DNA of 64,000 nt from Ardenticatenales bacterium (GTDB lineage Bacteria; Chloroflexota; Anaerolineae; Epilineales; Epilineaceae): positions 1,319-65,318 of the forward strand of contig JADYYS010000067.1 of NCBI GenBank assembly GCA_020853525.1, written 5' to 3'. The notes under the pieces were generated by a model. The model was not told where the DNA came from, made no database searches, and saw only the letters and a list, made by a program, of their open reading frames with translations. Numbering within the stretch: the stretch's first letter is position 1; each line of letters starts with the position of its first letter. Positions 1 to 64,000 of this stretch are shown here, one piece after another. The translations under genes were made by a program, and so were the position numbers.

Positions 1-3000
1 GCTGACGGTATACGTGCCGTTCCCGTTGTTCACCGTCGACGTGACGTTCTTCGCCACGCCGATCGCCGGCGCCTCGGCGAACGTCACGGGCGTCGGATCG
101 TTCTCGCCCGGCTCGTTCGCATTGTTGTCGCCGTCAGGATCCGGGTTCGTCCCCGCGTCTGACAGGTCGTTCACCGGCGTCCCGCCCGGGCTCGTGCCCG
201 TGGCCGTCGCCTGGTTGTTGTACGGGCCGAGGTTCGCGCCCGGCGTCACCGTCACGTTGATCGGGATCGTCCCACTGGCTCCGACCGCCAGGCTGTCCGT
301 CCCGGCGAGTACGTTCGTGTCGCCCGCGCCGTTGTAGCCGGCGTTGACCGTGAAGTCGCCGCTGACCGCGCTCACGCCGCCGAACGACGTCGCCCCGGCG
401 AACGTCGCCGCCAGGTTGTCCGTCACCTGTACCGCCGACAACGGCACATCACCGAGGTTCTCGACGACGAGGCTGTAGCTGACGGTATACGTCCCGTTCC
501 CGTTGTTCACCGTCGACGTGACGGTCTTCGCCACGCCGATCGCCGGCGCCTCGGCGAACGTCACGGGCGTCGGGTCGTTCTCGCCCGGCTCGTTCGCGTT
601 GCCGTCGCCGTCCGGATCCGGGTCCGTGCCCGCGTCCGACACGTCGCTCACCGGCGTGCCGGCCGGGCTGGTGCCGTTGGCCGTCGCCTGGTTGTCGTAC
701 GGGCCGAGGTTCGCGCCAGGTGTCACCGTCACGTTGATCGTGATCGTCCCGCTCCCGCCGATCGCCAAAGCGTCGGTCCCGGCGAGCACGTTCGTGTCGC
801 CCGCGCCGTTGAAGCCGGCGTTGACCGTGAAGTCGCCGCTGGCCGCGCTCACCGCGCTGAACGACGTCGCCCCGGCGAACGTCGCCGCCAAGTTGTCCGT
901 CACCTGCACCGCCGACAGCGCCACATCGCCCAGGTTCTCGACGAACAGGCTGTAGCTGACGGTATAGGTCCCGTTCCCATTGTTCACGTTGGACGTGACG
1001 GTCTTGGCGATGCCGATCGCCGGCGCCTCGCCGAACGTCACCGGCGTCGGGTCGTTCTCACCCGGCTCGTTCGGATTGCCGTCGCCGTCCGGATCCGGGT
1101 CCGTCCCCGCATCCGACTCGTCGTTCACCGGCGTCCCGCCCGGGCTCGTGCCCGTGGCCGTCGCCTGGTTGTCGTACGGCCCGAGGTTGGCACCCGGCGT
1201 CACCGTCACGACGAGGGCGATGCTCCCGCTCGCGGCCACTGCGAGGCTGTCCGTGCCGGCGAGAAGGTTAGGATCGGCGTTCCCGTCGTAGCCCGCGTTG
1301 ACGCTGAAGTCACCGCTGTTCACGCTCACGACGCTGAACGACGTCGCGCCGGCGAACGTGGTCGCCAGGTTGTCCGTCACCTGCACCGCCGACAGCGGCA
1401 CGTCGCCCAGGTTCTCTACGAGCAGGCTGTAGCTGACGGTATATGTCCCGTTCCCGTTGTTCACCGTCGACGTCACGCTCTTGGCGATACCGATCACCGG
1501 CGACTCGCCGAACGTCACCGGCGTCGGGTCGTTCTCACCCGGCTCGTCGGCGTTGTTGTCGCCGTCCGGATCCGGGTCGACGCCGTCGTCCGACACGTCG
1601 TTCACTGGCGTCCCGCCCGGGCTCGTGCCCGTGGCCGTCGCCTGGTTGTCGTACGGTCCGAGGTTACCGCCCGGCGTCACGGTCACGACGAGGGCGATGC
1701 TGCCGCTCGCGCCGACCGCCAGCGTGTCCGTCCCGTCGAGGAGGTCCGTGTCCGCGTTGCCGTCGTAGCCCACGTTCTCCGTCAGGCTCGCGCTCGTCAC
1801 GCTCACGACGCTGAACGACGTCGCGCCGGCGAACGTGGTCGCCAGGTTGTCCGTCACCTGCACCGCCGACAGCGGCACGTCACCGAGGTTCTCGACGACG
1901 AGGCTGTAGCTGACGGTGTACGTCCCGTTCCCGTTGTTCACCGTCGACGTGACGCTCTTGGCGATGCCGATCGCCGGCGCCTCGGCGAACGTCACCGGCG
2001 TCGGGTCGTTCTCGCCCGGCTCGTTGGCGTTGTTGTCGCCGTCCGGATCCGGGTTGACGCCGTCATCCGACACGTCGTTCACCGGCGTGCCGCCCGGGCT
2101 CGTGCCCGTGGCCGTCGCCTGGTTGTTGTACGGGCCGAGGTTCGCGCCCGGCGTCACCGTCACGACGAGGGCGATGCTCCCGCTCGCGCCGACCGCCAGC
2201 GCGTCGGTCCCGGCGAGGAGGTTCGTGTCCGCGTTGCCGTCGTAGCCGACGTTCTCCGTCAAGCTCGCGCTCACCACGCTCACGACGCTGAACGACGTCG
2301 CCCCGGCGAACGTCGCCGCCAGGTTGTCCGTCACCTGCACGCCCGACAACGGCACGTCGCCCAGGTTCTCGACACTGAACAGGTACGTCACCGTGTACGT
2401 GCCGTTCCCGTTGTTCACCGTCGACGTGACGGTCTTCGCCACGCCGATCGCCGGCGCCTCGGCAAACGTCACGGGCGTCGGATCGTTCTCGCCCGCCTCG
2501 TTGGCATTGCCGTCGCCATCCGGGTCCGGGTTCGTCCCGTCGTCCGACACGTCGTTCACCGGCGTCCCGGCCGGGCTCGTGCCCGCGGCCGAGGCCAAGT
2601 TGTTGTACGGGCCGAGGTTGGCGCCCGGCGTCACCGTCACGACGAGCGAGATCGCGCCGGAGCCCATCAAGCCGAGGCTGTCGGTTCCCGCCAGAAGGTT
2701 CGGATCGCCGTTGCCGTTGTAGCCCGCGTTCACCGTGAAGTCGCCGCTCGTGACGCTGGTCACGCTGAACGACGTCGCGCCGGCGAACGTGGCTGCCAGG
2801 TTGTCCGTCACCTGCACGCCCGACAGCACCACATCGCCCAGATTCTCGACGACCAGGCTGTAGGTGACCGTGTACGTGCCGTCGCCGTTGTTCACCGTCG
2901 ACGCGACGCTCTTCGCCACACCGATCGACGGAACCTCGACGAACAGGACCGGCGTCGGGTCGTTCTCGCCCGCCTCGTCGGCATTGCCGTCGCCGTCCGG

Positions 3001-3350
3001 GTCAGGATCCGTGCCGTCGTCCGACGTGTCGTCGACGACTGCGTTGATCGGGCTCGTGCCCGTCGCAACGGCGGTGTTGTCGTACGGCCCGAGGTTGGCG
3101 CCCGGCGTGACGGTGACGGTCACGGTGATCGTGCCGACGGCGCCGATCGCCAGGCTGTCCGTGCCGGCAAGGAGGTTGGTGTCAGCATTGCCGTCGTAGC
3201 CCGCGTTGACTGCGAAGTCGACGCTGGTCACGGCGTCGACCGTGAACGAGGTCGCGCCGGCAAACGTGGTCGCCAGGTTGTCCGTCACCTGCACGGCGGA
3301 CAGCGCCACGTCGCCCAGATTCTCGACCTTCAACTCGTACGTGACGGTGT
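1..3350 (-). repeat. Tandem array of about 7 near-identical ~477-bp (159-codon) coding repeats, i.e. DUF11-type domain units inside the giant gene, which probably continue beyond the window start
   Basis: A recurring 45-mer of the form gctgacggtatacgtcccgttcccgttgttcaccgtcgacgtgacg appears near 1, 478, 957, 1435, 1911, 2388 and 2866. The ggcgtcgggtcgttctcgcccggctcgt motif recurs with the same period. The plus-strand ORF-track entries 14..337, 503..955, 980..1291 and so on are antisense reflections of this periodicity. Confidence 0.85.
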
Positions 3351-6300
3351 GGTCGCCGGTGCCGTGGTTGAAGACCATCGTCACGCGCTTGGCGACGCCG
3401 ATCGCCGGGTTCTCGAGCGACTCGATCTCGAAGTCCTGGTCGACGTAGCTGCCGGCCAGCGCTACGGCCAACGTGATGTTGTCCGGATTGCCGCCGTCAC
3501 GGTCAGCCAGGCTCGTGAAACCGAGCGGGTTCGTCTTCGTGACCTGGCACAGGCCGGGCGCCACGCCGGTGAAGGCGTAGTCGCCGCTGGCGTTCGTTGT
3601 CGTGTTCTGCGTGGTGTCGTCACCCGTGCCCAGATAGCCGTCCAGGCCTGCGCAGGTCAGTGTGAGCGCCACGAGCTCGACGGGGATCTCGGTCGGGGGC
3701 TCGGCCAAGCCGTCGCCGTCGGCGTTGTAGACGACGGTGCCGCTGATCGTGGCCGGCTGGTACTGGTAGCCGAAGTCGAGCCCGGTGATGTCGGCGTTGA
3801 CGTTGATCGGCGGCGTCGGCGCTTCGGTCGGTCCGTAGGCCATCGATGGGAGGTCGAGCTCATCGGCGTCCAGCACGGTGCACACGCTGCCGTCGGGCAC
3901 GCCCGCCACGGACCACGCGCCGCCGAATCCCGTGACGGCCATGAACGTACCGGTATCGCACTGCACCGTCACGTCGACCCCGGCGAAGCCTGGCTCGCCG
4001 TCGTCGTTGCTGTTGCCGTTCAAGTCCTCGTACACCCGCCCGCTGAGCGTGCGCAGGATGCCGGGCGGCTGGTAGCCGAAGTCGAGGCCGAGGTCGTCGC
4101 CGCCGCCCGTCACCGTGGCGGAGCCCTCGCCGTCGCAGACCGTGCACGTGCCGGCCTCGTCGGGGTCGGCGGTCTGGACGAAGCCGCCCGGCACGGAGGC
4201 CGCGACGACGCGGACGATGTACGTGGCGTCGGCCAAGCCGACGAACAGGTAGCTGCCGCCGCCGTCCGTCGCCTGGGTGTCGAGCAGCATCGTGCCGGTG
4301 GCGTCGTACAGCTGGACCGTCACGCCGGCCAGGCCGGGCTCGCCCGGGTCCTGCATGCCGTCCCCGTCCGCGTCGAGGAACACGGTGTCGCCGACCGTGC
4401 CGCCGTCGTCCAGGCCGAAGTCGAAGCCGCCCAGTTCCTGACCGGCGGCCAGGAGCGTGTTGTAGAAGGTCGGCGTCGTGGCATCGACCAGCCCGGCCGG
4501 GATGTCGGGGTCCGTAGCGTCATAGCGGATGACGTAGTCGCCGGGCGTCAGGATGAACGTGTACTCGCCGACGCCATCCGTCACCGTCGACGGCTCGCCC
4601 GGGTCGAGCGTACCGTCGTCGTCGAGGTCGATCCAGACCGTCACGTTGGCCAGCACGATGTCGCCGCCGTCCAGTGACCCGCCGTGGTTCACGTCATGGA
4701 AGACGTGGCCCTCGATCTCGCCGGCCTCGATGAAGCCGAAGTCGGCCGTCAGCCGGTCCTCGCCGGCGCCCAGCACGACGGCGATCTCGCTGCCGGTCGT
4801 CGCGACCATGCGCCCGATCTCACCGGCATTCGCGCTCGACGGCGGCGCCGGCACCTGCTGCTCCTCGGCCCGAACGACGTAGTTGCCGGGCGGGAGGTTG
4901 TCGAACAGATAGGCGCCGTTCGCATCGGTCACCGTAACGGCCACGATCGTCTCGCCCGGGTCGATCTCGCCGTTGCCGTCCGCATCCTCGTACAGCACGA
5001 TCGTCGTGTTCGGCGCGCCGCCTTCGCCCCCGTCCTGTACGGTGTCGCCGTCGAGGTCGTACCAGGCGCGGTCGCCGATCGATCCGGACCAGTTGTAGCC
5101 GAAGTCGGCCACGAGGTAGTCGGTGTTCGCCGCCAGCGTAACGTCGTGCGGCTCGGTGCCGCCGACGAGGTCCATCGCAGCGGCCAGCGTCGCCATGCCG
5201 CCGGACGGCGTCGTTACCAGGCTCGCCGCGTCGACGCTGACGAGGAAGTCGCCGGCATAGACGTTGTCGAACAGGTACAGGCCGTCGGCATCCGTCGTCG
5301 TCGTGTCGATGAGGATGTCGGTCGGGTCGATGACCCCGTCATTGTCCAGATCGCGGTACAGGTGGACCGTGATCGACGGCAGGCCGTCCTCGTCGACGTC
5401 CTTGATGCCGTCCTCGTCGGCATCCAGCCAGACGGTGTCGCCGATCGAACTGCCGTCGCTGTTGAAGCCGAAGTCGGCGTCGGTGATCTGCGCCGTCGCC
5501 AGCGTGGCGCCGAGCGTGCGCATGAGGGTCTGCGTCGTTGTCGGGTAGTAGCCGCTCGGATAGGTCGTCGAATCCGTGCGCACGGTGTACATCGTGCTGA
5601 GCGAGAGGCCGGCGATCTGATAGTGCCCGGCGGCGTCGGTGGTGTCGAACGGCTCGCCGCCGTCCCGTACGCCGTCGTTGTCGAGGTCGATCCACACGAT
5701 CACGCCCGCCAGGCCCGGCTCGCCCGCATCCTGCACGCCGTCGCTGTCGACATCGGCCCAGACCCGGTCGCCGATGCTGCCCGTCGTGGCCGTTTCGGCC
5801 GGGTTGCTGGTGGCCAGGAGGGTCGGTCCGTCGAAGAACTCCGCCGTGTTCGTCACGACGTCGACCGTCAGGGGGTCGTTGATCGTGACCTGGAACGAGA
5901 GCTGCGGCGCCACGATGACGCTGTTGGAAGTGGACGACGACCACGTCGTCGACCCGTTCGTCGCGCTGGCGCTGAACGTGAGACCGCCGACCGTCCCGGC
6001 AACGCCGCTGGCCGTACAGCTCCAGGTGAACAAGGCCGACCCATTGGCCGGTACCGTCTGCGATGCCGGCGAAGCGGCGCCGCACGTGGCCGTGGCGCCG
6101 CCGGTCCCGGCCACGGTGAGCGCACCGGGCGCGACCGACGTCACCGCCACGCCCGACGAGTCGGTGAGCGTCATCGCGACGTTCACCGTGTCGCCGCTCT
6201 GGACCAGCGTCGGCCCGGCGGCGATGTTGTTCGTGCCGGTGGGGTTGGCCGGGGGGATGCTCCAGTTGACGGTCAGCGTCGGGCGCCGGGTGGCGGTGCC

Positions 6301-9300
6301 CTCTTCGCTGGCGTAGTACTGGACCTCGCCTGTGTCCGTGCCGGTGGCGAACAGGACCAGACCATTGTTGGGCTGGGCACCGGTGTACCACTGGCTGACC
6401 AGGCTGGTGATGACCGCCGTCTTGCCGCCGGTCGTCGACGGCGTGATCGTGCCTTCCGTCGTCGCGTTGTAGTCGCTGCTGCCGAACACGCCGCCGCCGC
6501 TGGCCCAGTCGATGCCGCCGGCGCCGTCGGGGTCGTTCCAGGTCGTGCTGCCCTCGGTCCACGCCGTGACGACGCGGTGGATCTCATCGACGTGGTTGTT
6601 CTTCTTGGCCCGGACCTCCATGCGCAACGTCGCCTGGGAGATCGTCGCGCCCGCCGGCACCGTGCTGAGGTCGAAGCGCACGAGCGCGTGCCGTTCCTGC
6701 GTAGCCGGGCTCGGCTGGACGCGCAGGCGGTTGTTGGCGCCGGTGTTCGTGTTCGCGTTCGCCTCGTCGATGTCGGCGTCGACGACGCCGCTGTCGCGGA
6801 GGATCGTCGTGCCGGCACAGCCGTTCGGCGTGTACGTGATCACGATCTGCGGTCGTTCGCTGGCGGTCCCGGTGGTGCGCGGTTCCCAGCTCACCGTGTT
6901 CGTGGCTGAGCCGACGGGCCACATCGTCAGGCCGCGGTTCGTGCCGCCGCTCAGCCAGCCGCTCACGACGGTGTCGAGCGCTGCGCCGCTGATGTTGTAC
7001 GTCGTGCCGTTGGTGGTCGGGTTGAACGTGCCGAGGGTTGTCGCGCTGAAATCGCTCGTGCCGAAGTTGCCCGCGGCGCTCAGCCAGTCGTCCGTGCAGT
7101 TCGGGCCTTGCCACGCGGCGCCGTTGCCCGACGAGGCACAGGGGTCGTCGTTGCCGGTGCCCTCGGTGAACGATGTGAGCAGGTCGTGGATCTCGACCTG
7201 CCGGTTGGCGCCGGCGCCGCCGCTCGTCGTCAGGTTGAGCGTCGCGCCGTTGAACGTTGCGCCGGCCGGCAGCGTCGACGCATCGATCGTGAACTGCAGC
7301 AGGCCAACCGCCTTGTTGGCGGCCGACGAGGTGTCGATCGAGGTGTCGGTGCCGTGGTTCTGATCCACATCGGCCTGCTCGAGCCAGGTGTCCTTGGCGG
7401 CGACGATGGCCGTGGTCGTCTGGCACGCAACGGGCGGCGTGCCGCCCTTGAACCCCTCGGTACCGATCGTGTTGCTGCCCAGGTCCCATTGCACGGAGTC
7501 GATCCCGCCGGTCGTCAGCACCGCGTCGTCGTCCTGGTCGACGAACTCGCCGCCGGCGTTCGGGCTCGTCGGGGGCGTATCGACGCCCGTCGTCCCGGCC
7601 GGGATCGTGTCGACGATGACCGCGCTGCTGAGCAGCTCGTTGCCGGGGTAGCGCGGCGTGATGGTGTAGGTCAGCGTGGCGCCGGTGCCGGCGAAGGCGG
7701 TGTCGACCGACTTGGCCAACGACTGGACGAACGGGAAGTCGGCCGTCAGCTCGTCCTCGCCTGCCGACAGGTCGACCGCGATGCGATCGACGACGCCGGC
7801 GTAACCGGCCGGGATGTCGGGATCGCCGCTGTCGATGTCCACGATGTAGTCGCCCGCACCGAGCGTGTCGAACAGGTAGGTGCCGTCCGGACCGGTGACG
7901 GTGGTGGCCAGGAGCGGCTCGCCGGGATCGAGGATGCCGTCGCCGTCCGTGTCCTGGTAGAGGTCGATCGTGACGCCCGAGATGCCGGCCTCGCCGGCGT
8001 CCTTGACACCGTCGCCGTCGTCATCCTGCCAGACCTGGTCGCCGATCGAACCGGGCACTTGGCGCCAGAAGCCGAAGTCCGCCGCCGTGTAGCTGCCGGC
8101 CAGGTTGGCGACGGCATGCGGATCGGACGTGGACGAGACGAAGCTGTCGGGGCTGAAGTAGGCCACGAGATCGGGGTCGGTTTGGACGACATCCACGATG
8201 TAGTCGAGCCCTTCCGCCAGACCGGCAAAGCTATAGAGGCCGCTGCCGTCCGTCGTCGTCGTAGCGACGAGAAGGTCGGTGCCGACGTCGATGACGCCGT
8301 CGCCGTCGGTGTCCTCGTACAGGTTCACCGAGACGTTGGCGATGCCGACATCGCCCGCGCCGGGGTTGTACATACCGTCGTTGCCGAGATCCTCGAACAC
8401 GAGGTCGCCGATGCTGCCGGTGCCGGCCGGGTCGTAGCCGAAGTCGATCGTGTTGTTGATCTCGTCCGTCGCCAGCGTGACGGATCGCGGCTCGGACGGC
8501 GTCGTCAGCGTGTAGCCGGCCGGGACGCCGGACGCCACGTCGACGCAGTAGCTGCCGGCGGTCAAGCCGGCGAAGCCGTAGGCGCCGTCGGCGTCGGTGT
8601 TCGTCGTCTGCAGCACGGGCCCGCTGGGCGGGCAGCTGCCGCCGTACAGGTTGAGAGTGACGCTCGGAATGCCTTCCTCGCCCGCGTCTTGGACGCCGTC
8701 GCCATCCCAGTCGCGCCAAACGAGATCGCCGATCTTGGCGCCGCCGACAGTGACACAGCCGTCCGAACCGGTCGTCGTCGGCACGCCGTTCTGCGTCGTC
8801 GTGTAGACGTTGCAGTAGGCACCCGGTGGGAGGTTGAGCGCGCTCTGGGCGGTGAACACGAGCACGAGCTGGTTGCCGGCGTTCACCGCCGCCGGCACGG
8901 TGAACATCGGCTGGTTGGGGTTGGCGTTGTTGACGGTCGTCGAGCCGGTGGCGTTGGCGCCGTTGACGGTGACGCTGACGAGGGCGGTGTAGCTGAAGCC
9001 GGTCGGCAGGTACTCCTGGATCGTCACCGGGCTGCCGGTCGGGCCGGTGCCGATGTTCTTCACCAACAGGGTGTAGTTGACCGACCCGCCCGGGGCAATG
9101 CTCGTCGGGCTGACCGACTTCGTGTTGTTGAGGATCGGAATCGCCCCGACACAGATCGTCTCGGTCGAGCGCTGCGGTCCGAGTTGGTTCGAGGTGACGG
9201 TTACGATGTTGTCGAGGCAGCCCGAGCCCGTGGCCTTGACGGTGACGAGCGACTCGAACTTCTGGCCGGGCTGCAACGTCCCGACATTCCAGACCAGGGG

Positions 9301-10893
9301 GTTCGGGCCGCTGTTCTGGGCCGGGACGGCGCTGAGGAACTGGACGCCGCTGGGCAGCTGGTCGCTGACGACGACGTTGGTGAGCGTCGTCGTGCCCAGG
9401 TTGTAGAACTTCACCTTGTACTGGAACGTGTCGCCCACCTTCACCGCCGCCCGGTCCGTCGGCTTGCCGATGCCGGCGCAGCCGTTCCATGTGATCTCGG
9501 TCGGCTCGTAATAGCGCCAGAGGTGGTCTTTGCCGTTGTCCGTGCCGCCGGCGTCGCCGCCGAACGTGTCCGCGTGGAAGACCGGGCAGCCGCTGCCGTC
9601 CAGGATCGCCGACGTGTCGTTGATCTTGAACCTCACCAGGGCATACTCGGGCCGGAACGCCGTCAACTGGCCGACCGCGAAGCGGATGGCCTTGGGGCTG
9701 GTCGTATCCGACTGGGAGACCGTCGAGGGGAGCGGCAGAGCCGCGCCGACATTGCTGCCGTCGACGTTCGCGAATCCGAGCACGGAACTCACCAGCCCCG
9801 GCTGGTCCTTGGCGATCCGGCTGCCGATGTACTTGATGCGGTTCCACGGGCCGATGTCGCTGTTGCTCATCGACGCCCGCATGTCGGCAGCGGACTTGGC
9901 GCTGGCCTGCCAGGCATTCCAGTCGAAGTTCCACTTGTAGCCGCTCTCCGGGCCGGCGACGCCGCTGGCGAAGCCCCACGGCGAGTTGCCGCGTCCGTCG
10001 CCGTAGTCGACGACGGGCACGGAGCCGGCGGCGCCGAAGGTCGTGGCACTCGCGCCCCATGCCAGCAGCTGCCCGGCGTCCCACTTGTTGCACGGCACGA
10101 CGACGTCGCCGCTGTTGTTCGTGATCGTCTTGCCCATGACCCCCGGATAGAACACCTTGGAGCCGCAGCCGCTCACCGGATCGCCGGTAAAGGCCTGCCA
10201 GCTGCCGTATGCGGTGTCGGGGTCGGTGGAATAGAAGATGCCGGTGTCGCCGTACACGCCGGCGATCGTCCCGCGGTGGAGGCCGGTGGCGGACACGACC
10301 GGGTTGTCGGTGACGCCGAGCACGTTCGGGCCCACAGCCGGGAGCCCGATGAGCTGCGCGGTCGTCTTCGCCCCGATCGGCCCGGCGCCGATGGCAATGG
10401 GCGACTGGCCCTTCATCGGCACGGTGTCATAGCCGCCCGTGCCGTCGGGGAGCAGATAGGCGGCGTTCGTGACCTGGACGCCGTTGGGGACGTAGAAGTC
10501 GACATGGCCGCCGACGCCCGTCGTCGTGCCGTCGCGCGGGACGACCTTGATGATGAGGCCGACCTCGTCGTTCACCTGCAGGATCGGCGTCCCGGGCACC
10601 CAGCCGCCGTTGATGCGGGTGTCGAGCAGCGTCTGGCTGGCCGGATCGAGGAACGCGTACACCATCCGCGTCTGCAGGTTGTGGGCCGACACGGGCGACG
10701 GAGCCTCGGAAGACATCCGGCCGAGGGCCACGATGGACAACAGGACGACCAACGCTGCGCGGCGCCGGGGCGTGAATCGACGGCGAATGGATCCAACCAC
10801 CAATTCGCGCGCCGATTCACGCGCGCCCGCGGAAGGTTCAGCCACGCTGGGCCGCTGCAGGAGTTGGTACCACGGACGGTTGACCCGCTTCAT
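1..10893 (-). CDS. Giant secreted repeat protein (partial; 3' end beyond the window start, >3600 aa in window). It has a signal peptide, a unique ~500-aa N-terminal region, SdrD B-like/CnaB-type folds, and at least 7 tandem DUF11/TIGR01451-type conserved-repeat domains joined by Ca-binding-like [19 protein letters not shown] linkers
   Basis: My own minus-strand translation from the ATG at 10893 reads MKRVNRPWYQLL..RRRAALVVLLSIVALG (signal-peptide-like) and continues with no stop to position 1. An alternative in-frame ATG lies at 10908. A GAAGGA Shine-Dalgarno-like motif precedes the 10893 ATG. The DUF11-like motif FQYKVKFYNLGTTTLTNVVVSDQLPSGVQF is present. The SdrD/CnaB motif YLFDNLPPGNYVVR is encoded near 4850-4900. 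The 1-3350 segment translates to repeated units of the form [67 protein letters not shown]. The gene is missing from the ORF track because no stop codon falls inside the window. The long plus-strand ORFs over this span are Arg/Ala/Gly-rich antisense artifacts. Confidence 0.8.
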   Translation of the reverse strand, partial: MKRVNRPWYQLLQRPSVAEPSAGARESARELVVGSIRRRFTPRRRAALVVLLSIVALGRMSSEAPSPVSAHNLQTRMVYAFLDPASQTLLDTRINGGWVPGTPILQVNDEVGLIIKVVPRDGTTTGVGGHVDFYVPNGVQVTNAAYLLPDGTGGYDTVPMKGQSPIAIGAGPIGAKTTAQLIGLPAVGPNVLGVTDNPVVSATGLHRGTIAGVYGDTGIFYSTDPDTAYGSWQAFTGDPVSGCGSKVFYPGVMGKTITNNSGDVVVPCNKWDAGQLLAWGASATTFGAAGSVPVVDYGDGRGNSPWGFASGVAGPESGYKWNFDWNAWQASAKSAADMRASMSNSDIGPWNRIKYIGSRIAKDQPGLVSSVLGFANVDGSNVGAALPLPSTVSQSDTTSPKAIRFAVGQLTAFRPEYALVRFKINDTSAILDGSGCPVFHADTFGGDAGGTDNGKDHLWRYYEPTEITWNGCAGIGKPTDRAAVKVGDTFQYKVKFYNLGTTTLTNVVVSDQLPSGVQFLSAVPAQNSGPNPLVWNVGTLQPGQKFESLVTVKATGSGCLDNIVTVTSNQLGPQRSTETICVGAIPILNNTKSVSPTSIAPGGSVNYTLLVKNIGTGPTGSPVTIQEYLPTGFSYTALVSVTVNGANATGSTTVNNANPNQPMFTVPAAVNAGNQLVLVFTAQSALNLPPGAYCNVYTTTQNGVPTTTGSDGCVTVGGAKIGDLVWRDWDGDGVQDAGEEGIPSVTLNLYGGSCPPSGPVLQTTNTDADGAYGFAGLTAGSYCVDVASGVPAGYTLTTPSEPRSVTLATDEINNTIDFGYDPAGTGSIGDLVFEDLGNDGMYNPGAGDVGIANVSVNLYEDTDGDGVIDVGTDLLVATTTTDGSGLYSFAGLAEGLDYIVDVVQTDPDLVAYFSPDSFVSSTSDPHAVANLAGSYTAADFGFWRQVPGSIGDQVWQDDDGDGVKDAGEAGISGVTIDLYQDTDGDGILDPGEPLLATTVTGPDGTYLFDTLGAGDYIVDIDSGDPDIPAGYAGVVDRIAVDLSAGEDELTADFPFVQSLAKSVDTAFAGTGATLTYTITPRYPGNELLSSAVIVDTIPAGTTGVDTPPTSPNAGGEFVDQDDDAVLTTGGIDSVQWDLGSNTIGTEGFKGGTPPVACQTTTAIVAAKDTWLEQADVDQNHGTDTSIDTSSAANKAVGLLQFTIDASTLPAGATFNGATLNLTTSGGAGANRQVEIHDLLTSFTEGTGNDDPCASSGNGAAWQGPNCTDDWLSAAGNFGTSDFSATTLGTFNPTTNGTTYNISGAALDTVVSGWLSGGTNRGLTMWPVGSATNTVSWEPRTTGTASERPQIVITYTPNGCAGTTILRDSGVVDADIDEANANTNTGANNRLRVQPSPATQERHALVRFDLSTVPAGATISQATLRMEVRAKKNNHVDEIHRVVTAWTEGSTTWNDPDGAGGIDWASGGGVFGSSDYNATTEGTITPSTTGGKTAVITSLVSQWYTGAQPNNGLVLFATGTDTGEVQYYASEEGTATRRPTLTVNWSIPPANPTGTNNIAAGPTLVQSGDTVNVAMTLTDSSGVAVTSVAPGALTVAGTGGATATCGAASPASQTVPANGSALFTWSCTASGVAGTVGGLTFSASATNGSTTWSSSTSNSVIVAPQLSFQVTINDPLTVDVVTNTAEFFDGPTLLATSNPAETATTGSIGDRVWADVDSDGVQDAGEPGLAGVIVWIDLDNDGVRDGGEPFDTTDAAGHYQIAGLSLSTMYTVRTDSTTYPSGYYPTTTQTLMRTLGATLATAQITDADFGFNSDGSSIGDTVWLDADEDGIKDVDEDGLPSITVHLYRDLDNDGVIDPTDILIDTTTTDADGLYLFDNVYAGDFLVSVDAASLVTTPSGGMATLAAAMDLVGGTEPHDVTLAANTDYLVADFGYNWSGSIGDRAWYDLDGDTVQDGGEGGAPNTTIVLYEDADGNGEIDPGETIVAVTVTDANGAYLFDNLPPGNYVVRAEEQQVPAPPSSANAGEIGRMVATTGSEIAVVLGAGEDRLTADFGFIEAGEIEGHVFHDVNHGGSLDGGDIVLANVTVWIDLDDDGTLDPGEPSTVTDGVGEYTFILTPGDYVIRYDATDPDIPAGLVDATTPTFYNTLLAAGQELGGFDFGLDDGGTVGDTVFLDADGDGMQDPGEPGLAGVTVQLYDATGTMLLDTQATDGGGSYLFVGLADATYIVRVVAASVPGGFVQTADPDEAGTCTVCDGEGSATVTGGGDDLGLDFGYQPPGILRTLSGRVYEDLNGNSNDDGEPGFAGVDVTVQCDTGTFMAVTGFGGAWSVAGVPDGSVCTVLDADELDLPSMAYGPTEAPTPPINVNADITGLDFGYQYQPATISGTVVYNADGDGLAEPPTEIPVELVALTLTCAGLDGYLGTGDDTTQNTTTNASGDYAFTGVAPGLCQVTKTNPLGFTSLADRDGGNPDNITLAVALAGSYVDQDFEIESLENPAIGVAKRVTMVFNHGTGDHTVTYELKVENLGDVALSAVQVTDNLATTFAGATSFTVDAVTSVDFAVNAGYDGNADTNLLAGTDSLAIGAVGTITVTVTVTPGANLGPYDNTAVATGTSPINAVVDDTSDDGTDPDPDGDGNADEAGENDPTPVLFVEVPSIGVAKSVASTVNNGDGTYTVTYSLVVENLGDVVLSGVQVTDNLAATFAGATSFSVTSVTSGDFTVNAGYNGNGDPNLLAGTDSLGLMGSGAISLVVTVTPGANLGPYNNLASAAGTSPAGTPVNDVSDDGTNPDPDGDGNANEAGENDPTPVTFAEAPAIGVAKTVTSTVNNGNGTYTVTYLFSVENLGDVPLSGVQVTDNLAATFAGATSFSVVSVVSASLTENVGYDGNADTNLLAGTDALAVGASGSIALVVTVTPGANLGPYNNQATATGTSPGGTPVNDVSDDGVNPDPDGDNNANEPGENDPTPVTFAEAPAIGIAKSVTSTVNNGNGTYTVSYSLVVENLGDVPLSAVQVTDNLATTFAGATSFSVVSVTSASLTENVGYDGNADTDLLDGTDTLAVGASGSIALVVTVTPGGNLGPYDNQATATGTSPGGTPVNDVSDDGVDPDPDGDNNADEPGENDPTPVTFGESPVIGIAKSVTSTVNNGNGTYTVSYSLLVENLGDVPLSAVQVTDNLATTFAGATSFSVVSVNSGDFSVNAGYDGNADPNLLAGTDSLAVAASGSIALVVTVTPGANLGPYDNQATATGTSPGGTPVNDESDAGTDPDPDGDGNPNEPGENDPTPVTFGEAPAIGIAKTVTSNVNNGNGTYTVSYSLFVENLGDVALSAVQVTDNLAATFAGATSFSAVSAASGDFTVNAGFNGAGDTNVLAGTDALAIGGSGTITINVTVTPGANLGPYDNQATANGTSPAGTPVSDVSDAGTDPDPDGDGNANEPGENDPTPVTFAEAPAIGVAKTVTSTVNNGNGTYTVSYSLVVENLGDVPLSAVQVTDNLAATFAGATSFGGVSAVSGDFTVNAGYNGAGDTNVLAGTDSLAVGASGTIPINVTVTPGANLGPYNNQATATGTSPGGTPVNDLSDAGTNPDPDGDNNANEPGENDPTPVTFAEAPAIGVAKNVTSTVNNGNGTYTVS

Positions 10894-10934
10894 GTTGACG
10901 TCCTTCATCTGTTCGCCGAAACAAGACAGCATGA

Positions 10935-10959
10935 GGCAACGGGCGCATTGCCCGTTGCC
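10935..10959 (-). terminator. Perfect 10-bp stem / 5-nt loop hairpin (GGCAACGGGC-gcatt-GCCCGTTGCC), about 25 nt upstream of the start codon of giant gene 1 and about 275 nt downstream of giant gene 2. It could be an intrinsic terminator or attenuator separating the two giant genes
   Basis: The stem-loop is read directly from the sequence. On the minus strand it is followed by the U-containing stretch UCAUGCUGUCUUGUUUCGG. Confidence 0.35.
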
Positions 10960-11233
10960 TGAAAGATCGGCAGCGACGACCGGTTGTGCATCAGGATTTC
11001 GGATGACGTGGCCGGCGTGATGATCAGCGACGAGGCCTGAGCCCACTGGTGGCTCGGCACACTTAGAACGCGCGCATTTGCCTGTAGGACACGGGCGCGC
11101 TCAGGTTATTATTGGCTACCTCTCATCTCCAACCTTAAAGTTGCCGATTCCTAAGACATCTCTAACGGCGCCGGCGCCAAAATCGTGCCCGCCGCGGACG
11201 TCGGTTGTCGGTCGTGCAGCCTGGCTGGCGGCT

Positions 11234-14200
11234 CTACAACGGCAGCGCGTTGGGATCCCCCATCTGCGGCGCACCGATGTACGGCGGCGGCCAGTCCACC
11301 GGCGGCGGGATGATCCCCTCCCGCCAGCAGCCGGCAGCGTCGAAGATCTCCTCCCACGTCAGCGCCGGCGGCTCATCCTCGTCGAACGGCCCGGGCGCGG
11401 CGCGGGTGCAGCCGTAGAACAGCAGCTCGTTGGACATCGAGCGCCAGTTCAGCGTCAACAGGTACTGCTGGCCGTCCGGGACGACGAGCTCCGTGTAGCG
11501 GCCCGGCGTCACCTGGGTCTGATGCGTCTCCCAGCCGTACCGCATTCGCCCGTCCGGTCCGACGGACGCGCGGTCGTTGTAGGTCTCCCGCAGCTCGGTG
11601 CCGAAGCGGGGCTCGTCCGCCTCGGCGCGGATGCTGACCGCCAGCGGCCCGGCGGCCGCCAACTCTCCGACGCACGGACCGAACGTGTCGACGTCCTGGA
11701 AGTCGGCCGCGGGCAGGCGCTGGACGTCGACGGCGATCGTGTGATCCGTGTTGAACGGCGGCAGGACGGAGATCTGCGGCGGCTGGCCGCCCAGGAAATA
11801 GCCCTGCTGGAACAGCGAGTCCTGTGGGTTGAAGAAGTTGCCCTTCGGCACCGGCGTGCGGAGCGTCAGGAAGGCGAAGCCCTCGTTGCACGTCGCCGGG
11901 TCGGCCGGGTTCGTACCGGGCAGCGGCTGCGTCATGAGCGCCACGACGTTGTACTCGTGGCCGTCGACGTAGAACCGTTTGAGGTACCACGGATCGCCCG
12001 GGAAGAGGTCGTGCGCGCCGGCACCGTTGTCGATCGCCGAGTGCGTCGCGCCGAGCGCGCGGCCGACCGTCACCGACACGGACTCGCCGTCCGGGGCAAC
12101 GTCCTCGACGAACAGGAACCACGCGCCGTCCAGGCTGCCGAGGTTCGTCGCGCCGGGCGGCACGATCCGCACCCGGTCCTGGAAACGGTCGACGACGACG
12201 ACGCTGCCGAGCGGCACGGTCTGGATGCCGCGGACGGGCTCGGGGCGGGCGCTGCCGACGGTGCCGCCGGTGAACCAGAACCGGAACTGGGCGCTCAGGC
12301 CGGGCGTGACGTTCTCGAGCACCGCCATGTGGTCGAAGACCATCACGCTATCGGTGACCCCCGCGGTCAGCGGATCGCGGTCGAGGGTGACGCTCTGGAT
12401 CGCGAACACCGCCAGCTCGTTCCCGTTCAGCGCCACGCAGTCCTCGTCGAGGTCGTCCAGCGCGCCGTCGCCGTCGAACTCGACGACCGGTCCGGCGAGC
12501 GGGAGCGGTGCACCGGGGCCCTGCGGGCGGTTCGCCTGCCAGGCGAAGTCGAAGTAGTCGTTGATCGTCGCCTCGGTCTCGAGCGTCACCGGCTCCGGCA
12601 CGCCGTCGAAGTTCGCGTCGAACGTCGTCAAGCCGTGGCCGAACTGGCCGCCGGGCGGCAGTGTACCGCCGGCGTTGGGCTTGGGCAGCTCGAGGGCGCG
12701 CGTGCCCATCGGCAGCGCCACGCGGCTCGAGCCGGCCGGCACGGCGACCGGGTTGTCCGTCGTGTCCATCATGAGGTAGGTGTACTCTTGGACGACGGCC
12801 TGGAACGTCAGGTCGCTGTGGCAGTCCAGGTCCTGGCGGATCTTCGTGATGTAGTCCGGTTGATACCACAGCCGCTGGTAGACCTTCTGGCGCGCGTTCT
12901 GGCCGTCGTTCGAGATCCCGCGGTAGAGGTCGACGAGGTCCTCGCCGAAGTTGCGGTACTCGTCGAGGTAGGCCGGGTTGAACGTCAGCGAGTCGTGGCG
13001 CGGCGCGTCGGGCGCCTGCGGGTTGAACGGGGCGAACGGGTCGGTGTAGGGCGGCACCTCGACCGGATAGCCGGCGATGTCCGTCGTGACCGTGATGTCG
13101 CCCGCGCCGCTCAGCAGCGCGGCCCGGGATGCCGCGCCGTCGCACGCCAAGTCGTCCACGCAGACCGGCAGGCCGCCGTAGATCCGGACCCCTTCGTCGC
13201 CCGTGAAGAGCTTTTCTCGCTCGTCGGGGTCGAAAGCGAAGCTCGCGCGGCGGGGCAGGCCGTAGTTGCCGGTCAGCGGGTCGAACGCGGTCTCGTCGGC
13301 GGTGAGGTCGGGCGGGGGCGGCGGCATCTCGTCCGGGACCGGGCCGTCCGGCATCGTCCATTGGCGCCAGCGCGCCGTCGGGTTGAGGAAGCCGCTCGTC
13401 ACGTCGTAGCGGTCGGGGTCGCACGCGACCGGGCTGCCGCCGGGGGCGGCGAGGTCCGGCAGCGCGAACTCGGTGAAGTGCCACGGCTGGGTGAAGATCC
13501 GCTCGTTGTAGAAGAACGCGTCCGGCACGGACGGGTCCACGATGCACGCCGAATCGTCGAAGCGCCGTGCGCCGTACTTCTCGGCCAGCTGGCCGACGAA
13601 CGCCGGGTTCGTGTCCTCCTCGACGTACAGCCAGTGGCTCGATCGGAAGCCGGCGCCCGCGCCGAGGCTGTACGGGCCGACCGGGCTGGCCGGGTCGCGG
13701 CCGACGTACGTCCCGCCGTCGCCGGCGCCCAGCACCGGCGGCACCGGCCCGATCGGGCCGCCCATGTACAGGACCCTCGGCCGGTCGATCGGATCGTCGG
13801 CCGTCGGCGCCGGGCACGCGTCGATCGCGTCCAGCACGGCCACGTCCTCGAGGATCGTGTGCTCGTGGTTGAACGGCGGCGGGAGCGGCAGGGCGCGGTT
13901 CGGACCGTAGGCCTGCAGGCGCACGGAGTGCTGCTCGATCGTCACCGGCACCTTGGGCACCGGCGCGCGGAGCGTGATGTACTGCATCGCGTTCGCACCG
14001 CACGTCATGATCGCCACGACGTTGTACTCGTGGCCGTCCACGTACAGGCGCTTGAGGAACCACGGCCCGCCGGCGCTGCGGTTCGCGACGTTGGCGATGC
14101 GCTCCATGCTGGCGCACGGCGCGCCGAGCGCCCGGCCGACGGTGACGGTGGCCGTGACGTCCGCCGTGTCCACGCCGTGAACGGCGATGAACCACCCGCC

Positions 14201-17200
14201 GACGGGCACCTGCCCGAGGCTGCTGCCGCCCGGCACGACGAGCTGCACCGGACCGACCTCCCCCGCCAGCGCCGCGCCGCCGACGCCGATCGACGCCGTC
14301 GCCACGAGCCGCGGGACGAGGTCGCCCGTGTAGAAGATCCGCACCGTTGCCGAACTGCTCGAGACCCCCTGCACGGTGACGAAGTGGTCGAGGAACTGCA
14401 GCCGCTGGTTGCGGCCGATCTCGGCCGCGTCGGTGTGCAGCACGACCATCTCGTCGCACGAGAGCGGCGCGCCGTCGCCGTCGATGTCGTCGACGAGGCC
14501 GTCGCCGTCGAAGTCCAGCGTCAGGCCGAGGTCCGCCGCCAGCGTCGCCTCGCTGGCCACGTTCACCATGTCGAACGTGCCGTCGAAGTTCGCGTCGAGG
14601 CTCGTCAGGCCGTAGCCGACGGTTGGTCCGGCGGCACTCGTCTCGGATGCGCCGATGCCGACCGGGAACACGATCCGCGAGCCGCCGGCCGTCGCGCACG
14701 CCGGGCGCGGGGCGGAGTCGTCGAGGCGATCGGGCGACGGGTCGGGCTGCGGCACGTCGTTGTCAAGGACGACATAGGTCAGTTCGGTCATGATCGCCGG
14801 GTACCACTCGTCGCGCGCCGATGGCGCCGGGTTGACGGGCGCGTCGGGGCGGCCGTCGTCCGGCAGGCCCGTGTTCGTCAGGCAGTCGTCGGCGTTCAGA
14901 TCCTTGTCCAGCCGCGTCGGCTCGTACCAGTGCCGCAGCCAGACCTTCTCGGACCCGTTCACGCCGCCGACGCGGATATTCGTGTTCGCGCTGACCTCGT
15001 CGGCGCCGGTGGCGCAGCCCCAAGCCGCGCCGAGGCCCGGCTCGTTCAGCCGCTCCGAGATCCAGGCCGGGTTCCACGTGACGAAGTCCTGCTCGGGCGC
15101 CTCGCCGGACAGCGGGTTGAAGGGCCCCTCGGGATCGGTGTACGGCGCGTCCTCGGGCACGCGCCCCGTCAGCGGGTCGACGAGGCTGTTCGAACCGGCC
15201 GACGCACGCCGGTTGCCCTCGCCGCTGACGACGGCGTTGCAGACGACGCTCAGGCCGTGGACGCGGATCGTCGGCAGGTCGGCGGTGCCGCGGCGGTTCA
15301 CGTAGAGGTCGTCCGGATCGGTCGGGTCGTAGAAGACCTTGACGCGCGACGTGCCGTCCAGCGAGACGTCGCCGAACTCGACGACCTCGTCGTTGCCCGC
15401 CGTGACCGTGACCGTGACGGCGTTCGGCGTCGTCGAGATGTAACCGTTCGGATCCGATTCGGAGACGACGTAGCTGCCGGGCGGTACGTCGGTGAACACG
15501 TAGTTGGCGGCCGCGTCCGTCACGGCGGTGGCGCCGTTGGACAGCCGGACGACAACGCCCGGGATCCCGACCTCGCCCGGATCGCGGACGGTGTCGCGGT
15601 CGATGTCCTCCCAGACCATGCCGTGCACCATGCCGCCCGCCGGCACGCCCGGCCGGTCGCCGAAGTTCACGACCGCCGCGGCGCCGGGTCCGAGAACGAC
15701 GGCGACGACGTTCGGTGTCGTCGAGGCGAAGCCCGGCAGATCCGTCTCCGTCACGGTGTAGTTGCCGGGAACGAGGTTGAGGAACGCGTACCCGCCCGTG
15801 CCGTTCGTCACCCGCACCGCACCGTTGGACAGCGTCACCGTCACACCGGGCAGCCGCGCTTCGCCGAGGTCGATGACGCCGTCGCCGTCCGTGTCGTTCC
15901 AGACCGTGCCCGAGATGCCGGCCGGCGCCGGCGTCGGCGTCGGGGTGCGCGTGGCGGTCGGCGTCGGCGTGTTCGTCGGGGTCGGCGTCAGCGTGCGGGT
16001 GGGCGTGTTCGTCGGGGTGGCGGTCGCGGTTGCCGTGTTGGAAGGCGTCGACGTCGGCGTGTTCGTGGGCGTGTCGGTGGGTGTCGACGTGGGCGTGGCC
16101 GTCGGCGTGGATGTCGACGTCGCGGTGCGCGTCGATGTCGCCGTGCGCGTCGGCGTGTCGGTCGGCGTGTTCGTCGGCGACGGAGTCGACGTGGCCGTGC
16201 TCGTCGATGTCGGCGTGTTTGTGCGCGTGCTCGTCGCCGTCGGCGTCGGGGTCGGCGGGTCGAACTGGACGGGCGTCGGATCGTTCTCGCCGGGCTCGTC
16301 GGCGTTGCCGTCGCCGTCCGGATCGGGGTTCGTGCCGTCGTCCGAGGCGTCGCTCGCGATCGTTCCCGCCGGGCTCGTCGCCGAAGCGATGGCGCTGTTC
16401 AGATGCGGGCCGAGCGCCGTGCCGGGCATGACGGTCACGACGAGCGTGATCGTCCCGGTGCCGAGGAGCGGCAGCGTGTCGGTTCCGCTCAACAGCAGGG
16501 TGTCGACGTCGCCGTCGTACAGCGGGTTCTCGGTGAACGCCGCGCTCGTCACGCTGTCGACGGTAAACGATGTCACGCCGCCGAACGTCGCGGCCAGGTC
16601 GTCCGTCACCTGGAGGCCGGTCAGCACGACATCGCCCAGGTTCTCGACGACGAGGTCGTACGTCACGGTCGACGTGCCGTTCATGTTGTTCACGAGGCTC
16701 GTCACGCGCTTGGCGACGCCGATGGACGGCACCTCGACGAACTGGACGGGCGTCGGATCGTTCTCCCCGGGCTCGTCCGCGTTGCCGTCGCCGTCGGGGT
16801 CGGGCTCCGTGCCGTTGTCGGACGGGTCGGTGACGGTCGGGTTCCCGGTGCTCTGGCCGCTGCCGATGGCCGAGTTGAAACATGGGCCGAGGTTGGCGCC
16901 GGGCGTGACGGTGACGCTCACCTGGATCGTGCCCGTCGCGCCGACGGCCAGCGTGTCGGTGCCGTCCAACAGGTCGGTGTCCGTGTCGCCGTCGTAGCCG
17001 GCGTTCACCGTGAAGTCGGCGCTCGAGGTGCCGTCGACGGTGAACGACGTCGCGCCGGCGAATGTCGCCGCCAGGTCGTCGACGACTTGGACGTTCGTCA
17101 GGGCGACATCGCCCAGGTTCTCGACCGTGAGGGTGTAGTCCACGGTGTGGGTGCCGTTGCCGTGGTTGAACACCATCGTCACGGTCTTGGCGACGCCGAT

Positions 17201-18205
17201 CGCCGGGTTCGTCGTCGGCGTGGCGGTCGGGGTCTGTGTCGCCGTCGGCGTGGGCGTCGCCGTGCTCGTCGCCGTTTCCGTCGGCGTCGAGGTCGACGTG
17301 GATGTCGGCGTCGCCGTCGGTGTCGGGGTGGCGACGACGATCACGACGAACACGCTGGCGTCCGGTCGGTCGCAGTTCGGCGCGGCGTCGAGGTTGGGGT
17401 CGTGGTTGTCGGTCGCCCAAAGCAGGTTCAGCGCGCTTGGGTCGCCGATCGCCGCGCGGGAGACGTACATGTCGACGAAGTCGCCCGTGACGGCGTAACC
17501 GACGGTGCTGTTCGTCGTGTTGCCCTGTGGCCCGCCGGCCCCGGCCGTTCCCGTGCCGAGCACGCGCTGCCAGTCGGCGCTGCCGATCGCGTTGTTCGTG
17601 TAATCGGGCGGATTGTTCGAACCCCATCGGGCGGAGAAGCCGGCGTTCAGGAGATCGTCCATGAACGTCAGCTCGCCCAGCTGGTTTCGGCCGAGCGTGC
17701 AGTCCGCCGGGACGCAGAGGTCCTCGAGGTTCAGCAGGTACTCGGCGTCGTTGATGTTGCCGCCGGAGATCGTGGCGTCGCTGCCGACGGTGTCCAGGAA
17801 CCACTTGTAACGGGCCTGGCCCTGGCTGTCGGCGCTCGGCCAGCCCGCCGGATCGATGTTCTCCATCCGCAGGTAGAGGTACGCGCTGTCGACCGCGTAG
17901 AACGTCGAGATCACGTCGCGGTGGTCGTTGCAGCCGCTCTCCGCCGCGTCGACGACGATCGGCGTCCACGTCGTCGGCCACGCCGCAAACGCCGCGGCCC
18001 GCCGGATCGCGTTCGGTGCCGGCCGCGGACGGCCGTGCTGCCCGTTCGAGGTGGCGATCCCTTGCGCCGATCGTGAACCGACCACCGCCCAAAGGCGCTG
18101 GCCTGCAATCCCGACGACGAGTGCCAGGACGAGCGCCGCGAGCGCGGCGAACGGAGCGGCGGGTGACGGCAGGCGAAAAGCGGGGCGCTGGTCGCGCTTG
18201 ACCAT
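11234..18205 (-). CDS. Giant secreted multi-domain protein (2323 aa). Order of parts: a signal peptide; a conserved ~230-aa N-terminal domain shared with the protein at 53625..56042; a Thr/Pro-rich linker; 2 DUF11/TIGR01451-type repeats; a long Thr/Pro linker; 2 SdrD/CnaB-like domains; and a ~1350-aa internally duplicated module of unknown function
   Basis: The ORF-track protein begins [26 protein letters not shown] (signal). It contains [32 protein letters not shown] and [21 protein letters not shown] twice. It contains a long [17 protein letters not shown]... linker. It contains [35 protein letters not shown] (CnaB/SdrD-like). The C-terminal 1350 aa are homologous to the N-terminal module of the next gene. 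The overlapping plus-strand ORF 11078..18076 is a low-complexity antisense artifact. Confidence 0.85.
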
Positions 18206-18417
18206 GGGTTGTCTCTCAGTGATGGCGATCGCAGCGCTGGTGGGGTTCCGCGCGATGGCAGCGAATCGTGCTCACGTATCGACCGACGGCCGCATGCAGT
18301 CCATGCACCCCGTCACACGCCTTGTCCGCTCGACGCGTCGACGCGCCCGCTCTATGCCACGAGGGCCGGCGACCTTGCGGCCGCCGGCCCCGTGGTGCGC
18401 GTCGCGCGCGCCTAGTA

Positions 18418-18484
18418 CTCTGTCACTGGACACGCTTCAGGTATACGACTGAGGTAGGCATCCGTAGACTCTGCAGTGACAGAG
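18418..18484 (-). terminator. Structured element with an 11-bp perfect inverted repeat (CTCTGTCACTG ... CAGTGACAGAG, ~45-nt loop region) beginning 3 nt after the stop codon of giant gene 3. Candidate terminator or RNA-processing stem
   Basis: The arms lie at 18418-18428 and 18474-18484, and the TAG stop of gene 3 is at 18487-18489. There is no clear U-tract. Confidence 0.3.
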
Positions 18485-18486
18485 CG

Positions 18487-21400
18487 CTAGCGCATGCTGT
18501 ACCCACGGTAGAGCGCCGGCAACAGCGCCCGACCGACGAACGCGTTGCGGTCCAGCAGCGCCTCGATCTTCTGCCCGTCGATCTTCGTCTCGATCGTCTT
18601 GCCGCTCGGATCGGCGAGCAGCGCGCTGTCGACGTTCCAGGCGCTGTCCACCGCGTCCTTCAGGACCTGGAACTCGATCGTGAAGAGCACGACGTCGCCG
18701 TACAGGCCGTTGGCCGGCCGCATCCGGGCGGCGGCGAAGCGGATCTCGCCGGCCGGATCGACCGTGTTCATCGCGACGAACGACGGTCCGTCGGCCTGCC
18801 AAGCGGCACCAGGCTTCACCTGGACGCCGCTGCCCTCGAGCGCATCGATGACCTTGACCTTCTGGGTGTCGAAGCGGACCTTGATGTCCGCGCCGTACAT
18901 GTTCCAGACGCCCTTGGCCACGACGTCGACGGCGATGGTCTCCTCGTCGACTGCCCGTACGTTGAGCGCGACGTCCGTCGGCCCATCCGGCCGCTCGGCG
19001 GGCGCACCCTCGGGCAGGCCGGTGGCGCGGAGGACGGCCGTCGGCAGCACGCCGCGCAGCGCCTTGGCCACCGCACGCTCGGTTGCAGGCGCGGTCGGAT
19101 CGCTGAAGAACGCGGCGCCGTTCTCCTCGCCGTTGTAGCCGAACGGCACGGCACCGCTCCGCCCGTAGTTCGTGCCGACGAGGACAAGGTCGAACAGGTT
19201 CACCTCGTGGTCGGCGTTGCAGTCGGCGCGGATGTCGGACGGCGGCGAGGTGCGGTAGTTCGCCCCGACGCGGACGAGGTCGAAGAGGTTGATGTTCGTG
19301 TTGTTGTCCGTGTCGCCGCCGGGTAGGGACGTGAACGGCAGGTCGAACGGCTGGCCGCCGGACACCCGGAACATCTGGTCGGCGCCGAGGTAGCACGCCG
19401 CGTCGGCGCTGAGGCGATGCTCGCCCTTCGGCACACCGCAGATGCTGAAGTAGCCGTTCGGCCCGGAGACACCGGCCGGCACGCCGTCCACATACACGAC
19501 GGCCCCGGTGTGGTCGCTCCGACCCTGCAGGTTCATGTAGCCGCGGATGCAGCTCGTCTTCTCCGCCGGCTGCGGCACCGTCGTGCAGCCGTCCGTCGGC
19601 ACGCTGGCGGCCGAGACCTGACCGGTCACCGAGTCACGCGCCGACACGCGGAACGTGTAGGACGTGTTGGCGAGGAGATCTGGCGTCTGATAGCTGTAGG
19701 CCGTGCCGGTGCCGACCTGCGTCGTGCTCGGCACCGTGGCCAGCGGGATGTACGACGAGCCGTTGAAGCTCACCTCGACATTGAACTCCGTCTCGAAGTT
19801 CGAGCTGTCGACCCAGGTCACGCGGACCTGCGACCCGCCGGGCAGGACGTTGCAGGCGGCGTTCAGCGGCGGCGGCGGCGCGGCGGTGACGGTGAACGTC
19901 GCCGCCGACGTGTTGTTCGCCGCGTTCGGGTCGGGCGTCTGTGCCGCCACGTGGGCGGTGTTCGTCACCTGCGTGCCGGCCGCCGTGTTGTGGCCGATCC
20001 GGACGACCACCTGGAACGTGCGCGTCTGGCCGCTGTTCACCGTCCCAAGGTTGCACGTCAAGGTCTGGCCCGCGATCTGACAGCCGGTCGTGTTGCTCTC
20101 ATGGGTCACCTGCGCCGGCAGCTGATCCGTGACGACGACGTTCGTCGCCGCGCCGGGGCCGTCGTTGTGGACGGTGAAGTCGTACGTCACGAGGCCGCCC
20201 TGCTGGGCCGGCGATGCCACGTTGACCGCCTTGGTGATCCGGACGTCGGCCGCCTGCGCGACGGTGATCTGAATCGTCACGCTGTCGTTGTTGTTCGCCG
20301 GCACCGGATCCGTGGCCGGGGAGCTGACGGAGGCCGAGTTCGTCACCGAGCCCGAAGCACCTGCCCCGATGCCGGCCGTCACCTGGATCGTCGCGAAACC
20401 GCCTGCCTGGATCGAGGGGATCGTGCACGTGAGCGTCTGGCCGCTGACGTTGCACCCGCCGCTGTTGCTGACGTGCGTCAGGCCGGGCGGCAGCGTGTCC
20501 ACCACCGTCACCGGACCGGTGTTGGACGGGCCGAGGTTGTCCACCTGCAGGCCGAACACCACCTGGCCGCCGGCCGTCACGATCGCCGGGTTCGCGCTCT
20601 TCTCGATGCTGAGGTCCGCCACGCGGCGCGCCGTCACGGTGTTGTTCACCTGGTTGTTGTTCGGATCCGTGTCCGGCGACGACGTCGCGACGGAGGCGGT
20701 GTTCACGAACTGCTGGCCCTGCGTGGCCGACGCCGGGATCGCGACGTTCACGTGGATCGTGCGCGTCGAGTCGTCTGCGACGCTGCCGAGGTTGCACGTG
20801 AGCGTTTGCCCCGTCGCCGTGCAGCCCCCGTCGTTGTCGACGAGGCTCGTCCCGGTGGGCAGGTTGTCGGTGAGGACGACGTTGTTCGCCGTGCCGGGGC
20901 CGAGGTTCTTGACTTCGATCGTGTATTGGATCGTCGTCCCGGCCACGGGCTGCGAATCGGACGCGGTCTTCTGGACCGCCAGGTTGACGTTCTGGCTGGG
21001 CGTCTCGACGACGAGCGCGACGGTGTCGCTGTTGTTCGCCGGCGCCGGATCGGGCGTGCCGCTCGTGACCGTCGCCGTGTTCGAGAACTGCGTACCCGAC
21101 GCGAGCCCCGCACCGACCGTCACCGGGATCTGGACGACGACCGTCGTGCCGTTGGCGATGTTGCCGAGGTTGCACGTCACCGTTGCGGCGGCGAGGCTGC
21201 AGGCCGGCGGGAGCGTGCCCGCCGTGACCTGCGCCGGCAGCGTGTCCGCCACGACGACGTTCTGCGCGGCGGCCGGGCCGTTGTTCGTGACCTTGAGGTC
21301 GAACGTGATCGCCTCGCCCGACAGCGGTGTCGGGTCGGAAGCCGTCTTGTCGATCGCCAGGTCGGCGTCGTTCGTCGGCTGGGACACGATGACGAAGGCG

Positions 21401-24400
21401 CTGTCGGCGTTGTCGGTGACGTCGGGATCCGGTTCGGACGACGTCGCGCTGGCGTTGTTCGTCAGCACGGTGCCCGGCTGCACGTTCTGGCCGACCTGCG
21501 CGACGATCGTGACCGTCTTCGTCTGGCCGTTCGCGAGCGGTCCGATGTTGCAGCCGGCGGCCAGCGCGGCCGCGCCGCACGTCTGGCTGTCGGAGACGTA
21601 CGTCATCCCGCTGGGCAGCGCGTCGGTGAGCGTGACGGTGGCCGCGTCGGACGGGCCGCTGTTCTTCACCTGGACGGTGAACGTCACCTGCGCCCCGGGC
21701 GGCGGCTGGACGCTGGAGGCGTCCTTGTCCACGCTGATATCGGCGCTGCGAACGGCCTCAACGGTGTCGTCGTCCTGGTTGTTGCCCGGATTCGGATCTT
21801 CCGTGTTCAGGCGATCCGGCGCGTCGGCGTCCAGCGTCGACGCCAGGAGCGCCTTGCCGTGCGCCACGCTGGCGACGTTCGTGAGCTGCGCTCCGTTCGG
21901 CACGTTCGCGTTGATGAGGACCGTCATCGTGAACAGCCGCGACTGACCGCTGTTCAGGGCGCCGAGGCTGCACGTGAGCGTGCGCACCGGACTCTGGATG
22001 CAGGCCGATGTCGCGCCCGGTCCGGCGGTATCGCTCTGGTACGTCATCCCCGCCGGCAGGTTGTCGGTGACGATGACGGAGGGGGCGTTCGCCGGGCCGA
22101 GGTTCTCGATGAGAAGGTTGAAGGCGTGCATCGTGCCCGGCGTGACGGTGATCGTCGGCGATGTCTTCGTCAACCGCAGATCGGCGCCCTGGGCGCTGCC
22201 GGTGACCAACGTGGTGGCCGACGCGGTGTTGTTGCCGGGCGTCGGGTCGACCGTCGCCGACGAGACCGACGCGCTGTTGATGAGCTGCGTCCCGGTCAAC
22301 GCGTCGTCGTCGACGTCGACGATGATCGTGAACTGCGCCGCCTGGCCCGAGAGGAGGCTGCCCAACGCGCACAGGCGCGTCGAGCCGCCGCCCGACGTGC
22401 AGCCGTTGGGGTTCGTCGTCGAGACGAACTCCGTGTCGAGCGGCAGGACGTCGTTCACCAGGACGTTGTTCGCGGTGTTGGGACCGTTGTTCGTGACGGT
22501 CAGCTGATAGGCGATCTGCTGCCCCGCCAGGATCTGGGCCGGCCCCGCCTTGGTGATCGCCAGATCGGCCGACGTCCCGGACGCAGGCGTGACGGACGTC
22601 TGCGCAGAGGCATTGTTGTTGCCCGGCGCCGGATCCGGCGTCGACGACGTGACCGAAGCGGTGTTCGTCAGCGTCGTGTTCGCTTGGCCCGCCGTCGTCT
22701 GGATCGTCACGACGACCGCCGCCGAGCCGCCCGAGACGATGCTGCCCATCGCGCATTGCAGGTTGGACGAAGCCGGCGGGTTCAGGCTGCAGACCGGCGG
22801 GATGCTGCCGACGAACGTCGTTCCGGCCGGCAGCGTGTCGTTCAGGGTCACGCCCGTTGCGGTGCTCGGACCGGCGTTGTTCACTGCCAGGGTGTAGTTG
22901 ACCGTGTTGCCGGCCTGCACGGACGTCGGCCCGGTCTTTGTCAGCGAGAGGTCGGCCGACGAAGCGCCGCCGACGGTCGTCGTCGTCGTGCTGCTGCTGT
23001 TGCCGCCGTCCGGGTCGGGCGTGTCGCTGTCGACGCCTGCGATATTCACGAGCTGCGTGCCTTGCGCCAGCCCGCCCACGGTCACGGTGATCGTGAACGT
23101 GCGCGTCACGCCGACGGCGATGTCGCCGAGGGTGCACGTGAGCGTTCCGACCGGGGCCTGCACGCAGCCGCCCGTGTCGGAGACGTACGTCACCCCGGCC
23201 GGAAGCGTGTCGACGACGACGACGTTCATGGCGTTCGACGGCCCGCCGTTGATGACGTTGATCGTGTAGACCAGCGTGCCGCCGGCCACGACGCTCGGCG
23301 GCGCCGACTTCGTGATCCGGAGGTCGGCGCTCGCGACGGCGATGACGGTCGCCGACGACGTGTTGTTCGCCGGCACCGGGTCGGAGACGCCGGCCGCGCT
23401 GACGACGGCGGTGTTGTTCAGGCTCGCCCCCGGTGCGACGTCCGCGTTGATCTTGGCCACGACGTGGAACGTGCGCGAGCCGCCCGAGGCGATGGCGCCG
23501 AGGTTGCACGTCAGCGTGCCGGGCGGTGCCTGCACGCAGCCCGCGTCATCGGAGACGTACGTCATTCCGACCGGCAGGACGTCCGTCACCTGGGCGTTCG
23601 CGACGGCGCTCGGGCCGAAGTTGGAGGCCACCAGCGTGAACGTCACGTTGCCGCCGGCGGTGTACGGGCCGGCCGAGGCCGACTTCTCCAGCCGGAGGTC
23701 GGCCGCAGCGGCGACGATGACCGCCGCCTGCGCCTGGTTGTTGCCGAGCGTCGGATCCGGCGTGTTCGACTGGACCGCGGCGCTGTTCGTCAGGATCGTG
23801 CCGGTCAGTGCGCCCGGCGCCACCTGGACGGTGATCGCCACGGCGGCCGACGCGCCGGCGGCCAGCGTGCCGATCGTGCAGTTGATCGTGTTCGGCGGGC
23901 CCTGGACGCACGCGCCGTTCGAGGCGACGTAGTTCAGCCCGACGGGCAGCGTGTCGATGATGTGGACGTTTGTGGCGTCCGACGGCCCGTTGTTCGTGAC
24001 CAGGAGCTGGAAGACCACCTGGTCGCCCGGTCGCGGCGTGATGATCGACGCGCTCTTGGCGATCGCCAGGTCGGCCGCGCGCGTCGTCGTGACGACGGCG
24101 GTGGCCGAGTTGTTGGCCAGGTTCGGGTCGAGCGTGCTCGTCGATGACACCGTGGCGGTGTTCACGAGGACCGTCCCGACCGGGATCTCCATGTCCAAGC
24201 GCACCGTGACCGTGAAGGAACGCGTCTGGCCGACGGCGATGCTGCCGAACGTGCATGTGAGCGTCCCCACCGGACCCTCGACGCAGCCGTCCGTGTCGGA
24301 GACGTACGTCACGCCTTCGGGCAGGACGTCGCGGACGGTGACGTCGGTGACCGCGTCGGGTCCGTTGTTCGTGACCGAGATCGTGTAGACGAGCTCGCCG

Positions 24401-27400
24401 CCGGCCACCGGGGCGGCCGTCGAGGCCACCTTCGTGATCGAGAGGTCGGCCAGGTCGACCGGCACCGTCACGTCGCGGGTGTTGATGTAGATGTCATCCG
24501 TGTTCGCCGGGTCATAGAAGACCTTGACGCGCGTCGGCTGACCGAGCGGGCAGGCGCCGTCGAAGTAGCCGACGGTGATGTTGTCCTCGTCGTCGAAGAC
24601 GTGCACCTGCGGCGGGTTCGGGTTGTTCACCGGCGGGATGATCCCGAGCGGCGGGGCCCAGGTGTCGCCGGCGGCGCTGATGTCCGTGTGGTCGAGCGCC
24701 GGCGGGTTGAACTCGTTCGGCCCCGGGCCGGGGAAGAACGGGCCGGGCTCGTCGCGCGTGCAGCCGTAGAACGCCAGCTTGCTCACGGGCGACGTCCAGC
24801 CGAGCGTCAGGAGGTACTTCTGGCCCTCCGGCACCCGGATGGCGGTGAAGTTCGACGGCGTGACCATGAGCTGGTGGGTGTTCCAGCCCGTGCGCGTGTT
24901 CTGACCGGTTACCGCCGGCGCGAAGGTCTCGCGCAGCTCGGTGTGCAGCCGCGTCTCGTCCGTCTCTTCGAGGATCGTCTCGACCATCGGATCGGCGGCG
25001 GCAAGCTCGCCCACACAGCTCAGGTAGCCGTTCTGGAAGGCGAAGTCGATCGGCGCCAAGCGGTCGATGTCCAGCGCCAGCGTGTGCTGGAAGTTGAACG
25101 GCGGCAGAACGGACATCTCCGCCGGCAACCCGTTCAGGAAGTAGCCCTGATAGAACAGGGAGTCCTGCGGGTTGATGAAGTTGCCCTTCGGCACCGGGGT
25201 GCGGATCGTGATGAACGCGAAGTTGTCGTTGCACAGTCCGGCCGCGCCGCTGTTCTCGGTCATCAGCGCCACGACGTTGTACTCGTGGCCGTCGACGTAG
25301 AAGCGCTTGAGGTACCACGGGTCGCCCGGCAGGAGATCGTGGCTGCCGTTGCCGTCGTCGATCGCCGAGTGGGTGCCGCCGAGGGCGCGGCCGACGGTCA
25401 ATGTCACGCGGTCGCCGGAAGGCGCGACGTCCTCGACGAACGCGAACCAGGCACCGTCGGGGGCGATGTTCGCCTCGCCCGGGCCGACGATCGTCACGCG
25501 GTCCTGGAAGCGGTCGACGAGCACGGCGTCGCCGATGTCGAGCGTCCGGATGCCGCCGACCGCCTCGGGACGGGCGTTGTTCGGGTTGCCGCCGGTGAAG
25601 AACAGGCGGAACTGGGCGCGCGTGTTGGGCGTGACGTTGTTGAGCGTGATGAGGTAGTCCAGGAACTGGGCGTTGTGGCCCTCGGGCGTGTTCGGATCGA
25701 GATCGAGCGTCAGGCTCTGTACGGCGAAGACCGCCATCTCGTTCCCGTTCAGCGCCTGGCAGTCGGCGTCGAGCGCGTCCTGGACGCCGTCGCCGTCGAA
25801 GTCGAGCACCGGGCCGGCGAGCGGCGTCACGGGGACGCCAGGCAATGTCGGGCGGTTGGACTGCCACTGCTGGTCCAGGTACTGGTTCAGCGTCTGCTCG
25901 GAGTGGATGTTCGATGCGTCGCTGTAGCCGTCGAAGTTCGCGTCGAACGTCGTCAAGCCGTAGCCGAACTGGCCGCCCGCCGGCAGCGTGCCGTTCGGGT
26001 TGGGCGCGGGCAGATCACCGGCGCGCGAGCCGACCGGGAAGGCGATCCGGCTCGAACCGGGCGGCACGCCGGTCGGGTTGTCGGTCGTGTCCATCATCAG
26101 GAACGTGTATTCCTGGACGATCGCCGGGAACTTCAGGTCGCGTTGGCAGTCATCCGTGAAGCGCAGCTTGTCGACCCAGTCCGGCTGGTACCACGTGCGG
26201 TGGTACACCTTCTCACGGGCGTTCTGCGCACCGTTCGAGATCTGCTGGTACAGCTCGCGGAGCGGCTCGTTGAAGTTGCGGAACTCGTCCATGTAGGCCG
26301 GGTTGAACGTCAGCGAGTCCGTGCGCGGCGCATGCGGGTGCTGCGGGTTGAACGGCGCGAACGGGTCGGTGTACGGCGGCACCTCGACCGGATACGCCGC
26401 CAGGCCCGAAATCGGGTCCGTGGCCACGCCGGTGTCGCCTGCGCCGAAGAGGATCGACGGGCGGCTGATGATGCCGTTGCACTCCAGGTCGTCGCAGACC
26501 GGGAAGCCGCCGTACAGCCGGAGGCCGTCGTTGTTCGCGGTCAGCTTGCCCTTGTTGTCGTCGGGGTCGTGGATGAAGGTGACGCGGCGCGGTGAGCCGT
26601 AGCTGCCCGTGACCGGGTCGAAGACCGTCTCGTCGATCTGCAGGTCGGGCGGGGTCGGCGGCTGATCCTCGGGCACCGAGCCGTCGGGCATCCGCCACAG
26701 CCGCCAGCGCGCGGTATCGTTCGTGAAGCCGCTCGTCACCAGGTAGTTGTCCGGATCGCACGCCGGCACACCGCCGGCCACGGGCGCCCCGGCCTGGTCG
26801 GGCAGGACGAACTCGGTGTAGCGCCACGGCTGGGTGAACACCTGCTCGTTGTAGAAGAAGCTCTGCGGGATCCCGGGCGGCTGCGGCACGCCCGGTGCCG
26901 TGTTCAGCGCGCCGTACTTCTCCCGGATCTGGCCGATGAACGGCTCGTAGCCCTCTTCCTCGGTGTAGAACCAGTGGCTGGCGAAGTAGTTGTCGTATGG
27001 GCCGACCGCGCGCTGCGGGTCGCGGCCGGTGTATACGAGCGCGTCGCTCTGCGCCAGGACGGGCGGCATCGGGCCCATCGGGCCGCCCATGTAGAGGATC
27101 TCGGGGCGCGCGACCTCGTCGTCGCCGGGCAGGATCGGGCAGAGATCGAAGCCCTTGAAGTCGATGACATCCTCGAGGATCGTGTGCTCGTGGTTGAACG
27201 GCGGCGGCAGCACGAGCGGCTCGAGCACACCGTAGCCCTCGAGGCGCACGGAGTGCTGCTCGATCGTCACGTCGACCTTCGGCAGGGGCGAGCGGAGGGT
27301 GATGTACTGGATGGCGTTGGTGGCGCACGTCATGATCGCCACGACGTTGTACTCGTGGCCGTCGACGTAAAAGCGCTTGAGCCACCACGGGCCGCCGGGC

Positions 27401-28809
27401 GAGCGGTTCGCCACGTTCGGCGTCGATTCCATCGACGCGCACGGCGCGCCGAGCGCACGGCCGAGGACGACGGTCACCGTGCCGTCGACGGCGTCGGTGC
27501 CCTGGACGTAGACGAAGAATGGGCCGATCGGCATCTGGCCGAGGAGGTTCGCGCCGGGCTGGACGACCTGCAGCGGGCCGACGTCGGCCGCCAGCGCCAT
27601 GCCGTTGACGCCGATCGAGCGGACCTGGACGAGGCGCGGTCGGAGGTCGCCGTTGTACCAGACCTCGAGCACGGCGGCCTGCGACGAAACGTTGCGGACG
27701 CGCACGAAGTGGTCGAGGAACTGGACGGTGCTGCCGCTGTGGATCGTCATCGAGTCCGTCGAGAGGACGACCATCTCGTCGCACGAGAGCGCGACGCCGT
27801 CCGTGTTCACGTTGTCCAGGACGTTGTCGCCGTCGAAGTCGACGGTGATCCCGGAATCGGCGGCCTGCGTGATCTCGCTGCCGACGTTCACCATGTCGTT
27901 CATGCCGTCGAAGTCGACATCGAGGCTCGTGAGACCGTCGCCGCTGAGCGGCCCGGCCGGGTCGGTCGCGCCCAGCGACGTGCCGACGGGGAAGACGAAC
28001 CGCGTCTCACCGGCGCGGCCGCAGATCGGGCGCGGGGCGCTGTCGTCCAGGCGATCCGGGTCGGGATGGGCCACCGGCAGCTCGTTGTCGAGGAGCTGAT
28101 AGGTGAACTCGGTCATGATCGCCGGGTACCACTCGTCCTGGTTGGACGGCGTCGGGTTGACGGCGGCATCCGGCGTCCCGTTGTTGTTGCTGTCCGTCAG
28201 GCAGTCGTCGGAGTTGAGGTCCTTGTCGAGGCGGGTCGGCTCGTACCAGTGGCGGAGCCAGACCTTCTCCGAACCGTTCACGCCCGACGCGCGGATGTTC
28301 GAATCGCGCGAGACCTCGTCGGCGGCGCGCAGGCAGTTCCACTGTGCCCGGAACGGGGCTTCGTTCAACCGCTCCGAGATCCAGGCCGGATCCCAGGTGA
28401 CGTAGTCGAACTCGGGCGCCTCGGTCGAGAGCGGGCTGAACGGTCCCGTCGGATCCGTGTACGGCGGATCCTCCGGCACGTTCTGCGTGTTCGGGTCGAG
28501 GATGGTGTTCGAACCCGCCGTCGCCGGCCGGTTGCCCTCCCCGATGATGCACGAGTTGCAGACCGTGGTGTAGCCGTACAACCGCAGCGTGTCGATCCGC
28601 TCGGTGATGTCGGCCAGCGGAGCGGCGGCGGGGGAGGCGGCGGGGGCTGCGGCAGGCGCCGCACCGGCCATGCCGGCACCCAGGCCGAGGCCGCCCGCCA
28701 TGGCAACGGTCACGGCCATGCAGGCACGCCAGACAGCCGCGCTCCGCGAGCGCGCCTCCGGACGACGGTCGGTTGCCAGACGGGTGGACTGCGAGCGGGA
28801 CTGACTCAT
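18487..28809 (-). CDS. Giant secreted multi-domain protein (~3440 aa). Order of parts: a signal peptide; a ~1350-aa internally duplicated module of unknown function; about 20 DUF11 repeats; an FN3-like domain; a carboxypeptidase-regulatory-like domain; a duplicated dockerin-type Ca-binding segment; and a C-terminal cohesin-like beta-sandwich
   Basis: ORF-track protein 18487..28887. I place the start at 28809 (MSQSRSQS..MAVTVAMAGGLGLGAGMAGAAPA signal) because a GGAGGAG Shine-Dalgarno-like motif sits 7 nt upstream. DUF11 units are of the type DLSITKVASTAAPVAGGELVYTISVTNNGPDAVTDVTVRDVLPEGVTYV. The FN3 hallmark TSYTFRVSARD is present. Dockerin-like segments are GDTDNNTNINLFDLVRVGANY and DCNADHEVNLFDLVLVGTNYG. 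The cohesin-like segment reads GDVVLFTIEFQVLKD. Confidence 0.85.
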   Translation of the reverse strand: MSQSRSQSTRLATDRRPEARSRSAAVWRACMAVTVAMAGGLGLGAGMAGAAPAAAPAASPAAAPLADITERIDTLRLYGYTTVCNSCIIGEGNRPATAGSNTILDPNTQNVPEDPPYTDPTGPFSPLSTEAPEFDYVTWDPAWISERLNEAPFRAQWNCLRAADEVSRDSNIRASGVNGSEKVWLRHWYEPTRLDKDLNSDDCLTDSNNNGTPDAAVNPTPSNQDEWYPAIMTEFTYQLLDNELPVAHPDPDRLDDSAPRPICGRAGETRFVFPVGTSLGATDPAGPLSGDGLTSLDVDFDGMNDMVNVGSEITQAADSGITVDFDGDNVLDNVNTDGVALSCDEMVVLSTDSMTIHSGSTVQFLDHFVRVRNVSSQAAVLEVWYNGDLRPRLVQVRSIGVNGMALAADVGPLQVVQPGANLLGQMPIGPFFVYVQGTDAVDGTVTVVLGRALGAPCASMESTPNVANRSPGGPWWLKRFYVDGHEYNVVAIMTCATNAIQYITLRSPLPKVDVTIEQHSVRLEGYGVLEPLVLPPPFNHEHTILEDVIDFKGFDLCPILPGDDEVARPEILYMGGPMGPMPPVLAQSDALVYTGRDPQRAVGPYDNYFASHWFYTEEEGYEPFIGQIREKYGALNTAPGVPQPPGIPQSFFYNEQVFTQPWRYTEFVLPDQAGAPVAGGVPACDPDNYLVTSGFTNDTARWRLWRMPDGSVPEDQPPTPPDLQIDETVFDPVTGSYGSPRRVTFIHDPDDNKGKLTANNDGLRLYGGFPVCDDLECNGIISRPSILFGAGDTGVATDPISGLAAYPVEVPPYTDPFAPFNPQHPHAPRTDSLTFNPAYMDEFRNFNEPLRELYQQISNGAQNAREKVYHRTWYQPDWVDKLRFTDDCQRDLKFPAIVQEYTFLMMDTTDNPTGVPPGSSRIAFPVGSRAGDLPAPNPNGTLPAGGQFGYGLTTFDANFDGYSDASNIHSEQTLNQYLDQQWQSNRPTLPGVPVTPLAGPVLDFDGDGVQDALDADCQALNGNEMAVFAVQSLTLDLDPNTPEGHNAQFLDYLITLNNVTPNTRAQFRLFFTGGNPNNARPEAVGGIRTLDIGDAVLVDRFQDRVTIVGPGEANIAPDGAWFAFVEDVAPSGDRVTLTVGRALGGTHSAIDDGNGSHDLLPGDPWYLKRFYVDGHEYNVVALMTENSGAAGLCNDNFAFITIRTPVPKGNFINPQDSLFYQGYFLNGLPAEMSVLPPFNFQHTLALDIDRLAPIDFAFQNGYLSCVGELAAADPMVETILEETDETRLHTELRETFAPAVTGQNTRTGWNTHQLMVTPSNFTAIRVPEGQKYLLTLGWTSPVSKLAFYGCTRDEPGPFFPGPGPNEFNPPALDHTDISAAGDTWAPPLGIIPPVNNPNPPQVHVFDDEDNITVGYFDGACPLGQPTRVKVFYDPANTDDIYINTRDVTVPVDLADLSITKVASTAAPVAGGELVYTISVTNNGPDAVTDVTVRDVLPEGVTYVSDTDGCVEGPVGTLTCTFGSIAVGQTRSFTVTVRLDMEIPVGTVLVNTATVSSTSTLDPNLANNSATAVVTTTRAADLAIAKSASIITPRPGDQVVFQLLVTNNGPSDATNVHIIDTLPVGLNYVASNGACVQGPPNTINCTIGTLAAGASAAVAITVQVAPGALTGTILTNSAAVQSNTPDPTLGNNQAQAAVIVAAAADLRLEKSASAGPYTAGGNVTFTLVASNFGPSAVANAQVTDVLPVGMTYVSDDAGCVQAPPGTLTCNLGAIASGGSRTFHVVAKINADVAPGASLNNTAVVSAAGVSDPVPANNTSSATVIAVASADLRITKSAPPSVVAGGTLVYTINVINGGPSNAMNVVVVDTLPAGVTYVSDTGGCVQAPVGTLTCTLGDIAVGVTRTFTITVTVGGLAQGTQLVNIAGVDSDTPDPDGGNSSSTTTTTVGGASSADLSLTKTGPTSVQAGNTVNYTLAVNNAGPSTATGVTLNDTLPAGTTFVGSIPPVCSLNPPASSNLQCAMGSIVSGGSAAVVVTIQTTAGQANTTLTNTASVTSSTPDPAPGNNNASAQTSVTPASGTSADLAITKAGPAQILAGQQIAYQLTVTNNGPNTANNVLVNDVLPLDTEFVSTTNPNGCTSGGGSTRLCALGSLLSGQAAQFTIIVDVDDDALTGTQLINSASVSSATVDPTPGNNTASATTLVTGSAQGADLRLTKTSPTITVTPGTMHAFNLLIENLGPANAPSVIVTDNLPAGMTYQSDTAGPGATSACIQSPVRTLTCSLGALNSGQSRLFTMTVLINANVPNGAQLTNVASVAHGKALLASTLDADAPDRLNTEDPNPGNNQDDDTVEAVRSADISVDKDASSVQPPPGAQVTFTVQVKNSGPSDAATVTLTDALPSGMTYVSDSQTCGAAALAAGCNIGPLANGQTKTVTIVAQVGQNVQPGTVLTNNASATSSEPDPDVTDNADSAFVIVSQPTNDADLAIDKTASDPTPLSGEAITFDLKVTNNGPAAAQNVVVADTLPAQVTAGTLPPACSLAAATVTCNLGNIANGTTVVVQIPVTVGAGLASGTQFSNTATVTSGTPDPAPANNSDTVALVVETPSQNVNLAVQKTASDSQPVAGTTIQYTIEVKNLGPGTANNVVLTDNLPTGTSLVDNDGGCTATGQTLTCNLGSVADDSTRTIHVNVAIPASATQGQQFVNTASVATSSPDTDPNNNQVNNTVTARRVADLSIEKSANPAIVTAGGQVVFGLQVDNLGPSNTGPVTVVDTLPPGLTHVSNSGGCNVSGQTLTCTIPSIQAGGFATIQVTAGIGAGASGSVTNSASVSSPATDPVPANNNDSVTIQITVAQAADVRITKAVNVASPAQQGGLVTYDFTVHNDGPGAATNVVVTDQLPAQVTHESNTTGCQIAGQTLTCNLGTVNSGQTRTFQVVVRIGHNTAAGTQVTNTAHVAAQTPDPNAANNTSAATFTVTAAPPPPLNAACNVLPGGSQVRVTWVDSSNFETEFNVEVSFNGSSYIPLATVPSTTQVGTGTAYSYQTPDLLANTSYTFRVSARDSVTGQVSAASVPTDGCTTVPQPAEKTSCIRGYMNLQGRSDHTGAVVYVDGVPAGVSGPNGYFSICGVPKGEHRLSADAACYLGADQMFRVSGGQPFDLPFTSLPGGDTDNNTNINLFDLVRVGANYRTSPPSDIRADCNADHEVNLFDLVLVGTNYGRSGAVPFGYNGEENGAAFFSDPTAPATERAVAKALRGVLPTAVLRATGLPEGAPAERPDGPTDVALNVRAVDEETIAVDVVAKGVWNMYGADIKVRFDTQKVKVIDALEGSGVQVKPGAAWQADGPSFVAMNTVDPAGEIRFAAARMRPANGLYGDVVLFTIEFQVLKDAVDSAWNVDSALLADPSGKTIETKIDGQKIEALLDRNAFVGRALLPALYRGYSMR

Positions 28810-28892
28810 CTGTGGCTCCTCCGGTTCGAAGAAGGCCCGTCTGGCCCTGGGGGGGACGGATCGGGGCGGGACCTCAAGCGCGCACAAACACG

Positions 28893-28919
28893 GCCGGCTG
28901 ATCGGAACGGTCAGCCGGC
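28893..28919 (-). terminator. 9-bp perfect stem / 9-nt loop hairpin (GCCGGCTGA..TCAGCCGGC). Possibly the terminator of the upstream cNMP-binding gene or a 5'-UTR structure of giant gene 3
   Basis: The hairpin is read from the sequence. On the minus strand it is followed by CGUGUUUGUG. It sits about 85 nt upstream of the gene 3 start codon. Confidence 0.3.
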
Positions 28920-28971
28920 GCTCCGGCGCACGCCCACGAGGGGCATCGCCGAAACGGGGTCGGATGGGGTG

Positions 28972-29029
28972 GTTACAATTCGATTAAGGGCCATTGTAAC
29001 GCATGGCGGAGGGGATTGCAAGCCCCTCC
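28972..29029. promoter_or_regulatory. AT-rich island in the giant-gene-3 upstream region. It holds an 8-bp perfect inverted repeat GTTACAAT-N13-ATTGTAAC and an adjacent hairpin GGAGGGG-attgcaag-CCCCTCC. Candidate operator/promoter or small structured RNA
   Basis: Both elements are read directly from the sequence (28972-29000 and 29008-29029). The local GC content is far below the ~70% background. Confidence 0.35.
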
Positions 29030-29172
29030 TTAATGAGAAGCTAACCGCAGAGAGGGGAAGGGGGGTGCGATGACTTCCTGATGGCCATGGGCCGCACGTG
29101 GCGGCGCGCGATACGCACTGCATGACGCACGAAACGCGGCGTGGGTCACGGTGAATCGCAAATCGGTGCGGA

Positions 29173-31152
29173 TCACTGCGCCGGCGGCGAACCTTGATCG
29201 GTCGTCAAGCCGTGGTAGGCGGCCAGCCAGCGGACCATCTCATCGGCCCGTTTCTGCTCCGCTTCCACCTCGAGCCGCGCGCGCCGGTCGTTGATGCGCT
29301 CGAAGATCAGCCCTTGCACGCGCGCCGGATTGGCGATATCGGTGAAGCTGAAGTTGCCGGTGTCCGCTGCGGTCTGGATCGTAACGGTGCCGTAGCGGAG
29401 CACCATCGCCACCGGGTTGGGGATGCTGTAGCGGACGTCCTGCACGGCATCGAGCGATGCCTGGCGCTGCTCCTTGAACAAGCCGAGCGGCAACGACTCG
29501 ATGTCGAGCACGTGGTTGGCCGTCAGGATGTACTGGTCGTTGCGCCAGTCCTCGTAGCGCCACCACAACCAGCCGTACGCCCCCGCGGCCAGCACGACGG
29601 CCGCACGCGTCGCCCAGCGGCCCTCGTCGACGGCGACGGCGATGCCGCTCGCCAATAGCCACGTCGCTGCCGCGGCCAGCGCCAGCGGCATCGCCGTCGC
29701 GCGCAACAGGATCCACCAGTGCTTGCGCCAGACGTACGTCGTACCCTGCCGCTCCTCCGGGCGGGGCAGGAAGTAGAGGATCAGCCGGCCGATCGACCCG
29801 AACCCGGTCGGCGGGATGGCCGGGCGAGGTTCGCTCGACGGCGCCGCCGTTCGGTCCGGCGCGCCGGCGGCCGGCGCTTCGGCGCTCGCCAGGCGCCCGT
29901 CCCCGATCGCCTTGCGGAGCTGCTCGTCGATCCAGGTCCGCCGCTCCGCTTGGGCGCGGTCGCGGGCCCGGTGCATCTGATCGAACAGCACCGCGCGCAG
30001 CGCGTCGGGCCGGCCGGCCATGTGCCAGACGATCTTGCCGGCGTTCGAGGCGGTGTTGATCGTCACGGTGCCGTAGTCGAACAGCCGCGCCATGATGGAA
30101 GGCGACCGGGCCTGCACGTCCTGGACGCGGGCCATGAGCGCCTCGCGGCGGGCGGCGGTGATGAACGGCCGCGTCTCGATCATGATCACCCGCTGGTTCG
30201 TGACGATCAGCCGATCCTCGCTCCAGTTCAGCCACGACCACCACGCGCCGGCGGCCGGCACGCCGAGCCCGATGACCGCCCATGCCAGGATCGCCACGGG
30301 GTCCGCGGTCACCGCCGCCGCCCCGGCTCCGACGACGAGCGCGACGACGAGCAGGCCGGCGGGCAGCACCATGCCGCGGATGAGCGCCAGGACGTGGCGC
30401 CGATAGACCCTGACCTCGTACTCGCCCTCGGTGGTCTCCTCTTCCCGACGCGCCTCCATGTTCGCCCGCGCGTCGTCGGGCAGGACCAGGAGGTCATCGA
30501 TTTCCGGGTCCGCGCGCAGCAGCCGCAGGACGTCGTCGCGGTCGGCCGCCAGCAGCCAGGCGTCCGTCTCGGCCACGACGCTGCTCGGCCGCGGCACGTC
30601 GGTGAAGACGCCGCGGATGCCGACGACGGCGCCGTACTCGCGGTGGCCCATCGCTTCCGTCTCGCCGTCGGCGGCGACGCGCTCGAGCACGAGCGTCCCG
30701 CCGATGAGCACCCAGAGCGTCGTGTCGACCATGCCCTGGCGCGCGATGATCTCGCCGGCGCGGACGCGTGTGGCGCGAAAGAGCGGCGCGAGCTGCCGGA
30801 GCGCGGGCGCGGGGAGGAGCTGGAAGACCTCGGTGCCGAGCAGGTGGAGGGCGACGTCGGCGTCGGTGAGGCCGTCGGTGCGGGGGGGCGATGCGACAGC
30901 GTCGGCGTCGGAGAGGGGTGCGGCGGCGCCTGCAGCGGGCTCGGCGCGGCCGCCGCCTGCGGCACCGGGGATCGCGACCGGGCCGGTGGCGGCGTTCGGA
31001 TCGATCGGCGGCGGTTCGTCGGGCGGCATGGGGGGCACGGGCGATGCCTGGGGGTGAGCCGGCGTGCAGCGACGCGCCGGCGGGCGGGTCGGCCCGTTGG
31101 GACGATCTCCGCCGGTCGGGTCAATGGTCGGCGCGGGAGGCGGCGCGGTCAA
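29173..31152 (-). CDS. Membrane protein with an N-terminal cyclic-nucleotide-binding (CAP effector) domain and two YdbT-like bacterial PH (bPH_2/DUF304) modules
   Basis: The cNMP motif reads GEIIARQGMVDTTLWVLIGGTLVLER..RPSSVVAETD. There are two TM pairs, each followed by W(S/R)(E/N)D(R/Q)(L/Y)I(V/L)T(N/A)(Q/N)(R/H)V(I/L) bPH_2-type segments. The protein is Pro-rich at the N-terminus. Confidence 0.75.
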   Translation of the reverse strand: MTAPPPAPTIDPTGGDRPNGPTRPPARRCTPAHPQASPVPPMPPDEPPPIDPNAATGPVAIPGAAGGGRAEPAAGAAAPLSDADAVASPPRTDGLTDADVALHLLGTEVFQLLPAPALRQLAPLFRATRVRAGEIIARQGMVDTTLWVLIGGTLVLERVAADGETEAMGHREYGAVVGIRGVFTDVPRPSSVVAETDAWLLAADRDDVLRLLRADPEIDDLLVLPDDARANMEARREEETTEGEYEVRVYRRHVLALIRGMVLPAGLLVVALVVGAGAAAVTADPVAILAWAVIGLGVPAAGAWWSWLNWSEDRLIVTNQRVIMIETRPFITAARREALMARVQDVQARSPSIMARLFDYGTVTINTASNAGKIVWHMAGRPDALRAVLFDQMHRARDRAQAERRTWIDEQLRKAIGDGRLASAEAPAAGAPDRTAAPSSEPRPAIPPTGFGSIGRLILYFLPRPEERQGTTYVWRKHWWILLRATAMPLALAAAATWLLASGIAVAVDEGRWATRAAVVLAAGAYGWLWWRYEDWRNDQYILTANHVLDIESLPLGLFKEQRQASLDAVQDVRYSIPNPVAMVLRYGTVTIQTAADTGNFSFTDIANPARVQGLIFERINDRRARLEVEAEQKRADEMVRWLAAYHGLTTDQGSPPAQ

Positions 31153-31168
31153 GCAGGCGCGGGGCGGA

Positions 31169-31840
31169 TCAGGTCGTCGGGGCGAGCGCCGTGCGAAGCC
31201 GGTCGTGGACGTGCGCCGCGAAACGGGCGCCGGCGATGGGCGCGAGCCAGTAGATCCAGTGTCCGTCCCAGGCGCCGGTGAGCAGCGCGGGGCCGAACGA
31301 ACGGGCCGGGTTCATGGAAGCGCCGGTCAAGGCCCCGCCGAGGAGGGCATCGATGGTGACGGTGGCGCCGATCGCGAGCGGGGCGAAGCGGCCGGCGGCG
31401 CGCGCGTCGGTGCTCATCGCCAGAATGACGAACATCAAGGTGAACGTGAGCACGAACTCGACGCTCAGGCCAAGCGCAGTGCCAACCTGGGATGTCGTCG
31501 CGCCCAACGAGATCGGCACGGCCAGCTGCGCCCGGACGACGGCCAGGGCGGTGGACGCCGCCACCGCCCCGACGAGTTGCGCGATCAGATAGATCGGCAC
31601 GAGGGGCGCCGGGAATCGCCCGCTCGACCACAGCCCGATCGTCACGGCCGGGTTGAGGTGGGCGCCCGAGAGGTGCCCGGTCGCATGGATCATGACCATC
31701 ACCACCAGGCCGAAGGCCAGGGCGATGCCCACGGGGCCGATCGCGCCGCCCAGGTGATCGTCGGCCATGATCGTGCCGGTGCCGACGAGCACGAGGAAGA
31801 ACGTGCCCATGGCCTCGGCAGCCGCTCGCCGAACGTTCAT
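31169..31840 (-). CDS. MIP-family aquaporin/aquaglyceroporin (224 aa). It is AqpS-like because it sits in an ars operon
   Basis: Two NPA boxes are present (HLNPAVT and SMNPARS) with 6 TM segments. The ATG at 31840 overlaps the arsC stop (ATGA). The ORF track's longer 31169..32011 version starts at GTG inside arsC. Confidence 0.85.
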   Translation of the reverse strand: MNVRRAAAEAMGTFFLVLVGTGTIMADDHLGGAIGPVGIALAFGLVVMVMIHATGHLSGAHLNPAVTIGLWSSGRFPAPLVPIYLIAQLVGAVAASTALAVVRAQLAVPISLGATTSQVGTALGLSVEFVLTFTLMFVILAMSTDARAAGRFAPLAIGATVTIDALLGGALTGASMNPARSFGPALLTGAWDGHWIYWLAPIAGARFAAHVHDRLRTALAPTT

Positions 31841-32253
31841 CGTTCCGTGCGCGTCGAGCAGTGCGCGTCGAGGCTGGTGAGCAGCGCTCGGACGCGCTGC
31901 TCCAGATCGTCCCGAATCACCCGCACGGCGTCCAGCCCGACGCCGGCCGGATCGTCGACCGCCCAGTCCTCGTAGCGCTTGCCCGGAAAGATCGGACAGG
32001 CATCGCCGCACCCCATCGTGACGACGACGTCGGCGGCCTGCACCACCTCATCCGTCCACGGCTTCGGGAACTGTTTGCCGATGTCGATGCCGATCTCCTT
32101 CATGGCCGCGACGGCATGCGCGTTCACCTCGCCGTCGGGCGTCGAGCCGCCGGACATCACCTTGACGCGACCGCCCGCCAGGTGGTCCAGCCAGCCGGCG
32201 GCCATCTGGGACCGGCCGGCGTTGTGGACGCACAGGAAGAGGACGACGGGCAT
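31837..32253 (-). CDS. arsC: Arsenate reductase, thioredoxin-coupled LMW-PTP type
   Basis: The CX5R P-loop LFLCVHNAGRSQMAAGW is present with downstream Cys residues (MGCGDACP). The protein shows strong collinearity with Bacillus-type ArsC. The start is chosen at M17 of the track ORF (MPVVLFLCV); the upstream ATG at 32301 is possible. Confidence 0.8.
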   Translation of the reverse strand: MPVVLFLCVHNAGRSQMAAGWLDHLAGGRVKVMSGGSTPDGEVNAHAVAAMKEIGIDIGKQFPKPWTDEVVQAADVVVTMGCGDACPIFPGKRYEDWAVDDPAGVGLDAVRVIRDDLEQRVRALLTSLDAHCSTRTER

Positions 32254-32373
32254 GGGCGAGTGAGGGACGTCGCTGCGTCGGAGGACAGAAGGACTTGACA
32301 CGCTAGGGCTCCTCGAGTCGAATTTGGCCGGACGAGTTCGGCGGGTCGGGCCCGACGGGAAAGGCTGATCCGC

Positions 32374-33066
32374 TCAGGTGATCGGCGCGACGACAGCGGG
32401 CACAAGCCGATCGATCCGCTGGGCGATCTCGTCGAAGGCGGCATCGAAGGCGCCGCGTTCGGATCGAGCGGCCGGGTCCGACACGGACCAATGCAGGTGC
32501 TGGACGCCGATGAAGGGGTCCGCCTCCTCGAAGGCCAGGTCGCACACGCTGATGACGAGACCGGGCGCGCGGCGCAGTTCGTCGTAGCCGCGCGGCGCCC
32601 GACCGCTCAGATCCAGGCCGCGCTGCGCCGACGCTTGGACGGCCATCGGATGAACGCACGCCGCCGGCCGCGTGCCGGCCGACTCGGCCGGGATCGACGA
32701 GTGCTCGTTCCAACAGGCGGCGGCGAACTGCGACCGCGCCGAGTTGTGACGGCACACGAACAGGACGTCGGCGGCCTCGATCGAGGCGGGCCGGAGTCGA
32801 TGAGCCGAAGCGACGGCCGACAGCTGCACGTACCGCCGCCGGCCGTCGCCCGCCGAGCGGGTGCGGCGGACCAGGCCGACCGCCTCGAGCGCATCCAGGT
32901 GGTGCGCGAGGAGGTTGGAGGGGATCCCGAGGCGAACCTCGAGGTCGGACGGCGAGGCGTCGGTGAGGGCGAGAGCCTCGACGATGGCCAGGCGGTGCGG
33001 GTCGCCGAGCGCCGCGAAGACGGCGGCGCGGCGTTGGAGGTTGGGATCGCGGGCTGGATCACTCAT
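32374..33066 (-). CDS. ArsR/SmtB-family HTH regulator fused to a C-terminal LMW-PTP/ArsC-like domain
   Basis: The ArsR HTH region reads LGDPHRLAIVEALA..SPSDLEVRLGIPSNLLAHHLDALEAVGLV. The second domain carries the VLFVCRHNSARSQFAAACW CX5R loop. The start at 33066 (MSDPARDP) is chosen over the track start at 33300. Confidence 0.75.
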   Translation of the reverse strand: MSDPARDPNLQRRAAVFAALGDPHRLAIVEALALTDASPSDLEVRLGIPSNLLAHHLDALEAVGLVRRTRSAGDGRRRYVQLSAVASAHRLRPASIEAADVLFVCRHNSARSQFAAACWNEHSSIPAESAGTRPAACVHPMAVQASAQRGLDLSGRAPRGYDELRRAPGLVISVCDLAFEEADPFIGVQHLHWSVSDPAARSERGAFDAAFDEIAQRIDRLVPAVVAPIT

Positions 33067-33077
33067 TGACTCAATGA
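33061..33077. promoter_or_regulatory. Perfect palindrome TCATTGA-c-TCAATGA overlapping the arsR-arsC start codon. Candidate ArsR autoregulatory operator
   Basis: The 7-bp arms are exact reverse complements (33062-33068 and 33070-33076). The ATG of the arsR fusion is at 33064-33066. Confidence 0.4.
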
Positions 33078-33214
33078 TCGCTGAGTGATCTACGGTGGTC
33101 AAGCTGGGGCCGGTGTGCCAAGCGCAACCGGTCGGCCGCACTCGGCGTATGGTGCGGGGACGGTCGAACCCCGTCGACGCATCGCACCTCGCACCCCGAC
33201 TGGAGCCGCCGCTC

Positions 33215-34612
33215 ATGGCTGACATCGCCCCCTCGCCCGTCGTGGAACCACCCCTCCTCGCCGCGGCCGACGCCACCGGCGCCCCGCCCTCCGCACCCAC
33301 GCCTCCGACGTCCCCGACGTCCCCGACCGACGACCTCGTCAGCCATGCGCTGTCCGACGGTTGGCAGGCGCTGCGCCGATCGCCGTCGCGGCTCGTGGCC
33401 TGGCGGCTGGCGACGTGGCTCGTCGAAGGGATCCCGTGGATCTTCTGGGGAGCCGCCTATTACCGCCTCGTCACGGATACGCTCGGCGCGCTGGGCGACG
33501 GGCGGGTCGACGAGGGCTTCTTCCGCGGCGTGGGCCCGGCAGCGCCGCGCCTTGCGGCCGTAGGGCTCGCGCTCTGGGTGATCACCCACCTGGCCCGCGG
33601 CGTCTATACGGCGGTCGCCCTCGACGCGCAGCGGGGCGAGCGGCGTGCGATCGGAGGCTGGTTCAGGCGCCGGTGGCCTGCCCTCATGGGCTGGGGCGTG
33701 CTCGAGGCCGGTCTGGTGCTGGCCGTGGCCGCCCTGGCGACGGTGCTCGTGCGGTGGCTGCGCCCCCTCCTGGACGCCGCGTGGTACGCGGCCGGCTTCA
33801 CCGCCGGCGCGGCGACGGCGCAGCCGTCCACGCCCCCGTCCCTGCCGTGGGGCGCCGCAATCGGTCTGTCCGTGTTCACGACGCTCGCGGCGGCGGTGCT
33901 CATCACATTGCCCGTCCTGGCGATCTGGTCGACCTGGGCGCGCCTCCAGCTCGTCCCCTGGCGCCTCGCGGACGATGTCCCCGGGCTCCGGGCCGCCGTT
34001 GCCGACAGCTGGCGCTGGATGCCGGGCCACCGGACGGCGTGGGGGGCGATGTTCGTCGGTTGGGCGGCCGTTTGGACCGCCGCCGTTTGGATCCCCGTCC
34101 TCGGCGCGCTGGCGACATCGCTCCTGGGCTGGAGTTGGACGGCGGCCTTCTACGAACGCGTTCGTGCGGCGTCGCTCGACGTCCGGCCGACTGCGCCCAA
34201 GGCCGTGGCCTCACCCGCGACCGCCGGCCGCGAGCGATGGCCATGGCTGGATGCGGCGCTCGTCGGCGTCGCCGCCGCGTGGACCCCGGTTGCCTGCGCC
34301 ACGGTCGCCGCCATCGTGTCGGGCACCGTCTTCCTGACCCGCGCGGCCACGCATGGCAAGGAGCTGCCGCACGCCATCGGTTTGCCGGCCGTTCTCCTGG
34401 CGACCTCGCTCCCCGTTGCGGCCATCGCTTGCGGCGCGATTCTGTGGCGCTGCTTCGGCCGCTCGGCCGTGTGGCCGGGCCGCGTGGGTTGGTCGCGCAA
34501 TCGCGTGGTTACCGGGCTGGTCGTGTTGATCGTGGGGCTGGAGGTGGGGTACGCGGTCTATGTCTGGGGGGGCGCGGTGGCGGGGTGGATGGGGGAGGCG
34601 GGGATGATTTGA
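33215..34612 (+). CDS. Polytopic membrane protein, function unknown, Trp/Ala-rich (466 aa)
   Basis: Many hydrophobic helices are present (WLVEGIPWIFWGAAYY, LAAVGLALWVITHL ...). I recognised no family. The start is chosen at MADIAPSP (33215) after a TGGAG motif. Confidence 0.5.
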   Translation: MADIAPSPVVEPPLLAAADATGAPPSAPTPPTSPTSPTDDLVSHALSDGWQALRRSPSRLVAWRLATWLVEGIPWIFWGAAYYRLVTDTLGALGDGRVDEGFFRGVGPAAPRLAAVGLALWVITHLARGVYTAVALDAQRGERRAIGGWFRRRWPALMGWGVLEAGLVLAVAALATVLVRWLRPLLDAAWYAAGFTAGAATAQPSTPPSLPWGAAIGLSVFTTLAAAVLITLPVLAIWSTWARLQLVPWRLADDVPGLRAAVADSWRWMPGHRTAWGAMFVGWAAVWTAAVWIPVLGALATSLLGWSWTAAFYERVRAASLDVRPTAPKAVASPATAGRERWPWLDAALVGVAAAWTPVACATVAAIVSGTVFLTRAATHGKELPHAIGLPAVLLATSLPVAAIACGAILWRCFGRSAVWPGRVGWSRNRVVTGLVVLIVGLEVGYAVYVWGGAVAGWMGEAGMI

Positions 34613-34684
34613 TGGCGATTCGACGTGATCGGACCGCGTGGGATTTCGCGTGGCGGGCGTAGGGGCGAAGCAATTGCTTCGCCC

Positions 34685-36733
34685 CTACAGGTACGCCTTG
34701 ACCTGTTCCGCGGCGCGGCGGGTCATCCCATGCACCGCCGCGATGTCGTCGATGCTGGCCATGCGGATGTGCTCGAGCGAGCCGAAGTGGGTCAGGAGCG
34801 CGCGGCGGCGCTTCGGGCCGATGCCGGGGATCTCGTCCAGGGTGCTGCGCAGGCCGCTGTCCTGGCGGAGCTTGCGGTTGTACGTGATCGCGAATCGGTG
34901 CGCCTCGTCGCGGGCGCGCTGGACGAGGAACAGCGCCTGGCTCTCGCGCGGGAGGTAGACCGAGCCCTTCTGGCCCGGGCGGTACAGCTCCTCGTGGCGC
35001 TTGGCGAGCGAGGCGAGCGGGAGATCGTCCAACCCGAGTTCCTGGAGCACCTTCACCGCGACGCCGAGCTGACCTTTGCCGCCGTCGACGAGGATGAGGT
35101 CGGGCTCGCGCTCGAACGCGCCGCGGGCAGCGTCGGCGCGGGTGAGCGTGTCGGCGCCGTCGGCGAGGGCGATGTCGGCAACCGCGTCGTCGGGCGCGAC
35201 GTCGATGGCAGCCGCATCGTCAGGCGCAATGTCGACGATGACCGCGACGCCAACGTCGCCGGCGGGTGCGGTCTCGACAGGGCGAGCGTCGACGACCTCC
35301 GGCAGCGCGGAATCGACTCCTTCGACCGCCCCCCCGTCCCGCGCCGCCCGCGCCGCCGCCAGCCGCCGGAAGCGGCGCGTGAGCATCTCGCCCATCGCCG
35401 CGAAGTCGTCGCCGCCGCCCGTCTCCTTCATCCGGAAGTGGCGGTAGTCGGCGCGGTAGGGGACGGCGTCCTCGAAGACGACCATCGAGCCGACGGTGTG
35501 CGTGCCCTGCAGGTTCGAGATGTCGTAGCACTCGATCCGGCGCGGCGGGCGGGGTAGGCCGAGGGCGTCCTGGAGCTCGGCGATGGCACGGCGGGCGACG
35601 TCCGTCTTGCTCTCGAGGGCATGCGCCACCCGCAGGGCGCGCAGCGTCTCGTGCGCGTTGTCGACGGCGACGTTCACGAGGTCGCGCTTGTGGCCGCGCT
35701 GCGGGACGTGGAGCTTGACCTTCGTGCCCCGCTTCTCGCCCAGCCAGCGCTCGATGATCTCGGACTCCACCAGATGCTCGGGCACGACGATCTCGCCCGG
35801 CACCTGCGGCCCGCTGTCGTAGAACTGCTGGATGAACTGGGCCAGGACGGTCTCGTCCGGCTCGTCGCCCGTGCCCTCGAGCGGGAAGTGCTCGCTGCCC
35901 ATCAGCTTGCCGTTGCGCACGAAGAACACCTGGGCGATCGCCGAGCCGTCCTCGCGCGCCACCGCGATGACGTCCTGGTCGGCCAGCGTCGGGGCGATCA
36001 CGCGCTGGCGCTCGATGAGCTGTTCGATCGCGCTGATCCGGTCCCGCAGCCGCGCCGCCTGCTCGAACTCGAGCGCCGCCGCGTGGGTGCGCATCCGCCC
36101 CGCCAGGTCGTCGACGACCTCGGCCGTGTGGCCCTCGAGGAAGCGGCACAGGCGGGCGATCATCGCCCGGTACTCGTCCTTCGTGACGGCGCCGATGCAC
36201 GGGGCGAGGCACAGGCCGATGTCGTGGAACAGGCAGGCGCGCGGGTCCTTGCCCGTGATCTCGCGGTCGCAATCGAGGTACGGGAAGACCTTGCGCAGCG
36301 CGGCGATCGTGTCCCGCATGGACTGCACGGAGACGTACGGTCCGAAGTAGCGCGCGCCGTCGTCCAACACACGGCGCGTCGAGACGATCGTCGGGAAGGC
36401 GTCGCGGAGCGTCACCTTGAGGTACGGGTAGCGCTTGTCGTCCTTGAGTAGGATGTTGTAGTGCGGCCGGTGGCGCTTGATCAGGTTCATCTCGAGGAGG
36501 AGCGCCTCGAGATCGGATGCCGTGATCGTCCACTCGATGTGGGCAATCCTGCTCACGAGCCGGATCGTCTTGCCGCTGTGCGCTGCGCTCTGTTGGAAGT
36601 ACGACCGCACGCGGCTGCGCAGGTTGACGGCCTTGCCGACGTAGAGCAGGCCGCCGTCGGCGTCGTAGTACCGGTAGACGCCGGGTTTGGTGGGGAGGGC
36701 ATCGAGGAGGGGTTTCAGGTCGGGGCGGGTCAT
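34685..36733 (-). CDS. uvrC: Excinuclease ABC subunit C
   Basis: The GIY-YIG N-terminus reads GVYRYYDADGGLLYVGKAVNLRSRVRSYF. The UvrBC-interaction region and the C-terminal RNaseH-like/HhH region are present (GIGPKRRRALLTHFGSLEHIRMASIDDI). The start is at MTRPDLKPLLDALP. Confidence 0.95.
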   Translation of the reverse strand: MTRPDLKPLLDALPTKPGVYRYYDADGGLLYVGKAVNLRSRVRSYFQQSAAHSGKTIRLVSRIAHIEWTITASDLEALLLEMNLIKRHRPHYNILLKDDKRYPYLKVTLRDAFPTIVSTRRVLDDGARYFGPYVSVQSMRDTIAALRKVFPYLDCDREITGKDPRACLFHDIGLCLAPCIGAVTKDEYRAMIARLCRFLEGHTAEVVDDLAGRMRTHAAALEFEQAARLRDRISAIEQLIERQRVIAPTLADQDVIAVAREDGSAIAQVFFVRNGKLMGSEHFPLEGTGDEPDETVLAQFIQQFYDSGPQVPGEIVVPEHLVESEIIERWLGEKRGTKVKLHVPQRGHKRDLVNVAVDNAHETLRALRVAHALESKTDVARRAIAELQDALGLPRPPRRIECYDISNLQGTHTVGSMVVFEDAVPYRADYRHFRMKETGGGDDFAAMGEMLTRRFRRLAAARAARDGGAVEGVDSALPEVVDARPVETAPAGDVGVAVIVDIAPDDAAAIDVAPDDAVADIALADGADTLTRADAARGAFEREPDLILVDGGKGQLGVAVKVLQELGLDDLPLASLAKRHEELYRPGQKGSVYLPRESQALFLVQRARDEAHRFAITYNRKLRQDSGLRSTLDEIPGIGPKRRRALLTHFGSLEHIRMASIDDIAAVHGMTRRAAEQVKAYL

Positions 36734-36850
36734 CGACCGATTATATTGTGGGGCGACGTCATTGTGCGGCGATGCTCCGGGGCCACGGGCGCGGCGGGCC
36801 CTCACCCCGGCTTCGCCTGAACGGGCGAAGCCGGGGTGAGGGCCTCCCCA

Positions 36851-37294
36851 CTACGGTGTAACCTCGACCTCGACGCTCGTCATCACCGACGGCGAAAGCG
36901 TCATGTGTGCGCCATCGGCCACGATGGCCGTCAGCGTGTGCGTGCCGGCTGTGAGCTCGACGTCCTTGCAGGCCGCGCCGTCGCCCATGTGGATGTGCGT
37001 GTCGTCCGTCGGGATCACGGATCCGGCCATCTCATACGCGGCCAGCTCCTCCTCGGACGCGTCGACGACGATGTGGTGGTGCCCGGAGCCCGGCTTCACG
37101 GCGCCCTTCGGCTCGATCGTGATGTCCACCGCGGACAAGCAGATGTTGACGGGGCTCGTGACTTTGTCGCCGTCCTTGAGGGTATCGAACTGCACGCTTG
37201 CCGCCGTATCGTCGGCGCCGCCCTCGGTTCCCGTGCAGGCCGCCGCGGTCAGGCCGACCGCGCCCATCGCCAGGATCATGACCCAGGTTCGCAT
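36851..37294 (-). CDS. Small lipoprotein, DUF4399-like
   Basis: The lipobox LTAAAC follows MRTWVMILAMGAV. The His-rich segment GSGHHHIVVD is present. A GAGGAG Shine-Dalgarno-like motif sits 8 nt upstream of the 37294 ATG. Confidence 0.6.
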   Translation of the reverse strand: MRTWVMILAMGAVGLTAAACTGTEGGADDTAASVQFDTLKDGDKVTSPVNICLSAVDITIEPKGAVKPGSGHHHIVVDASEEELAAYEMAGSVIPTDDTHIHMGDGAACKDVELTAGTHTLTAIVADGAHMTLSPSVMTSVEVEVTP

Positions 37295-37483
37295 CGCGCA
37301 ACTCCTCTGGTGGTCGCCATCGGCCGATTGTCCGGCCGGTCGCTGCAACGGGACGAAGGCCGGCCCGTCGGCGGCGGAGTATACGTGCGGCCATGAAGGG
37401 ACCGCCAGTCGAATGCAGCCGCCGTCGCAGGCGTCGAGGTTTGGCGTGCCGAGGCGACCTTCGGTATACTCCTGCGTCTGTTC

Positions 37484-37557
37484 GGGCGGTTAGCTCAGTT
37501 GGCTAGAGCGCCACGTTGACATCGTGGAGGTCACAAGTTCGAGTCTTGTACCGCCCA
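37484..37557 (+). tRNA. tRNA-Val (anticodon GAC)
   Basis: It folds manually into a cloverleaf: acceptor GGGCGGT/ACCGCCC, D-arm GCTC..GAGC, anticodon stem CCACG/CGTGG with loop TTGACAT, and T-arm ACAAG-TTCGAGT-CTTGT. There is no encoded CCA. Confidence 0.85.
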
Positions 37558-37574
37558 CTCTGCCTCGGCACGAT

Positions 37575-37612
37575 GAGCCCCCTCGCCCTGAAGAGCGTGG
37601 GGGCTTTTCGTT
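37575..37612 (+). terminator. Stem-loop plus U-tract (GAGCCCCC..GGGGGCTTTTCG) downstream of tRNA-Val
   Basis: The G/C-rich stem followed by TTTTCGTTCG is read from the sequence. Confidence 0.4.
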
Positions 37613-37660
37613 CGTAGTCGGCGTGCGCGTCGCCGGCCCGAACACGCGGGAGGTTCGATC

Positions 37661-39538
37661 ATGTCCGAGTCCGACCTGTCCGATCGCCTATACCGCCTGC
37701 GCCACTCGATGGCCCACGTCATGGCCCAGGCGGTGCGCGACCTCCACCCCGACGTCCGCTTCGCGATCGGCCCCCCGATCGACGACGGCTTCTACTACGA
37801 CTTCGATCTCGGCGCGGGCCCCGACGGCCGCCCCACGACGTTCTCGCCCGACGACCTGGCGGCCATCGAGAAGCGGATGCGGCAGATCATCGCCGGCAAG
37901 CACCCGTTCCAGTATCGGGAGGTGTCCGCCGATGAAGCGCGCACGCTGTTCGCCGGCCAGCCGTACAAGCTCGAGCTGATCGAGGGGCTGACGAAGGGCG
38001 ACGTCGACGAGTACGGCGTCGAGCGCGACGAGGTCGACGTCGACGGGGCATCAGGGGGCGCGGGGGATGCCGCGCGGGCCGGCGCGGCTGCCGTCGTGAT
38101 CTCGACCTATCGTCAGGATGCCTTCGAGGATCTCTGCAAGGGCCCGCACGTGGAGCACACGGGCCAGCTGCCGGCGGACGCCTTCAAGCTGCTGTCGGTG
38201 GCCGGCGCGTACTGGCGGGGCGACGAGCACAGGCCGATGCTCCAGCGGATCTACGGCACGGCCTGGCTGAACAAGAAGGACCTCGCGGCGCACCTGCTGA
38301 TGCTCGAGGAGGCCACGAAGCGCGACCACCGCAAGCTCGGCCGCGAGCTCGACATCTTCACGTTCGACGACGAGGTCGGGCCGGGGCTGCCGCTGTGGCT
38401 GCCGAACGGCGGGATCCTCATCGAGGAGATCGAGCGGCTGGCCAAGGAGACGGAGCTGAGGCACGGCTACCAGCGCGTCCGGACGCCCAACCTGGCCAAG
38501 GAGGACCTCTTCCTCCACTCCGGCCACCTGCCCTACTACGCCGACGGCATGTACCCGCCGATGGAGCTCGAGGGCGTTCGCTACTACGTCAAGCCGATGA
38601 ACTGCCCGATGCACCACAAGATCTTCGCCAGCCGCCCGCGCAGCTACCGCGACCTGCCGCTCCGGCTGGCCGAGTACGGGACGTGCTACCGCTTCGAGAA
38701 GAGCGGCGAGCTGATCGGCCTGCTGCGCGTGCGCTCGCTCCAGATGAACGACGCCCACATCTACTGCTCGGCCGAGCAGTTCGAAGCCGAGTTCCTGGAC
38801 GTCATCGCGATGTACCTCGAGTACTTCGCGCTCTTCGGCATCGAGCGCTACGTCATGCGCTTCAGCAGGCACCACAAGCGCGGGCTCGGCAAGAAGTACG
38901 TCGACAACGCGCCGCTGTGGCTGCACACCGAGGACATGGTCCGCCAGGCGATGCACAGCGGCAACATCCCGTTCGTCGAGGTGCCGGACGAGGCGGCGTT
39001 CTACGGGCCCAAGATCGACGTCCAGATCTGGAGCGCCACGGGCCGCGAGTTCACGCTCGCCACGAACCAGGTCGACTTCGCCCAGCCCGAGCGCTTCGAC
39101 CTCACGTACACGTCGGCCGGCGGCGGCGCCGAGCGGCCGCTGTGCATCCACCGCGCACCGCTCGGCACGCACGAGCGGCTGATCGGCTTCCTGATCGAGC
39201 ACTACGCCGGCGCCTTCCCGGTCTGGCTGGCGCCCGAACAGGCGCGCGTGATCCCGATCACCGAGGATCACAACGGCTATGCGGAGCGCGTCGCCGCCGA
39301 GCTGCGGGCCGCCGGACTGCGCGCTTCCGCCGACCTGGGCGCGGACCGGATGAACGCCAAGATCCGCGACGCCCAGCTCAAGAAGGTGCCCTATATGCTG
39401 GTCGTCGGCGACCAGGAGATGGCGGACGACACGGTGGCGATTCGCCGGCGGGACGGCACGCGCGGCGAGCCGGTGGCGGTAGGCGCGTTCGCGGCCGACG
39501 TCGTCGAGCGGGTGCGGGTTCGCGCGGCGACGCTGTGA
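37661..39538 (+). CDS. thrS: Threonyl-tRNA synthetase (short form lacking the N-terminal TGS extension)
   Basis: The editing-domain motif HSMAHVMAQAV and class II motifs are present. Other characteristic segments are FDDEVGPGLPLWLPNGG and CPMHHKIFASRPRSYRDLPLRLAEYGTCYRFE. The anticodon-binding C-terminus is present. A GGGAGG Shine-Dalgarno-like motif precedes the ATG. Confidence 0.95.
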   Translation: MSESDLSDRLYRLRHSMAHVMAQAVRDLHPDVRFAIGPPIDDGFYYDFDLGAGPDGRPTTFSPDDLAAIEKRMRQIIAGKHPFQYREVSADEARTLFAGQPYKLELIEGLTKGDVDEYGVERDEVDVDGASGGAGDAARAGAAAVVISTYRQDAFEDLCKGPHVEHTGQLPADAFKLLSVAGAYWRGDEHRPMLQRIYGTAWLNKKDLAAHLLMLEEATKRDHRKLGRELDIFTFDDEVGPGLPLWLPNGGILIEEIERLAKETELRHGYQRVRTPNLAKEDLFLHSGHLPYYADGMYPPMELEGVRYYVKPMNCPMHHKIFASRPRSYRDLPLRLAEYGTCYRFEKSGELIGLLRVRSLQMNDAHIYCSAEQFEAEFLDVIAMYLEYFALFGIERYVMRFSRHHKRGLGKKYVDNAPLWLHTEDMVRQAMHSGNIPFVEVPDEAAFYGPKIDVQIWSATGREFTLATNQVDFAQPERFDLTYTSAGGGAERPLCIHRAPLGTHERLIGFLIEHYAGAFPVWLAPEQARVIPITEDHNGYAERVAAELRAAGLRASADLGADRMNAKIRDAQLKKVPYMLVVGDQEMADDTVAIRRRDGTRGEPVAVGAFAADVVERVRVRAATL

Positions 39539-39643
39539 CCGACGGGCGGGGGATGGGATGGGGATCGGGGGGGCGTCGGTCGGGGTCGTGGGTCGGCGTG
39601 ATGGGAGGGGGATCGGGGCAGGCACGGGGGCCTGCTCCTACAG

Positions 39644-39673
39644 TTGACGGGGCGGGCGGGGCGTCGTTATACT
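39644..39673 (+). promoter_or_regulatory. Sigma-70-like promoter candidate for infC-rpmI-rplT (TTGACG -N18- TATACT)
   Basis: The -35 element TTGACG is at 39644-39649 and the -10 element TATACT is at 39668-39673. This is an AT-richer patch in a GC-rich intergenic region. Confidence 0.4.
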
Positions 39674-39784
39674 TGAGGGCCGTTGCGTCCCCGTCGGCGT
39701 GGCCACGCCCGTCGGGCGATGCAACCATTTTGTGTGTTAGGCGATTTCGCCGCCCCGGGTCCTTGACCACAGCGAGGTGCAGCA

Positions 39785-40594
39785 ATCAGCAGAGGACAGC
39801 CCGAACCGCCGCCACAGCTCAAGCAACGGATCAACGAGGCCATCACGACCTCGCACGTGCGCTTGATCGGTCCCGCCGGTGAGCAGATCGGCGTCGTTCC
39901 CATGCGGGAGGCGCTGAACATGGCCCGCGAAGCGGGGCTCGACTTGGTCGAGGTTGCGGCCGGAGCTGATCCTCCGGTGTGCAAGATTCTCGACCACGGC
40001 AAGTGGCAGTACGTTCAGATGAAGAAGCAGCGCGAAGCGCGCAAGATGCAGAAGGTCGTCGAGATTAAGGAGATCCGGCTCCGGCCGAAGACCCACGAAC
40101 ACGACACCGGCGTCAAGATCAAGCGCGCGATCAAGTTCCTCGAGGAAGGGATGAAGGTCAAGGTCCGGATCCAGTTCCGAGGCCGCGAGATCACCCACCC
40201 CGAGATAGCGCTCGAGCTGCTGACCGAAGTCGCTGAACAGTTGGCGGTTGCAGGGGAAGTCGAACAACAACCCAGCCTCGAGGGGCGTTCGATGCTGATG
40301 GTCGTCGGGCCGCGGCGGGATGCCGGGAAGACGGACGGACGACCGGTGCGAACCACGCCCGTGCGCCTCGTCGCGCCGCCCATGCCGGCCGTCGAAGCGC
40401 CGGCCCCGCGCGGCGGCGCAGGCAAGGGAGCCAAGGCGGCCGGCCCGGTCGCGACGGAGGCCGGATCCGAAGCCGCCGCTGAGGCGGCGCCGGAAGCGGA
40501 GGCCGTTGCGGATGGTCGGACGGCGGCGGAGCCCATCCCTGCGGCCCCGGCCGCGGCGAAGGACGGAGAGGTCGGCCCGGCCGACGGCGAGTGA
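39785..40594 (+). CDS. infC: Translation initiation factor IF-3 with a probable non-AUG (ATC) start and an ~85-aa Ala/Gly/Glu-rich C-terminal extension
   Basis: The protein ..RINEAITTSHVRLIGPAGEQIGVVPMREALNMAREAGLDLVEV..PPVCKILDHGKWQY.. aligns with IF3 from its N-terminal region. The IF3-like reading frame is open upstream only to 39767 and contains no in-frame ATG. An ATC at 39785 is preceded by GAGGTG at 5-nt spacing. The track's GTG start at 39857 would truncate the conserved N-domain. Confidence 0.8.
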   Translation: MSRGQPEPPPQLKQRINEAITTSHVRLIGPAGEQIGVVPMREALNMAREAGLDLVEVAAGADPPVCKILDHGKWQYVQMKKQREARKMQKVVEIKEIRLRPKTHEHDTGVKIKRAIKFLEEGMKVKVRIQFRGREITHPEIALELLTEVAEQLAVAGEVEQQPSLEGRSMLMVVGPRRDAGKTDGRPVRTTPVRLVAPPMPAVEAPAPRGGAGKGAKAAGPVATEAGSEAAAEAAPEAEAVADGRTAAEPIPAAPAAAKDGEVGPADGE

Positions 40595-40746
40595 GCGTCG
40601 GCGCACAACAGCGCCGAACGACGGAATAGCGGAATCGGCTTTCGGCTTGGCGGCGACGCCTTGTCCGGCAACGATAGCAACGAGATCGATCGCCATCGCG
40701 TCGCCGCACGTTCGGGCTGCGCGATGTGGCAAGCAGGAGGGGTCCG

Positions 40747-40956
40747 ATGCCCAAGATGAAGACGCACAAGTCGACGAAGCGCCGCTTCAAGGTGACCGGC
40801 ACCGGCAAGCTCATGCGCACGAAGATCGGCAAGAGCCACCTCCGTCGCAAGAAGCCGTCGCGCACGCGGCGGCTGTTCGACGAGTACTTGGTGGTCACCG
40901 ACAAGGCAACGATCAAGCGAGTCCGGCGCTTGGCGCCGATTCTCTGGAAGCGGTAA
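40747..40956 (+). CDS. rpmI: 50S ribosomal protein L35
   Basis: The protein starts MPKMKTHKSTKRRFKVTGTGKLMRTK... An AGGAGG Shine-Dalgarno-like motif lies at 40733-40738. Confidence 0.9.
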   Translation: MPKMKTHKSTKRRFKVTGTGKLMRTKIGKSHLRRKKPSRTRRLFDEYLVVTDKATIKRVRRLAPILWKR

Positions 40957-40968
40957 GAGGAGCTTACG

Positions 40969-41616
40969 ATGGCCCGCGTTAAGGGAGGGATCGTCACTTC
41001 ACGTCGCCACCGCAAGATCTTGCGGATGGCCCGTGGGTACCAACAGGGGCGGCATCGCCTGTTCCGCCGCGCCAACGAGGCGGTCACCAAGGCGCTCGAG
41101 CACGCCTACGTCGACCGCCGCAAGCGCAAGCGCGACTTCCGCAAGCTCTGGATCCAGCGCATCAACGCTGCAGCCCGGATGTACGGATACAGCTACAGTG
41201 CGTTCATCCACGGCCTGAGCGTCGCCGGCATCCAGATGGATCGCAAGATGCTCGCCGACGTGGCCGCGCGCGACATCACCGCGTTCGGGACGATCGTCGA
41301 AGCCGTCAAGGCTGCGGGCATTGCGCCGAACCACGTGCCGACCGCCACGACCGGCGAGTTGGCACCGGTGACGCCGCAGGTCCACAAGCCGGCGAAGGCG
41401 CCCCGCGCGGCGCGCGTGGCTGCGGCCACGGTTGCGGCAGCGGCCGATGCCGAAGGCGCGGCCTCGTTCGACGAGACTGCGGCGTCCGCCGAGATGACGT
41501 CGGTGGACGCCGAGCCGGAACGCGTCGCGGACGCGATCGTCGATGGCGTCGGTGACGCCGAGGGCGACACGGTGGACGCTGCGTCGGGCGACGACGGGGC
41601 AGACGCGGCGAGCTGA
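40969..41616 (+). CDS. rplT: 50S ribosomal protein L20 with an ~95-aa Ala/Asp/Glu-rich C-terminal extension
   Basis: The protein starts [60 protein letters not shown]. It is then followed by a low-complexity tail. Confidence 0.9.
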
Positions 41617-41742
41617 GCCGCCGGCAGACCGCGCGGGGACTCTGCAGCCCCTGACGCAAGAACGCCGTCGCGTGTGATGTGCGGGTACGGATCTGTCGAA
41701 AGCGGATCCGAAACCGGGTCTGTGGGGATCAGTTGGAATTGG

Positions 41743-41779
41743 AGGGGCGCCCAAGTCTGGGCGCCCCTTCTTTCGTTGC
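41743..41779 (+). terminator. Rho-independent terminator after rplT (AGGGGCGCCCA-agtc-TGGGCGCCCCT + TCTTTCGTT)
   Basis: The perfect 11-bp stem followed by a T-rich tract is read from the sequence. Confidence 0.6.
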
Positions 41780-41934
41780 TTTCGTCGGCCCGGACGCGCG
41801 GGTGCGACCCGCACCGGCGCACCGTCGTATACTCCGCCCGGCGTCGCGATCTGCCGCGACGCATCACCGTCCCCACCCCAAGGAGGTCGAGCGATCCGGC
41901 CACCGCCCGGCGGCGCGCCCGGATCGCGGTTGTC

Positions 41935-42507
41935 ATGAACGCACTCTGGATTGCGATTGCCCTGTTCGCCGTGGCTGTCCTGGTCTACTTCGTTCTGTAC
42001 AACGGCCTGATCCGCCGCCGGAACAACGTCGACCAATCGCTCTCGACCGTCGACGTCATGCTCAAGAAGCGATTCGACCTGATCCCGAACCTCGTCGCCG
42101 CGGTCGAGGCGTACATGGGGCACGAGAAGAGCACGTTGACGGAGCTGACCGCGCTGCGGACGCGCGCCCTGTCCGGTGATCTGACCGACGTGGAGCGCGC
42201 CGACCTCGACCGCAAGGTCAGCGGGGCGCTCGGACAGCTGCGGGTGGCCGTCGAGGCCTACCCGGACCTCAAGGCAAGCGCCAACTTCGTCCAGCTGCAG
42301 GGTGCCTTGAACGAGGTCGAGGAGCAGCTGTCGGCGGCGCGGCGGGCATACAATGCGGCGGTGACGGTGTTCAACACGGCCATCCAGACCGTACCCGGCA
42401 ACCTCATCGCCGGGACGATGGGGCTGACCCAGCGCCCGCTCTTCGAGGCGAACGACGCCGAGCGCGCGAACGTCGACGTCGGCGCGCTCTTCAGCGGCGG
42501 CGCATGA
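41935..42507 (+). CDS. LemA-family membrane protein
   Basis: It has an N-terminal TM segment (MNALWIAIALFAVAVLVYFVLYNGLIRRRN) followed by the LemA core (MLKKRFDLIPNLVAAVEAYMGHEKSTLTELTALR..YPDLKA). The start is chosen at the TM segment rather than the track start at 41674. Confidence 0.85.
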   Translation: MNALWIAIALFAVAVLVYFVLYNGLIRRRNNVDQSLSTVDVMLKKRFDLIPNLVAAVEAYMGHEKSTLTELTALRTRALSGDLTDVERADLDRKVSGALGQLRVAVEAYPDLKASANFVQLQGALNEVEEQLSAARRAYNAAVTVFNTAIQTVPGNLIAGTMGLTQRPLFEANDAERANVDVGALFSGGA

Positions 42508-43526
42508 CCGGCCCGCACGCACCGACGCTCCTGGCCGCGCTCGGCACCGACCTCGACGAGATCGAAGCGCTTCACGGTGCCGTTCATGCCAAGGCCGTCC
42601 GCGCGGCGACGCTGGGCGTCGGCGGCGCCCTCGCGATCGGCCTCGGCGCGTTCGCATTCCTCGCACCGTTGACGCGCTGGTGGCCCGTCGCGCCGGTGGC
42701 GGCGGTGATCGTCGGTGCCATCGGCTACGGCATCACGGTTTCGCCGGCGGCGAGCGCGTACAAGGCGGCGTTCAAGACGAAGGTCGTCGGGCGCCTCGTC
42801 GCGCTGCGCTACCCGGCGGCGCGCTACGCTCCGTTCGAGGGGATCGGCGAGGCGGACTTCCGCGCATCGCGGCTGTTCGAGCAAGGCATCGACCGCTACG
42901 CCTGCGAGGACCTCATCGAAGGAATGTTCGGCGCAACACACCTGCGGATCAGCGAGGTCCACGCCGAGTACAAGACGCAGACGACGAACAGCAAAGGCCA
43001 GACGACGACGCACTGGCACACGATCTTCCGCGGCTGGTTCGCCATCGCAGACTTCAACAAGCACTTCAACGGCGTGACGATCGTCCGGCCGGACAGCGCG
43101 GAGTCCATGCTCGGCGCGTTCGGCCAGCGGCTGCAGAGCCTCGGACGGGCGATGAGCGACGCCAAGCTCGTGGCGCTCGAGGACCCCGAGTTCGAGCAGG
43201 CGTTCGCCGTGTACGGCACGGACCAGGTCGAGGCGCGGTACCTCCTGTCGACGAGCCTCATGCGCCGCCTCCTCGACTACCGGAACCGCGTCGGCGGCAA
43301 AGTCCACGTCTCGTTCGTCGACAATCACGTCGTCCTGGCGATCCCGAGCGGCACGAACGCGTTCGAGCCGCCATCCATTTGGGCGGCCAAGGCGGAGGTA
43401 TCGGAAGGAGACGTCGCGGGCATCGTCGAGCAGATCGAGCTGGCCGAGGGGATCGTCGAGGCGCTGAACCTGAACACGCGGATCTGGACGAAGCCGCCGT
43501 CATCGGCGCCGACGACGTCGTCGTAG
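42504..43526 (+). CDS. Membrane-associated protein, DUF3137-like (frequent LemA neighbour)
   Basis: It begins with two TM helices followed by a large soluble domain. Its ATG overlaps the lemA stop (ATGA). Family assignment is from memory of the DUF3137 architecture next to LemA and was not verified. Confidence 0.55.
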   Translation: MTGPHAPTLLAALGTDLDEIEALHGAVHAKAVRAATLGVGGALAIGLGAFAFLAPLTRWWPVAPVAAVIVGAIGYGITVSPAASAYKAAFKTKVVGRLVALRYPAARYAPFEGIGEADFRASRLFEQGIDRYACEDLIEGMFGATHLRISEVHAEYKTQTTNSKGQTTTHWHTIFRGWFAIADFNKHFNGVTIVRPDSAESMLGAFGQRLQSLGRAMSDAKLVALEDPEFEQAFAVYGTDQVEARYLLSTSLMRRLLDYRNRVGGKVHVSFVDNHVVLAIPSGTNAFEPPSIWAAKAEVSEGDVAGIVEQIELAEGIVEALNLNTRIWTKPPSSAPTTSS

Positions 43527-43538
43527 GGGCGGACGGCA

Positions 43539-43916
43539 ATGCCGCTCGACGCCTTCTTCGCCAACCACGCACCGTCGCGCCCTCTCTTCGACACCGTCCG
43601 CGCGGCCGTCGAAGCCATCGGGCCGGCCGAGATTCGGGTGTCGAAGAGCCAGGTGGCGTTCCGGCGCCGCCGGGCGTTCGCCTGGGCGTGGCTCCCGGGC
43701 CGGTACCTGCACGGCCCGCACGCTCCGCTCGTGCTGTCGATCGCGCTCCGGCGACGCGACCCATCGCCGCGCTGGAAGCAGGTCGTGGAGCCGACGCCGG
43801 GGTGGTTCATGCACCACCTCGAACTCCGCGAGGCCGCGGACGTCGACGACGAGGTGCGCGGGTGGCTGGAGGAGGCGTGGCAGTCGGCGGCCGGATTCAG
43901 CCGGGCGTCGCGATGA
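43539..43916 (+). CDS. Small hypothetical protein (possibly DUF5655-like)
   Basis: This is a 125-aa ORF with codon usage typical of the region. The weak family assignment is from memory. Confidence 0.4.
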   Translation: MPLDAFFANHAPSRPLFDTVRAAVEAIGPAEIRVSKSQVAFRRRRAFAWAWLPGRYLHGPHAPLVLSIALRRRDPSPRWKQVVEPTPGWFMHHLELREAADVDDEVRGWLEEAWQSAAGFSRASR

Positions 43917-44187
43917 TCTCGCCGTCGTGCCACTCCGGGTCGCTGGCCAGCAGCTCGCGCATCTTCAGGAAGCGCTCGTGCTGGTCGGGGTTGTCGGCAT
44001 TCGCGTGGTACGCCTCGCGGCTCTCGAAGATCACGGCCATGAAGTACGTGTTCGGTTCGTTGTCCATGCGATAGAGGTACGCACCGACATACCCGGGCAC
44101 GGTCGTGGCGGCGTACGCCTCCGACAGGGCCATGAGCTGCGGCTCGGCGCCGGGGCGGATCTGCATGCGGGCGACGGTTCCGTACAT
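43897..44187 (-). CDS. ABM (antibiotic biosynthesis monooxygenase)-like small protein
   Basis: The protein reads MYGTVARMQIRPGAEPQLMALSEAY..FMAVIFESREAYHANADNPDQHERFLKMRELL, typical of the ferredoxin-like ABM/Dabb fold. The start is chosen at M30 of the track ORF. Confidence 0.55.
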   Translation of the reverse strand: MYGTVARMQIRPGAEPQLMALSEAYAATTVPGYVGAYLYRMDNEPNTYFMAVIFESREAYHANADNPDQHERFLKMRELLASDPEWHDGEIIATPG

Positions 44188-44402
44188 CGTCTGCGCTCCT
44201 GGGTCGTGTCGGTCGCTTCCGAGCGGCGCAAGTTGTGGCGGCCGAACGTGAGGGTGTAAGCATATCGGACTCACACGGGGCGTTCAATCGCCCCCTCTCC
44301 GGACGTCCGATTGCCCGACGCGACGGTCGATGATACCGTGACGTGTGCGCAGCGGAGCCGCGCCGCGCCGCCCAATGGAGCAGGAGCGTGACGCCGCCGC
44401 GC

Positions 44403-44972
44403 ATGCCCAAGACGATCGCGTTTCTGCGTGCAATCAACGTCGGCGGCCACAACGTCAAGATGGAGCAGCTGCGGGCGCTGTTCGAACAGCTCGGCTTCGA
44501 CGCCGTCGAGACGTTCATCGCCAGCGGGAACGTCGTCTTCGAGACGGACGCGGCGCCCGATGCGGGCCTCGAAGCCGACATCGAGGCTCACCTGAAGGCG
44601 GCGCTCGGCTACGAGGTGGCGACGTTCCTGCGCACGGACGCCGAGGTCGCGGCCGTCGCGGCGTACGAGCCGCTGCCGGCGGTCGCGATGGCCGGCGTCG
44701 CCGCGTTCAACGTCGGCTTCCTGACGTCGCCGCTGACGGCCGACGAGAAGGCGGTTCTCGCCGGATTCAACAACGACATCGACGACTTCCACAGCCACGG
44801 CCGCGAGGTCTACTGGCTGTGCCGCACGAAGCAGAGCGACTCGAAGTTCAACAACAACGCCTTCGAGCGCGCGCTGCGGCGCCGGGCGACGTTCCGCGGG
44901 CGGAATACGGTGCTGCGGCTGGCGGCGAAGTACCCGCCTTCGAGCGCGGTCACAGCCTCCGGCAGCCCGTGA
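44403..44972 (+). CDS. DUF1697 family protein
   Basis: The N-terminus MPKTIAFLRAINVGGHNVKMEQLRALFEQLGF matches the conserved DUF1697 start. Confidence 0.8.
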   Translation: MPKTIAFLRAINVGGHNVKMEQLRALFEQLGFDAVETFIASGNVVFETDAAPDAGLEADIEAHLKAALGYEVATFLRTDAEVAAVAAYEPLPAVAMAGVAAFNVGFLTSPLTADEKAVLAGFNNDIDDFHSHGREVYWLCRTKQSDSKFNNNAFERALRRRATFRGRNTVLRLAAKYPPSSAVTASGSP

Positions 44973-45168
44973 CCCGTCGGCGCCCTCGACCGACGCCCGA
45001 TGTCCGATCGCCCGCGCAGGACGATGCATCCGATCGCCCGCGGCCCGGGACAATGTCCCACGCACGTCGTGACACCGGCCCCATGACGAGCGGACCCGCG
45101 CCGGTTACGCTGTCGTCCTCACCGTTTCCGCAGCGCACCGTCGCTGCTGCGTCAAGGAGTGGTCCACG

Positions 45169-45540
45169 ATGAAACGCCCCAGAAACCACACGATCGCCGC
45201 CGTGATCCAGTTCGCCGCCAGCGTTTTCAGTGTCGTCACCGGCGCGCAGGCGCTGATGCCGGGCTCGTCGATCGCCGAGGTGATCCCGTTCCCGGTGCTC
45301 CTCCTCGGCTTTGCCCTCGGCGCGATCGGCCTCGTCTCGGCCTATGGCATCTGGCAGAACCAGCGCTGGGGCGTCATCCTGACGATCTTCATCCGCGCGC
45401 TGGACGGGCTGTCGGCCGCGCCGGGCATCCTCTTCGCCCCCAACCCGATGCTGAAGACGATGGCCAGCCTGGGCGTCGTCATCTCGATCGCCGTCATCGC
45501 CCTGCTCCTCTGGCCGAAGCCGCGGCCGGTGACGGCCTAG
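45169..45540 (+). CDS. Small integral membrane protein (4 predicted TM segments)
   Basis: An AGGAG Shine-Dalgarno-like motif sits upstream of the ATG. The protein contains hydrophobic helices. Confidence 0.5.
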   Translation: MKRPRNHTIAAVIQFAASVFSVVTGAQALMPGSSIAEVIPFPVLLLGFALGAIGLVSAYGIWQNQRWGVILTIFIRALDGLSAAPGILFAPNPMLKTMASLGVVISIAVIALLLWPKPRPVTA

Positions 45541-45573
45541 CTTCGATCGAGCGCCGACGACCGCGATCCGACC

Positions 45574-46809
45574 GTGCGCCGCAGCCCGTCCGCCGACGCC
45601 TGGCTGAGCGGCCTGCTGCTCTACTTCCTCCTGGGGAACTACGTCTTCGTCGTCTACGTCGTCGTCCTGGCGCTCGGCGGGATCGACAACGACACCAGCC
45701 AGGTGCCGTGGTGGCTGAACGCGATCAGCCTGCCGATCGTCATCCTGACCGTGCGTCCGCTCCGCGGCTGGCTGCGCAAGGGCATCCACAGCGTCGTCTA
45801 CGGCCAGCACGACGACCCGTACGCCGTCCTGGCCGAGGTCCACGACCGCGTCGACGCCGACCCGGCCCCGGCGGCGATGGTGCCGGCGATCGCCGCGGCG
45901 ATCGCCCAGAGCCTCAAGCTGCCGTACGTGGCGATCGAAACGAACCTCGGCGCGGCGCCGCTGACGGCGGTCAGCGGCGCCCCCGTCGACGGCGCCGACA
46001 CGACGACGATCCCGCTGGCCTACCATGACACGACCGTCGGCGCGCTGCTCGTCTCGGCGCGCCGGCCGGGCGAGCCGTTGTCCGCGGCGGACACGAGGCT
46101 GCTGCACGATCTCGCCCGCCAGGTCGGGATCACGCTGCACGCCGCGCAGCTGACGGATGCGCTGCAGGCGTCCCGCCGCCAGATCGTCACGGCCCGCGAA
46201 GAGGAGCGTCGGCGGATCCGGCGCGATCTGCACGACGGTCTCGGCCCGACGCTGGCGTCGCTGCGGATGCAGCTGAGCGCGCTCCGCGCGGTGCTCGACG
46301 ACGACCCGGCCGCCCAAGCGCTCATCGACAGCCTGCGCGACGACGTGCGCGCCGCCACGGCCGACATCCGCCGCCTGGTGTACGACCTCCGGCCGCCGAT
46401 GCTCGACGAGTTTGGACTGGCGGGCGCGCTGCGCAACCTGGGCGCGTCCGACCCGCACGCCGCCGCGGAACGAACCGTCGACGTGCCGGAGGCGATGCCG
46501 CCGCTGCCGGCCGCCGTCGAGGTCGCGCTCTACCGCATCGCCGCCGAAGCGCTGCACAATGTCGACCGCCACGCGCACGCACGGACGTGCGTGGTCCGGC
46601 TCGACGCGTCGCCGACGGCGCTGACGCTGACGATCGCCGATGACGGCGTCGGGATCGGCGACGGCTGCCGGCCGGGCGTCGGCTTCGCCTCGATGCGCGA
46701 GCGGGCGGCCGAGCTGGGCGGAACGCTCACCCGAACGTCTTTGCAGGGTGCCGGCACCGTCGTCACGGCCACGATTCCGCTGGAAGGAAGGTTGGCAGGA
46801 CCGGCATGA
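45574..46809 (+). CDS. Sensor histidine kinase, NarL/LuxR-type (HisKA_3 + HATPase), membrane-anchored
   Basis: N-terminal TM segments are present. The H-box reads EERRRIRRDLHDGLGPTLASLRMQL. The ATP-binding G-boxes DDGVGIG and GVGFASMRERAAELGGTL are present. It has a GTG start. Confidence 0.85.
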   Translation: MRRSPSADAWLSGLLLYFLLGNYVFVVYVVVLALGGIDNDTSQVPWWLNAISLPIVILTVRPLRGWLRKGIHSVVYGQHDDPYAVLAEVHDRVDADPAPAAMVPAIAAAIAQSLKLPYVAIETNLGAAPLTAVSGAPVDGADTTTIPLAYHDTTVGALLVSARRPGEPLSAADTRLLHDLARQVGITLHAAQLTDALQASRRQIVTAREEERRRIRRDLHDGLGPTLASLRMQLSALRAVLDDDPAAQALIDSLRDDVRAATADIRRLVYDLRPPMLDEFGLAGALRNLGASDPHAAAERTVDVPEAMPPLPAAVEVALYRIAAEALHNVDRHAHARTCVVRLDASPTALTLTIADDGVGIGDGCRPGVGFASMRERAAELGGTLTRTSLQGAGTVVTATIPLEGRLAGPA

Positions 46810-47456
46810 CGACCCTCGAACCGCTCCGACTGCTCATCGTCGACGACCATCCGCTGTTTCGCAAGGGGCTGCGAGCGCTCCTGGCCACCGTACCGGGCGT
46901 GGCGGTCGTCGGCGAGGCGGCGGGCGGCGACGAGGGCGTGCAGCTGGTGGGCGAGCTCGGGCCGCACGTCGTGCTGATGGACCTCCAGATGCCCGAGGGC
47001 GATGGTCTCTCGGCCATGCGCCGGATCACGGCCGCCCACCCGGACGTCCGCGTTCTCGTCGTCACGATGTTCGAGGACGACGATTCCGTCTTCGCCGCAC
47101 TGCGGGCCGGCGCACGCGGCTACGTCCTCAAGGACATGGATGACGCCGAGATGACCCGCGCGATCCTGGCGGTCGGCCACGGCGAGGCGATCTTCAGCCC
47201 GGCGATCGCCGAGCGGATGATCACGTTCTTCGGCACGCCGCCCGCGACGCCCTCGCCAACCTTCCCCGAGCTGACGGACAGCGAGCGGAACGTCCTGCGG
47301 CTCATGGCGCGCGGCCTGAAGAACGACGCGATCGCCGTCCAACTGTCGCTGAGCCCGAAGACGGTGCGCAACTACATCAGCAGCATCTTCAGCAAGCTGC
47401 AGGTGGACGATCGCGGGCAGGCGATCGTGCGGGCGCGGGATGCGCGGTTGGACTGA
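46806..47456 (+). CDS. Response regulator, NarL/LuxR family (REC + HTH)
   Basis: The receiver reads LRLLIVDDHPLFRKGLRALL. The LuxR HTH reads LTDSERNVLRLMARGLKNDAIAVQLSLSPKTVRNYISSIFSKL. The ATG overlaps the kinase stop (ATGA). Confidence 0.9.
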   Translation: MTTLEPLRLLIVDDHPLFRKGLRALLATVPGVAVVGEAAGGDEGVQLVGELGPHVVLMDLQMPEGDGLSAMRRITAAHPDVRVLVVTMFEDDDSVFAALRAGARGYVLKDMDDAEMTRAILAVGHGEAIFSPAIAERMITFFGTPPATPSPTFPELTDSERNVLRLMARGLKNDAIAVQLSLSPKTVRNYISSIFSKLQVDDRGQAIVRARDARLD

Positions 47457-47529
47457 TTGTGGTTTATCCTTCCGGCACGGCCGCCGCGCTCGAAGGCGCG
47501 CGATCCAAAGCGACAGCGCCTCACCGGGG

Positions 47530-49260
47530 ATGGATGACGTGACGGTTCCGAACATGCGACGCTGGCTCGGTTGGACGATGCTCGGGGCGGCGACGACCGT
47601 CGCGATCGGTTGGCGCGCGGTGCTGGCCGCGCCGGATGACGGCAGCGCCACGGACATCACGACCGCCGCCGATTTCGGCGCGCCCGCGTCCGCGCCCTCG
47701 GCCGCGATGTGCCTCGCCGGTCCCGGCGCGGCCGGCCATGTGCCCATGCTGCGCGGGTTCACGCATGCCCAGCAGGCCGGCGCGTACCGCGATGCGGTTG
47801 CGCTCGACGCGATCGCCCGCGGCGCTTCGGCGAGCGCCGACGACGCCGGTCCGGGACTGGTCTTCTTGCCGCTCGCGCTCCGCCTGTCCGTCGGCTTCGC
47901 CACGCTGCCGACCGCCGTCCCGCCGTCGCCCGCCCCGCCGTCGCCCGTGCCCGCGACGGCCGCACCGACATCGCCGCCCGAGCCGACGGACGCGCCCGCG
48001 CCGCCCACCGCCGTCCCGCCGCCCGCCGCGTCCCCGACGACGCCCTCCGCCCTCACGTACTGGCGCGATATCCGCCCGATCCTGAACGCCGAGTGCGCCA
48101 CGTGCCACGTGGCGGGCGGCATCGGGCCGTTTGCGCTCGAGGCGTACGCCGACGCAGCGGCGCACGCGGCCGAGATGGCCTATGTCATCGAGCGGAAGAT
48201 CATGCCGCCCCTGCCCGCCGTCCCGGACGGCGAGACGCCGCTGGACGACCCGCGCGTGATGGCGGCGGGCGACCGCGCCAAGGTGCTCGAGTGGCTGGCG
48301 GCCGGCCTGCCCGAGGGCGACCCGTCGACGGCGCCGCCCGATGCGCCCAAGCCGGACGACTACGGCCCGCCCGACATCACGCTGGACATCGGCGCCAACT
48401 ACACCACGAAGGCAGGCAAGCTGGACGATTACCGCTGCTTCGTCATCGATCCCGGCTTCCGCCGGGACACCGAGGTCCGGATGGTGGACGTGATGCCGAC
48501 GAACAGCCGGATCTACCACCACGGCATCCTCTACCTGGCCCTGGCCGGCGACGCCGCCAAGCTCAAGCAGCTCGAGGCCGAGGACCGCGAGCCGGGCTAC
48601 GAGTGCTTCGGCGGACCCGGCGCCGGCACGGGCGAGTGGGTCGTCGGCGAAGCGGTAGGGCGTTTGACGCGGCCGTACCCGGACGGGACGGCCAAGGTGA
48701 TCCCGGCCGGCGCCAAGTTCGTCCTCCAGCTCCACTACAACACGCTGAACGGCCACGGGAGCGATCGGACGAAAGTCCTGCTCTGGACGGCGCCCCGCCC
48801 GGTGAACCGCGCGCCGGTCGACGTTCGACTCGTGAACTTCCTGTTCAACCTCCCGCCCGGCAACCCGAAGGTCAGCGTCACCGCCGAGGCGAACGTCGTG
48901 GCCGGCGGCCAGGACGGCGGCTTGCTGCGCATCACGGCGCCCGAGGGCAAGCTCTGGCAGGTCTGGGGCCACATGCACATGCTCGGCAGCGCGTTCACGC
49001 TCGACCTCATCCAGCCGAACGGCACGAAGCGCCGCCTGCTGGACATCCCGGACTGGGCGTTCAACTGGCAGGGCGTCTACGACCTCGTCACACCCATCGA
49101 CCTGAAGGCCGGCGACCGCATCCTCATGACGTGCACCTGGGACAACTCCCAGGCGAACCAGCCGTACGTGGACGGCAAGCAGCAGGCACCGCGGGTGGTG
49201 CGGTGGGGGGAGGGGACGTTGGATGAGATGTGTCTGGGGGGGGTGACGGTGACGCGGTAG
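47530..49260 (+). CDS. Secreted fusion protein with a PSCyt-like mono-heme cytochrome c domain (CXXCH) and a copper type II ascorbate-dependent monooxygenase-like domain
   Basis: A signal peptide is present. The cytochrome segment reads WRDIRPILNAECATCHVAGGIGPFAL and carries a CXXCH motif. The copper-site-like motifs are IYHHGILY (HH), GHMHMLG (HxH) and downstream Met residues. The start is ambiguous (47530 or 47554). Confidence 0.55.
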   Translation: MDDVTVPNMRRWLGWTMLGAATTVAIGWRAVLAAPDDGSATDITTAADFGAPASAPSAAMCLAGPGAAGHVPMLRGFTHAQQAGAYRDAVALDAIARGASASADDAGPGLVFLPLALRLSVGFATLPTAVPPSPAPPSPVPATAAPTSPPEPTDAPAPPTAVPPPAASPTTPSALTYWRDIRPILNAECATCHVAGGIGPFALEAYADAAAHAAEMAYVIERKIMPPLPAVPDGETPLDDPRVMAAGDRAKVLEWLAAGLPEGDPSTAPPDAPKPDDYGPPDITLDIGANYTTKAGKLDDYRCFVIDPGFRRDTEVRMVDVMPTNSRIYHHGILYLALAGDAAKLKQLEAEDREPGYECFGGPGAGTGEWVVGEAVGRLTRPYPDGTAKVIPAGAKFVLQLHYNTLNGHGSDRTKVLLWTAPRPVNRAPVDVRLVNFLFNLPPGNPKVSVTAEANVVAGGQDGGLLRITAPEGKLWQVWGHMHMLGSAFTLDLIQPNGTKRRLLDIPDWAFNWQGVYDLVTPIDLKAGDRILMTCTWDNSQANQPYVDGKQQAPRVVRWGEGTLDEMCLGGVTVTR

Positions 49261-49293
49261 GGGGCAGCAGCGGGTCCCCCCGACAACTTTCAC

Positions 49294-49650
49294 TTACCGC
49301 ACTGGGCGTCCGAAGCGGACCCGCCCCTCAGCCACTACGACGAACTGTTCCGCCAAGCGTTCTGAATGGTCGTGCAGCAAGGATCGAAGCGTCGCGATCT
49401 TGACGTCCACCCGCTCGTCGCCCAATCGGAGCAGGACGACGCCGTGATGCGGAACCCGTTCGCGATAGATCTTCTCACCGAAGTCCTTGTCGTTTGTAAT
49501 CAGGATGCGACGCTCATCGAACGCACGCCGAATCACGTCATCGTCAATGAGACCGCGTGCATCGTCGAAGACCGAGTACGCGTCGTGGCCTTGCTCGCGT
49601 AGCCATCGGGCCACCACCGGTCCCGTGCTTTCATCGACCATGAAGCGCAC
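49294..49650 (-). CDS. DUF5615 (PIN-like) putative toxin of a DUF433/DUF5615 pair
   Basis: The protein reads MRFMVDESTGPVVARWLREQGHDAYSVFDD..ILITNDKDFGE. It sits immediately downstream of the DUF433 gene with an abutting stop/start. Confidence 0.7.
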   Translation of the reverse strand: MRFMVDESTGPVVARWLREQGHDAYSVFDDARGLIDDDVIRRAFDERRILITNDKDFGEKIYRERVPHHGVVLLRLGDERVDVKIATLRSLLHDHSERLAEQFVVVAEGRVRFGRPVR

Positions 49651-49899
49651 CTAGGCCGTCTCCGTCACGAGGGGCATGTAGGTGGTGTCCTCCAGCGCGT
49701 GCGACGCGAAGAGTAGGCACGCCCGCACGTCATCCGTGGTGATGCCGTCGTATTCGGCAAGTATGTCCGCCACCGACGATCCGTGTGCCAGTCGTTTGAG
49801 GATGTACTCCACGGCCAGCCGTGTTCCTCGAATGACCGGCTTACCTGCCAGGACGCGGGGGTCAACCGATATCCGCTCCGCCAACTCCCGATCTTCCAT
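49651..49899 (-). CDS. DUF433 domain protein (putative antitoxin partner)
   Basis: The protein reads RISVDPRVLAGKPVIRGTRLAVEYILKRLAHGSSVADILAEY..ITTDDVRACLLFA. Confidence 0.75.
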   Translation of the reverse strand: MEDRELAERISVDPRVLAGKPVIRGTRLAVEYILKRLAHGSSVADILAEYDGITTDDVRACLLFASHALEDTTYMPLVTETA

Positions 49900-50106
49900 A
49901 GTCGTCTCCTTCGCCAGCCAAGCGGATCATTCGCGTACGGACAGCAATGATAGGCCCGGCGCGCCAGGACGATCGATCGGCAGAGGGCCAATGTCCACTC
50001 GCACCCGGCCGCGTGTTCTATCTCGACACGCGAGTGCCCCCGGGCGATGATCCCAGGATCGTCGCTCGGCCCGCCTAGCCTCGCGCCTCACGCCGAGGCC
50101 ACGCCC

Positions 50107-51222
50107 ATGCCCCGCCGAACCGCCGTCGTCGCCGTCGCCATTGCCGCCGTCCTCATCGCTATCGCCTTGGCCCCGCCACGCCCTGCCGCCCCCGCGCAGG
50201 CCGCCGGGCGCGCGACGTCGACCGGCCCTGCGCCGACGCCGCGCGGCACGGACGTGACACCGCCGTGCGTCGTCACCGGCACCCGGCGCGTCGAGCCGAC
50301 GATGGTGCTGCTGGGCGAGGCGGTGGACGTAACGATGACGGTGCAGGCGACTTGCTTTGGCCCGATCTACCCGCTGCACCTTGTGTTGGTGATCGAGGGT
50401 TCTGCTGCGATGGCTGGCAAGTTGGGTCGCGACGTGAAGGAGGGGGCCGCTGAAGTGGTCGAGCGTTTGAACCTGCCGAACAATCCAGCCACCCGTGTGG
50501 CCGTCGTCGGCTTCGACGACCGCGTTCGGGTGAAGTGTCCGGTCTCGAACGACCCCGATCGCGTGAAACACTGCATCGGTCGGGTCGGCGATCGCGGCAA
50601 TGCGCGACTGGAATCGGGTCTCACAGAGGCCCGGCGGCAACTTCGAGCTGCGCGCCGCGATTACAGGAGTCCGGACTCGATCCGCGAAGTCGCCGTCGTG
50701 TTCGCCGCCCACCCGACCGGCGGTTGCACGCGACCGGTGCGCGAGGCTGATGGGCTCAAAGGGGGCGGGATCCTTCTCGTCACCTTGTGTATAGGTGAGG
50801 ACTGCGATGCACAGTGCCTGCGGGCCGTCGCCACGTCATCCCGCTACCACTTCGACTGGCGGCAGCGCATACAGTTGGCGAACATCTTCGACACGATTCG
50901 CAGAATGTACCAATACATCCTGCTGAAATCGTTGACGATCACCGACCAGCTCCCAACCGCCCTGCAGATCGTGACCGACACCGCCCAGCCCGCGCCGAAC
51001 GACATCGACGTCGCGAACGGCCGCATCGGTTGGACCCAGACGCACATCCCGCGCGAAGGCGTTACCGTGACGTATCGCGCCCGTGCGGTCGCACCAGGCA
51101 GCCAGCCGTCCACGTTGGGTGCGACGGCCACTTTCATCGACGGCGGCAACCACACCGGGTCGATCGGCTTCCCATCATCGCCGATCACCGTACTTGCGTT
51201 CGAACCCGACCAGCCTCGCTGA
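50107..51222 (+). CDS. Secreted von Willebrand factor A (vWA) domain protein with a C-terminal DUF11-like beta-domain
   Basis: A signal peptide is present (MPRRTAVVAVAIAAVLIAIALA). The vWA core reads HLVLVIEGSAAMAG..RVAVVGFDDRV. The C-terminal DUF11-like segment reads LTITDQLPTALQIVTD..GRIGWT..VTVTYRARAVAPG. Confidence 0.7.
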   Translation: MPRRTAVVAVAIAAVLIAIALAPPRPAAPAQAAGRATSTGPAPTPRGTDVTPPCVVTGTRRVEPTMVLLGEAVDVTMTVQATCFGPIYPLHLVLVIEGSAAMAGKLGRDVKEGAAEVVERLNLPNNPATRVAVVGFDDRVRVKCPVSNDPDRVKHCIGRVGDRGNARLESGLTEARRQLRAARRDYRSPDSIREVAVVFAAHPTGGCTRPVREADGLKGGGILLVTLCIGEDCDAQCLRAVATSSRYHFDWRQRIQLANIFDTIRRMYQYILLKSLTITDQLPTALQIVTDTAQPAPNDIDVANGRIGWTQTHIPREGVTVTYRARAVAPGSQPSTLGATATFIDGGNHTGSIGFPSSPITVLAFEPDQPR

Positions 51223-51271
51223 TGCGGGGAGACAGTGATACTCGGCCGCCAGCTGACGGTCGTCGCAAGCG

Positions 51272-51704
51272 CTATTCAGGCGCCGGCAACAACTCAAACG
51301 CCCCCCGATGCCGCGGCCGGACGACCCCGAAGTGCCGGTGATCCAACGTCAGGATCGTGCCGATGTTCAGGCGCTCGGCGACGGCGACGATGACGGCATC
51401 GACGAAGTCGAGGCCGCTGTCGCCGTACTTGGTCATGATCTCGGCGGTTCGGCGATAGTCCGCCAAGTTGGGCTCGAGGAGGGCGAATGACGTGCTGCCT
51501 TGGCCGGCAAGGTCGACGAAGACTGTAGCCGCACTGCGACCGATTCGACCGGACAGCACAAAGCAGATCTCGGCCAGCGCCGATGATGGCAACCAGGGCG
51601 TCGTGCGCAACGTGCGGGCCGTCCGCGCGACGAGCGCATGATCGGGATCCCTCGGGTTGACCAGGCTCACGATGAAGCTCGTATCAGCGATGCTCGTTGT
51701 CACG
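51272..51704 (-). CDS. vapC: VapC-type PIN-domain toxin
   Basis: The PIN domain reads IADTSFIVSLVNPRDPDH..GLDFVDAVIVAVAERLNIGTILTLDHRHF. A GTG start at 51704 overlaps the vapB stop, and GAGAGGA lies upstream. Confidence 0.7.
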
Positions 51705-51956
51705 CCGGATCCTCTCGTGCTTCGCGAGAACGATCTCTCCGAAGATCTCCTCTGCTTCCCTCCCAAGCGGCGCGGCAGGCCCGTCGAAGATCCCGATCAA
51801 CGCTTCCATCGGCGACCCCTCCGTCTCGCCCGACTCCGCCACGTACGTCCCCACCGCCTCCCGGATGAGCAGCGACGTCGTCGTCCCTCGGCGCCGTGCA
51901 AGCTCCTGCAGGCGCGCGTACATCTCCTCGTCGAACATGACCGTAGTGCGTTTCAT
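51684..51956 (-). CDS. vapB: Ribbon-helix-helix (CopG/VapB-like) antitoxin
   Basis: The protein reads MKRTTVMFDEEMYARLQELARRRGTTTSLLIREAVGTYV. The track ORF 51684..52406 is over-extended at the 5' end. Confidence 0.7.
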   Translation of the reverse strand: MKRTTVMFDEEMYARLQELARRRGTTTSLLIREAVGTYVAESGETEGSPMEALIGIFDGPAAPLGREAEEIFGEIVLAKHERIRRDNEHR

Positions 51957-52161
51957 CGTGTCCTCCTCGTCGATCGTGTGGATATGCTGCCATATATGGC
52001 GCTGGCGGAGAAGCTGGCACGTCACCTCCCAATCGCCGCCCGCTTCGCCGCCCGCTTCGCCGCCCGCACCGCTCAACGCACGCCCGGCGCGCGTATCATC
52101 GTTGACCGACGAGCCACGGCACCGCCGTCGAGCGGCCACCCGACCCAACCCGGAGCTCGCC

Positions 52162-53649
52162 ATGACACTGCACCGAACGCGCCCGATCCGCAGCGCCCTC
52201 TCCCTCGCCCTCTCCCTCGCCCTCTCCACCGCCCTCTCCACCGCCTTCGCCATCGCGTTGTCCCTCGCCCTCGCCCTACCCGCCGCCCGCGTCGCCCACG
52301 CCCACGGCCCCGATGTGCTCGACGTCAGCGCGCGCAACATCGCACCAAGCGACATCGACGTCCAGACCAGCGACGCACAGGCCGCCGACCCGCCGATCCC
52401 CGCCACGACGTCCCTCGCGACGTGGCGCTACAACCACGACGCCCACCGCGGCGCCTACCGCCTGTCGAGCGGCGCCGCCGGCACGAACCTGGCCGACGTT
52501 CAGCAGCTCTGGTTCGATGCCGCCAGCATCTTCGTCCGCGCCTCCGGCATCCCGGCCTACGACATCGGCCCGTTCGCCGACGGCAATCCGAACGTGCCGG
52601 GCGAGCAGGACTACGTCTACCGCCTGCCGCTGGACGCCGCCTTGGAGACCGGCACACCCCGCGCCACGGGGCTCGGCAGCATCGGGACGTTCGTGAACGG
52701 CGTGCCGATCTACAACGCGCTCGACGCCTGGTCGTACAGCGCCGCGGCGGGGCGCGACGCGCCGAACATGGGCGGCATGGGCGGGCAGCGGGGCGACCGC
52801 ATCTGGAACCGCAACGCCGCGCTGGCGGAGCGGCGCGGGTTCGACGCCTGCCTCGGCCACCCTGCCCGCGGACAGGCACAGGGCGCCGGCGCCGCCAACG
52901 GCCGCTACCACCACCACATCGACCCGACCTGCCTGCGCGCCGCCCTCGGCGACGACGACGTGATGCGCCACTCGCCGATCATCGGCTGGGCGTTCGACGG
53001 GTTCCCGCTCTACGGTCCTTACGGCTACGCCGACGCGAACGACGCATCGAGCACCGTCCGCCGGATGCGCTCGAGCTACCGCCCGCGGGACATCGCCGCC
53101 CGCACGACCCTGGCCGACGGCTCGGCCGTGCCCGCCGCGCAAACCGGCCCGCCCGTCGGCGGCGCGTTCCCGCTGGGCTGGTACGTCGAGGACTTCACGT
53201 TCGCCGCAGGCTCGGGCGACCTCGACGCCTTCAACGGGCGCTGGACCCGCACGCCGGAGTTCCCGGACGGCATCTACGCCTACTTCACCACGCTCGACGA
53301 CGCCGGCGAGCCCGCCTACCCCTACCTCATCGGCCCGCGCTACCGCGGCCGCGTGGCTGCCGACAACCTCGGGCCGGGCGGGCGCGTGGTGGTACCGACG
53401 GGCGCCGCGACGTTCGTTCCGCCGGTTGCGACGGACGTGCCCCGCAACGCGACGGCGGGCCCGAGCCCGTCGTCGACCGGTGCGCCGTCCGCTGAGCCGA
53501 CGCCGACGAAGCCGCCGACGACTGCGCCCACCGCCGCCATCCCAACAGCGACGACCGCTTCACCCATCGTCCCGTGCTACCTGCCGTGGGCCGGCCGGCT
53601 CCCGTCGGCCGGAGTCGAGGCGCGTCAGCGCTCCGCCGCGATCAGGTAA
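52162..53649 (+). CDS. Secreted YHYH-domain protein with a Pro/Thr-rich C-terminal tail
   Basis: A signal peptide is present ([26 protein letters not shown]). The hallmark motifs GRYHHHIDP and [15 protein letters not shown] are present. The start is at 52162 within track ORF 51697..53649. Confidence 0.85.
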
Positions 53650-56042
53650 GCCCCGCTCACCGGATCCCGTCCGACGGCGATCATCGCCCGCCGGATCGCC
53701 GACGTCACCGTGCCGCCGGCCGACAGCTCGGCCACGAGCTCGAGCGTGGCCCGATCCGTGTGGCCGGCCGAGACCTCGTCGCTCCAGCCGATGACCGCCC
53801 GCGCCCCGCGGGCCAGGAATGCCTCGCTCATCGCCACGCCGCGCAGGCTGTCGCAGCCCATCAGAACCACCACGGCATCGTCGCGGAACGAACCGTCGAG
53901 GTGGTCGCGGATGAACGTCGCGCCGAGGCCGTTGTAGGGCCGCGGGTCCGAGCCGACGGTGCGCCGGACGGGCACGAGGGCGCCGATCTCGGCCGGCGTC
54001 AGGCGGGTCGCCGGTGGGTTCGACCCCGTCCCCGGCGATGCGGGCAACATGGGCCACGACGGCGACGGACCCTGGACCAGCCCCGTCACGGCGAAGCGGC
54101 TCAGATCGACCGGCTCGTTCGTGAACAGCGCCACGTCGTCCGTCCAGCGGCCGTCGTCCACGATCAGCGCCGAGTGGACCCGCAGCACGATGAGCGAAGC
54201 GCCGTCCGCCGGCAGCGACCGGAAACGGCCGACCGTCGCCTCGTCCGACGGCACGACCCGCAGGTCGCTGCCCGCGCCCCCGATCACCGCCGCGAGGTCG
54301 CGTTGGAACCGCGAGCCCGGCTGGATCGCGCCGAGCTGATCGACAAGAAGCACCCGCGGCGCGCTCTCCGGACGCCCGCGCCGCGCCCCGGCGAACTGCG
54401 CGACGTGCCCGAGGAGCCGACGGATCAGCGTCTCCCCGCCCGCCGCCAGCGGCACGAGGGCGCCCATGGACATCCCGCCCACCATGACGGGCGGCTCGTG
54501 CGGCGGGCCGTGGCGCGCCGGCGGGTCGGTCGGACCGAACGGCGGGCCGGGAACGATCGGCACGCACCGCGGCGGACAGCGGGGCGTGCTCGTCGGCGTC
54601 GACGTGGCGGTCAAGGTGACCGTCGGTGTGCGCGTCGCCGTCCGGGTTGCGGTCGGCGTGCGCGTCGGCGTCGGCGTGGACGTCCGCGTCGCCGTCCGCG
54701 TTGCCGTCGACGTGCGGGTCGCCGTCGGGGTGAACGTCGGAGTTGCCGTCGGCGTCAGGGTACGCGTGGCGGTCGGCGTCCGCGTTGGCGTAGCGGTTCG
54801 CGTGGCGGTCGGCGTGCGGGTGAGGGTTGACGTCGACGTCGGGGTGACGGTCGGCGACAACGTGGGCGTTCGCGTCGGGGTGACGGTCGCGGTCGGCGTC
54901 CGCGTCGGCGTGCTGGAAGGTGTCGGCGTCCGCGTCCGTGTCGGCGTCGACGTGGACGTGCGCGTCGCGGTCGGCGATAGGGTCGGGGTGCGCGTCGGCG
55001 TCCGGGTGGAGGTGGCCGTGCGCGTGGGCGTCGGCGTGACGGTGGGCGTCAACGTGCGCGTGGACGTCGGTGTGCGGGTGGGCGTCAACGTGCGCGTGGG
55101 TGTCGCCGTGCGCGTCGGCGTGTCCGTCGGGGTCGGCGACCACGACGGGGTGGCCGACGGGGTGAACGTCTGCGTCGGCGTCGGCGTGCGCGTCGGGGTG
55201 TTCGACGGCGTCGGCGTGGATGACGCGGTCAACGACGGGGTGGGCGACGGCGTCGGGAGCTGGAGGACGATGCAGTTGCCGTCGTCGATGCGGTCGCAGT
55301 CGGGCGCTTGGTCGAGGTTGTTGTCGTGGAAGTCGGTCGCCCACATCACCCGGAACAGGAGCGGGCTGCCGAGCGCGCTTCGCCGGACGAACATGTCGAC
55401 GTTCGTCCCGGTGATCTCGTAGCCGATGTCGAGGTTCCCCTCGGCCGCCTGCGGACCTCCGGTCCCGGCCGTCCCCGTGCCGAGCACGCGAGTCCACAGT
55501 GAGCTGGCCGGCGCGTTCGTCGTGTACCCCGGCGGGCTCCCGCCGCCCCAGCGCGTCGCGAAGCCGACGTTGGCCAGATCGTCCATCAACGTCAGCTCGC
55601 CAAGTTGGTCGCGGCCGAGCGTCGGGTCGGGCGGCACCGTGCGGTCCTCGAGCATGAGCAGGTACTCGGCGTCGACCATGTTGCCGCCGGACGTCACGCC
55701 GTCGCCGTTCGTGTCGAAGAACCACTTGTAGCGCGCCTCGCCGGTCGGGCCGGTGTTCGGCCAGCCGGCCGGATCGACGTTCTGGAGCCGCAGGTAGAGG
55801 TACTCGGCGTCGACGGCGGCGTAGGCGCGGAAGACGTTGCGGTGATCACCGCAACCCGGCTCGTCGGGGTCGGTGCCGATGGACGTCCAGATGGCCGGCC
55901 AACCGACGAATTGCCGGCGAGCGGCGCTGGACAGGTTCGCCGTCCGGGCATTCGCCAGGCCGATCATGGCTGCAACCACGGATACGCAGGCGATGACCAC
56001 TCCGGTCGGACCGATCCAACGGTGCACGCCGCGTCCTCCCAT
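53625..56042 (-). CDS. Secreted protein. It has an N-terminal ~230-aa conserved domain paralogous to the N-terminus of the 11234..18205 giant protein, a ~200-aa Thr/Pro linker, and a C-terminal putative caspase-fold (clan CD, C25/C11/C13-like) cysteine peptidase-like domain
   Basis: The N-domain [85 protein letters not shown] aligns residue-by-residue with giant protein 2. The linker reads [28 protein letters not shown]... The C-terminus has a His strand [12 protein letters not shown] and a Cys strand [12 protein letters not shown] reminiscent of a caspase-like dyad. The start is chosen at [26 protein letters not shown] (56042). Confidence 0.7.
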
Positions 56043-56299
56043 GTCGATCACCCCGGGACAGCAGGGCGGTCGGATCGCCAGCATAACACAAAAATAACCA
56101 CCGGCGCAAGCGGTCATCCAAGCCGATTCCAACGCACGCCAGGAACGCCCGTGCGGTCGCATGGTGCCGGCCGCGTGTTCGCCGCGGCCACACCAATCAT
56201 CGCCGCCCGGTGTCGCGTATCACCACTGAATCACCCATGCGGCCTCCGACTCGCCGGACCGGCCGCACCCCACAGTGATGAGACATTCGGAGGATTGCC

Positions 56300-56992
56300 A
56301 TGCGCAGGTTCGGATTCGTTGTGGTCTTGACGGCTCTCTTTGTGTCCGGTTTGGCCAGCACCGCGTTTGCCCAGGGCGGCGGACGGGGCGGGCCCGGCGG
56401 CGGCGGCGGCCGCGGCCCGCGCCAGCCCGACGCCTGCGCCACCATCGCCAAGGCCGTGCACGACGCCTGTCCGTGCAACGGTGCCGACGGCAGCGGCTGG
56501 GCCGATCACGCCAGCTACGTGACGTGCGTCGAGAACGCCGCCGCGGCGGCCGTTGCCGCCGGCGGCGCGCAGGAGTGCGCCGACAAGATCGTCGCGCGCG
56601 CCGACAAGCGCCCCATCGGCACCGACGGCTTCACGTGCCCGACGGCGCCGAGCGGTCCCGGCGAGCGCCCCGGCAAGCCCGGCCGCCCCGGCCATCCCGG
56701 TCGCCCGGGCGAGCCCGGCGCACCGCGCCCGGTGGAGGCGTGCCAGGTCGTCGCCAAGGCCGTCCACGCGGCGTGCCCGTGCAACGGCGTCGACGGCAAC
56801 GGGTGGACGGACCACGCCGCGTACACGGAATGCGTCCGGAACGCGGCAGCGGCGGCAGTCGCGGCCGGCGGCTCGCAGGAATGCGCCGACAAGGCGATCG
56901 AGCGTGCCGACAAGAGCCCCATCGGCACGGAAGGTTTCCAGTGCCCGGCAGAGGGCGGTCGCGGTCCCCGCAAGCCAGGCGGCGGCCAGTAG
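56300..56992 (+). CDS. Small secreted protein with two tandem ~75-aa six-cysteine modules separated by a collagen-like (G-X-Y)8 spacer and Gly-rich termini
   Basis: A signal peptide is present (MRRFGFVVVLTALFVSGLASTAFA). The two modules read CATIAKAVHDACPCNGADGSGWADHASYVTCVENAAAAAVAAGGAQECADKIVARADKRPIGTDGFTCP and CQVVAKAVHAACPCNGVDGNGWTDHAAYTECVRNAAAAAVAAGGSQECADKAIERADKSPIGTEGFQCP. The spacer reads GPGERPGKPGRPGHPGRPGEPGAP. A GGAGGA Shine-Dalgarno-like motif precedes the ATG. Confidence 0.7.
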   Translation: MRRFGFVVVLTALFVSGLASTAFAQGGGRGGPGGGGGRGPRQPDACATIAKAVHDACPCNGADGSGWADHASYVTCVENAAAAAVAAGGAQECADKIVARADKRPIGTDGFTCPTAPSGPGERPGKPGRPGHPGRPGEPGAPRPVEACQVVAKAVHAACPCNGVDGNGWTDHAAYTECVRNAAAAAVAAGGSQECADKAIERADKSPIGTEGFQCPAEGGRGPRKPGGGQ

Positions 56993-57026
56993 GCCTCGGC
57001 GCCACGCGGCGGAACGGTTCGTCCGC

Positions 57027-57065
57027 AACCAGCAGCCTCCGGCGTGATGCCGGAGGCTGCTGGTT
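57027..57065 (+). terminator. Strong 17-bp stem hairpin (AACCAGCAGCCTCCGGC-gtgat-GCCGGAGGCTGCTGGTT) downstream of the Cys-rich protein gene, with a weak U-tract
   Basis: The hairpin is read from the sequence and lies 35 nt after the stop at 56992. Confidence 0.45.
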
Positions 57066-57354
57066 CATTCCGCCTGACGGCGTTGCGCGGCCCGCTTTCC
57101 CGAACGCCCAACACTCCCCCATCCCGCTCCCGACGCTTGGCCGTGCGCCAGGCGTCGTCGCATACCGCCGAGCTTGCCTCGCCTACCCTGGGCGCATGGC
57201 ACGACGTTAAGCTCGGTACCCCCGGATCGGCCGGGCCTCGGCCCCGTGGCGACCCCGTCGACCCGTCCTCCCTCCGGCCTTCGGCACCGCGCGTACGGTC
57301 ACGGACCGGGAGCGCGGCGGGCCAATCATTCGGCACGCTCCATGCGTACCATCC

Positions 57355-58056
57355 GTGAGCATGCGCGACATGCAGCCTTCCGATCAGCCGGACATCCAGC
57401 ACCTGATCGCACGCGCCAGGCAAGGCGACGAAGCGGCGCTGCGCTGGCTGTACGAGACGCACAGGACGCGCATCCACCGCCTTGCCGTCACCCTGCTGGG
57501 GGATGGGGACGAGGCCGACGATGTCGTGCAGGACGTGATGATCTACGCGCTACGAAACCTCGATCGCTACCAGAGCGAACGCGCCGCGTTCGGGACGTGG
57601 CTGCACACCGTGACGGTGAGCCGGTGCCGCGACCGCGGCCGGCGCGCCCGTCGCGGCGCTGCCGGCCTCCGCGCGTGGTGGTCGAGCAACGGCGAGGAAG
57701 CGGTCGACCCGGAGGACAACGTGGCGCGGATCGACGCGCACGGCGCCCTCGGACCGGCGCTGGCCAGCCTGACGCCGCTTCAACGGGAGGCGTTGGCGCT
57801 GCGTGCGGTGTCCGAGCTCAGCTTCCAGGAGATCGGCGATGCCCTCGGCATCCCGCTGCGGACGGCCCAGACGCGCGTCACCGGCGCCATCGCGGCGCTC
57901 CGCCGCGCACTGTCGGCCCATTCCGCCCCACCCACGGCCGCCGCACCCACCCCCTCCCACGTCGCCCCCCCGCCCACTCGGCCGCCCGAGCCGTCCGCTT
58001 CGCGCGGCCGCAGCTCCCGTATGCCCGGGCCCGTCCGGCCGGAAGACGCCCGATGA
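57355..58056 (+). CDS. ECF-family RNA polymerase sigma factor (sigma-70 regions 2 and 4)
   Basis: Region 2 reads ALRWLYETHRTRIHRLAVTLLGDGDEADDVVQDVMIYALRNLDRY. Region 4 reads LQREALALRAVSELSFQEIGDALGIPLRTAQTRV. The exact start (GTG 57355, ATG 57361 or ATG 57370) is uncertain. Confidence 0.9.
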   Translation: MSMRDMQPSDQPDIQHLIARARQGDEAALRWLYETHRTRIHRLAVTLLGDGDEADDVVQDVMIYALRNLDRYQSERAAFGTWLHTVTVSRCRDRGRRARRGAAGLRAWWSSNGEEAVDPEDNVARIDAHGALGPALASLTPLQREALALRAVSELSFQEIGDALGIPLRTAQTRVTGAIAALRRALSAHSAPPTAAAPTPSHVAPPPTRPPEPSASRGRSSRMPGPVRPEDAR

Positions 58057-59105
58057 GCGCTCCCTCCGCCACGCACCTCACGCACGATCAGGCGCAGGAC
58101 TACGTCTTCGGCGTGCTCGACGATCGCGCCCGCGCCGATGTGGCCGCCCATGTGGCCCGGTGCGCTGCGTGCGCGGCGACCGTCACCCGGTTCGACCGCG
58201 AGCAGGCGGCGCTGTTCGAGCTGATGCGGGCCGCCGCCAGCGCCCGCCCGCCCGACCGTGCCACGGAGTGGTCAGCCGTTCGTGACCGGATCGTCGCGCC
58301 GCGGCACCGCTTCGGGTGGGCATGGGGTTGGGCGGCCGGCACGATCGGTGGGCTCTCGGCGCCCTTCCTCTTCGCGGTGGGCGTCGCCTCGGCCGCTGGC
58401 GTCAGCTATGCCGCGCTGCCCCCGGTCCGCCACGCCGTCGACCGCGTGCTCGGAATCGCGGCGGCAACGCCCGCGCCGACGCTCGCCCCCGCGACGGAGG
58501 CGACGGCTGTCGCCGACGATCCGGCCACGGCGACGTCGACCACCACCCCGACACCGGCCGTCGACATCGGCGCGCCGTCCATGGACGATGCGGACCGCGA
58601 CGACGGAGCCCCGCCCCAGCGCGAGGTTGCCGGGTCACCGACCGCGCTGTCGCTGCTCACGCCGATCCCGACGGCCTCAGCTTCCCCCGTCGCGACCGCA
58701 ACGGGCTCGTCCGCCAACCCGGCGTTCGGCTCCGGCGGCGCGCCCGCTGCCGCGACGACCATCCCGGCTTCCCCCGCACCGAACCCGACCACGGGCGTCC
58801 AAGTGCCGCCCGGTGGGCCGACGCCGCCGGTTCGCCCCACGCCCGACCGCGATGGGCGGGGGGGCCGCGGCGGGCCGGGCGGCGGCCGTCTGCCGCTCCC
58901 GCCGCCACCGGGCGGCCAACCAGGACCGGGACCGGGACCCGGCCCCGGCCCACGCCCGACCGAAGGCGGCGGCCCCCCGCCCGGTCCGACGCCGAGCGCC
59001 AACGAGACGCCGGGTCGGCGCGACCGGGGGCCGGGCCGCCGCGGGCACGATCGGCCGCCCGATGGGACGCGCGGCGAACGAACGCCGGAGCCGGAGCGCC
59101 CGTAG
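58053..59105 (+). CDS. Anti-sigma factor (zf-HC2 type) with one TM segment and a long Pro/Gly/Thr-rich extracytoplasmic tail
   Basis: The zinc-finger anti-sigma motif HVARCAACAATV is present. The ATG overlaps the sigma-factor stop (ATGA at 58053-58056). The TM segment reads WAAGTIGGLSAPFLFAVGVASAAGV. Confidence 0.8.
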   Translation: MSAPSATHLTHDQAQDYVFGVLDDRARADVAAHVARCAACAATVTRFDREQAALFELMRAAASARPPDRATEWSAVRDRIVAPRHRFGWAWGWAAGTIGGLSAPFLFAVGVASAAGVSYAALPPVRHAVDRVLGIAAATPAPTLAPATEATAVADDPATATSTTTPTPAVDIGAPSMDDADRDDGAPPQREVAGSPTALSLLTPIPTASASPVATATGSSANPAFGSGGAPAAATTIPASPAPNPTTGVQVPPGGPTPPVRPTPDRDGRGGRGGPGGGRLPLPPPPGGQPGPGPGPGPGPRPTEGGGPPPGPTPSANETPGRRDRGPGRRGHDRPPDGTRGERTPEPERP

Positions 59106-59162
59106 CCGCGCGTCGAGAATCCGAAGGCGCGCGCCTCCCGCCGACCCGCCGCACCCCCTCCC

Positions 59163-60401
59163 TTACCGCACCCGCCCATCCCGCCGTGCGACCGGCAGGT
59201 AGACGACCGATTTCGCCGCCGCGTCCGGTGTCGGCGCGCCCGTCGGCGGGGCCGCGATCGGTGTCGGTTCCGGCGTGGCGGGGTCATCGGTGGACGTCGG
59301 CGGCACGGGGGACGGCGGCGAGAACGTCGGTGTCGTCGTCGATGTCGACAACATCGTCGGCGTCGGCGACGGGGCGATCGGCAGCGGCGCTGTCGGATCC
59401 CCGCCCGGCTGGCGCGCCTGCCCCGAGTTCGGGTCGACCATCAGGCCCGAAACGTCGACGGCCTCGAAGGCGCTGCCCGGGATCTGGCGCAGGCGTTGGA
59501 GGACATCATTGTCCCAGCGCTCGTCGGGCACGCCGGACAGGAACCACGGGCTGCCGTTGTCGGCGTTGATCATGCCGTAGCGCTTGAGGGCGCGCAGGAT
59601 CACCTGCAGCTCGGGCGGGTAGGCACGGACGTCGAAGCCGGCCTTGAGGCGCATCCGCAGCCCCATCGGCGGCAGGTTGGGATCGGACGATCGGCTGGCG
59701 AAGTGGCGACCCGGCCAGAGGTAGAGGCGCTGCGTCTGCGGCACCGTGAAGCGGATCGCGTGCCCGATCTCGCCCGACGCGACCTCGTCGTAGCGCACGA
59801 GACCGGGAAGGATCGGCAGGCCGGCGGCATCGGCCGACGTCCAGCCGTCCGGTCGGAGGGCATGGCTGGAGAGATCGAAGATCGCCCCCGAGCCCGCCTT
59901 CCAGCTGCCGTCCGGCTGCGGATGGGCGGCATACAACTCGTAGAGCATGCACCGGTCGCGGTCGAGCATGAGGATGTGCCGATCGCCGTCCGCGTTCGGG
60001 CCGCCTTCGATCGGGGCGTTGCGCGGCACGGGGTACGGCCCGGGGTCGCTCTCGTCGTCGTACTCGAACGCGACCGGCACACGCGCCTGATCGCCCGGCA
60101 CGATCACATACGGGATGCCGATCGGGCCGCCGTTCCAGAGGCCGCTGCCGAAATCGGCCTTCAGCTTGGCCTCGGACCCGATCGCGCGCACCCACGCATC
60201 CGAGCTGCGGTGCACCGGCAGCGTGTCGACTGGGGTGTTCCAGATGTTGTCGCCCGGCAGCATCGGACAGCCGGCGATGATGGGCGGGGCGGCGACGGCC
60301 GTCGTGGGGCGCAAGAGCGCCGCGGCGAGGGCGACGCACGCCGCGAGGGCGACGCGCGTTGCGTGCGGGCGAACCGAATCGGCGGGGCGGGCGCAGGCCA
60401 T
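59163..60401 (-). CDS. Secreted hypothetical protein with a Thr/Pro-rich C-terminal tail
   Basis: A signal peptide is present (MACARPADSVRPHATRVALAACVALAAALL). The globular domain (GCPMLPGDNIWNTPVD..WNGGPIGIPYVIVP..) has no family that I recognise. The C-terminal PSPTPTMLSTSTTTPTFSPPSPVPPTSTDDPATPEPTP linker resembles those of the giant proteins. Confidence 0.6.
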   Translation of the reverse strand: MACARPADSVRPHATRVALAACVALAAALLRPTTAVAAPPIIAGCPMLPGDNIWNTPVDTLPVHRSSDAWVRAIGSEAKLKADFGSGLWNGGPIGIPYVIVPGDQARVPVAFEYDDESDPGPYPVPRNAPIEGGPNADGDRHILMLDRDRCMLYELYAAHPQPDGSWKAGSGAIFDLSSHALRPDGWTSADAAGLPILPGLVRYDEVASGEIGHAIRFTVPQTQRLYLWPGRHFASRSSDPNLPPMGLRMRLKAGFDVRAYPPELQVILRALKRYGMINADNGSPWFLSGVPDERWDNDVLQRLRQIPGSAFEAVDVSGLMVDPNSGQARQPGGDPTAPLPIAPSPTPTMLSTSTTTPTFSPPSPVPPTSTDDPATPEPTPIAAPPTGAPTPDAAAKSVVYLPVARRDGRVR

Positions 60402-60497
60402 CGGCGGCTCCTGTGGGGTGTGGGGGGATAATAGGAGGACGCAGTTCGTTCGTCACCGATGCGCCGCTCGGCCGCGCGCCACCGATCCGGATCCCCG

Positions 60498-61616
60498 ATG
60501 CCCGCCTCCAACCCCGCGTTTCTCGAAACGATCTTCCGCGCCCATGACGTCGATCTGGCCCGCGGCCCGCTCTTCGACCGGGCGCCCGGTCCGACGTCGC
60601 CCGACCCGTCGTTCGACCGCGCCGCAGGCATGCTGCTCGGGCTGGCGATCGGCGACGCCCTTGGCCATCCGGTGGCCGCGACGCCGCCGGCCGAACGCGC
60701 CGCCCGGTGGGGCGAGGTGCGCGACTACGTGCCCAACGTCCACGCCGGCGGCGCCGCGCTCGGCCTGCCGTCGTCGTTGACGCAGCTCGCGTTCTGGATG
60801 CTCGAGAGCGTCGTGGCCGCCGGCCGCTTCCATCCCAAGCGCGTCGTCGATCGCTGGAGCGAGCGGCCCCTGTTCGGCGCCGGCACCACGGTCCGCGATG
60901 CCCTGCGCGAGGTGCGCGGCGGCGTGCCGTGGCACCGCTGCGGCCGCAAGTCGGCCGGCGCCGGCCCGGCGGCGCGGGTCGCCCCGCTGCTCCTGCCCCA
61001 CCTCGCCGGCCAGAGCGCCGACGTCTGGGCGGATGTCGCCCTGTGCACGCTGGCCACGCACAACGACTCGGCCGCGCTGGCGGGCGCGCTCGGCATCACG
61101 GCCGTGCTGCAAGGCAGCCTCGCGTCCGGCGGCGCCGAAGCCGGGCCGGCGCGTCCCCCGGCCGGGTGGTGGGCCGACACGTTCGTCGACGCCATCCGCG
61201 GCGTCGAGGTCGAGCCGTTCTACACGGTCGCCGTCCCAGGCGAGGCGGTGTGGACCGGCCGGCTCGGTCAGCGCGTCGGTGCCACCGTGCCGGCCGGCCT
61301 GGGCGATGGCCTCACCGTCGCCGACGCCGCGAGGCGCTGGGGCAGCGGCGCATACGCGCTCGAGGCGATCCCGATCGCCCTGTTCATCCTGGCCCGCCAT
61401 GCGGACGATCCCGAGGCCGCCCTCGTCCGCGCCGTGAACGACACCGCGGCGAGCGACGTCGTCGGCGCGATCGTCGGCGCGTGCGTGGGGGCGCTGCACG
61501 GAGCGGGGGCGTGGCCGGAGCGGTGGGTGGCGGGGCTGAGCGGGCGGACGGCCGCGGCGGACGACGGGCGGGTGTTCGCGATCATCGAGGCGGCGCGGGG
61601 GCGGTGGGGAGGGTGA
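60498..61616 (+). CDS. ADP-ribosylglycohydrolase family protein
   Basis: The protein reads AAGMLLGLAIGDALGHPVA and the C-terminal ADDPEAALVRAVNDTAASDVVGAIVGACVGALHGAGAWP is typical of the DraG/ARH fold. The start may be 60459 or 60498. Confidence 0.8.
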   Translation: MPASNPAFLETIFRAHDVDLARGPLFDRAPGPTSPDPSFDRAAGMLLGLAIGDALGHPVAATPPAERAARWGEVRDYVPNVHAGGAALGLPSSLTQLAFWMLESVVAAGRFHPKRVVDRWSERPLFGAGTTVRDALREVRGGVPWHRCGRKSAGAGPAARVAPLLLPHLAGQSADVWADVALCTLATHNDSAALAGALGITAVLQGSLASGGAEAGPARPPAGWWADTFVDAIRGVEVEPFYTVAVPGEAVWTGRLGQRVGATVPAGLGDGLTVADAARRWGSGAYALEAIPIALFILARHADDPEAALVRAVNDTAASDVVGAIVGACVGALHGAGAWPERWVAGLSGRTAAADDGRVFAIIEAARGRWGG

Positions 61617-61767
61617 GGAACACCTCGGACCCGGTCTTCCGGTGCCGGGGTCCGCTGACCTGACTGCAGCTGGCGCGACGTCGTGCCTTCTGGCAACATC
61701 CGTTCGTCCGGCCTGTCGCAGGCCGGGGTGTGGACGCAGTTGCACAAGGAGTGTTCCCGTGAACGTG

Positions 61768-62022
61768 ATGTGGATTCTCGCATGGGTCGTCGTCGGTGCG
61801 ATCGGGGGCTGGCTGGCCGGCTACGTCACCACCAAGAACATGAAGTTCGACTGGGTGGACGTCGTGCTCGGGATGGTCGGCGCGGTCGTCGGCGGCTGGC
61901 TGCTCAGCTTCTTCGGGATCGAGAGCGCGGGGCTCAGCATCGGCTCGATCCTGGCCGCGTTCGTCGGTGCCGTCCTGATCACGTGGCTCTACGGCAAGTT
62001 CATGAAGAAGCAGATCCAGTAA
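61768..62022 (+). CDS. GlsB/YeaQ/YmgE-family small membrane protein (transglycosylase-associated)
   Basis: The protein reads MWILAWVVVGAIGGWLAGYV..VVLGMVGAVVGGWLLSFFG..ILAAFVGAVLITWLYGKF. Confidence 0.75.
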   Translation: MWILAWVVVGAIGGWLAGYVTTKNMKFDWVDVVLGMVGAVVGGWLLSFFGIESAGLSIGSILAAFVGAVLITWLYGKFMKKQIQ

Positions 62023-62095
62023 CCGACGGGCGCTCCGCACCCGAAGCGCCGACTCCGTCACCGGCCCGCATGCGCGCCGGTGGCGAGAGGGCAAA

Positions 62096-62130
62096 GCGAC
62101 GGCGGGCAACCAGATGTTGCCCGCCGTCGC
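62096..62130. terminator. 14-15-bp stem hairpin (GCGACGGCGGGCAAC-cagatg-TTGCCCGCCGTCGC) between convergent genes. Candidate bidirectional terminator
   Basis: The hairpin is read from the sequence and lacks flanking U/A tracts. Confidence 0.35.
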
Positions 62131-62190
62131 TTCGACCACTTGCCCGCCCCAATGGGGCGATTGCCGATCCGATCGCCGATCCTCGCCCGC

Positions 62191-62679
62191 CTACCGCGGC
62201 GGGATCGTGATGACCTGTCCCGGGTAGATCAGGTTGGCGTTGGGAATCTGCGCCTTGTTGGCGGCATGGATCTCCGGCCAGCGCGCGGCATTGCCCAGGA
62301 ACCGCTTGGCGATGCCCGACAGCGTGTCGCCGCGCACGATCGTGTACGTCGTCGCCTCGGTCTCGACGTGCTTGGCCGCCTGCCTGGCGAGTTCGGCCTC
62401 GTACTTCCGGCGCACCTCGGCCAGCTCGGCCTGCTGCTTGATGAGCGCGGCCTTCTCGTCGGCCGTGGCCTTGGCGACCGCCGCCCGGATCTCCGCATCA
62501 CGCTTGTGCATCTCGGCCTGCAGGTCCGGCGCCTTGGCCCGGCCGTCGACCGGACCGAGAGGGGCGTTCGGCTTGGCGGGCGCGTCCTTGGCCGCAGCGG
62601 TCTTCGGCTTGCGGCGGGTGCCGGGTACCGTCTTGTTGAGCATGTCCCTTACGTGCTCGAAGATGCTCTTGTCTGCCAT
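62191..62679 (-). CDS. LysM-domain protein with a coiled-coil/Ala-Lys-rich N-terminal region
   Basis: The C-terminal LysM reads TYTIVRGDTLSGIAKRFLGNAARWPEIHAANKAQIPNANLIYPGQVITIP. An AGGAGC Shine-Dalgarno-like motif lies upstream of the ATG. Confidence 0.75.
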   Translation of the reverse strand: MADKSIFEHVRDMLNKTVPGTRRKPKTAAAKDAPAKPNAPLGPVDGRAKAPDLQAEMHKRDAEIRAAVAKATADEKAALIKQQAELAEVRRKYEAELARQAAKHVETEATTYTIVRGDTLSGIAKRFLGNAARWPEIHAANKAQIPNANLIYPGQVITIPPR

Positions 62680-62847
62680 GAGTCAGCTCCTGATGGATCA
62701 CCGTGGGGGGGTTCGCGCTGCGGATGCGCCACGGTCACATTGCAGGCAATTGAGGATACCGCAAACGCGGCTACGGCAAAAAAAAGGGATCGTTAGCGGC
62801 AGCCGCACGATCGTGTGCCGGCGGTACGGATCGTCCGAGGCGGCTTA

Positions 62848-62990
62848 GTCCTGGCACGCTCGGAGGTCGTACGCCCGCAGCACGAGGGTACGCCCGTCGG
62901 CCGCGAAGCGGGGCCCGCGGTAGGCGGCCGGGTGATCCGTCAGGCGGCGCAGCACGCCCGTGCCTCGGTCGAGGAGGTATAGGTCCGAGG
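62848..62990 (-). pseudogene. Possible remnant of a TolB/PD40-like beta-propeller repeat
   Basis: The C-terminal 45 aa of track ORF 62845..63219 (SDLYLLDRGTGVLRRLTDHPAAYRGPRFAADGRTLVLRAY) resemble a PD40 blade. The upstream part of that ORF is Arg-rich noise and overlaps the start of the plus-strand membrane protein gene. Confidence 0.25.
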
Positions 62991-63061
62991 CGTCCGCCGG
63001 TCGCGCCGACGCGCGCGACGATCGCAGGTGCCATCGCAGGTGCCGATGTCGCACGGTGTCG

Positions 63062-64000
63062 ATGGCCTGCGCCCTGGACGGCCGATTGACTCGTCGGCTG
63101 GCCGGCGGTAAGCTGGCGGGCGTGCGATTCGGAGCCGGGTCCAAGCGCGAGGCGCGCCGTCTCGACCAGCGCGGGCTGGCATGGGGCGGGGTGGGCGTTG
63201 CGATCGTGCTGGCGATCACGTTCTTCGGCTCTGACGGGCTGCTGTGGTTCGATGCCGCGCTGATCGGTTACCTATTCGGGACCATGTTCATGGTCTTCGG
63301 TGTGGTGTATCGCTATGCCGTGTGGGTGCAGCGGCCGCCGACCGCCATGCTGAATCGGCGTGGCTGGGATTCATTTCGGCAGCGCAAGGCGCACAATCTC
63401 GCCGCCCTGCCGTCCTTGGTGGTATCGCAGCTTCTGGTCCAGAGCTTCATCCGGCGCCGCTCGCGGGCGCGGTGGCTGGCGCACCAACTGGTGTTCTGGG
63501 GCTGCATCCTGGCCGCGCTGGTGACGTTCCCGCTGACGCTGGGCCTGTTGCACTTCGAGAGCGTCGGCCAGCAAGCCGACCGCTATCAGGTGTTCGTGTC
63601 TCGGATCGGTGCTGTCACGTTCGACTCGGGCTCCGTCCTTGGGTGGCTGACTTATCATGTCCTTGACGTCGCCGCGATCCTCGTCCTGGCGGGTGTGTTC
63701 ATCTTCCTACAACGACGGCTACGGGATCCCGGCGCACTGGCCGTCGAGCGCAGCGGCGACTTCCTGGCGCTGGCCGGCCTGTTCGCCGTGTCGGTGACCG
63801 GTCTTTTCCTGACGGTATCGAGCCATTGGCTTGGGGGCCGCTTCTATGCCGCGCTGAACACGCTGCATGCGCTGACGGTGATCCTGGGGCTGATGTATAT
63901 CCCGTTCGGCAAGCTGTTCCACATCTTTCAACGCCCGGCGAACCTGGGTGTGGCGTACTACAAGCGGGCGAACGCGCAGGGACCCGCAGCACCGTGTCGG
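63062..64000 (+). CDS. Integral membrane protein (partial; continues past the window end), possibly a NarI/DsrM/HdrE-like cytochrome-b-type anchor
   Basis: My own translation from the ATG at 63062 reads MACALDGRLTRRLAGG..GVGVAIVLAITFFGSDGLLWFDAALIGYLFGTMFMVFGVVYRYAVWVQRPP..WLAHQLVFWGCILAALVTFPLTLGLLHFE..LTYHVLDVAAILVLAGVFIF..VSSHWLGGRFYAALNTLHALTVILGLMYIPFGKLFHIF. The track ORF at 63244 is in a different, composition-driven frame. Confidence 0.55.
   Translation, partial: MACALDGRLTRRLAGGKLAGVRFGAGSKREARRLDQRGLAWGGVGVAIVLAITFFGSDGLLWFDAALIGYLFGTMFMVFGVVYRYAVWVQRPPTAMLNRRGWDSFRQRKAHNLAALPSLVVSQLLVQSFIRRRSRARWLAHQLVFWGCILAALVTFPLTLGLLHFESVGQQADRYQVFVSRIGAVTFDSGSVLGWLTYHVLDVAAILVLAGVFIFLQRRLRDPGALAVERSGDFLALAGLFAVSVTGLFLTVSSHWLGGRFYAALNTLHALTVILGLMYIPFGKLFHIFQRPANLGVAYYKRANAQGPAAPCR

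Follow-up and report, generated by a model that had tools for sequence, protein, structure and literature searches.

We consider it likely that the 477-bp repeats at the start of the window (i.e., the whole 64,000-nucleotide stretch of DNA analysed) encode CLIPPER_2 modules in the rod-like stalk of a surface protein, and that they make up an old, partly homogenised array. Each unit would be one of a series of head-to-tail folded modules, consisting of a DUF7507 (renamed CLIPPER_2) Ig-like beta-sandwich plus an acidic extension, and the at least 7.1 modules would be part of a rod-like stalk in a protein that resembles fibrillar adhesins and would be secreted by, or exposed at the cell surface of, an uncultured member of the Anaerolineae (Chloroflexota). 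Tandem duplication would have made the array, and at least the first two or three units would already have existed when this lineage parted from the closest sequenced species. Its interior units, U3–U7, would later have been partly homogenised via gene conversion or unequal crossing-over; the latest of these exchanges would be old, on the scale of between-species divergence, and purifying selection would since have kept every unit.

Anatomy of the tandem array

Tandem Repeats Finder identified one array at 1–3327, scored at 4149, with a period of 477, 7.0 copies, 85% matches and 1% indels. Read in codons on the minus strand, the array extends over 1–3402 and is made of seven complete units plus 63 nt from the beginning of an eighth, with a period of exactly 477 bp (159 codons) and zero indels, in agreement with the strict period claimed in an earlier note on this DNA. 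The same note had the array running off the window edge, which is also the case: the array crosses the window start within the partial U8, so that the copy number is at least 7.1 within the window. The units and the related coding regions are as follows:

1–63, minus strand: U8, first 21 codons only, in register with U7; the array goes on past the window start
64–540, minus strand: U7, 159 codons; module HMM match over 1–159 with 279.5 bits; nearest unit U6 (89.3% nucleotide identity)
541–1017, minus strand: U6, from codon-register alignment and the module HMM
1018–1494, minus strand: U5, the unit taken for structure prediction; match to Pfam DUF7507 and AlphaFold2 model
1495–1971, minus strand: U4, mosaic; first third U5-like (94%), remainder U3-like (92–94%)
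1972–2448, minus strand: U3, 90.1% nucleotide identity to U4; shares a 75-nt identical run with U7
2449–2925, minus strand: U2, positional orthologue of unit 2 in contig L002 (80% amino-acid identity)
2926–3402, minus strand: U1, diverged edge unit, orthologous to unit 1 in L002
3403–10893, minus strand: remainder of gene 1, ~2497 N-terminal residues; open frame with Pfam and NCBIfam matches and a GC3 of 0.93
16247–17200, minus strand: two paralogous 159-residue modules in giant gene 2, with Pro/Thr-rich linkers on the flanks

Over its visible 63 nt, U8 is 96.8% identical to U7, against a maximum of 93.7% for other pairs in the same segment. Among the gene 2 modules, U1 is related to the first. 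We regard the plus-strand ORFs over the array, including a 1504-codon open stretch at 163–4674, as antisense artefacts that GC-rich coding DNA produces, given that every domain match falls in the minus frame.

The giant gene and its neighbour

Gene 1 lies in an unbroken minus-strand open frame at 1–11100 (3700 codons, GC3 of 0.93), and its translation points to a start at either 10893 (MKRVN) or 10908 (MKDVN). More than 3631 residues of the product are visible within the window, with the array being their most downstream part on the minus strand and the stop codon lying beyond the window. The earlier placement of the repeats at the 3′ end of the gene therefore holds for the visible part. Upstream of the array, Pfam and NCBIfam matches include DUF11, nine SdrD_B stretches and two CBM96/DNRLRE stretches, the latter (of carbohydrate-binding type) being the only candidates for an adhesive domain in the visible product. 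Fibrillar adhesins are long proteins with a tandem-domain stalk, and the product has this make-up, combining its length with DUF11, the nine SdrD_B and at least seven DUF7507 domains; we infer its surface location and the stalk role. No Pfam family matched the conserved N-terminal ~400 residues, and neither an LPXTG anchor nor a Ser-Asp repeat was found in the visible part. By eye, the translation has a hydrophobic N-terminal segment; the C-terminus, with any anchor that it may carry, lies beyond the window.

The two modules of gene 2 are orthologous to both modules in L006. Exact-protein look-ups of gene 2, ThrRS and ADP-ribosylglycohydrolase returned no record. The DUF3137 gene of the window, far from the array, was seen on short Logan contigs (1.7–5.9 kb) of the same strain, which match the window at 100% identity and come from the runs SRR11294019, SRR11294022, SRR11294028 and SRR11294031.

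Module family, isopeptide triad and fold

By Pfam gathering score, the modules belong to DUF7507/CLIPPER_2 (PF24346): U5 on its own scores 33.6 bits (cut-off 27), with unit residues 2–125 aligned to profile positions 5–104 of 105, and the gene 1 product scores 159.1 bits over eight stretches. The family is large, with 2835 representative protein clusters at E ≤ 1e-3 and up to 41 modules per protein, and arrays of the same module with a period of 474–483 bp occur in Chloroflexota, Bacteroidota and Gammaproteobacteria.

In the reference CLIPPER_2 domain, which begins at residue 65, the triad consists of Lys72, Asp112 and Asn152 (PMC12617251). In our modules K5 sits at profile position 8, the position of the reference Lys, and D41 and N109 are matched by spacing only. 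All three residues are invariant in the nine modules of the window (9/9) and widely conserved across 536 modules from 118 diverse proteins (K 93%, D/E 97%, N 96%). The isopeptide triad of CLIPPER_2 is thus present in sequence, and an isopeptide bond between Lys and Asn within each module is predicted for Lys5-Asp41-Asn109. The 34-residue acidic extension at residues 126–159 contains a DxDxDG-type motif (DPDPDG), matches no Pfam family and probably binds calcium.

Using 62 sequences, AlphaFold2 returned a confident all-beta model of U5 (pLDDT 96.7, pTM 0.90), in which the acidic extension has a pLDDT of at least 94 up to about residue 150; this superseded a model built from the nine window modules only (pLDDT 59), whose Foldseek matches were meaningless. 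Among the best fold matches in the PDB are the CnaA-type isopeptide pilin domains BcpA, SpaD and LrpA with a probability of 1.00, at a TM-score of only 0.40–0.48. The CLIPPER crystal structure 9IFR was not in the top 50 PDB fold matches, and searching the PDB by sequence with the profiles A1 and A2 brought up nothing significant.

Identity between units and the codon-bias baseline

The repeats had been described as near-identical; they are indeed tandem and coding with a 159-codon period, but their pairwise nucleotide identity ranges from 0.72 to 0.90 (U1 vs the rest 0.72–0.76, U2–U7 0.80–0.90) and their amino-acid identity from 69 to 88%. Neighbouring units share 70.4% (U1-U2), 80.5% (U2-U3), 88.1% (U3-U4), 86.2% (U4-U5), 81.8% (U5-U6) and 88.1% (U6-U7) of their residues, and at the nucleotide level adjacent units are more similar than distant ones (0.865 vs about 0.83). 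Long identical nucleotide stretches exist, with in-register runs of up to 85 nt (U4/U5) and 75 nt (U3/U7), while most pairs have longest runs of 18–43 nt. The 43-mer that the earlier note had quoted as an example occurs exactly only once (481–523), with four matches at up to three mismatches vs none expected (100 shuffles). No repeated k-mer of 99 nt or longer was found within the visible array, of which 15% of the 31-mers are non-unique.

At a GC3 of 0.93, ~75% nucleotide identity and identical runs of 20–30 nt are uninformative on recent duplication, so that any appeal to concerted evolution has to be measured against a codon-bias null first. As such a null we randomly back-translated the same protein units with the codon usage of the locus (500 simulations), which alone yields 71–80% nucleotide identity and mean identical runs of 19–27 nt. 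These values are what would be seen if the array were static and ancient, i.e., without exchange at the DNA level and with its nucleotide similarity stemming from protein constraint and extreme GC3 codon bias, and U1 fits this picture, since its likeness to every other unit sits at the baseline and is one of protein level only. U3–U7, and weakly U2, lie above it. Among U3–U7 the same-codon fraction at identical residues is 0.77–0.87 vs 0.61 expected from codon usage, the nucleotide identity of all pairs exceeds the maximum of the 500 simulations, and the 85- and 75-nt runs are longer than in any simulation. Unit-by-unit alignment hence reveals nucleotide-level likeness in U3–U7 and not in U1. 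A Sawyer-type SSCF site permutation shows the units to be mosaic (P < 0.0005), and U4 changes its nearest neighbour along its length, from U5 over the first third to U3 over the remainder; because of this significance and this switch of nearest neighbour, the data indicate past unequal crossing-over or gene conversion among U3–U7. A static array is accordingly improbable as an account of the whole.

Age of the array, selection and alternative explanations

The orthologue of gene 1 on contig L002 of the nearest genome is collinear and 83.6% identical over 2845 amino acids, and its contig breaks within its array. In a unit tree, U1 and U2 pair one-to-one with positional orthologues in the L002 array, and U3–U7 group together rather than with units of relatives; for U3, the first 94 codons align with the L002 orthologue's third unit, of which only a part is present. 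The array predates the species split, because U1 and U2 have these positional orthologues. Between units dS is 0.22–0.74 (0.22–0.43 among U3–U7), compared with an orthologue dS of 0.45 between species, half of which is reached by even the closest unit pair, and dN/dS between units is 0.24–0.49 (0.24–0.43 among U3–U7). The array is therefore old, and of the recent expansion, ongoing gene conversion or concerted evolution that had been proposed, past concerted evolution is supported by the mosaicism and recent expansion is not supported, given the dS values. In a related pair of species (L004 and L005) a four-unit array has been kept one-to-one, and across paralogues and species the module copy number is 2, 4, 6 and at least 7.1. 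A metagenome scan, for which the query was the 250-residue stretch that directly precedes the array, found 49% identity as its best match, hence no same-species locus, and a homologue search with one unit gave only 13 short single-module proteins (at most 60% identical), with no same-species array among them.

That the assembler created or mis-ordered the tandem copies is a concern in its own right, since repetitive genes are easily mis-assembled, the window opens inside the array, the array has its share of non-unique 31-mers, and two contigs of the related MAG, L002 and L003, end or start within such arrays. Yet the seven units are all distinct, the array is free of repeated k-mers of 99 nt or more, the 3700-codon frame is unbroken, and U1, U2 and the start of U3 correspond, without any change of order, to units 1 to 3 of an orthologue from a separate assembly, which together leave very little room for an artefact. 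L003, whose C-terminal region is 78% identical to gene 2, may be the missing C-terminal half of the gene 1 orthologue or, equally, another paralogue. The C-terminal part of gene 1 may be built as in L003 and gene 2, with a PT linker, SdrD_B and a ~1400-residue domain.

More weight, albeit well short of an even chance, goes to a locus of Periscope or contingency type, in which ongoing intragenic recombination would alter the copy number between close strains and so tune stalk length. Candidates for Periscope Proteins have repeats of more than 50 residues with at least 80% identity (PMC8201768). Our units are long enough, and neighbours in U2–U7 (80.5–88% protein identity) just reach this screening threshold, i.e., at its lower limit only, with U1-U2 falling below it. 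The mosaic tracts of 53–85 identical nt, the greater likeness of neighbouring than of distant units, the varying copy number, the contig break inside the orthologous array and the close match of U8 to U7, which hints that more similar units may lie past the window edge, all speak for such variation. Against it, DNA divergence between units is 10–28%, their dS is half or more of the between-species divergence, the edge units are one-to-one orthologous with a relative, the L004/L005 array is conserved in the same manner, and extreme length variation is found mainly at the highest repeat identity (PMC8201768).

The "classic contingency locus" of the earlier note is not supported. The near-perfect repeat identity of such loci is absent (nucleotide identity 72–90%, longest run 85 nt, dS at least 0.22), and a gain or loss of 477 bp within the coding region keeps the frame, so that a copy change cannot switch the gene on or off. 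Being long, in frame and 10–28% diverged, the repeats lend themselves poorly to slippage or recombination at high frequency. We thus favour an old stalk array of CLIPPER_2 modules with a partly homogenised interior. It is conceivable, although we would not expect it, that the 159-residue unit represents an uncharacterised, widespread CLIPPER_2 sub-type, in which an isopeptide-locked Ig domain is joined to an ordered, calcium-binding DxDxDG extension, and that the array may still vary in length by strain through recombination in its 50–85-nt identical tracts. This would amount to a variable stalk of Periscope type in a bacterium that is environmental and non-pathogenic, which more similar units past the edge would fit.

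Comparison with known systems

Tandem Ig-like stalk domains that carry acidic calcium-binding motifs are also known from the MSCRAMM adhesins of staphylococci, as the SdrD/SdrC B repeats. The gene 1 product itself carries nine SdrD_B domains, whereas the 477-bp units are DUF7507 and not SdrD_B. Classic contingency loci are made of short, near-perfect simple-sequence repeats that shift the frame or promoter spacing and thereby cause phase variation; the array likewise places repetitive DNA inside a putative surface-protein gene, but in units of 477 bp, a multiple of three, that have diverged by 10–28%.

Closer parallels are found among the Periscope Proteins, which include Sgo_0707 with its SHIRT repeats, SasG/Aap, Rib, Esp and CdrA, and of which the SHIRT repeats are 82–100% identical and vary in number from 3 to 14 between strains (PMC8201768). 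As in these proteins, the tandem DNA repeats are long and in frame, with one folded stalk domain per repeat, and neighbouring-domain identity (80–88%) is far over the usual <50% in multidomain proteins. Unlike in SHIRT, identity lies at the bottom of the Periscope range and divergence is on the between-species scale.

The array is most like CLIPPER_2 (DUF7507, PF24346) and CLIPPER (DUF11, PF01345; 9IFR), which are predicted or shown to be CnaA-like intramolecular-isopeptide domains in the stalks of fibrillar adhesins (PMC12617251). Shared traits are the Pfam match above the gathering score, the Lys-Asp-Asn triad, the predicted all-beta Ig-like sandwich and the tandem arrangement in a very long protein alongside DUF11 and SdrD_B. 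In contrast to the CLIPPER_2 profile, the module is ~20 residues longer (124 residues to 100 profile positions) and adds the conserved 34-residue acidic DxDxDG extension, and its host is an uncultured environmental Chloroflexota bacterium rather than a host-associated one. The locus opens no new biological question. It is a well-resolved CLIPPER_2 stalk array with the usual pattern of diverged edge units and a partly homogenised interior, and its module, with a very confident fold prediction that takes in the acidic extension and no solved structure, is a sensible choice for structural studies of isopeptide domains. The array is in this sense ordinary: a known kind of stalk array, in a new instance from an uncultured member of the Anaerolineae.

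Structure of the array

Tandem Repeats Finder detected a single array at 1-3327 (period 477, 7.0 copies, 85% matches, 1% indels, score 4149). The only frame running through it lies on the minus strand and is open from 11100 to base 1 (3700 codons), where gene 1 exits the window. The motif IG[VI]AK recurs every 159 codons along the array, and the units fall into codon register with no indels between them. The 477-bp period, the "seven or more" copies (seven full units plus the first 63 nt of an eighth) and the continuation past the window edge, all claimed in an earlier note, were thus borne out.

Units of the gene 1 array, in codon register
3402-2926, minus strand, U1
2925-2449, minus strand, U2
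2448-1972, minus strand, U3
1971-1495, minus strand, U4
1494-1018, minus strand, U5
1017-541, minus strand, U6
540-64, minus strand, U7
63-1, minus strand, U8 (first 63 nt only)

Plus-strand ORFs over 1-11000 (up to 1504 codons, including 163-4674) are antisense to gene 1 and were rejected as genes; since they lack domain hits, they are regarded as a by-product of GC-rich codon usage.

Homogenization and age of the units

The units had been described as near-identical, which pairwise comparison did not confirm: nucleotide identity was 0.72-0.76 between U1 and the others and 0.80-0.90 among U2-U7, with amino-acid identities of 0.69-0.88. A 43-mer highlighted in the earlier note occurs exactly once, with three more copies carrying 1-2 mismatches. 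Adjacent units share a mean nucleotide identity of 0.865, versus ~0.83 at greater distances, and the most diverged units occupy the 5' edge. Over its visible 63 nt, U8 matches U7 at 96.8% identity, above every other pair in that segment, and units beyond the window edge may therefore be more alike.

The GC3 of 0.93 in the gene 1 frame leaves synonymous sites little freedom. As a null, the seven protein units were back-translated 500 times with codon frequencies taken from gene 3 and from gene 1 outside the repeats, giving nucleotide identities of 71-80% (observed 72-90%) and longest identical runs averaging 19-27 nt (maximum 33-65; observed up to 85 nt). U1 was at the null level against each other unit (observed 0.72-0.76, simulated 0.71-0.73) and U2 slightly over it, whereas every pair among U3-U7 exceeded the simulation maximum, with same-codon fractions at identical residues of 0.77-0.87 against 0.61 in the null. 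No simulation produced identical runs as long as the 85 nt shared by U4 and U5 or the 75 nt shared by U3 and U7. Similarity at the protein level only, which would have spoken against the earlier note, therefore describes U1 and not U3-U7.

A Sawyer-type permutation of polymorphic sites gave SSCF P<0.0005 for U1-7, U2-7 and U3-7 alike. The first third of U4 is closest to U5 (94%) and its remaining two thirds to U3 (92-94%), a mosaic pattern characteristic of units that have undergone unequal crossing-over or gene conversion in the past.

Synonymous divergence (dS, NG86)
Among U3-U7: 0.22-0.43
U2 vs the rest: 0.44-0.52
U1 vs the rest: 0.51-0.74
Gene 1 non-repeat part vs orthologue in the nearest genome: 0.45

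Measured against the between-species value of 0.45, the last homogenization is old, at about half to the whole of that divergence. Past concerted evolution is thus supported, both by the permutation test and by the excess of U3-U7 over the null, while a recent expansion is not. The dN/dS between units (0.24-0.49) indicates purifying selection on each.

Domain identity and proposed role

Pfam assigned the units to DUF7507, one unit scoring 33.6 bits (cut-off 27) over residues 2-125, with no family match in Pfam for residues 126-159. The DPDPDG sequence of the module fits the DxDxDG calcium-binding motif and is a putative calcium site. K5, D41 and N109 are unchanged in all nine modules of the window and are conserved in 93%, 97% (D/E) and 96% of 536 modules from 118 proteins. 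An AlphaFold2 model from a 62-sequence alignment was all-beta (pLDDT 96.7, pTM 0.90), the acidic extension being confidently ordered to about residue 150. PDB sequence and profile searches found no solved structure matching the module, and Foldseek against the PDB gave moderate matches only (TM-score ≤0.48), the isopeptide pilin domains of BcpA, SpaD and LrpA being among the best. DUF7507 was renamed CLIPPER_2 in a 2025 survey, which describes a CnaA-like domain with a predicted Lys-Asp-Asn intramolecular isopeptide bond, often in tandem within fibrillar adhesin stalks, and includes DUF11 and SdrD_B in the same domain set (PMC12617251); gene 1 also contains both.

A structural reading has the best support: the array would form a segment of a rod-like stalk in a giant protein that is secreted or displayed on the surface, with every module probably locked by the predicted isopeptide bond and probably stiffened by calcium, and copy number would set stalk length. 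We infer a surface location from an N-terminal hydrophobic segment, the domain repertoire and the literature (PMC12617251). The C-terminus of gene 1, with any anchor, lies beyond the window edge. In gene 2 and in L003, a locus of the nearest relative, such an array leads into a Pro/Thr linker, two SdrD_B domains and a conserved stretch of ~1400 residues; given this downstream sequence, the gene 1 array may be internal and not at the 3' end.

Relatives of the module and integrity of the assembly

With each species represented by one genome, a scan found 76 module-encoding loci. The module profile matched 2835 representative protein clusters at E≤1e-3, or 805 when the cut-off was E≤1e-30, and a single protein carried as many as 41 modules. 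The nearest relative is an uncultured Anaerolineales MAG (CAZYVI01), whose contig 11 bears a collinear gene 1 orthologue (L002, 83.6% identical across 2845 residues) and a gene 2 orthologue with its two modules (L006). In a neighbour-joining tree, U1 and U2 pair with units 1 and 2 of L002, and the modules of gene 2 with their two counterparts in L006; the units of the L004 and L005 arrays, four in each, are orthologous one to one, and U3-U7 group together. The array is therefore older than the species split, with stable edges and an interior partly homogenized within the lineage. Complete arrays elsewhere hold six units (L001, with Pro/Thr linkers on both sides), four (L004) or two (gene 2).

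CAZYVI01 contig 11 stops 2.6 units into its own array (L002 9524-10759), and contig 14 of the same MAG starts within an array of the module (L003 5-1648), so such arrays do break short-read assemblies. That the visible array is itself a mis-assembly is nevertheless unlikely, as it holds no repeated k-mers of ≥99 nt and its first three units stand in the same order in the independent L002 assembly. The last L003 unit carries an in-frame deletion of ~26 residues (module positions 74-99).

Several phyla have arrays of the 159-residue module at periods of 474-483 bp, with ~21-22 copies in Lewinellaceae (88-94% matches, the figure being 94% at a locus of 21.9 copies and period 483 bp) and 14 in a Gammaproteobacteria MAG. 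Gammaproteobacteria MAG loci also show a 948-bp two-unit super-repeat (85-89%).

Larger or much more homogeneous module arrays in other phyla
L065, 5676-16280
L040, 85-9963
L009, 5261-12230
L013, 7157-11048

Neighbouring genes and same-strain contigs

Features beyond gene 1
11234-18205, minus strand, gene 2 (2323 aa), two copies of the module at 16247-17200
About 15895-16271 and 17200-17336, PT-coding tracts of gene 2
11237-15300 and 24700-28700, both minus strand, paralogous regions of genes 2 and 3 (DNA repeats 12602-14203 vs 25927-27528)
18487-28887, minus strand, gene 3 (about 3466 aa), DUF11 array about 20100-24400
29173-49260, cNMP-binding/bPH_2 protein, MarR-LMWPc fusion, UvrC, threonyl-tRNA synthetase, LemA, DUF3137, HisKA_3 histidine kinase

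The first gene 2 module resembles U1 ('MVFNHG' type), and Pro/Thr-rich linkers, with a 12-nt period in the DNA, flank the pair. Over ~1400 residues, the C-terminal part of gene 2 is paralogous to the N-terminal part of gene 3 (78-83% nucleotide identity in patches). Each region is internally duplicated, with a motif beginning GPW[FW]LKR[FL] present twice, and has no Pfam match; in L003 the same region stands downstream of the array, with a gene 3-like copy after it. These copies represent one large, conserved domain of unknown function within a cluster of giant paralogous genes. Gene 3 also has 12 DUF11 (CLIPPER) stretches (936 bits, period 369-387 bp), one FN3 hit and, by eye, dockerin-like NLFDLV repeats in its C-terminal region. 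Downstream of the giant-gene cluster, 29173-49260 is ordinary chromosome.

Logan contigs (L080-L083) from runs SRR11294019, SRR11294022, SRR11294028 and SRR11294031 are 100% identical to window 40001-45910 over 1.7-5.9 kb, indicating the same strain in several samples of one project, and the array can thus be tested at read level. These contigs are short and map away from the array; a metagenome scan and a homologue search with one unit found no same-species array.

Comparison with known repeat proteins

The earlier note was right that the feature exists and described its structure correctly; the array is old and ordinary, a tandem series of CLIPPER_2 stalk domains. The label of classic contingency locus fails, since repeat identity falls short of near-perfect and any change in copy number preserves the frame. 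Adjacent U2-U7 units (80.5-88%) barely reach the threshold for Periscope Proteins (repeats >50 residues, ≥80% identity; PMC8201768), whose defining property is repeat-number variation between close strains. Their length variation is largest where repeat identity is highest (PMC8201768), which argues against rapid variation in the window array; the Lewinellaceae and Gammaproteobacteria arrays are better candidates for variable-length stalks.

What the first reader, a model, noticed from the sequence alone, without database searches (positions are those of the whole stretch)
15295..15354. Conserved module-boundary sequence VKVFYDP(T/A)(D/N)(P/T)DD(L/I)Y(V/I)N marks a recombination breakpoint used at opposite ends of the big module
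In gene 2 this peptide is encoded at 15295-15354 and opens the 1350-aa module (it follows the CnaB domains). In gene 3 the same peptide closes the module and precedes the DUF11 array; there it is encoded at 24481-24540 and shares the 20-mer gtagaagaccttgacgcgcg. The same short peptide flanks the module on either side in the two genes. This is what domain shuffling by recombination at a conserved junction would look like.
Basis: seen in the sequence. Interest (0 to 1): 0.55.

Follow-up and report, generated by a model that had tools for sequence, protein, structure and literature searches.

The report
Relocated end-strand of a surface-protein module
The short peptide is not a reusable recombination joint: it is the most conserved piece of a large, unannotated surface-protein module of Chloroflexota, it normally ends the module, and in gene 2's relatives it sits at the front instead.

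Summary
[12 protein letters not shown] lies before the ~1330-aa module in gene 2 (aa 954-972) and after it in gene 3 (aa 1453-1471). The shared exact DNA run is 19 nt, not 20.

The interpretation does not hold.
- The module is two homologous ~650-aa units, A and B. A degenerate copy of the peptide lies between A and B in both genes.
- In about 250 homologues from Chloroflexota MAGs the normal order is A-pep'-B-pep-(variable domains). Gene 3 is therefore ordinary.
- Only gene 2 and seven other distinct proteins carry pep-A-pep'-B. None of them has a peptide after B, even when DUF11 domains follow.
- No evaluable protein has the peptide on both sides.
- A motif scan of 185,579 genomes found it only next to module units.
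- The 19-mer matches background: the two modules share 14 exact runs of 19 nt or more.
- AlphaFold2 models place the copies after A and after B as beta-strands. A copy lacking its preceding unit is disordered.

Best reading: the peptide is a structural end-strand of the module. It moved from the C-end to the N-end in an old rearrangement, probably once, like a circular permutation. Whether it occupies the same position in 3D was not tested. Interest is modest.

The parts
15290..15346 (-). Gene 2 copy of the end-strand peptide (aa 954-972, [19 protein letters not shown]), placed before unit A. This is the permuted position.
   Evidence: It scores 29.9 bits against the peptide HMM. Its sequence is the type that normally follows unit B.
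24475..24531 (-). Gene 3 copy of the same peptide (aa 1453-1471, [19 protein letters not shown]), placed after unit B. This is the canonical position.
   Evidence: The AF2 model has a strand at TRVKVFY with pLDDT about 89.
13202..13249 (-). Gene 2 degenerate copy (pep', aa 1653-1668, [16 protein letters not shown]) at the A/B junction.
   Evidence: The A-versus-B BLAST alignment starts at aa 954 against aa 1653. R, F, D and P fall in columns conserved at 90% or more across the family. AF2 gives a strand at RASFAF with pLDDT about 78.
26539..26586 (-). Gene 3 degenerate copy (pep', aa 768-783, RVTFIHDPDDNKGKLT) at the A/B junction.
13316..15286 (-). Gene 2 unit A (aa 974-1630).
   Evidence: The AF2 model of aa 940-1700 has pLDDT 81.7 and pTM 0.86. 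No Pfam, NCBIfam or PDB match.
11324..13180 (-). Gene 2 unit B (aa 1676-2294). A 29-aa tail and the stop codon follow, with no peptide.
26653..28605 (-). Gene 3 unit A (aa 95-745), directly after the signal/anchor region, with no peptide before it.
24658..26517 (-). Gene 3 unit B (aa 791-1410).
   Evidence: The AF2 model of aa 760-1600 has pLDDT 84.5 and pTM 0.81.
15353..15922 (-). Gene 2 SdrD_B/CnaB-like domains (about aa 762-951) upstream of the peptide.
   Evidence: Pfam SdrD_B 1e-25 and SpaA 1.9e-10.
19918..24447 (-). Gene 3 DUF11 array (12 copies, aa 1481 to about 2990) downstream of the peptide.
   Evidence: Pfam DUF11 2.9e-288, 12 stretches, the first starting at aa 1481 at profile position 1.

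Best explanation
The peptide (family consensus RVKFWYDPxDxxDIYVN; RVK[VIL]FYDP... in this subfamily) is a built-in structural element of an unannotated module of about 1330 aa found in Chloroflexota cell-surface proteins.

Shown:
- The module is a tandem pair of homologous ~650-aa units, A and B.
- Each unit ends with a copy of the peptide: a diverged one (pep') between A and B, and the well-conserved one (pep) after B. After that, variable accessory domains begin.
- Gene 3 has this canonical order, A-pep'-B-pep-DUF11.
- Gene 2 belongs to a minority of eight distinct proteins in which the B-type peptide sits immediately before A and is absent after B (pep-A-pep'-B).

Inferred, with moderate support: the peptide forms a beta-strand that packs with, and caps, the unit in front of it.

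Inferred:
- The permuted order arose from the canonical one by an old rearrangement, most simply duplication and fusion of tandem paralogues followed by trimming. That is the classical route to circular permutation.
- It probably happened once.
- The relocated strand is still functional. No evaluable module has more than one B-type copy, none of the permuted proteins lacks it, and the copy stays strongly conserved in its new place.

Not shown: whether the N-terminal copy folds back onto unit B, which would make this a true circular permutation in 3D.
For: Internal repeat. A aligns with B at 30-32% identity, E = 6e-53 to 1e-64. The alignment starts exactly at the peptide: gene 2 aa 954 against gene 2 aa 1653 and gene 3 aa 768.

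Family architecture. Searches gave 135 homologues, and the exhaustive search found 205 cluster representatives at E <= 0.001. The peptide precedes the first unit in 4 of 117 evaluable proteins, all of them gene 2 relatives. It lies at the A/B junction in 112 of 126 and after B in 93 of 109. Several apparent absences after B are degenerate copies.

More permuted members. CAZYVI010000011.1, CAZYVI010000014.1, P0138 and P0139 also carry pep before A, and none has pep after B.
- P0138 = SdrD_B x5 - pep - A - B - DUF11 x13, with no pep at the B/DUF11 joint.
- P0004 = signal peptide - pep - A - B - tail, a complete gene on a 109-kb contig.

Context. A motif scan of 185,579 species genomes gave 35 loci. 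Every locus with enough flanking DNA has a unit next to the motif: 30 with B upstream and 3 with A downstream.

Conservation. Across 90 after-B copies: R 97%, Y 97%, P 98%, D 92%, Y 91%, N 87%. Gene 2 and P0004 share 17 of 20 residues at the peptide, against 62% identity overall.

DNA. The peptide is no more alike than the rest of the module.

Structure. The after-B copy is a strand with pLDDT about 89, and the after-A copy is a strand with pLDDT about 78. Copies at the N-end of a construct, lacking their preceding unit, score 28-66 and form no strand.

Shared derived details of all permuted proteins: the same N-junction (L.G[TS]S-RVK...YVN[RQ]RGxxxLPT[LI]R), a Cys-Trp at the end of B (9/9, counting P0081, against 0/17 canonical), and a PP[YF][IV]G tail.
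Against: - Strand state and pLDDT show the peptide is ordered next to the preceding unit, but they do not show what it contacts.
- The alignment is only 4 sequences deep at gene 2's N-terminal peptide, so its low pLDDT is weak evidence.
- The full module exceeds the 1200-aa modelling limit. Closure of the N-terminal strand onto unit B is untested.
- A neighbour-joining tree of A+B cores does not recover the permuted proteins as one clade (0/300 bootstraps). The conflicting nodes have only 30-85% support, so one origin is neither shown nor excluded. An earlier B-only tree with fewer taxa did group them.
- No intermediate with the peptide on both sides was found.
Confidence: 0.72

Rival explanations
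1. One reading: the peptide-coding sequence is a conserved junction at which recombination repeatedly joins the module to other domain arrays, on either side.
For: The peptide lies at the module edge in both genes. Very different domains follow it in different homologues: DUF11, cohesin, dockerin, PKD and CarboxypepD_reg. The module-core tree does not group all permuted proteins, so more than one event cannot be excluded.
Against: - The peptide never occurs without a unit beside it.
- Only one of gene 3's 12 DUF11 copies has it. The two copies are the only ones anywhere in the window, so none of the other CnaB-like stretches there has it.
- In P0138, P0139 and P0081 the B/DUF11 joint lacks it.
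- In P0004 it follows a signal peptide and no other domain.
- The DNA at the peptide shows the same synonymous divergence as the rest of the module.
- All permuted junctions have the same linker length and the same flanking residues.
Confidence: 0.05
2. The N-terminal copy in gene 2's relatives is a relic with no function. It would be the leftover C-terminal end of an upstream module that was otherwise deleted from a tandem-module ancestor. It persists only as a linker.
For: AF2 gives it pLDDT 28-46 and no strand in the half-module construct. The permuted proteins carry a new Cys-Trp at the end of B that could stabilise that end without the peptide.
Against: All motif positions are kept in permuted proteins whose module cores are only 64-68% identical. 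Gene 2 and P0004 share 17/20 residues at the peptide, against 62% overall. None of the eight permuted proteins has lost it.
Confidence: 0.12
3. The peptide belongs to a flanking known domain: the first strand of DUF11 in gene 3, or the last strand of the CnaB-like domain in gene 2.
For: It abuts these domains. It ends 11 residues before the first DUF11 match and starts about 3 aa after the EVVEFGD strand.
Against: The DUF11 profile match starts at profile position 1, after the peptide. In the AF2 model the DUF11 strands start 23 residues after the peptide strand, with a low-confidence linker between them. Homologues have the peptide followed by Pro/Thr linkers or other domain types, or preceded by a signal peptide.
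Confidence: 0.01

Closest known systems
Circular permutation of proteins by duplication/fusion and end-trimming (examples from my own knowledge: saposin/swaposin, DNA methyltransferases)
   Same: The same sequence segments occur in cyclically shifted order: A-pep'-B-pep against pep-A-pep'-B. No evaluable module carries more than one copy of the moved segment. Permuted and canonical paralogues lie side by side on the same strand in 4 loci of 3 genomes, which fits an origin from a tandem duplication.
   Different: Only a segment of about 20-28 aa out of about 1350 has moved. It is not shown that it occupies the same 3D position. No duplicated intermediate was found.
Capping motifs of repeat proteins (for example the N- and C-terminal caps of leucine-rich repeats; from my own knowledge)
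   Same: A short, highly conserved terminal element closes each repeat unit and marks where the next domain starts.
   Different: The units here are about 650 aa, multi-domain and mostly beta, not short solenoid repeats. The cap can also sit at the other end of the module.
Donor-strand complementation in chaperone-usher pilins (from my own knowledge)
   Same: A strand that would normally complete a fold from the C-terminal side is instead carried at the N-terminus. The permuted module's unit B lacks its own C-terminal strand.
   Different: There is no evidence of complementation in trans. No chaperone or usher genes were looked for or seen. The units are not Ig-like pilin domains. This is a resemblance only.
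DUF11 (PF01345) and SdrD_B/CnaB (PF17210) repeat surface proteins
   Same: Genes 2 and 3 carry these domains next to the module, as many giant bacterial surface proteins do.
   Different: The peptide is not part of either domain. It travels with the unannotated module.

Membership tests
Unnamed two-unit Chloroflexota surface module (this family) | Two homologous ~650-aa units, A then B | tested here: met
   Genes 2 and 3 both have A and B. A and B are 30-32% identical to each other, and the two genes' modules are 60.5% identical.
Unnamed two-unit Chloroflexota surface module (this family) | An RVKFW[FY]DP-type strand after each unit | tested here: met
   Gene 3 has it after A (degenerate) and after B. 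Gene 2 has it after A (degenerate). The B-type copy is present in gene 2 but lies before A.
Circular permutation | The same segments in cyclically shifted linear order | tested here: met
   pep-A-pep'-B against A-pep'-B-pep. The moved copy is of the B type and is as similar between the genes as the rest of the module.
Circular permutation | The moved segment occupies the same place in the folded structure | not testable with these tools
Circular permutation | A duplicated intermediate (segment at both ends) exists or is inferable | tested here: not met
   No evaluable protein has the peptide both before A and after B. Tandem canonical/permuted gene pairs are the only hint.
DNA-level recombination site or cassette junction | Nucleotide conservation above the coding background | tested here: not met
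   Ten of 12 identical residues use the same codon, against 75% across the module. There are 14 module-wide exact runs of 19 nt or more, the longest 40 nt.
DNA-level recombination site or cassette junction | Occurs at joints between varied modules, independently of any one protein family | tested here: not met
   All 33 evaluable genome loci with the motif have a unit A or B adjacent.
DUF11 (PF01345) | The peptide lies inside the domain model | tested here: not met
   The first DUF11 match starts at aa 1481 at profile position 1, while the peptide ends at aa 1469-1471. The other 11 DUF11 copies have no such peptide.
Donor-strand complementation (chaperone-usher pili) | An N-terminal strand completes another subunit's incomplete fold in trans | not tested
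   No multimer modelling or experiment was possible. This is only an analogy.

The most novel reading that the evidence does not exclude
In the permuted proteins, unit B has lost its own closing strand while a spare closing strand sits at the N-terminus. That N-terminal strand could insert into unit B of another molecule, either a second permuted protein or the adjacent canonical paralogue. It would link the giant surface proteins head-to-tail, much like donor-strand exchange in pili. If so, a small permutation would have turned a self-capped module into a self-assembling one in Chloroflexota.
Probability: 0.08. Interest if true: 0.7.

Novelty: new member of a known kind. Interest (0 to 1): 0.35.

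Why it matters
It replaces an attractive but wrong reading, a recombination hot-spot for domain shuffling, with a testable structural one. The result is a clean natural case in which a short terminal strand of a very large module has changed ends while staying conserved.

It also gives a practical marker, RVKFW[FY]DP, for a module family that Pfam, NCBIfam and the PDB do not cover. The family has about 200 clusters at 50% identity and is almost entirely from Chloroflexota. The marker defines the family's unit boundaries for annotation and for construct design.

The wider biological weight is modest, because the function of the module itself is unknown.

Tried and rejected
- **Sequence search of both units against PDB chains:** nothing meaningful, one glucokinase hit at E = 0.0085.
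- **Foldseek of both AF2 models against PDB:** unit A has no hit at E <= 0.001. For the B-pep-DUF11 model the full-length hits are integrin-alpha chains with TM about 0.1. The short hits are 106-171-column matches to small domains, about the size of the DUF11 copy in the construct. The fold was therefore not identified.
- **Pfam and NCBIfam on the module:** no family.
- **Literature search (Chloroflexi, cohesin, dockerin, Anaerolineae):** nothing on this module.
- **My first idea, that the peptide is the first strand of the following unit, so that the C-terminal copy closes a ring onto A.** This was weakened by AF2. The copy placed N-terminal to B without A is disordered, while copies C-terminal to A or B are strands.
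- **My early claim of a single origin from a B-only tree.** It did not survive a larger A+B tree. It now rests on shared junction characters instead.
- **Remnant of a lost peptide downstream of gene 2's stop codon:** none.
- **One Python tree run timed out** and was redone.
Full report
**1. What is in the window**

The window is high-GC DNA. Three giant genes lie head to tail on the minus strand.
- Gene 3: 18487-28887, 3466 aa. Its likely true start is Met27 at nt 28809.
- Gene 2: 11234-18205, 2323 aa.
- A third open frame from 11100 to the window start, more than 3700 aa.

Pfam finds two SdrD_B/CnaB-like domains and weak DUF11/DUF7507 matches in the first 950 aa of gene 2. It finds 12 DUF11 copies and an fn3 in gene 3. 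It finds nothing on the ~1330-aa module the two genes share. NCBIfam and a sequence search of PDB chains also find nothing.

**2. Check of the observation**

[16 protein letters not shown] is gene 2 aa 955-970 (nt 15296-15343). VKVFYDPANTDDIYIN is gene 3 aa 1454-1469 (nt 24481-24528). The modules align over gene 2 aa 974-2294 and gene 3 aa 95-1410 at 60.5% identity.

Each junction segment finds only the other copy in the window, with E = 4e-7 and 2e-6. The shared exact DNA run is 19 nt (15330-15348 and 24515-24533), not 20.

That run is not special. In a codon alignment the two modules are 71% identical at the nucleotide level. Of the identical residues, 75% use the same codon. There are 14 exact runs of 19 nt or more, the longest 40 nt. 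At the peptide, 10 of 12 identical residues use the same codon. The two peptide copies have diverged about as much as the modules they belong to, so nothing points to a recent exchange or a DNA-level site.

**3. The module is an internal repeat, and the peptide is part of it**

Each module is two homologous units, A and B, 30-32% identical (E = 6e-53 to 1e-64). The A-versus-B alignment begins exactly at the peptide: gene 2 aa 954 aligns with gene 2 aa 1653 and with gene 3 aa 768.

Both genes therefore carry a further, degenerate copy (pep') between A and B: [16 protein letters not shown] in gene 2 and RVTFIHDPDDNKGKLT in gene 3. In family alignments the R, F, D and P of these copies fall in columns conserved at 90% or more.

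The layouts are:
- Gene 2: CnaB - pep - A - pep' - B - stop.
- Gene 3: signal - A - pep' - B - pep - DUF11 x12.

**4. The family**

Two word-indexed searches returned 135 homologues. Those that carry a source name are MAGs of Chloroflexota classes: Anaerolineae, Ardenticatenales and Caldilineae. An exhaustive HMMER scan of 1.84 billion cluster representatives found 205 at E <= 0.001. The family is small and lineage-restricted.

I mapped units A and B and the peptide on every protein. The usual order is signal peptide - A - RVKFWFDPAxGGKKYK - B - RVKFWYDPxDxxDIYVN - variable accessory domains. Those domains include cohesin, dockerin, CarboxypepD_reg, PKD, DUF11, VWA and LysM.

Counts:

| Position of the peptide | Proteins with it | Proteins evaluable |
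|---|---|---|
| A/B junction | 112 | 126 |
| After B | 93 | 109 |
| Before the first unit | 4 | 117 |

Several proteins scored as lacking it after B have degenerate copies. All four with the peptide before the first unit are gene 2 relatives. The after-B copy is among the best conserved stretches of the family: R 97%, Y 97%, P 98%, D 92%, Y 91%, N 87% over 90 copies. Gene 3 is therefore an ordinary member.

**5. The permuted minority**

Gene 2 shares its order with seven other distinct proteins:
- P0003 (98% identical to gene 2).
- The gene on CAZYVI010000011.1 (83% identical in unit A).
- P0002 (78% identical overall).
- The gene on CAZYVI010000014.1 (77% identical in unit A).
- P0004 (62% identical overall).
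- P0138 and P0139 (55% and 53% over pep-A-pep').

All have the B-type peptide about 10 residues before A's first strand. None has it after B.

- P0004 is a complete gene on a 109-kb contig, and its peptide follows the signal peptide directly. No domain lies in front of it.
- P0138 is GEVED - SdrD_B x5 - pep - A - pep' - B - DUF11 x13. It has both kinds of neighbour seen in genes 2 and 3 but only one peptide, on the N side.
- P0139 and the N-truncated P0081 likewise run from B into DUF11 without the peptide.

No evaluable protein has the peptide on both sides.

**6. Independent genome-level test**

I scanned 185,579 species genomes for a degenerate DNA pattern encoding R-V-K-x-x-Y-D-P-x4-D-x-Y-x-N. 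It gave 35 loci: 33 in Chloroflexota MAGs and 2 on contigs binned as archaea.
- 30 loci have unit B directly upstream.
- 3 have unit A directly downstream, with a CnaB-like domain upstream.
- 2 have too little flanking DNA to judge.
- None lies outside a module.

The scan also showed that CAZYVI010000011.1 is syntenic with the window. Its gene 3 orthologue is 92% identical in unit B. This places the window in or near an uncultured Anaerolineales lineage.

**7. Structure**

I ran two AlphaFold2 jobs, each with a homologue alignment.

Gene 3 aa 760-1600 (pep'-B-pep-DUF11) gave pLDDT 84.5 and pTM 0.81.
- The C-terminal pep is a strand (TRVKVFY) with pLDDT about 89.
- Just upstream there is a short strand (YFD) with pLDDT about 86, which may pair with it.
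- The N-terminal pep', which lacks unit A in this construct, scores 40-66 and forms no strand.
- The DUF11 strands begin 23 residues after the peptide strand.

Gene 2 aa 940-1700 (pep-A-pep') gave pLDDT 81.7 and pTM 0.86.
- pep' after A is a strand (RASFAF) with pLDDT about 78.
- The N-terminal pep scores 28-46. The alignment there is only four sequences deep.

Taken together, the peptide behaves as the last strand of the preceding unit. Foldseek found no convincing PDB neighbour for the units.

**8. Origin**

Canonical order is found in all outgroups and in the great majority of proteins, so it is ancestral.

A B-only tree grouped the gene 2 relatives. A larger A+B tree of the subfamily is close to a star, with all pairwise identities between 63% and 75%. 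It splits the permuted proteins into three well-supported groups. Their positions among the canonical proteins are supported at only 30-85%. Monophyly was never recovered in 300 bootstraps, but it is not strongly contradicted either.

Three shared derived characters favour one event.
- An identical N-junction in all permuted proteins: L.G[TS]S-RVK...YVN[RQ]RG-xxx-LPT[LI]R.
- A Cys-Trp at the end of B in 9 of 9 permuted proteins, counting P0081, and in 0 of 17 canonical ones.
- A common PP[YF][IV]G tail.

The junction reads like a fusion of a canonical post-peptide linker (for example NRRGVRLP in P0137, NRRTVDLP in P0001) with a canonical N-terminus of A (SSLPTLRLYG) at a shared Leu-Pro. This is weak inference.

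Permuted and canonical genes lie side by side on the same strand in four loci of three genomes:
- the window and CAZYVI010000011.1, in the order canonical then permuted;
- CAZYVI010000014.1 and JBDTSC010000072.1, in the order permuted then canonical.

That fits an origin among tandem paralogues. P0004 stands alone, without a paralogue beside it.

**9. Mechanism and verdict**

Most likely the peptide is a capping beta-strand of the module. It is needed once per module in its well-conserved B form. In one old rearrangement it moved from the C-end to the N-end. The argument for continued function rests on three facts:
- the two positions are mutually exclusive;
- none of the eight permuted proteins has lost it;
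- it is more conserved than the surrounding sequence (17/20 between gene 2 and P0004, against 62% overall).

Whether it reaches back to unit B in the same chain (a true circular permutation), acts in trans, or has a new role is open.

The recombination-junction interpretation is not. The finding is a new example of a known evolutionary phenomenon, in an uncharacterised protein family. Interest is modest.

Noticed in passing
window 11324-15286 and 24658-28605 (minus strand): The ~650-aa units A and B have no Pfam, NCBIfam or PDB-sequence match and no convincing Foldseek neighbour in the PDB. Even so, the AF2 models are confident (pLDDT 82-85, pTM 0.81-0.86). The family has about 200 clusters at 50% identity, almost all from Chloroflexota MAGs, and is often fused to cohesin, dockerin or CarboxypepD_reg domains. 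It is an unannotated, possibly new-fold surface module.
   Followed up: partly
window 11234-28887; L036+L018 (CAZYVI010000014.1); L037+L011 (CAZYVI010000011.1); L002 (JBDTSC010000072.1): A permuted gene and a canonical A-pep'-B-pep-DUF11 gene lie adjacent on the same strand in four loci of three genomes, in both possible orders. P0004 is the exception and stands alone. This suggests origin by tandem duplication and perhaps a functional partnership.
   Followed up: partly
gene 2 aa ~2293 (window ~11324-11329) versus gene 3 aa ~1446 (window ~24550): A cysteine switch. All nine proteins that lack the peptide after B (the eight permuted proteins and P0081) end unit B with Cys-Trp. The closest canonical relatives instead have x-Trp there and a Cys in PY[FY]DA.C just before the peptide. 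This may be a relocated disulfide partner for the FYGC cysteine.
   Followed up: no
window 1-11100 (minus strand): A third giant open frame (more than 3700 aa, running off the window start) lies directly downstream of gene 2. It has CnaB-like segments and an array 57-72% identical to gene 2 aa 333-648, but no A/B module and no peptide.
   Followed up: partly
window 55224-55928 (minus strand, within ORF 53625-56162): A stretch 56% identical to the N-terminal domain of gene 2 (aa 65-302). This is a paralogue of an unannotated N-terminal domain, about 37 kb away.
   Followed up: no
L023 (CAZOEM010000078.1, binned as Halobacteria) and L028 (JACUTR010000010.1, binned as Methanophagales): Two contigs assigned to archaeal MAGs encode distant units (26-29% identical) followed by a perfect RVKFWYDPxDxTDIYVN. 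This is either mis-binning or spread of the module beyond Chloroflexota.
   Followed up: no
window 28809-28887: The mechanical ORF of gene 3 starts at a TTG at 28887. The homologue P0001 begins at the equivalent of Met27 (MSQ...), so the real start is probably the ATG at 28809.
   Followed up: partly
P0152, P0159, P0161, P0168, P0170, P0173, P0178, P0183 and others: Distant family members have two A-like units instead of A plus B, or shorter units. Most where it could be seen still carry an RVKFW[FY]DP element between or after the units. The strand is therefore older than the A/B divergence.
   Followed up: no

Follow-up and report, generated by a model that had tools for sequence, protein, structure and literature searches.

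A candidate docking cassette of X-dockerin and cohesin modules at the C-terminus of a giant Chloroflexota protein

Gene A lies on the minus strand of the 64-kb stretch of DNA analysed here (the window) and encodes a giant secreted protein whose C-terminus carries an X-dockerin dyad and, after it, a cohesin. At least 79 distinct protein clusters have the same X-Doc-to-Coh cassette at their very C-terminal end. We think it reasonably probable that the cassette is a docking foot through which very large proteins would be mounted on the surface of Anaerolineae.

Results

Read from its TTG, the open reading frame of gene A encodes 3466 aa; translation probably begins at the conserved ATG at 28809. 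A signal-like N-terminus (MSQSR...AVTVAMAGGLG, kept in the orthologs of loci L001 and L002) supports an extracellular location and is followed by a head of ~1400 aa, 12 DUF11 repeats (Pfam, E=2.9e-288) and the C-terminal cassette. Homolog P0018 retains this entire architecture at 54% identity across 3427 aa. The head matched nothing in Pfam, in NCBIfam or among PDB sequences, and an exact look-up of the whole protein returned no record. On the opposite strand, two plus-strand ORFs (18268-19326 and 18545-19138) face the cassette. Plus-strand ORFs over the cassette were set aside as probable antisense frames: long plus-strand frames of the window are Arg-rich (15-28% Arg, <1% Lys), as expected of antisense frames in 70% GC DNA.

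The C-terminal region of gene A runs from an FN3-like domain through a CarboxypepD_reg-like β-sandwich, a dockerin and a 56-aa linker to the cohesin and a tail of 28 aa, with the following features.

18487..28887, minus strand: gene A, giant secreted protein, 3466 aa from TTG (ORF list and translation)
19585..19857, minus strand: FN3-like β-sandwich (fn3 in Pfam: 20.7 bits, cut-off 25, E=5e-4)
19321..19557, minus strand: X module, a β-sandwich resembling CarboxypepD_reg that immediately precedes the dockerin (CarboxypepD_reg 19.5 bits, cut-off 32.3; pLDDT 84-95)
19153..19320, minus strand: dockerin, two Ca-binding loops each followed by a helix (sequence, regular-expression scan, Pfam, family profile, AF2)
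19279-19314, minus strand: Ca loop DTDNNTNINLFD, fits canonical D1/N-D3/D-N5/D-N9/D12
19189-19224, minus strand: Ca loop DCNADHEVNLFD, fits the same canonical pattern, 30 residues from the DTDNNTNINLFD loop
18985..19152, minus strand: dockerin-cohesin linker, 56 aa, predicted to be disordered (pLDDT mostly <50 in both AF2 models)
18574..18984, minus strand: cohesin, a β-sandwich of ~137 aa (Pfam, family profile, Foldseek, AF2)
18487..18573, minus strand: C-terminal tail, 28 aa and stop codon (alignment of the window protein with P0001-P0005; pLDDT <50)

The translated minus-strand ORF (18487-28887) contains all four peptides quoted for this region in the initial annotation. The span given there, 18487-19450 or ~320 aa, was too short and begins inside the β-sandwich: the domain series covers ~460 aa, since the string starting CIRGYMN (~19483-19551) and the FN3-like domain lie further upstream. 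At the other end, the tail carries an LP[W/A] motif that is conserved in the alignment with P0001-P0005.

Members of the dockerin family (PF00404) consist of two segments of ~22 residues, each with a 12-residue Ca loop (Asp/Asn at positions 1, 3, 5, 9 and 12) and an α-helix, and the loops and helices of gene A conform to this definition, with AF2 placing a helix right after each loop (model residues 172-180 and 202-210). Across 93 cassette dockerins, loop positions 1 and 12 are Asp in 99-100% of cases, and the post-loop helix residues are strongly conserved, which suggests a constrained binding surface. Taken as a single sequence, gene A does not reach the Dockerin_1 cut-off of 22.9 bits (13.6 bits in context, 17.3 alone); the cut-off is reached by relatives in L017 (25.1), L005 (25.9), L023 (26.8) and L008 (23.6). 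When the family profile was compared with the PDB, ~27 of its 31 matches were dockerin-bearing chains, with 2y3n_B the best (E=5e-7) and the Clostridium perfringens NagH dockerin the second-best sequence match. Profile searches had been named from the outset as the test that could overturn the assignments, and profile and fold searches together upheld them. Dockerin_1 is the best Pfam match in 8/8 family members (best E=2.3e-7), and EF-hand models match only four of the eight, and more weakly. We conclude that the dockerin of gene A is genuine; binding of Ca2+ and of a cohesin is its predicted function.

The β-sandwich preceding the dockerin had been listed as a separate carboxypeptidase-regulatory-like domain. 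Its β-structure was borne out by the AF2 models, and CarboxypepD_reg exceeds the Pfam cut-off in relatives (L017, L008 and P0013), but it is not an independent item. In Foldseek searches with the AlphaFold2 model, the top matches were type II X-dockerin dyads (E=2e-8 to 3e-9, probability 1.00), and the X module and dockerin superposed jointly on 4wi0_B, 4u3s_B, 5k39_B and 5m0y_B over 153-155 columns at 21-24% identity, with TM scores, normalised by target, of 0.70-0.72. The X module also aligns by sequence with that of 4wi0_B, and the CarboxypepD_reg-Dockerin pairing is kept in relatives. As modelled, the two modules form one X-dockerin dyad of the type II kind. The FN3-like domain proposed further upstream is backed by β-strands in the AF2 model (pLDDT 73-85) and by its presence in homologs P0001, P0002, P0004 and P0005, but its fn3 score stays below the cut-off, as do the scores of relatives P0009 and P0014 (22.5-23.8 bits).

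The terminal domain, predicted initially as a cohesin of ~140 aa, scores 32 bits against Pfam Cohesin (PF00963; cut-off 24.1, E=1.6e-7, profile positions 13-130 of 139), and its AF2 model is all-β, with pLDDT 83-92. The cohesin family profile matches type II cohesins in the PDB (E=2e-3). Foldseek matched the model to SdbA (2bm3), 1qzn, 2y3n_A and the Archaeoglobus fulgidus cohesin 2xdh (E=1e-6 to 5e-8, TM 0.6-0.71), within a wider set of type I, II, III and non-cellulosomal cohesins (E=5e-8 to 1e-4, TM 0.5-0.71). By E-value, type II cohesins come first; TM scores are equally high for type I and non-cellulosomal cohesins (0.66-0.71). The domain is a cohesin by Pfam threshold and fold, and binding of a dockerin is its predicted function, supported indirectly by its systematic co-occurrence with dockerins. 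In a mutual-information covariation analysis of the cassette (MI-APC; 85 sequences, Neff 72), column pairs spanning dockerin and cohesin scored no differently from pairs within a domain and did not stand out from background.

Among the 150 best cluster representatives (clusters at 50% identity), 86 contain the cassette as one collinear stretch, and in 79 of these 86 it ends no more than 35 aa from the C-terminus. Where source organisms are named, they are Anaerolineae (Chloroflexota). The orthologs in L001 and L002 (75-76% identical) carry it; it is present also in L003-L005, L007-L010 and L023, and in L005 two giant cassette proteins adjoin each other. Among 155 retrieved proteins the order Doc-Coh was found in 60 and Coh-Doc-Coh in 29, and across 87 junctions the dockerin and cohesin HMM matches are separated by a median of 36 aa (range 23-83). 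Payloads include DUF11, DUF7507, SdrD_B, Golvesin_C, BNR and Peptidase_M6 domains, a GH16 domain in P0007 and, in a Coh-X-Doc protein of L016, a right-handed β-helix; such variety is the pattern that a general docking module would show. The genome scan used a 4-sequence subset of the alignment as its query. Poribacterial C-termini made up of a dockerin and ~150 aa were rejected as cassettes, their final portion being a FlgD_ig / T9SS-type sorting domain.

Candidate receptors are encoded in relatives as well. Membrane-anchored single-cohesin proteins adjoin X-Doc proteins in L011, L014, L016 and L017, and the anchor-type proteins of related loci, all from Anaerolineae MAGs other than that of the window, consist of a signal peptide, a cohesin, a Pro/Thr stalk and a C-terminal TM helix, with the cohesin the only part visible to Pfam. 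Other proteins of the same sequence family carry several cohesins: P0055 has two N-terminal TM helices and five cohesins, and P0039 three cohesins and one dockerin. The suggestion of the initial annotation, that dockerin and cohesin in one polypeptide could anchor the protein to a partner or let it self-polymerise, is plausible. A neighbour-joining tree, built without support values, separates the cassette cohesins from the anchor cohesins, and their specificities may accordingly differ.

Scanned with the family HMMs, the 64-kb window yields a single dockerin and a single cohesin, both in gene A, and an anchor cohesin or second dockerin protein was found neither there nor in the examined parts of the L001 and L002 ortholog loci. 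A regular expression for the Ca loop had four matches across all six translated frames of the window, two of them the gene A loops and two in gene C, which has nine SdrD_B domains. The initial annotation had remarked that the other two giants would need a matching module elsewhere; profile and family HMM scans found neither dockerin nor cohesin in gene B, and the visible 3700 aa of gene C likewise contain neither. Suggestive for gene C, neither module occurs in any of 30 metagenomic loci related to its visible end (0/30). The best locus in the scan for the gene C C-terminus, L039, is a hybrid whose first 483 aa match gene C repeats and whose remainder is 79% identical to gene B. If giants B and C associate, they probably do so by means other than dockerin and cohesin. 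Scans that covered the giant genes and further large ORFs turned up no glycoside hydrolase.

Discussion

The closest known counterparts of the gene A cassette are the type II pairs of cellulosomes, in which the X-Doc of Clostridium thermocellum CipA pairs with SdbA, OlpB or Orf2p and that of Acetivibrio cellulolyticus ScaA with ScaB (PDB 2b59, 4wi0, 4u3s, 5k39, 5m0y). There, too, an X β-sandwich precedes a two-loop dockerin as one dyad; the best cohesin matches of gene A by E-value are of this type, and the proposed role, surface tethering of a very large scaffold-like protein, is the same. Type II systems rely on SLH anchors, whereas relatives use a Pro/Thr stalk and a C-terminal TM helix; the gene A dockerin precedes a cohesin rather than ending the protein; the payload comprises DUF11 repeats and a head lacking any family match in place of CBM3 and a row of enzyme-binding cohesins; and the host belongs to Chloroflexota, not Clostridia. 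Gene A is not part of a cellulosome in the usual sense, as it does not have dockerin-borne carbohydrate-active enzymes on a CBM-bearing multi-cohesin scaffoldin, and the family mostly carries adhesin-like repeats or a protease as payload, with GH16 in P0007 alone.

In having one cohesin and one dockerin per polypeptide, gene A conforms to the definition of a monovalent adaptor scaffoldin, a concept reviewed in PMC4959524 and exemplified by Ruminococcus flavefaciens ScaC; in such a chain, each socket that is filled is replaced by a free one. The adaptors known so far are small proteins dedicated to this role, in which the cohesin precedes the dockerin; here the pair forms a C-terminal cassette in the reverse order, and its carriers can reach several thousand residues. 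Cohesins and dockerins outside cellulose degradation also have precedents: non-cellulosomal modules were surveyed by Peer et al. 2009 (as cited in PMC6487960), and a passage in PMC9705933, citing Voronov-Goldman 2011 and Haimovitz 2008, describes strong and specific binding by the A. fulgidus pair. Like the A. fulgidus modules (ORF2375/2376, PDB 2xdh) and the glycosidase/toxin complexes of C. perfringens (PDB 2jh2, 2vo8, 2ozn), the modules of gene A occur outside cellulose degradation, and the closest fold matches of its cohesin include that of A. fulgidus (TM 0.69-0.71); the gene A system differs in phylum, in its giant adhesin-like carriers and in the fixed X-Doc-to-Coh cassette. Within the literature searched, we found no paper on Anaerolineae cohesin-dockerin systems.

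The analysis shows which modules are present and in what order, that residues of the Ca loops are conserved and that the cassette recurs; the mechanism that follows is inferred. We favour, as reasonably probable, a role for the C-terminus of gene A as a docking foot, the cassette serving a non-cellulosomal surface-assembly network of Anaerolineae as a monovalent adaptor scaffoldin that preserves valency. The Ca2+-loaded dockerin, braced by the X module, would plug into a surface-displayed cohesin of the anchor type that relatives encode. Gene A would thereby be tethered at its C-terminus, its 12 DUF11 domains forming a stalk and the ~1400-aa module a distal head. The terminal cohesin would present a fresh free socket, on which another X-dockerin protein, either a second copy or one with a different payload, could dock.

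It is also conceivable, if rather unlikely, that the dockerin binds the cohesin of the next copy, or of a close paralog, and that homotypic head-to-tail polymerisation yields daisy-chain fibres or a sheath layer for which a separate anchor would be unneeded. Both modules share one chain and are the only ones in the window, the pair is conserved in at least 86 clusters, two giant cassette proteins adjoin in L005, and cassette cohesins group by themselves in the tree; in addition, the dockerin repeats of gene A are near-identical (NLFDLVRVGANY and NLFDLVLVGTNY), a feature that recalls dual-binding-mode dockerins. On the other hand, cellulosomal scaffoldins that carry both modules, such as CipA and ScaA, have differing specificities that prevent self-binding, and the dockerin-only and cohesin-only partners in relatives point to a network rather than a closed self-system. 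Polymerisation of this kind is compatible with the adaptor reading, and the two are not mutually exclusive.

A flexible spacer is always present between dockerin and cohesin (pLDDT <50), and their order and short distance are conserved, as one would expect if the dockerin folded back onto the cohesin of its own chain as an intramolecular clasp, stabilizing or auto-inhibiting the C-terminus until displaced by a competitor. We consider this very improbable. Two AF2 single-chain models have confident domains but a pTM of 0.49, hence no confident dockerin-cohesin packing, which, given the shallow alignment, is weak evidence against docking in cis; moreover, the spacing varies about fourfold, and the Coh-Doc-Coh variants (29/155 proteins) are ill-suited to a simple 1:1 clasp. 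The least probable of these readings holds that the modules no longer interact, the loops being generic EF-hand-like Ca2+ sites and the β-sandwich a spacer or carbohydrate-binding domain that merely resembles a cohesin. It could draw on the sub-threshold Pfam score of the dockerin, the weak EF-hand matches in 4/8 family members, the similar Ca loops in the SdrD_B-rich gene C and the modest match of the cohesin profile to the PDB. Against it stand Dockerin_1 as the top Pfam match in every member, the joint superposition of X and dockerin on solved dyads, a gene A cohesin above the Pfam cut-off, the conserved post-loop helices, and the systematic co-occurrence of the modules in a family that includes multi-cohesin, scaffoldin-like proteins.

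Returning to the docking foot, a wider reading can be offered only tentatively, and we regard it as doubtful. Anaerolineae may run a complete, undescribed non-cellulosomal system in which a valency-preserving pass-through cassette stacks giant adhesin-like proteins and some enzymes in chains on membrane-anchored cohesins. Such chains would make up the sheath or surface layer with which these filamentous bacteria are covered; in this scheme gene A is the docked subunit and would recruit the cassette-less B and C through the shared 1400-aa module.

The gene A cassette is a new example of a known module pair and not a new mechanism; nothing is overturned, as both module families are known and non-cellulosomal occurrences were catalogued earlier. 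If the proposed mechanism is correct, protein engineering would gain orthogonal cohesin-dockerin pairs from the cassette, and the cohesin-dockerin principle would extend to a second bacterial phylum, with a TM-helix anchor in place of SLH or sortase attachment and mostly non-enzymatic cargo. It would also provide a testable handle on how the poorly studied filamentous Chloroflexota mount surface proteins of several thousand residues.

A C-terminal X-dockerin–cohesin cassette

Gene A encodes a giant secreted protein with a C-terminal cassette, in which an X module and dockerin (X-Doc) precede a cohesin (Coh). In order of translation, the region comprises:

19585-19857, minus strand: FN3-like domain
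19321-19557, minus strand: X module
19153-19320, minus strand: dockerin
18985-19152, minus strand: disordered linker
18574-18984, minus strand: cohesin
18487-18573, minus strand: 28-aa tail with a conserved LP[W/A] motif, and stop

The initial annotation had placed these modules at 18487-19450. All of its quoted peptides are present in the gene A translation; its start at 19450 falls within the X module, leaving the beginning of that module and the whole FN3-like domain upstream, outside the range. The LP[W/A] motif in the tail (18490-18573, minus strand) lies in LLPALYRGYSMR in gene A and in LYLPW... in the homologous proteins P0001-P0004. A sortase or PEP-CTERM signal was ruled out, the tail being too short and without a hydrophobic helix.

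In a Pfam scan of the last 437 aa, Cohesin scored above its cut-off (32 bits, E=1.6e-7; cut-off 24.1), and Dockerin_1 (13.6 bits, 17.3 scanned alone; cut-off 22.9), CarboxypepD_reg (19.5 bits; cut-off 32.3) and fn3 (15.9 bits on the C-terminal fragment, 20.7 on the whole protein; cut-off 25) scored below theirs. Judged by these scores alone, the cohesin assignment is secure but that of the dockerin is not. The dockerin assignment is settled by Pfam matches across the family, profile matches in the PDB and fold matches of predicted models. Dockerin_1 was the best Pfam match in all eight family-alignment sequences (best E=2.3e-7), with EF-hand models matching only four of the eight, and more weakly. 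Searched against the PDB, a profile built from the dockerin segment of the family matched 31 sequences, of which ~27 are chains that bear a dockerin; the dockerin chain of 2y3n (E=5e-7) ranked first and the C. perfringens NagH dockerin second. AlphaFold2 models of the C-terminus (pLDDT 72.5 and 77; 84-95 over X-Doc) had as top Foldseek matches the type II X-dockerin chains 4wi0_B, 4u3s_B, 5k39_B and 5m0y_B (E=2e-8 to 3e-9; TM 0.70-0.72, normalised by target; 153-155 columns). These alignments cover the β-sandwich and dockerin jointly, and a plain sequence search also aligned the gene A β-sandwich to the X module of 4wi0_B. The 'carboxypeptidase-regulatory-like' fold reported initially is therefore present, not as a separate item but as the X module of an X-Doc dyad, and the claim of a dockerin and a cohesin is supported by the Pfam, PDB-profile and Foldseek searches together.

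Both calcium loops, DTDNNTNINLFD and DCNADHEVNLFD, match the pattern of Asp/Asn at positions 1, 3, 5, 9 and 12, and positions 1 and 12 are Asp in 99-100% of 93 cassette dockerins. Chance is not a concern, since a regular expression for the loop matched the six-frame translation of the window only four times, twice in the gene A dockerin; the other two matches lie in gene C, which carries nine SdrD_B domains. Across the window, family HMMs found a single dockerin and a single cohesin.

Relatives and possible partners

A word-indexed protein search returned few matches. P0001-P0005 (36-43% identical) share the FN3-X-Doc-linker-Coh order of gene A, and P0006 and P0007 have the order Coh-X-Doc. 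A genome scan identified orthologs in two MAGs, one of Ardenticatenales (L001) and one of Anaerolineales (L002), with 75-76% identity over the C-terminus; a gene B ortholog adjoins that of gene A in L002. Large proteins ending in the cassette occur at L003-L005, L007-L010 and L023, all from Anaerolineae, with one on each of two neighbouring giants in L005. When 1.84 billion cluster representatives were searched exhaustively with a profile, 899 matched at E≤1e-30. Among the best 150 of these 899, 86 contain the cassette in one collinear stretch, which lies ≤35 residues from the C-terminus in 79 of the 86. Architectures among 155 retrieved proteins include Doc-Coh (60) and Coh-Doc-Coh (29), and payloads in relatives include DUF11, DUF7507, SdrD_B, Golvesin_C, BNR, Peptidase_M6, β-helix and GH16 domains. 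One family member is named 'cohesin domain-containing protein [Anaerolineae bacterium]' at NCBI.

Poribacteria matches were rejected as cassettes, the dockerin being followed instead by an FlgD_ig or T9SS-type sorting domain. Dockerins followed by C-terminal FlgD_ig or Por_Secre_tail (T9SS-type) domains occur in Poribacteria and unclassified MAGs (L012, L013, L026, L033, L035) on WD40, multihaem-cytochrome-like and LDL-receptor-repeat proteins, with several such genes in tandem in L033 and L035.

In other Anaerolineae (L011, L014-L017), clusters of payload-X-Doc and payload-Coh-X-Doc genes are interleaved with genes for small single-cohesin proteins. In these, a signal peptide precedes the cohesin; a long stretch of Pro/Thr follows, and then a hydrophobic C-terminal helix with a basic tail. 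Those next to X-dockerin proteins are:

L016, 17030-18052
L014, 536-1588
L017, 8778-9662
L011, 17872-19164

These proteins look like membrane-tethered anchoring scaffoldins. Within the cassette sequence family, P0055 has five cohesins behind two N-terminal transmembrane helices, P0039 combines three cohesins with one dockerin, and P0150 has three cohesins. Together, the anchored cohesins and P0055 look like a scaffoldin system anchored by transmembrane helices instead of SLH domains.

The neighbouring giant genes

Three co-directional giant genes occupy the minus strand of the window (GC ~70%):

18487-28887, minus strand: gene A, 3466 aa
11234-18205, minus strand: gene B, 2323 aa
~11100 to beyond position 1, minus strand: gene C, >3700 aa, C-terminus outside the window

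The long plus-strand frames of the window are rich in Arg, as antisense frames in DNA of high GC content would be. The product of gene A opens with a conserved segment, MSQSR...AVTVAMAGGLG, charged and then hydrophobic, which looks like a signal peptide, followed by ~1400 aa without a family match, 12 DUF11 repeats and the cassette region (Pfam); P0018 keeps this full architecture (54% identical over 3427 aa). The visible part of gene C (1-11100, minus strand) contains SdrD_B (nine), DUF11 (nine), DUF7507 (eight) and CBM96 (two) domains in Pfam.

The initial annotation required a matching cohesin or dockerin elsewhere for the other two giants. Neither module was found in gene B (Pfam, family HMMs), in the 3700 aa of gene C that lie inside the window, or in 30 metagenomic loci related to its visible end. 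The best of these 30, L039, joins gene-C-like repeats to a gene-B-like C-terminal module (79% identical). Gene A's N-terminal module of ~1400 aa (24610-28809, minus strand) matches the module at the C-terminus of gene B (11237-15499, minus strand) with 61% identity over 1336 aa. It is internally duplicated (~31% identity), with a motif ending [IL]MT present twice, has no match in Pfam, NCBIfam or PDB sequences, and is kept in many metagenomic giants (e.g. P0018, P0045). This shared module could mediate association between giant proteins.

Also near the giants are genes for a Thr-rich protein of 864 aa that matches CHAT weakly (53628-56219, minus strand), a YHYH-domain protein (51676-53646, plus strand), a zf-HC2 (anti-sigma-like) protein (57078-59102, plus strand) and a cNMP-binding and bPH_2 protein (29173-31152, minus strand), with UvrC and ThrRS genes among them. 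No link between these four neighbours and the cassette was found.

Discussion

The modules of gene A are of known kind, and the architecture of the cassette is conserved. Known systems closest to it in fold and logic are X-Doc/cohesin pairs of type II, scaffoldins acting as monovalent adaptors and, outside cellulosomes, the pairs of A. fulgidus and C. perfringens. The system is not a cellulosome, because CAZyme payload, CBM scaffoldin and SLH anchor were all not found here. Non-cellulosomal cohesins and dockerins were surveyed earlier (Peer et al. 2009, as cited in PMC6487960); the literature collection searched contained no paper on an Anaerolineae cohesin-dockerin system.

X-Doc and Coh belong to families with mutually binding characterised members, form a conserved joint unit on extracellular proteins, and coexist with anchored cohesins in the lineage. 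In rival readings, gene A might polymerise purely homotypically through its dockerin and cohesin, or the dockerin might clasp the cohesin of its own chain; single-chain AlphaFold2 models, with a pTM of 0.49 despite confident domains, argue weakly against such a clasp. The interaction might also have been lost. Dockerin-cohesin covariation was uninformative, its signal being indistinguishable from background. A neighbour-joining tree, built without support values, places the cohesins of cassettes, those of anchors and those preceding a dockerin in separate groups, so their binding specificities may differ. Dockerin-only proteins occur in relatives, making an extra cohesin unnecessary for mere anchoring, and we therefore favour a role for the cassette in regenerating a socket. 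The X-Doc of gene A would plug Ca2+-dependently into a surface cohesin, tethering the C-terminus, and the terminal cohesin would offer a renewed free socket to another X-Doc protein. The cassette would thus act as a monovalent adaptor, through which chains of the same or different proteins would become possible.

Follow-up and report, generated by a model that had tools for sequence, protein, structure and literature searches.

The 64-kb window (the whole stretch of 64,000 nucleotides that was analysed) carries a gene for a putative exported fusion of a cytochrome c-like domain with a copper monooxygenase core related to PHM and DBH, and a histidine kinase and a response regulator are encoded on its upstream side:

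45574..46809, + strand: histidine kinase, upstream neighbour (Pfam HisKA_3 and HATPase_c, with a GAF-like region and two TM segments read from the sequence)
46806..47456, + strand: NarL/LuxR-type response regulator, upstream neighbour (Pfam REC and GerE)
47530..49260, + strand: gene for the exported cytochrome c/PHM-like copper monooxygenase fusion (576 aa from the ATG at 47530)

Translation likely starts either at the ATG at 47530, the start given in a preliminary description of the gene, or at an alternative ATG at 47554; the longest open reading frame begins at 47440, which makes it overlap with the response-regulator gene, and a homolog with 95% identity (P0001) has the N-terminus MTVPNMRRW. 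The third-position GC of the frame is 0.92, and 146 homologs were found with E-values down to 0, which together with the invariant motifs described below place the frame and its motifs far beyond chance. The frame and the motifs quoted in the preliminary description were all recovered where it had placed them, and one motif missing from its list, which carries the third histidine of the CuH (electron-accepting copper) site, is included here:

48070-48138, + strand: IRPILNAECATCHVAGGIGPFAL, motif of the cytochrome segment
48511-48534, + strand: IYHHGILY
48724-48741, + strand: LQLHYN, carrying the third CuH histidine
48967-48987, + strand: GHMHMLG
49222-49233, + strand: DEMC

There is no paralog of the gene within the 64-kb window, and a search of the protein against NCBIfam returned just a low-complexity false match (BimA) on the Pro/Ala linker.

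The protein is organized, from its N-terminus, as a signal peptide or membrane anchor, a clade-specific extension, a Pro/Ala/Thr linker, a one-heme cytochrome c-like domain and a two-domain copper core. The parts that precede the cytochrome domain are as follows:

47557..47625, + strand: N-terminal hydrophobic helix RRWLGWTMLGAATTVAIGWRAVLAA, a signal peptide or signal anchor (helix predicted at residues 2-23)
47626..47934, + strand: clade-specific extension (found by alignment in a Chloroflexota-like subgroup only)
47935..48051, + strand: Pro/Ala/Thr-rich linker (composition read from the translation)

Outside one confident helix (residues 70-90, pLDDT 85-87) the extension has a pLDDT below 50 and is predicted to be mainly disordered; an H-[VTM]-P motif in it is semi-conserved. 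The linker has a pLDDT of about 50 or lower, falling below 50 at residues 135-147. Alignment shows that homologs from diderm bacteria have lipoprotein-like leaders ending in Cys in place of the hydrophobic helix. The family also conserves Cys pairs that align with the PHM pairs C81/C126 and C293/C315, which we take to be disulfide-bonded in PHM. Signal or anchor, lipoprotein-like leaders and conserved Cys pairs are all sequence features consistent with an extracytoplasmic location.

The domain that follows the linker has the signature of a class I His/Met cytochrome c, a CxxCH motif with a distal Met, and this signature is invariant in an alignment of 30 sequences:

48052..48342, + strand: one-heme cytochrome c-like domain (C, C, H and MPP invariant in 30/30)
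48094-48108, + strand: CATCH heme-attachment motif (C189/C192/H193)
48202-48210, + strand: MPP with the proposed axial Met, M225, 32 residues downstream of CATCH

Profile matches to known cytochromes are weak. Pfam Cytochrome_CBB3 matches the window protein at E=0.028 (15.2 bits, against a gathering cutoff of 27) and 15 of the 30 homologs, at best with E=1.2e-4, and a profile built from the family matches PccH (4rlr) at E=9.8e-5 in an alignment confined to the heme motif. When modeled alone, the domain gives a pLDDT of 87.7 and a predicted N-terminal helix that ends at CxxCH, followed by the Met and a C-terminal helix. AlphaFold builds it without heme, and with this heme-less model Foldseek returned cytochromes c-551, c6 and c-554 as the best, non-significant, matches (best E=2.1). 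Membership of the planctomycete PSCyt1/PSCyt2 group was considered and rejected: no Pfam PSCyt match was present in the window protein at E<=1 or in the 30 homologs at E<=0.01, the likeness is limited to a short RPIL...C..CH motif, and the 'PSCyt-like' label given to the segment in the preliminary description is withdrawn. The distance from the heme His to the CuH HH is 134-146 residues in 110 homologs while the N-terminal regions vary freely, and this constancy fits a fixed geometry between the cytochrome and CuH domains.

The remainder of the protein comprises two predicted beta-sandwich domains, in which all six copper ligands of PHM have counterparts:

48364..48801, + strand: CuH domain (PHM alignment, invariance and structural matches)
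48517-48522, + strand: CuH ligands H330 and H331, aligned with PHM H107 and H108
48733-48735, + strand: CuH ligand H402, aligned with PHM H172
48802..49257, + strand: CuM (oxygen-activating copper) domain (Pfam Cu2_monoox_C, PHM alignment and invariance)
48970-48972, + strand: CuM ligand H481, aligned with PHM H242
48976-48978, + strand: CuM ligand H483, aligned with PHM H244
49054-49071, + strand: W-x-F-x-W-Q motif of the CuM domain, family-specific and invariant
49228-49230, + strand: CuM ligand M567, aligned with PHM M314

Across 30 homologs with identities down to 29%, the six ligands and the heme motif do not vary. The motifs CxxCH, MPP, HH, QxHY, HxH and DEMC are likewise invariant in the 30-sequence alignment, as are two residues of the CuH domain, Y301 and Q400 (aligned with Y79 and Q170 of PHM). 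Among 120 matches, 110 have the full motif set and at least 114 have CxxCH, MPP and all six copper ligands; the 10 others comprise four ligand-preserving variants of the search patterns, one protein (P0106) with a diverged C-terminus lacking the DEMC motif, and the rest, which are apparently truncated. The ligands are spaced 71/79/84 residues apart, similar to the 64/70/70 of PHM.

Pfam Cu2_monoox_C (PF03712) is barely over its cutoff on the window protein (23.2-23.4 bits against 23) and matches all 30 homologs (E<=0.01), and Cu2_monooxygen (PF01082) has no match in the window protein and matches 15 of the 30 homologs at E<=0.01. A PDB search with the single sequence gave nothing significant, and the family profile was needed to match rat PHM (E=6.7e-14) and human DBH (8.5e-11). 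In an AlphaFold2 model, pLDDT is 78 overall and exceeds 90 in most of the core. The top PDB matches to this model are DBH 4zel (E=6.8e-13) and about 30 PHM entries, together spanning E 7e-13 to 6e-09, with TM scores of 0.60-0.69 when normalised by the length of the target (PHM), and identity to PHM and DBH in these structural matches is just 14-18%. Profiles, ligand conservation and predicted structure therefore agree with the earlier proposal of a cytochrome module fused to a PHM/DBH-like two-copper domain; they assign the C-terminal domain to a copper family and not to a non-copper one, and the His/Met ligands are conserved in homologs. We conclude from sequence and model that the predicted core is a two-domain copper monooxygenase fold of the PHM/DBH type, and the conserved motifs suggest that it is occupied by copper and the upstream domain by heme.

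This architecture is no rarity of the window; it is the standard one of a very large bacterial family, with 1558 clusters at E<=1e-30 drawn from many phyla. Sorangium cellulosum So ce56, Nannocystis exedens, Enhygromyxa salina and Lujinxingia vulgaris are among the bacteria that carry the gene. The fusion is apparently obligate, because the alignment sets in at the beginning of the cytochrome domain for all non-fragment clusters among the best 150 representatives, and likewise for 80/80 GTDB loci. Members number in the thousands, come from soil, water and wastewater bacteria, and are labelled only 'monooxygenase' or 'hypothetical'. Our literature queries, some of which were too loose, found nothing on bacterial PHM/DBH-like proteins or on this heme/copper fusion, and the family appears to be uncharacterised.

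Gene neighbourhoods were surveyed at seven loci using called genes, and at 88 loci by clustering all open reading frames by all-against-all BLASTP. The preliminary description had placed the gene directly downstream of a NarL-type kinase/regulator pair, and the adjacency is real: the regulator stop codon precedes the ATG of the monooxygenase gene by 73 nt on the same strand, no terminator-like site was found in this 73-nt gap, and the arrangement is kept in the 95% relative (L008). These observations would suit a non-catalytic protein that binds or handles copper, or serves as a sensor output under the adjacent two-component system. Among the loci inspected, L008 is the only other one with the pair beside the gene; the pair is absent from L001, L007, L002, L003 and L009, relatives of 70-75% and 53% identity included. 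Kinase genes occur near 9 of the 88 loci at varying positions, probably background level at most, and we reject the two-component link as a family feature, given its absence from more distant relatives and the lack of enrichment in the 88 loci. Conservation of the heme domain and of non-ligand residues for catalysis and electron transfer points to redox catalysis, and we regard a non-catalytic role as very unlikely.

No conserved neighbour pointing to a substrate or an electron donor was found across the 88 loci. The recurrent neighbours are ABC ATPases, Ser/Thr kinases, histidine kinases and sigma-54 activators in inconsistent positions, and other recurrent frames are antisense shadows of the monooxygenase gene itself. 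A thioredoxin-fold domain of the AhpC/TSA-Redoxin type is fused to the protein, or translationally coupled upstream of it, at 17 of the 88 loci (about one fifth), one example being positions 5360-5944 of L024, and no such partner is present in the 64-kb window. This partner could mean that the mechanism involves thiol or peroxide chemistry rather than simple hydroxylation with O2. The window protein is one ordinary member of the family, and nothing in its genomic context indicates a substrate.

We consider it probable that the protein as a whole is an extracytoplasmic, ascorbate-independent copper hydroxylase that is reduced through its own cytochrome c domain. The enzyme would be membrane-anchored or secreted and lie outside the cytoplasm, where the His/Met-ligated heme c domain would accept single electrons from extracytoplasmic carriers and pass them to the CuH site (His3) of the fused non-coupled two-copper core. 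The CuM site (His2Met) would bind and activate O2, and hydroxylation of a C-H bond of the bound substrate, presumably something other than a glycine-extended peptide, would follow. The fused cytochrome would take the place of ascorbate, the reductant of the animal enzymes. We infer the direction of electron flow, the oxygenase chemistry and the source of electrons. The weak profile and fold matches of the cytochrome domain, the lack of a conserved neighbour and the thioredoxin-fold partner at about one fifth of loci weigh against this reading. The domains are consistent with the fused heme donor proposed in the preliminary description, but the 'self-sufficient' redox enzyme proposed there was itself inferred, and the heme domain would need electrons from outside. 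Residues Y79 and Q170 have been placed on a proposed electron-transfer path in PHM (PMC12164859), and a precedent for reduction of a copper monooxygenase by a small c-type cytochrome is CjX183, a domain that acts in this way on bacterial LPMOs (PMC8981238).

The same parts could instead work as an electron sink or oxidase, with heme c feeding respiratory electrons to the copper pair so as to reduce O2, H2O2 or a nitrogen oxide without an organic substrate, or as an H2O2-driven peroxygenase, in either case as a means of detoxification or of keeping redox balance within the cell envelope. The lack of a conserved substrate-related neighbourhood in the 88 loci is in keeping with this, the thioredoxin-fold domains suggest a link to peroxide or thiols, and peroxide, nitrite and CO are known ligands of the PHM copper sites (PDB titles; PMC12164859). 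Against this, the whole PHM catalytic apparatus is invariant, including the Y79 and Q170 equivalents, and the invariant aromatic W-x-F-x-W-Q motif in the CuM domain is as expected for a defined substrate pocket. We know of no PHM-fold enzyme that acts as a simple oxidase or reductase, and we view this explanation as rather unlikely.

The textbook examples of non-coupled two-copper monooxygenases are PHM and DBH, with which animals make amidated peptide hormones and noradrenaline. The delivery of electrons to CuH, how they cross the ~11 Å to CuM, and whether ascorbate has a role beyond copper reduction are all debated (PMC12164859). Should the ascorbate-independent hydroxylase reading be true, its spectroscopically visible, built-in heme donor would make electron transfer from heme to CuH to CuM tractable without ascorbate, a new substrate class for the PHM/DBH fold would be probable, and a bacterial family of thousands of members would gain a function. 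The fusion enzyme could also find use in catalysing hydroxylations with electrons from an electrode or a cytochrome. We give roughly even chances to the broader proposition that these proteins are a large, phylogenetically broad and unstudied class of bacterial heme-c/dicopper monooxygenases, in which the fused cytochrome c links the CuH/CuM core to respiratory or extracytoplasmic carriers independently of ascorbate, with a new, non-peptidylglycine class of substrates and, for roughly a fifth of the lineages, a 1-Cys thioredoxin-fold protein as dedicated partner.

Among known systems, PHM (the catalytic core of PAM; PDB 1PHM/1OPM) shares with the fusion protein the two beta-sandwich domains, the HH...H pattern of CuH and the HxH...M pattern of CuM, and its Y79, Q170, C81/C126 and C293/C315 have kept equivalents in the fusion family. 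It differs in that identity is about 16%, that the fusion protein carries a heme c domain in place of ascorbate dependence, and that the fusion family is bacterial, with predicted export and with a TM helix or lipoprotein leader as its predicted anchor. DBH, tyramine beta-monooxygenase and MOXD1-2 (4ZEL) have the same catalytic core and provide the best structural match, whereas the fusion protein is without a C-terminal dimerisation domain and has its cytochrome c domain N-terminal to the core.

The common fold and six copper ligands, and database names of homologs such as 'Copper type II ascorbate-dependent monooxygenase', might suggest a functional orthologue of animal PHM (EC 1.14.17.3; peptide amidation) or of dopamine/tyramine beta-hydroxylase, using a small-molecule reductant. 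However, PHM residues R240, N316 and Y318, which bind the substrate carboxylate or backbone (PMC12164859), are replaced. The R240 position is W in the fusion protein and W/A/F/P/L/G/S/M, never R, in homologs (30-sequence alignment), and the N316 and Y318 positions, located by counting on without gaps from the aligned M314-C315, are L (nearly invariant) and G. No DOMON domain was matched in the protein at E<=1, and no PAL/NHL partner is present, either as a further Pfam domain of the protein or in neighbouring genes. Because of these replacements and the lack of DOMON and PAL domains the protein is presumably neither a PHM nor a DBH orthologue; the low identity and the obligate cytochrome fusion also argue against orthology. 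Bacteria generally do not make ascorbate, and we judge this explanation extremely improbable.

The AA10 LPMOs, with the CjX183 domain of Cellvibrio japonicus Cbp2D (PMC8981238), are alike in that a small extracytoplasmic c-type cytochrome, and not ascorbate, supplies the copper monooxygenase with electrons. The LPMOs, however, hold one copper in a histidine brace and are unrelated in fold, and the cytochrome there is on a separate protein, unfused to the LPMO. Eukaryotes regenerate ascorbate for DBH and PHM with cytochrome b561, such that heme proteins ultimately supply the CuH electrons in these enzymes too, but that route is indirect, uses a b-type heme and crosses the membrane via ascorbate, whereas the fused c-type heme of the fusion protein is presumed to reduce CuH directly.

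The open reading frame at 47440..49260 on the forward strand has a third-position GC of 0.92, as is usual for real genes of the window (G+C ~70%). The longest reading, from 47440, would run into the 3' end of the response-regulator gene upstream, and the plausible start codon is either ATG 47530, as chosen in the preliminary description, or ATG 47554; the N-terminus of a 95%-identical homolog reads MTVPNMRRW. Residues are counted here from ATG 47530, giving a protein of 576 aa. A sequence check found all of the motifs quoted in the preliminary description where it had placed them; DEMC was located as well, and so was a motif with a further histidine that had been missed.

48070-48138, forward strand, IRPILNAECATCHVAGGIGPFAL, quoted previously
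48511-48534, forward strand, IYHHGILY, quoted previously
48724-48741, forward strand, LQLHYN, with the further histidine
48967-48987, forward strand, GHMHMLG, quoted previously
49222-49233, forward strand, DEMC

The protein is organized as follows:

residues ~10-32, hydrophobic N-terminal helix, signal peptide or signal anchor
residues ~33-135 (47626-47934), N-terminal extension, confined to the closest, Chloroflexota-like relatives
residues ~136-174, linker rich in Pro, Ala and Thr
residues ~175-271, cytochrome c-like domain with C189-A-T-C192-H193 and M225-P-P
residues ~279-576, two beta-sandwich domains

The extension has no family match and is largely of low confidence in the structural model, with a single confident helix. 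A semi-conserved Cys occurs in it, as does an H-[VTM]-P motif that precedes an amphipathic helix predicted at pLDDT 85-87; it could possibly be a docking or metal-handling element.

The C-terminal region had been likened to the animal two-copper monooxygenases PHM and DBH, and profile matches, alignment and conservation of the ligands, and predicted structure agree that the fusion partner is a copper monooxygenase of this type. The window protein itself barely passes the Pfam Cu2_monoox_C model (23.2 bits, cutoff 23). We retrieved 146 homologs; the same model matches all 30 aligned members, and the N-terminal Cu2_monooxygen model 15 of the 30. The profile of this 30-sequence alignment matches rat PHM (E=6.7e-14) and human DBH (E=8.5e-11), and sets PHM VHHM (H107/H108) opposite VHH of the family, LQVHY (Q170, H172) opposite LQxHY, HTHHLG (H242/H244) opposite HMHxLG, and DEMC (M314, C315) opposite DEMC. 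None of the six copper ligands varies in the alignment, even at 29% identity, and the counterparts of PHM Y79 and Q170 and the cysteines matching PHM C81/C126 and C293/C315 are likewise invariant. Under strict patterns all motifs are present in 110 of 120 retrieved homologs; the other ten comprise four ligand-preserving variants, P0106, which lacks DEMC and has a divergent C-terminus, and others that are apparently truncated. Ligand spacing is 71/79/84 residues in the window protein versus 64/70/70 in PHM. An AlphaFold2 model (mean pLDDT 78, and >90 across most of the core) has as its top PDB matches DBH (4zel) and ~30 PHM entries, with E values of 7e-13 to 6e-09 and TM scores, relative to PHM, of 0.60-0.69; the first unrelated fold appears only at E~1e-4. 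Profile and structure comparisons thus place the domain with PHM and DBH rather than in a non-copper family, and the ligands are conserved in homologs; the two checks named in the preliminary description both speak for its interpretation.

The substrate site is altered relative to that of PHM. In PHM the C-terminal carboxylate of the peptide substrate is held by Arg240 with help from Asn316 and Tyr318 (PMC12164859). The position two residues ahead of the first histidine of CuM, the oxygen-activating site, is Trp in the window protein and W, A, F, P, L, G, S or M among homologs, never Arg, and the DEMC cysteine is followed by a nearly invariant Leu at +1 and by Gly at +3. No DOMON, PAL/NHL or dimerisation domain was detected in the window protein with Pfam. 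We therefore rejected its assignment as PHM or DBH itself, the carboxylate-binding residues being replaced, the partner domains absent, and identity to the two enzymes only 14-18%. The CuM domain has an invariant aromatic motif of its own in the 30-sequence alignment, W-x-F-x-W-Q, which together with the replaced residues argues that the substrate differs from that of PHM or DBH. The window locus offers no handle on what it is.

In the cytochrome c-like domain, CxxCH and an MPP 31-37 residues downstream are both invariant in the family, and the segment after the Met, L-x-D-x-x-R-x-x-L-x-x-W, resembles the C-terminal helix that small class I cytochromes have. In the domain model one helix, at the N-terminus, ends at CxxCH and another forms the C-terminus, a layout that matches those cytochromes. 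Matches to Cytochrome_CBB3 are weak (E=0.028 for the window protein; E<=0.01 for 15 of 30 homologs, the best being 1.2e-4), the family profile matches PccH (4rlr) at E=9.8e-5 through the heme motif only, and a fold search with the domain model gives small cytochromes c (c-551, c6, c-554) at non-significant E>2. We consider heme c binding by the domain likely. The former label 'PSCyt-like' has been dropped, as no PSCyt model in Pfam matches the window protein or the 30 homologs.

When 1.84 billion representative proteins were scanned in full with HMMER, 1558 clusters reached E<=1e-30 and 4966 reached E<=1e-10, and among the best 150 every non-fragment aligns from the start of the cytochrome domain; the fusion is obligate in the family. 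Several representatives of 830-1250 aa (P0141, of 1251 aa, P0144, P0156, P0187 and P0245) have two query-matching stretches each and appear to carry the module in tandem or duplicated form. A GTDB scan with one genome per species gave at least 577 confirmed loci, those among the matches listed falling in Myxococcota, Planctomycetota, Armatimonadota, Acidobacteriota, Deinococcota, Chloroflexota, Actinomycetota (Gaiellales), Verrucomicrobiota and Bdellovibrionota. Cultured species among the matches listed include Sorangium cellulosum So ce56, Nannocystis exedens, Enhygromyxa salina, Polyangium fumosum and Lujinxingia vulgaris, and the closest named genome there is Candidatus Epilinea brevis (Chloroflexota; 53% identity); the 95%-identical copy is from a wastewater metagenome. 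The fusion architecture is already visible in public annotation. Members are named there only as 'monooxygenase', 'hypothetical protein', 'mono/diheme cytochrome c family protein' or by a Pfam domain name, and full-text literature searches found no study of bacterial members. The window protein thus belongs to a huge branch of the PHM/DBH superfamily that is bacterial and uncharacterised. An obligate fusion to cytochrome c and a changed substrate site define this branch, which is of interest to copper-enzyme specialists.

Covalent attachment of heme requires a location outside the cytoplasm, and several features of the protein and its homologs are in keeping with one. These are the hydrophobic N-terminal helix, lipoprotein-like leaders ending in Cys in aligned homologs from myxobacteria and other diderms, and the conserved cysteine pairs matching those that form disulfides in PHM. 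We propose that the heme c domain (His193/Met225 ligation) would take single electrons from carriers outside the cytoplasm and reduce the electron-accepting site CuH (H330/H331/H402), and that CuM (H481/H483/M567) would activate O2 and hydroxylate a substrate. The fused domain would take the place of ascorbate, a reductant generally absent from bacteria. In 110 sequences the heme histidine is 134-146 residues away from the His-His pair of CuH, while N-terminal regions vary freely, as predicted by a fixed donor-acceptor geometry. Taken as a whole, we consider this scheme moderately probable.

The genes flanking the monooxygenase gene are:

45574-46809, forward strand, membrane histidine kinase with GAF-like, HisKA_3 and HATPase_c domains (Pfam)
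46806-47456, forward strand, response regulator with REC and GerE domains (Pfam)
49294-49650, reverse strand, DUF5615 (PIN-like/Mut7-C), directly downstream
49651-49899, reverse strand, DUF433

The kinase and regulator pair does lie directly upstream, as described previously, but the link is not conserved beyond the 95% relative (L008), which has the same arrangement. The gap from the regulator gene to ATG 47530 is 73 nt, and a simple scan found no terminator-like site in it, so co-transcription is possible. In the 70% and 75% relatives the upstream place is held instead by a 1345-1510-aa protein (L001 3803-7840, L007 3350-7882) with no Pfam match except for a stretch of DUF1697 in L007; the window encodes DUF1697 as a gene of its own (44343-44972). 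Relatives at ~49-53% have unrelated neighbours, loci of myxobacteria and Deinococcales different ones again, and clustering of all ORFs from 88 loci gave no conserved neighbour. The link is therefore local and possibly incidental; kinases occur near 9 of the 88 loci at varying positions, which we judge to be background for such genomes. Just upstream of the kinase, 45169-45540 (forward strand) encodes a 123-aa, probably four-TM membrane protein without a Pfam match; in L008 this place is taken by an amino-acid permease and an ORF of 81 aa.

The DUF5615/DUF433 pair, also present in L008, is probably a toxin-antitoxin module, and another PIN gene (51272-51766), perhaps with a small partner, follows after a further 2 kb. 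The stretch 51697-53649 (forward strand), ~2.4 kb downstream of the monooxygenase gene, encodes a 650-aa His-rich protein with a YHYH domain (PF14240, E=3e-44). The 845-aa ORF at 53625-56162 (reverse strand), an uncertain call given many overlapping alternative ORFs in a high-GC stretch, contains a long repeat region rich in Thr and Pro (TPTPT...), matches nothing in Pfam, and is possibly a surface protein. Adjacent giant genes at 11234-18205 and 18487-28887 (both reverse strand) encode proteins of 2323 aa, with SdrD B-like and SpaA domains, and 3466 aa, with 12 DUF11 repeats, DUF7507 and CARDB-like domains; presumably these are cell-surface or adhesin proteins. The wider window is ordinary chromosome (thrS-infC-rpmI-rplT, uvrC, tRNA-Val).

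Directly upstream of the cytochrome c-monooxygenase, 17 of the 88 loci have a ~190-aa thioredoxin-fold domain (Pfam Redoxin/AhpC-TSA type), in some cases encoded by its own translationally coupled gene, with a stop that overlaps the start of the monooxygenase, and in others fused to the enzyme:

L024, 5360-5944, separate gene, followed by the monooxygenase at 5941-7320
L020, 7360-9261, and protein P0071, fused
L014, L018, L023, L033, L036, L038, L053, L058, L063, L067, L071, L076, L083, L084 and L088, the other loci with this partner

A single Cys sits in its C-P-I-A/S-N motif, within FTLPDCPIAN; another conserved Cys, in AIGCxI, lies close to the C-terminus. Among PDB entries it matches the structural-genomics protein 2ywi best (E=2e-16). 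The arrangement suggests a thiol or peroxide partner, and its recurrence hints at the main rival explanation, that the enzyme is an oxidase, reductase or peroxygenase without classical O2-dependent hydroxylation, which we regard as rather unlikely. In some other family members (P0101, P0105) the cytochrome c-monooxygenase is preceded by a fused YceI-like domain at the N-terminus (Pfam PF04264, E=3e-17); polyisoprenoid binding is reported for YceI proteins, and this fusion may hint at the substrate class. Neither partner is present in the window.

For the preferred reading, a hydroxylase in which heme c would supply the copper sites with electrons, there is an experimental precedent in the CjX183/LPMO system, where a c-type cytochrome domain reduces a copper monooxygenase (PMC8981238), the same role that we propose for the cytochrome domain of the window protein.
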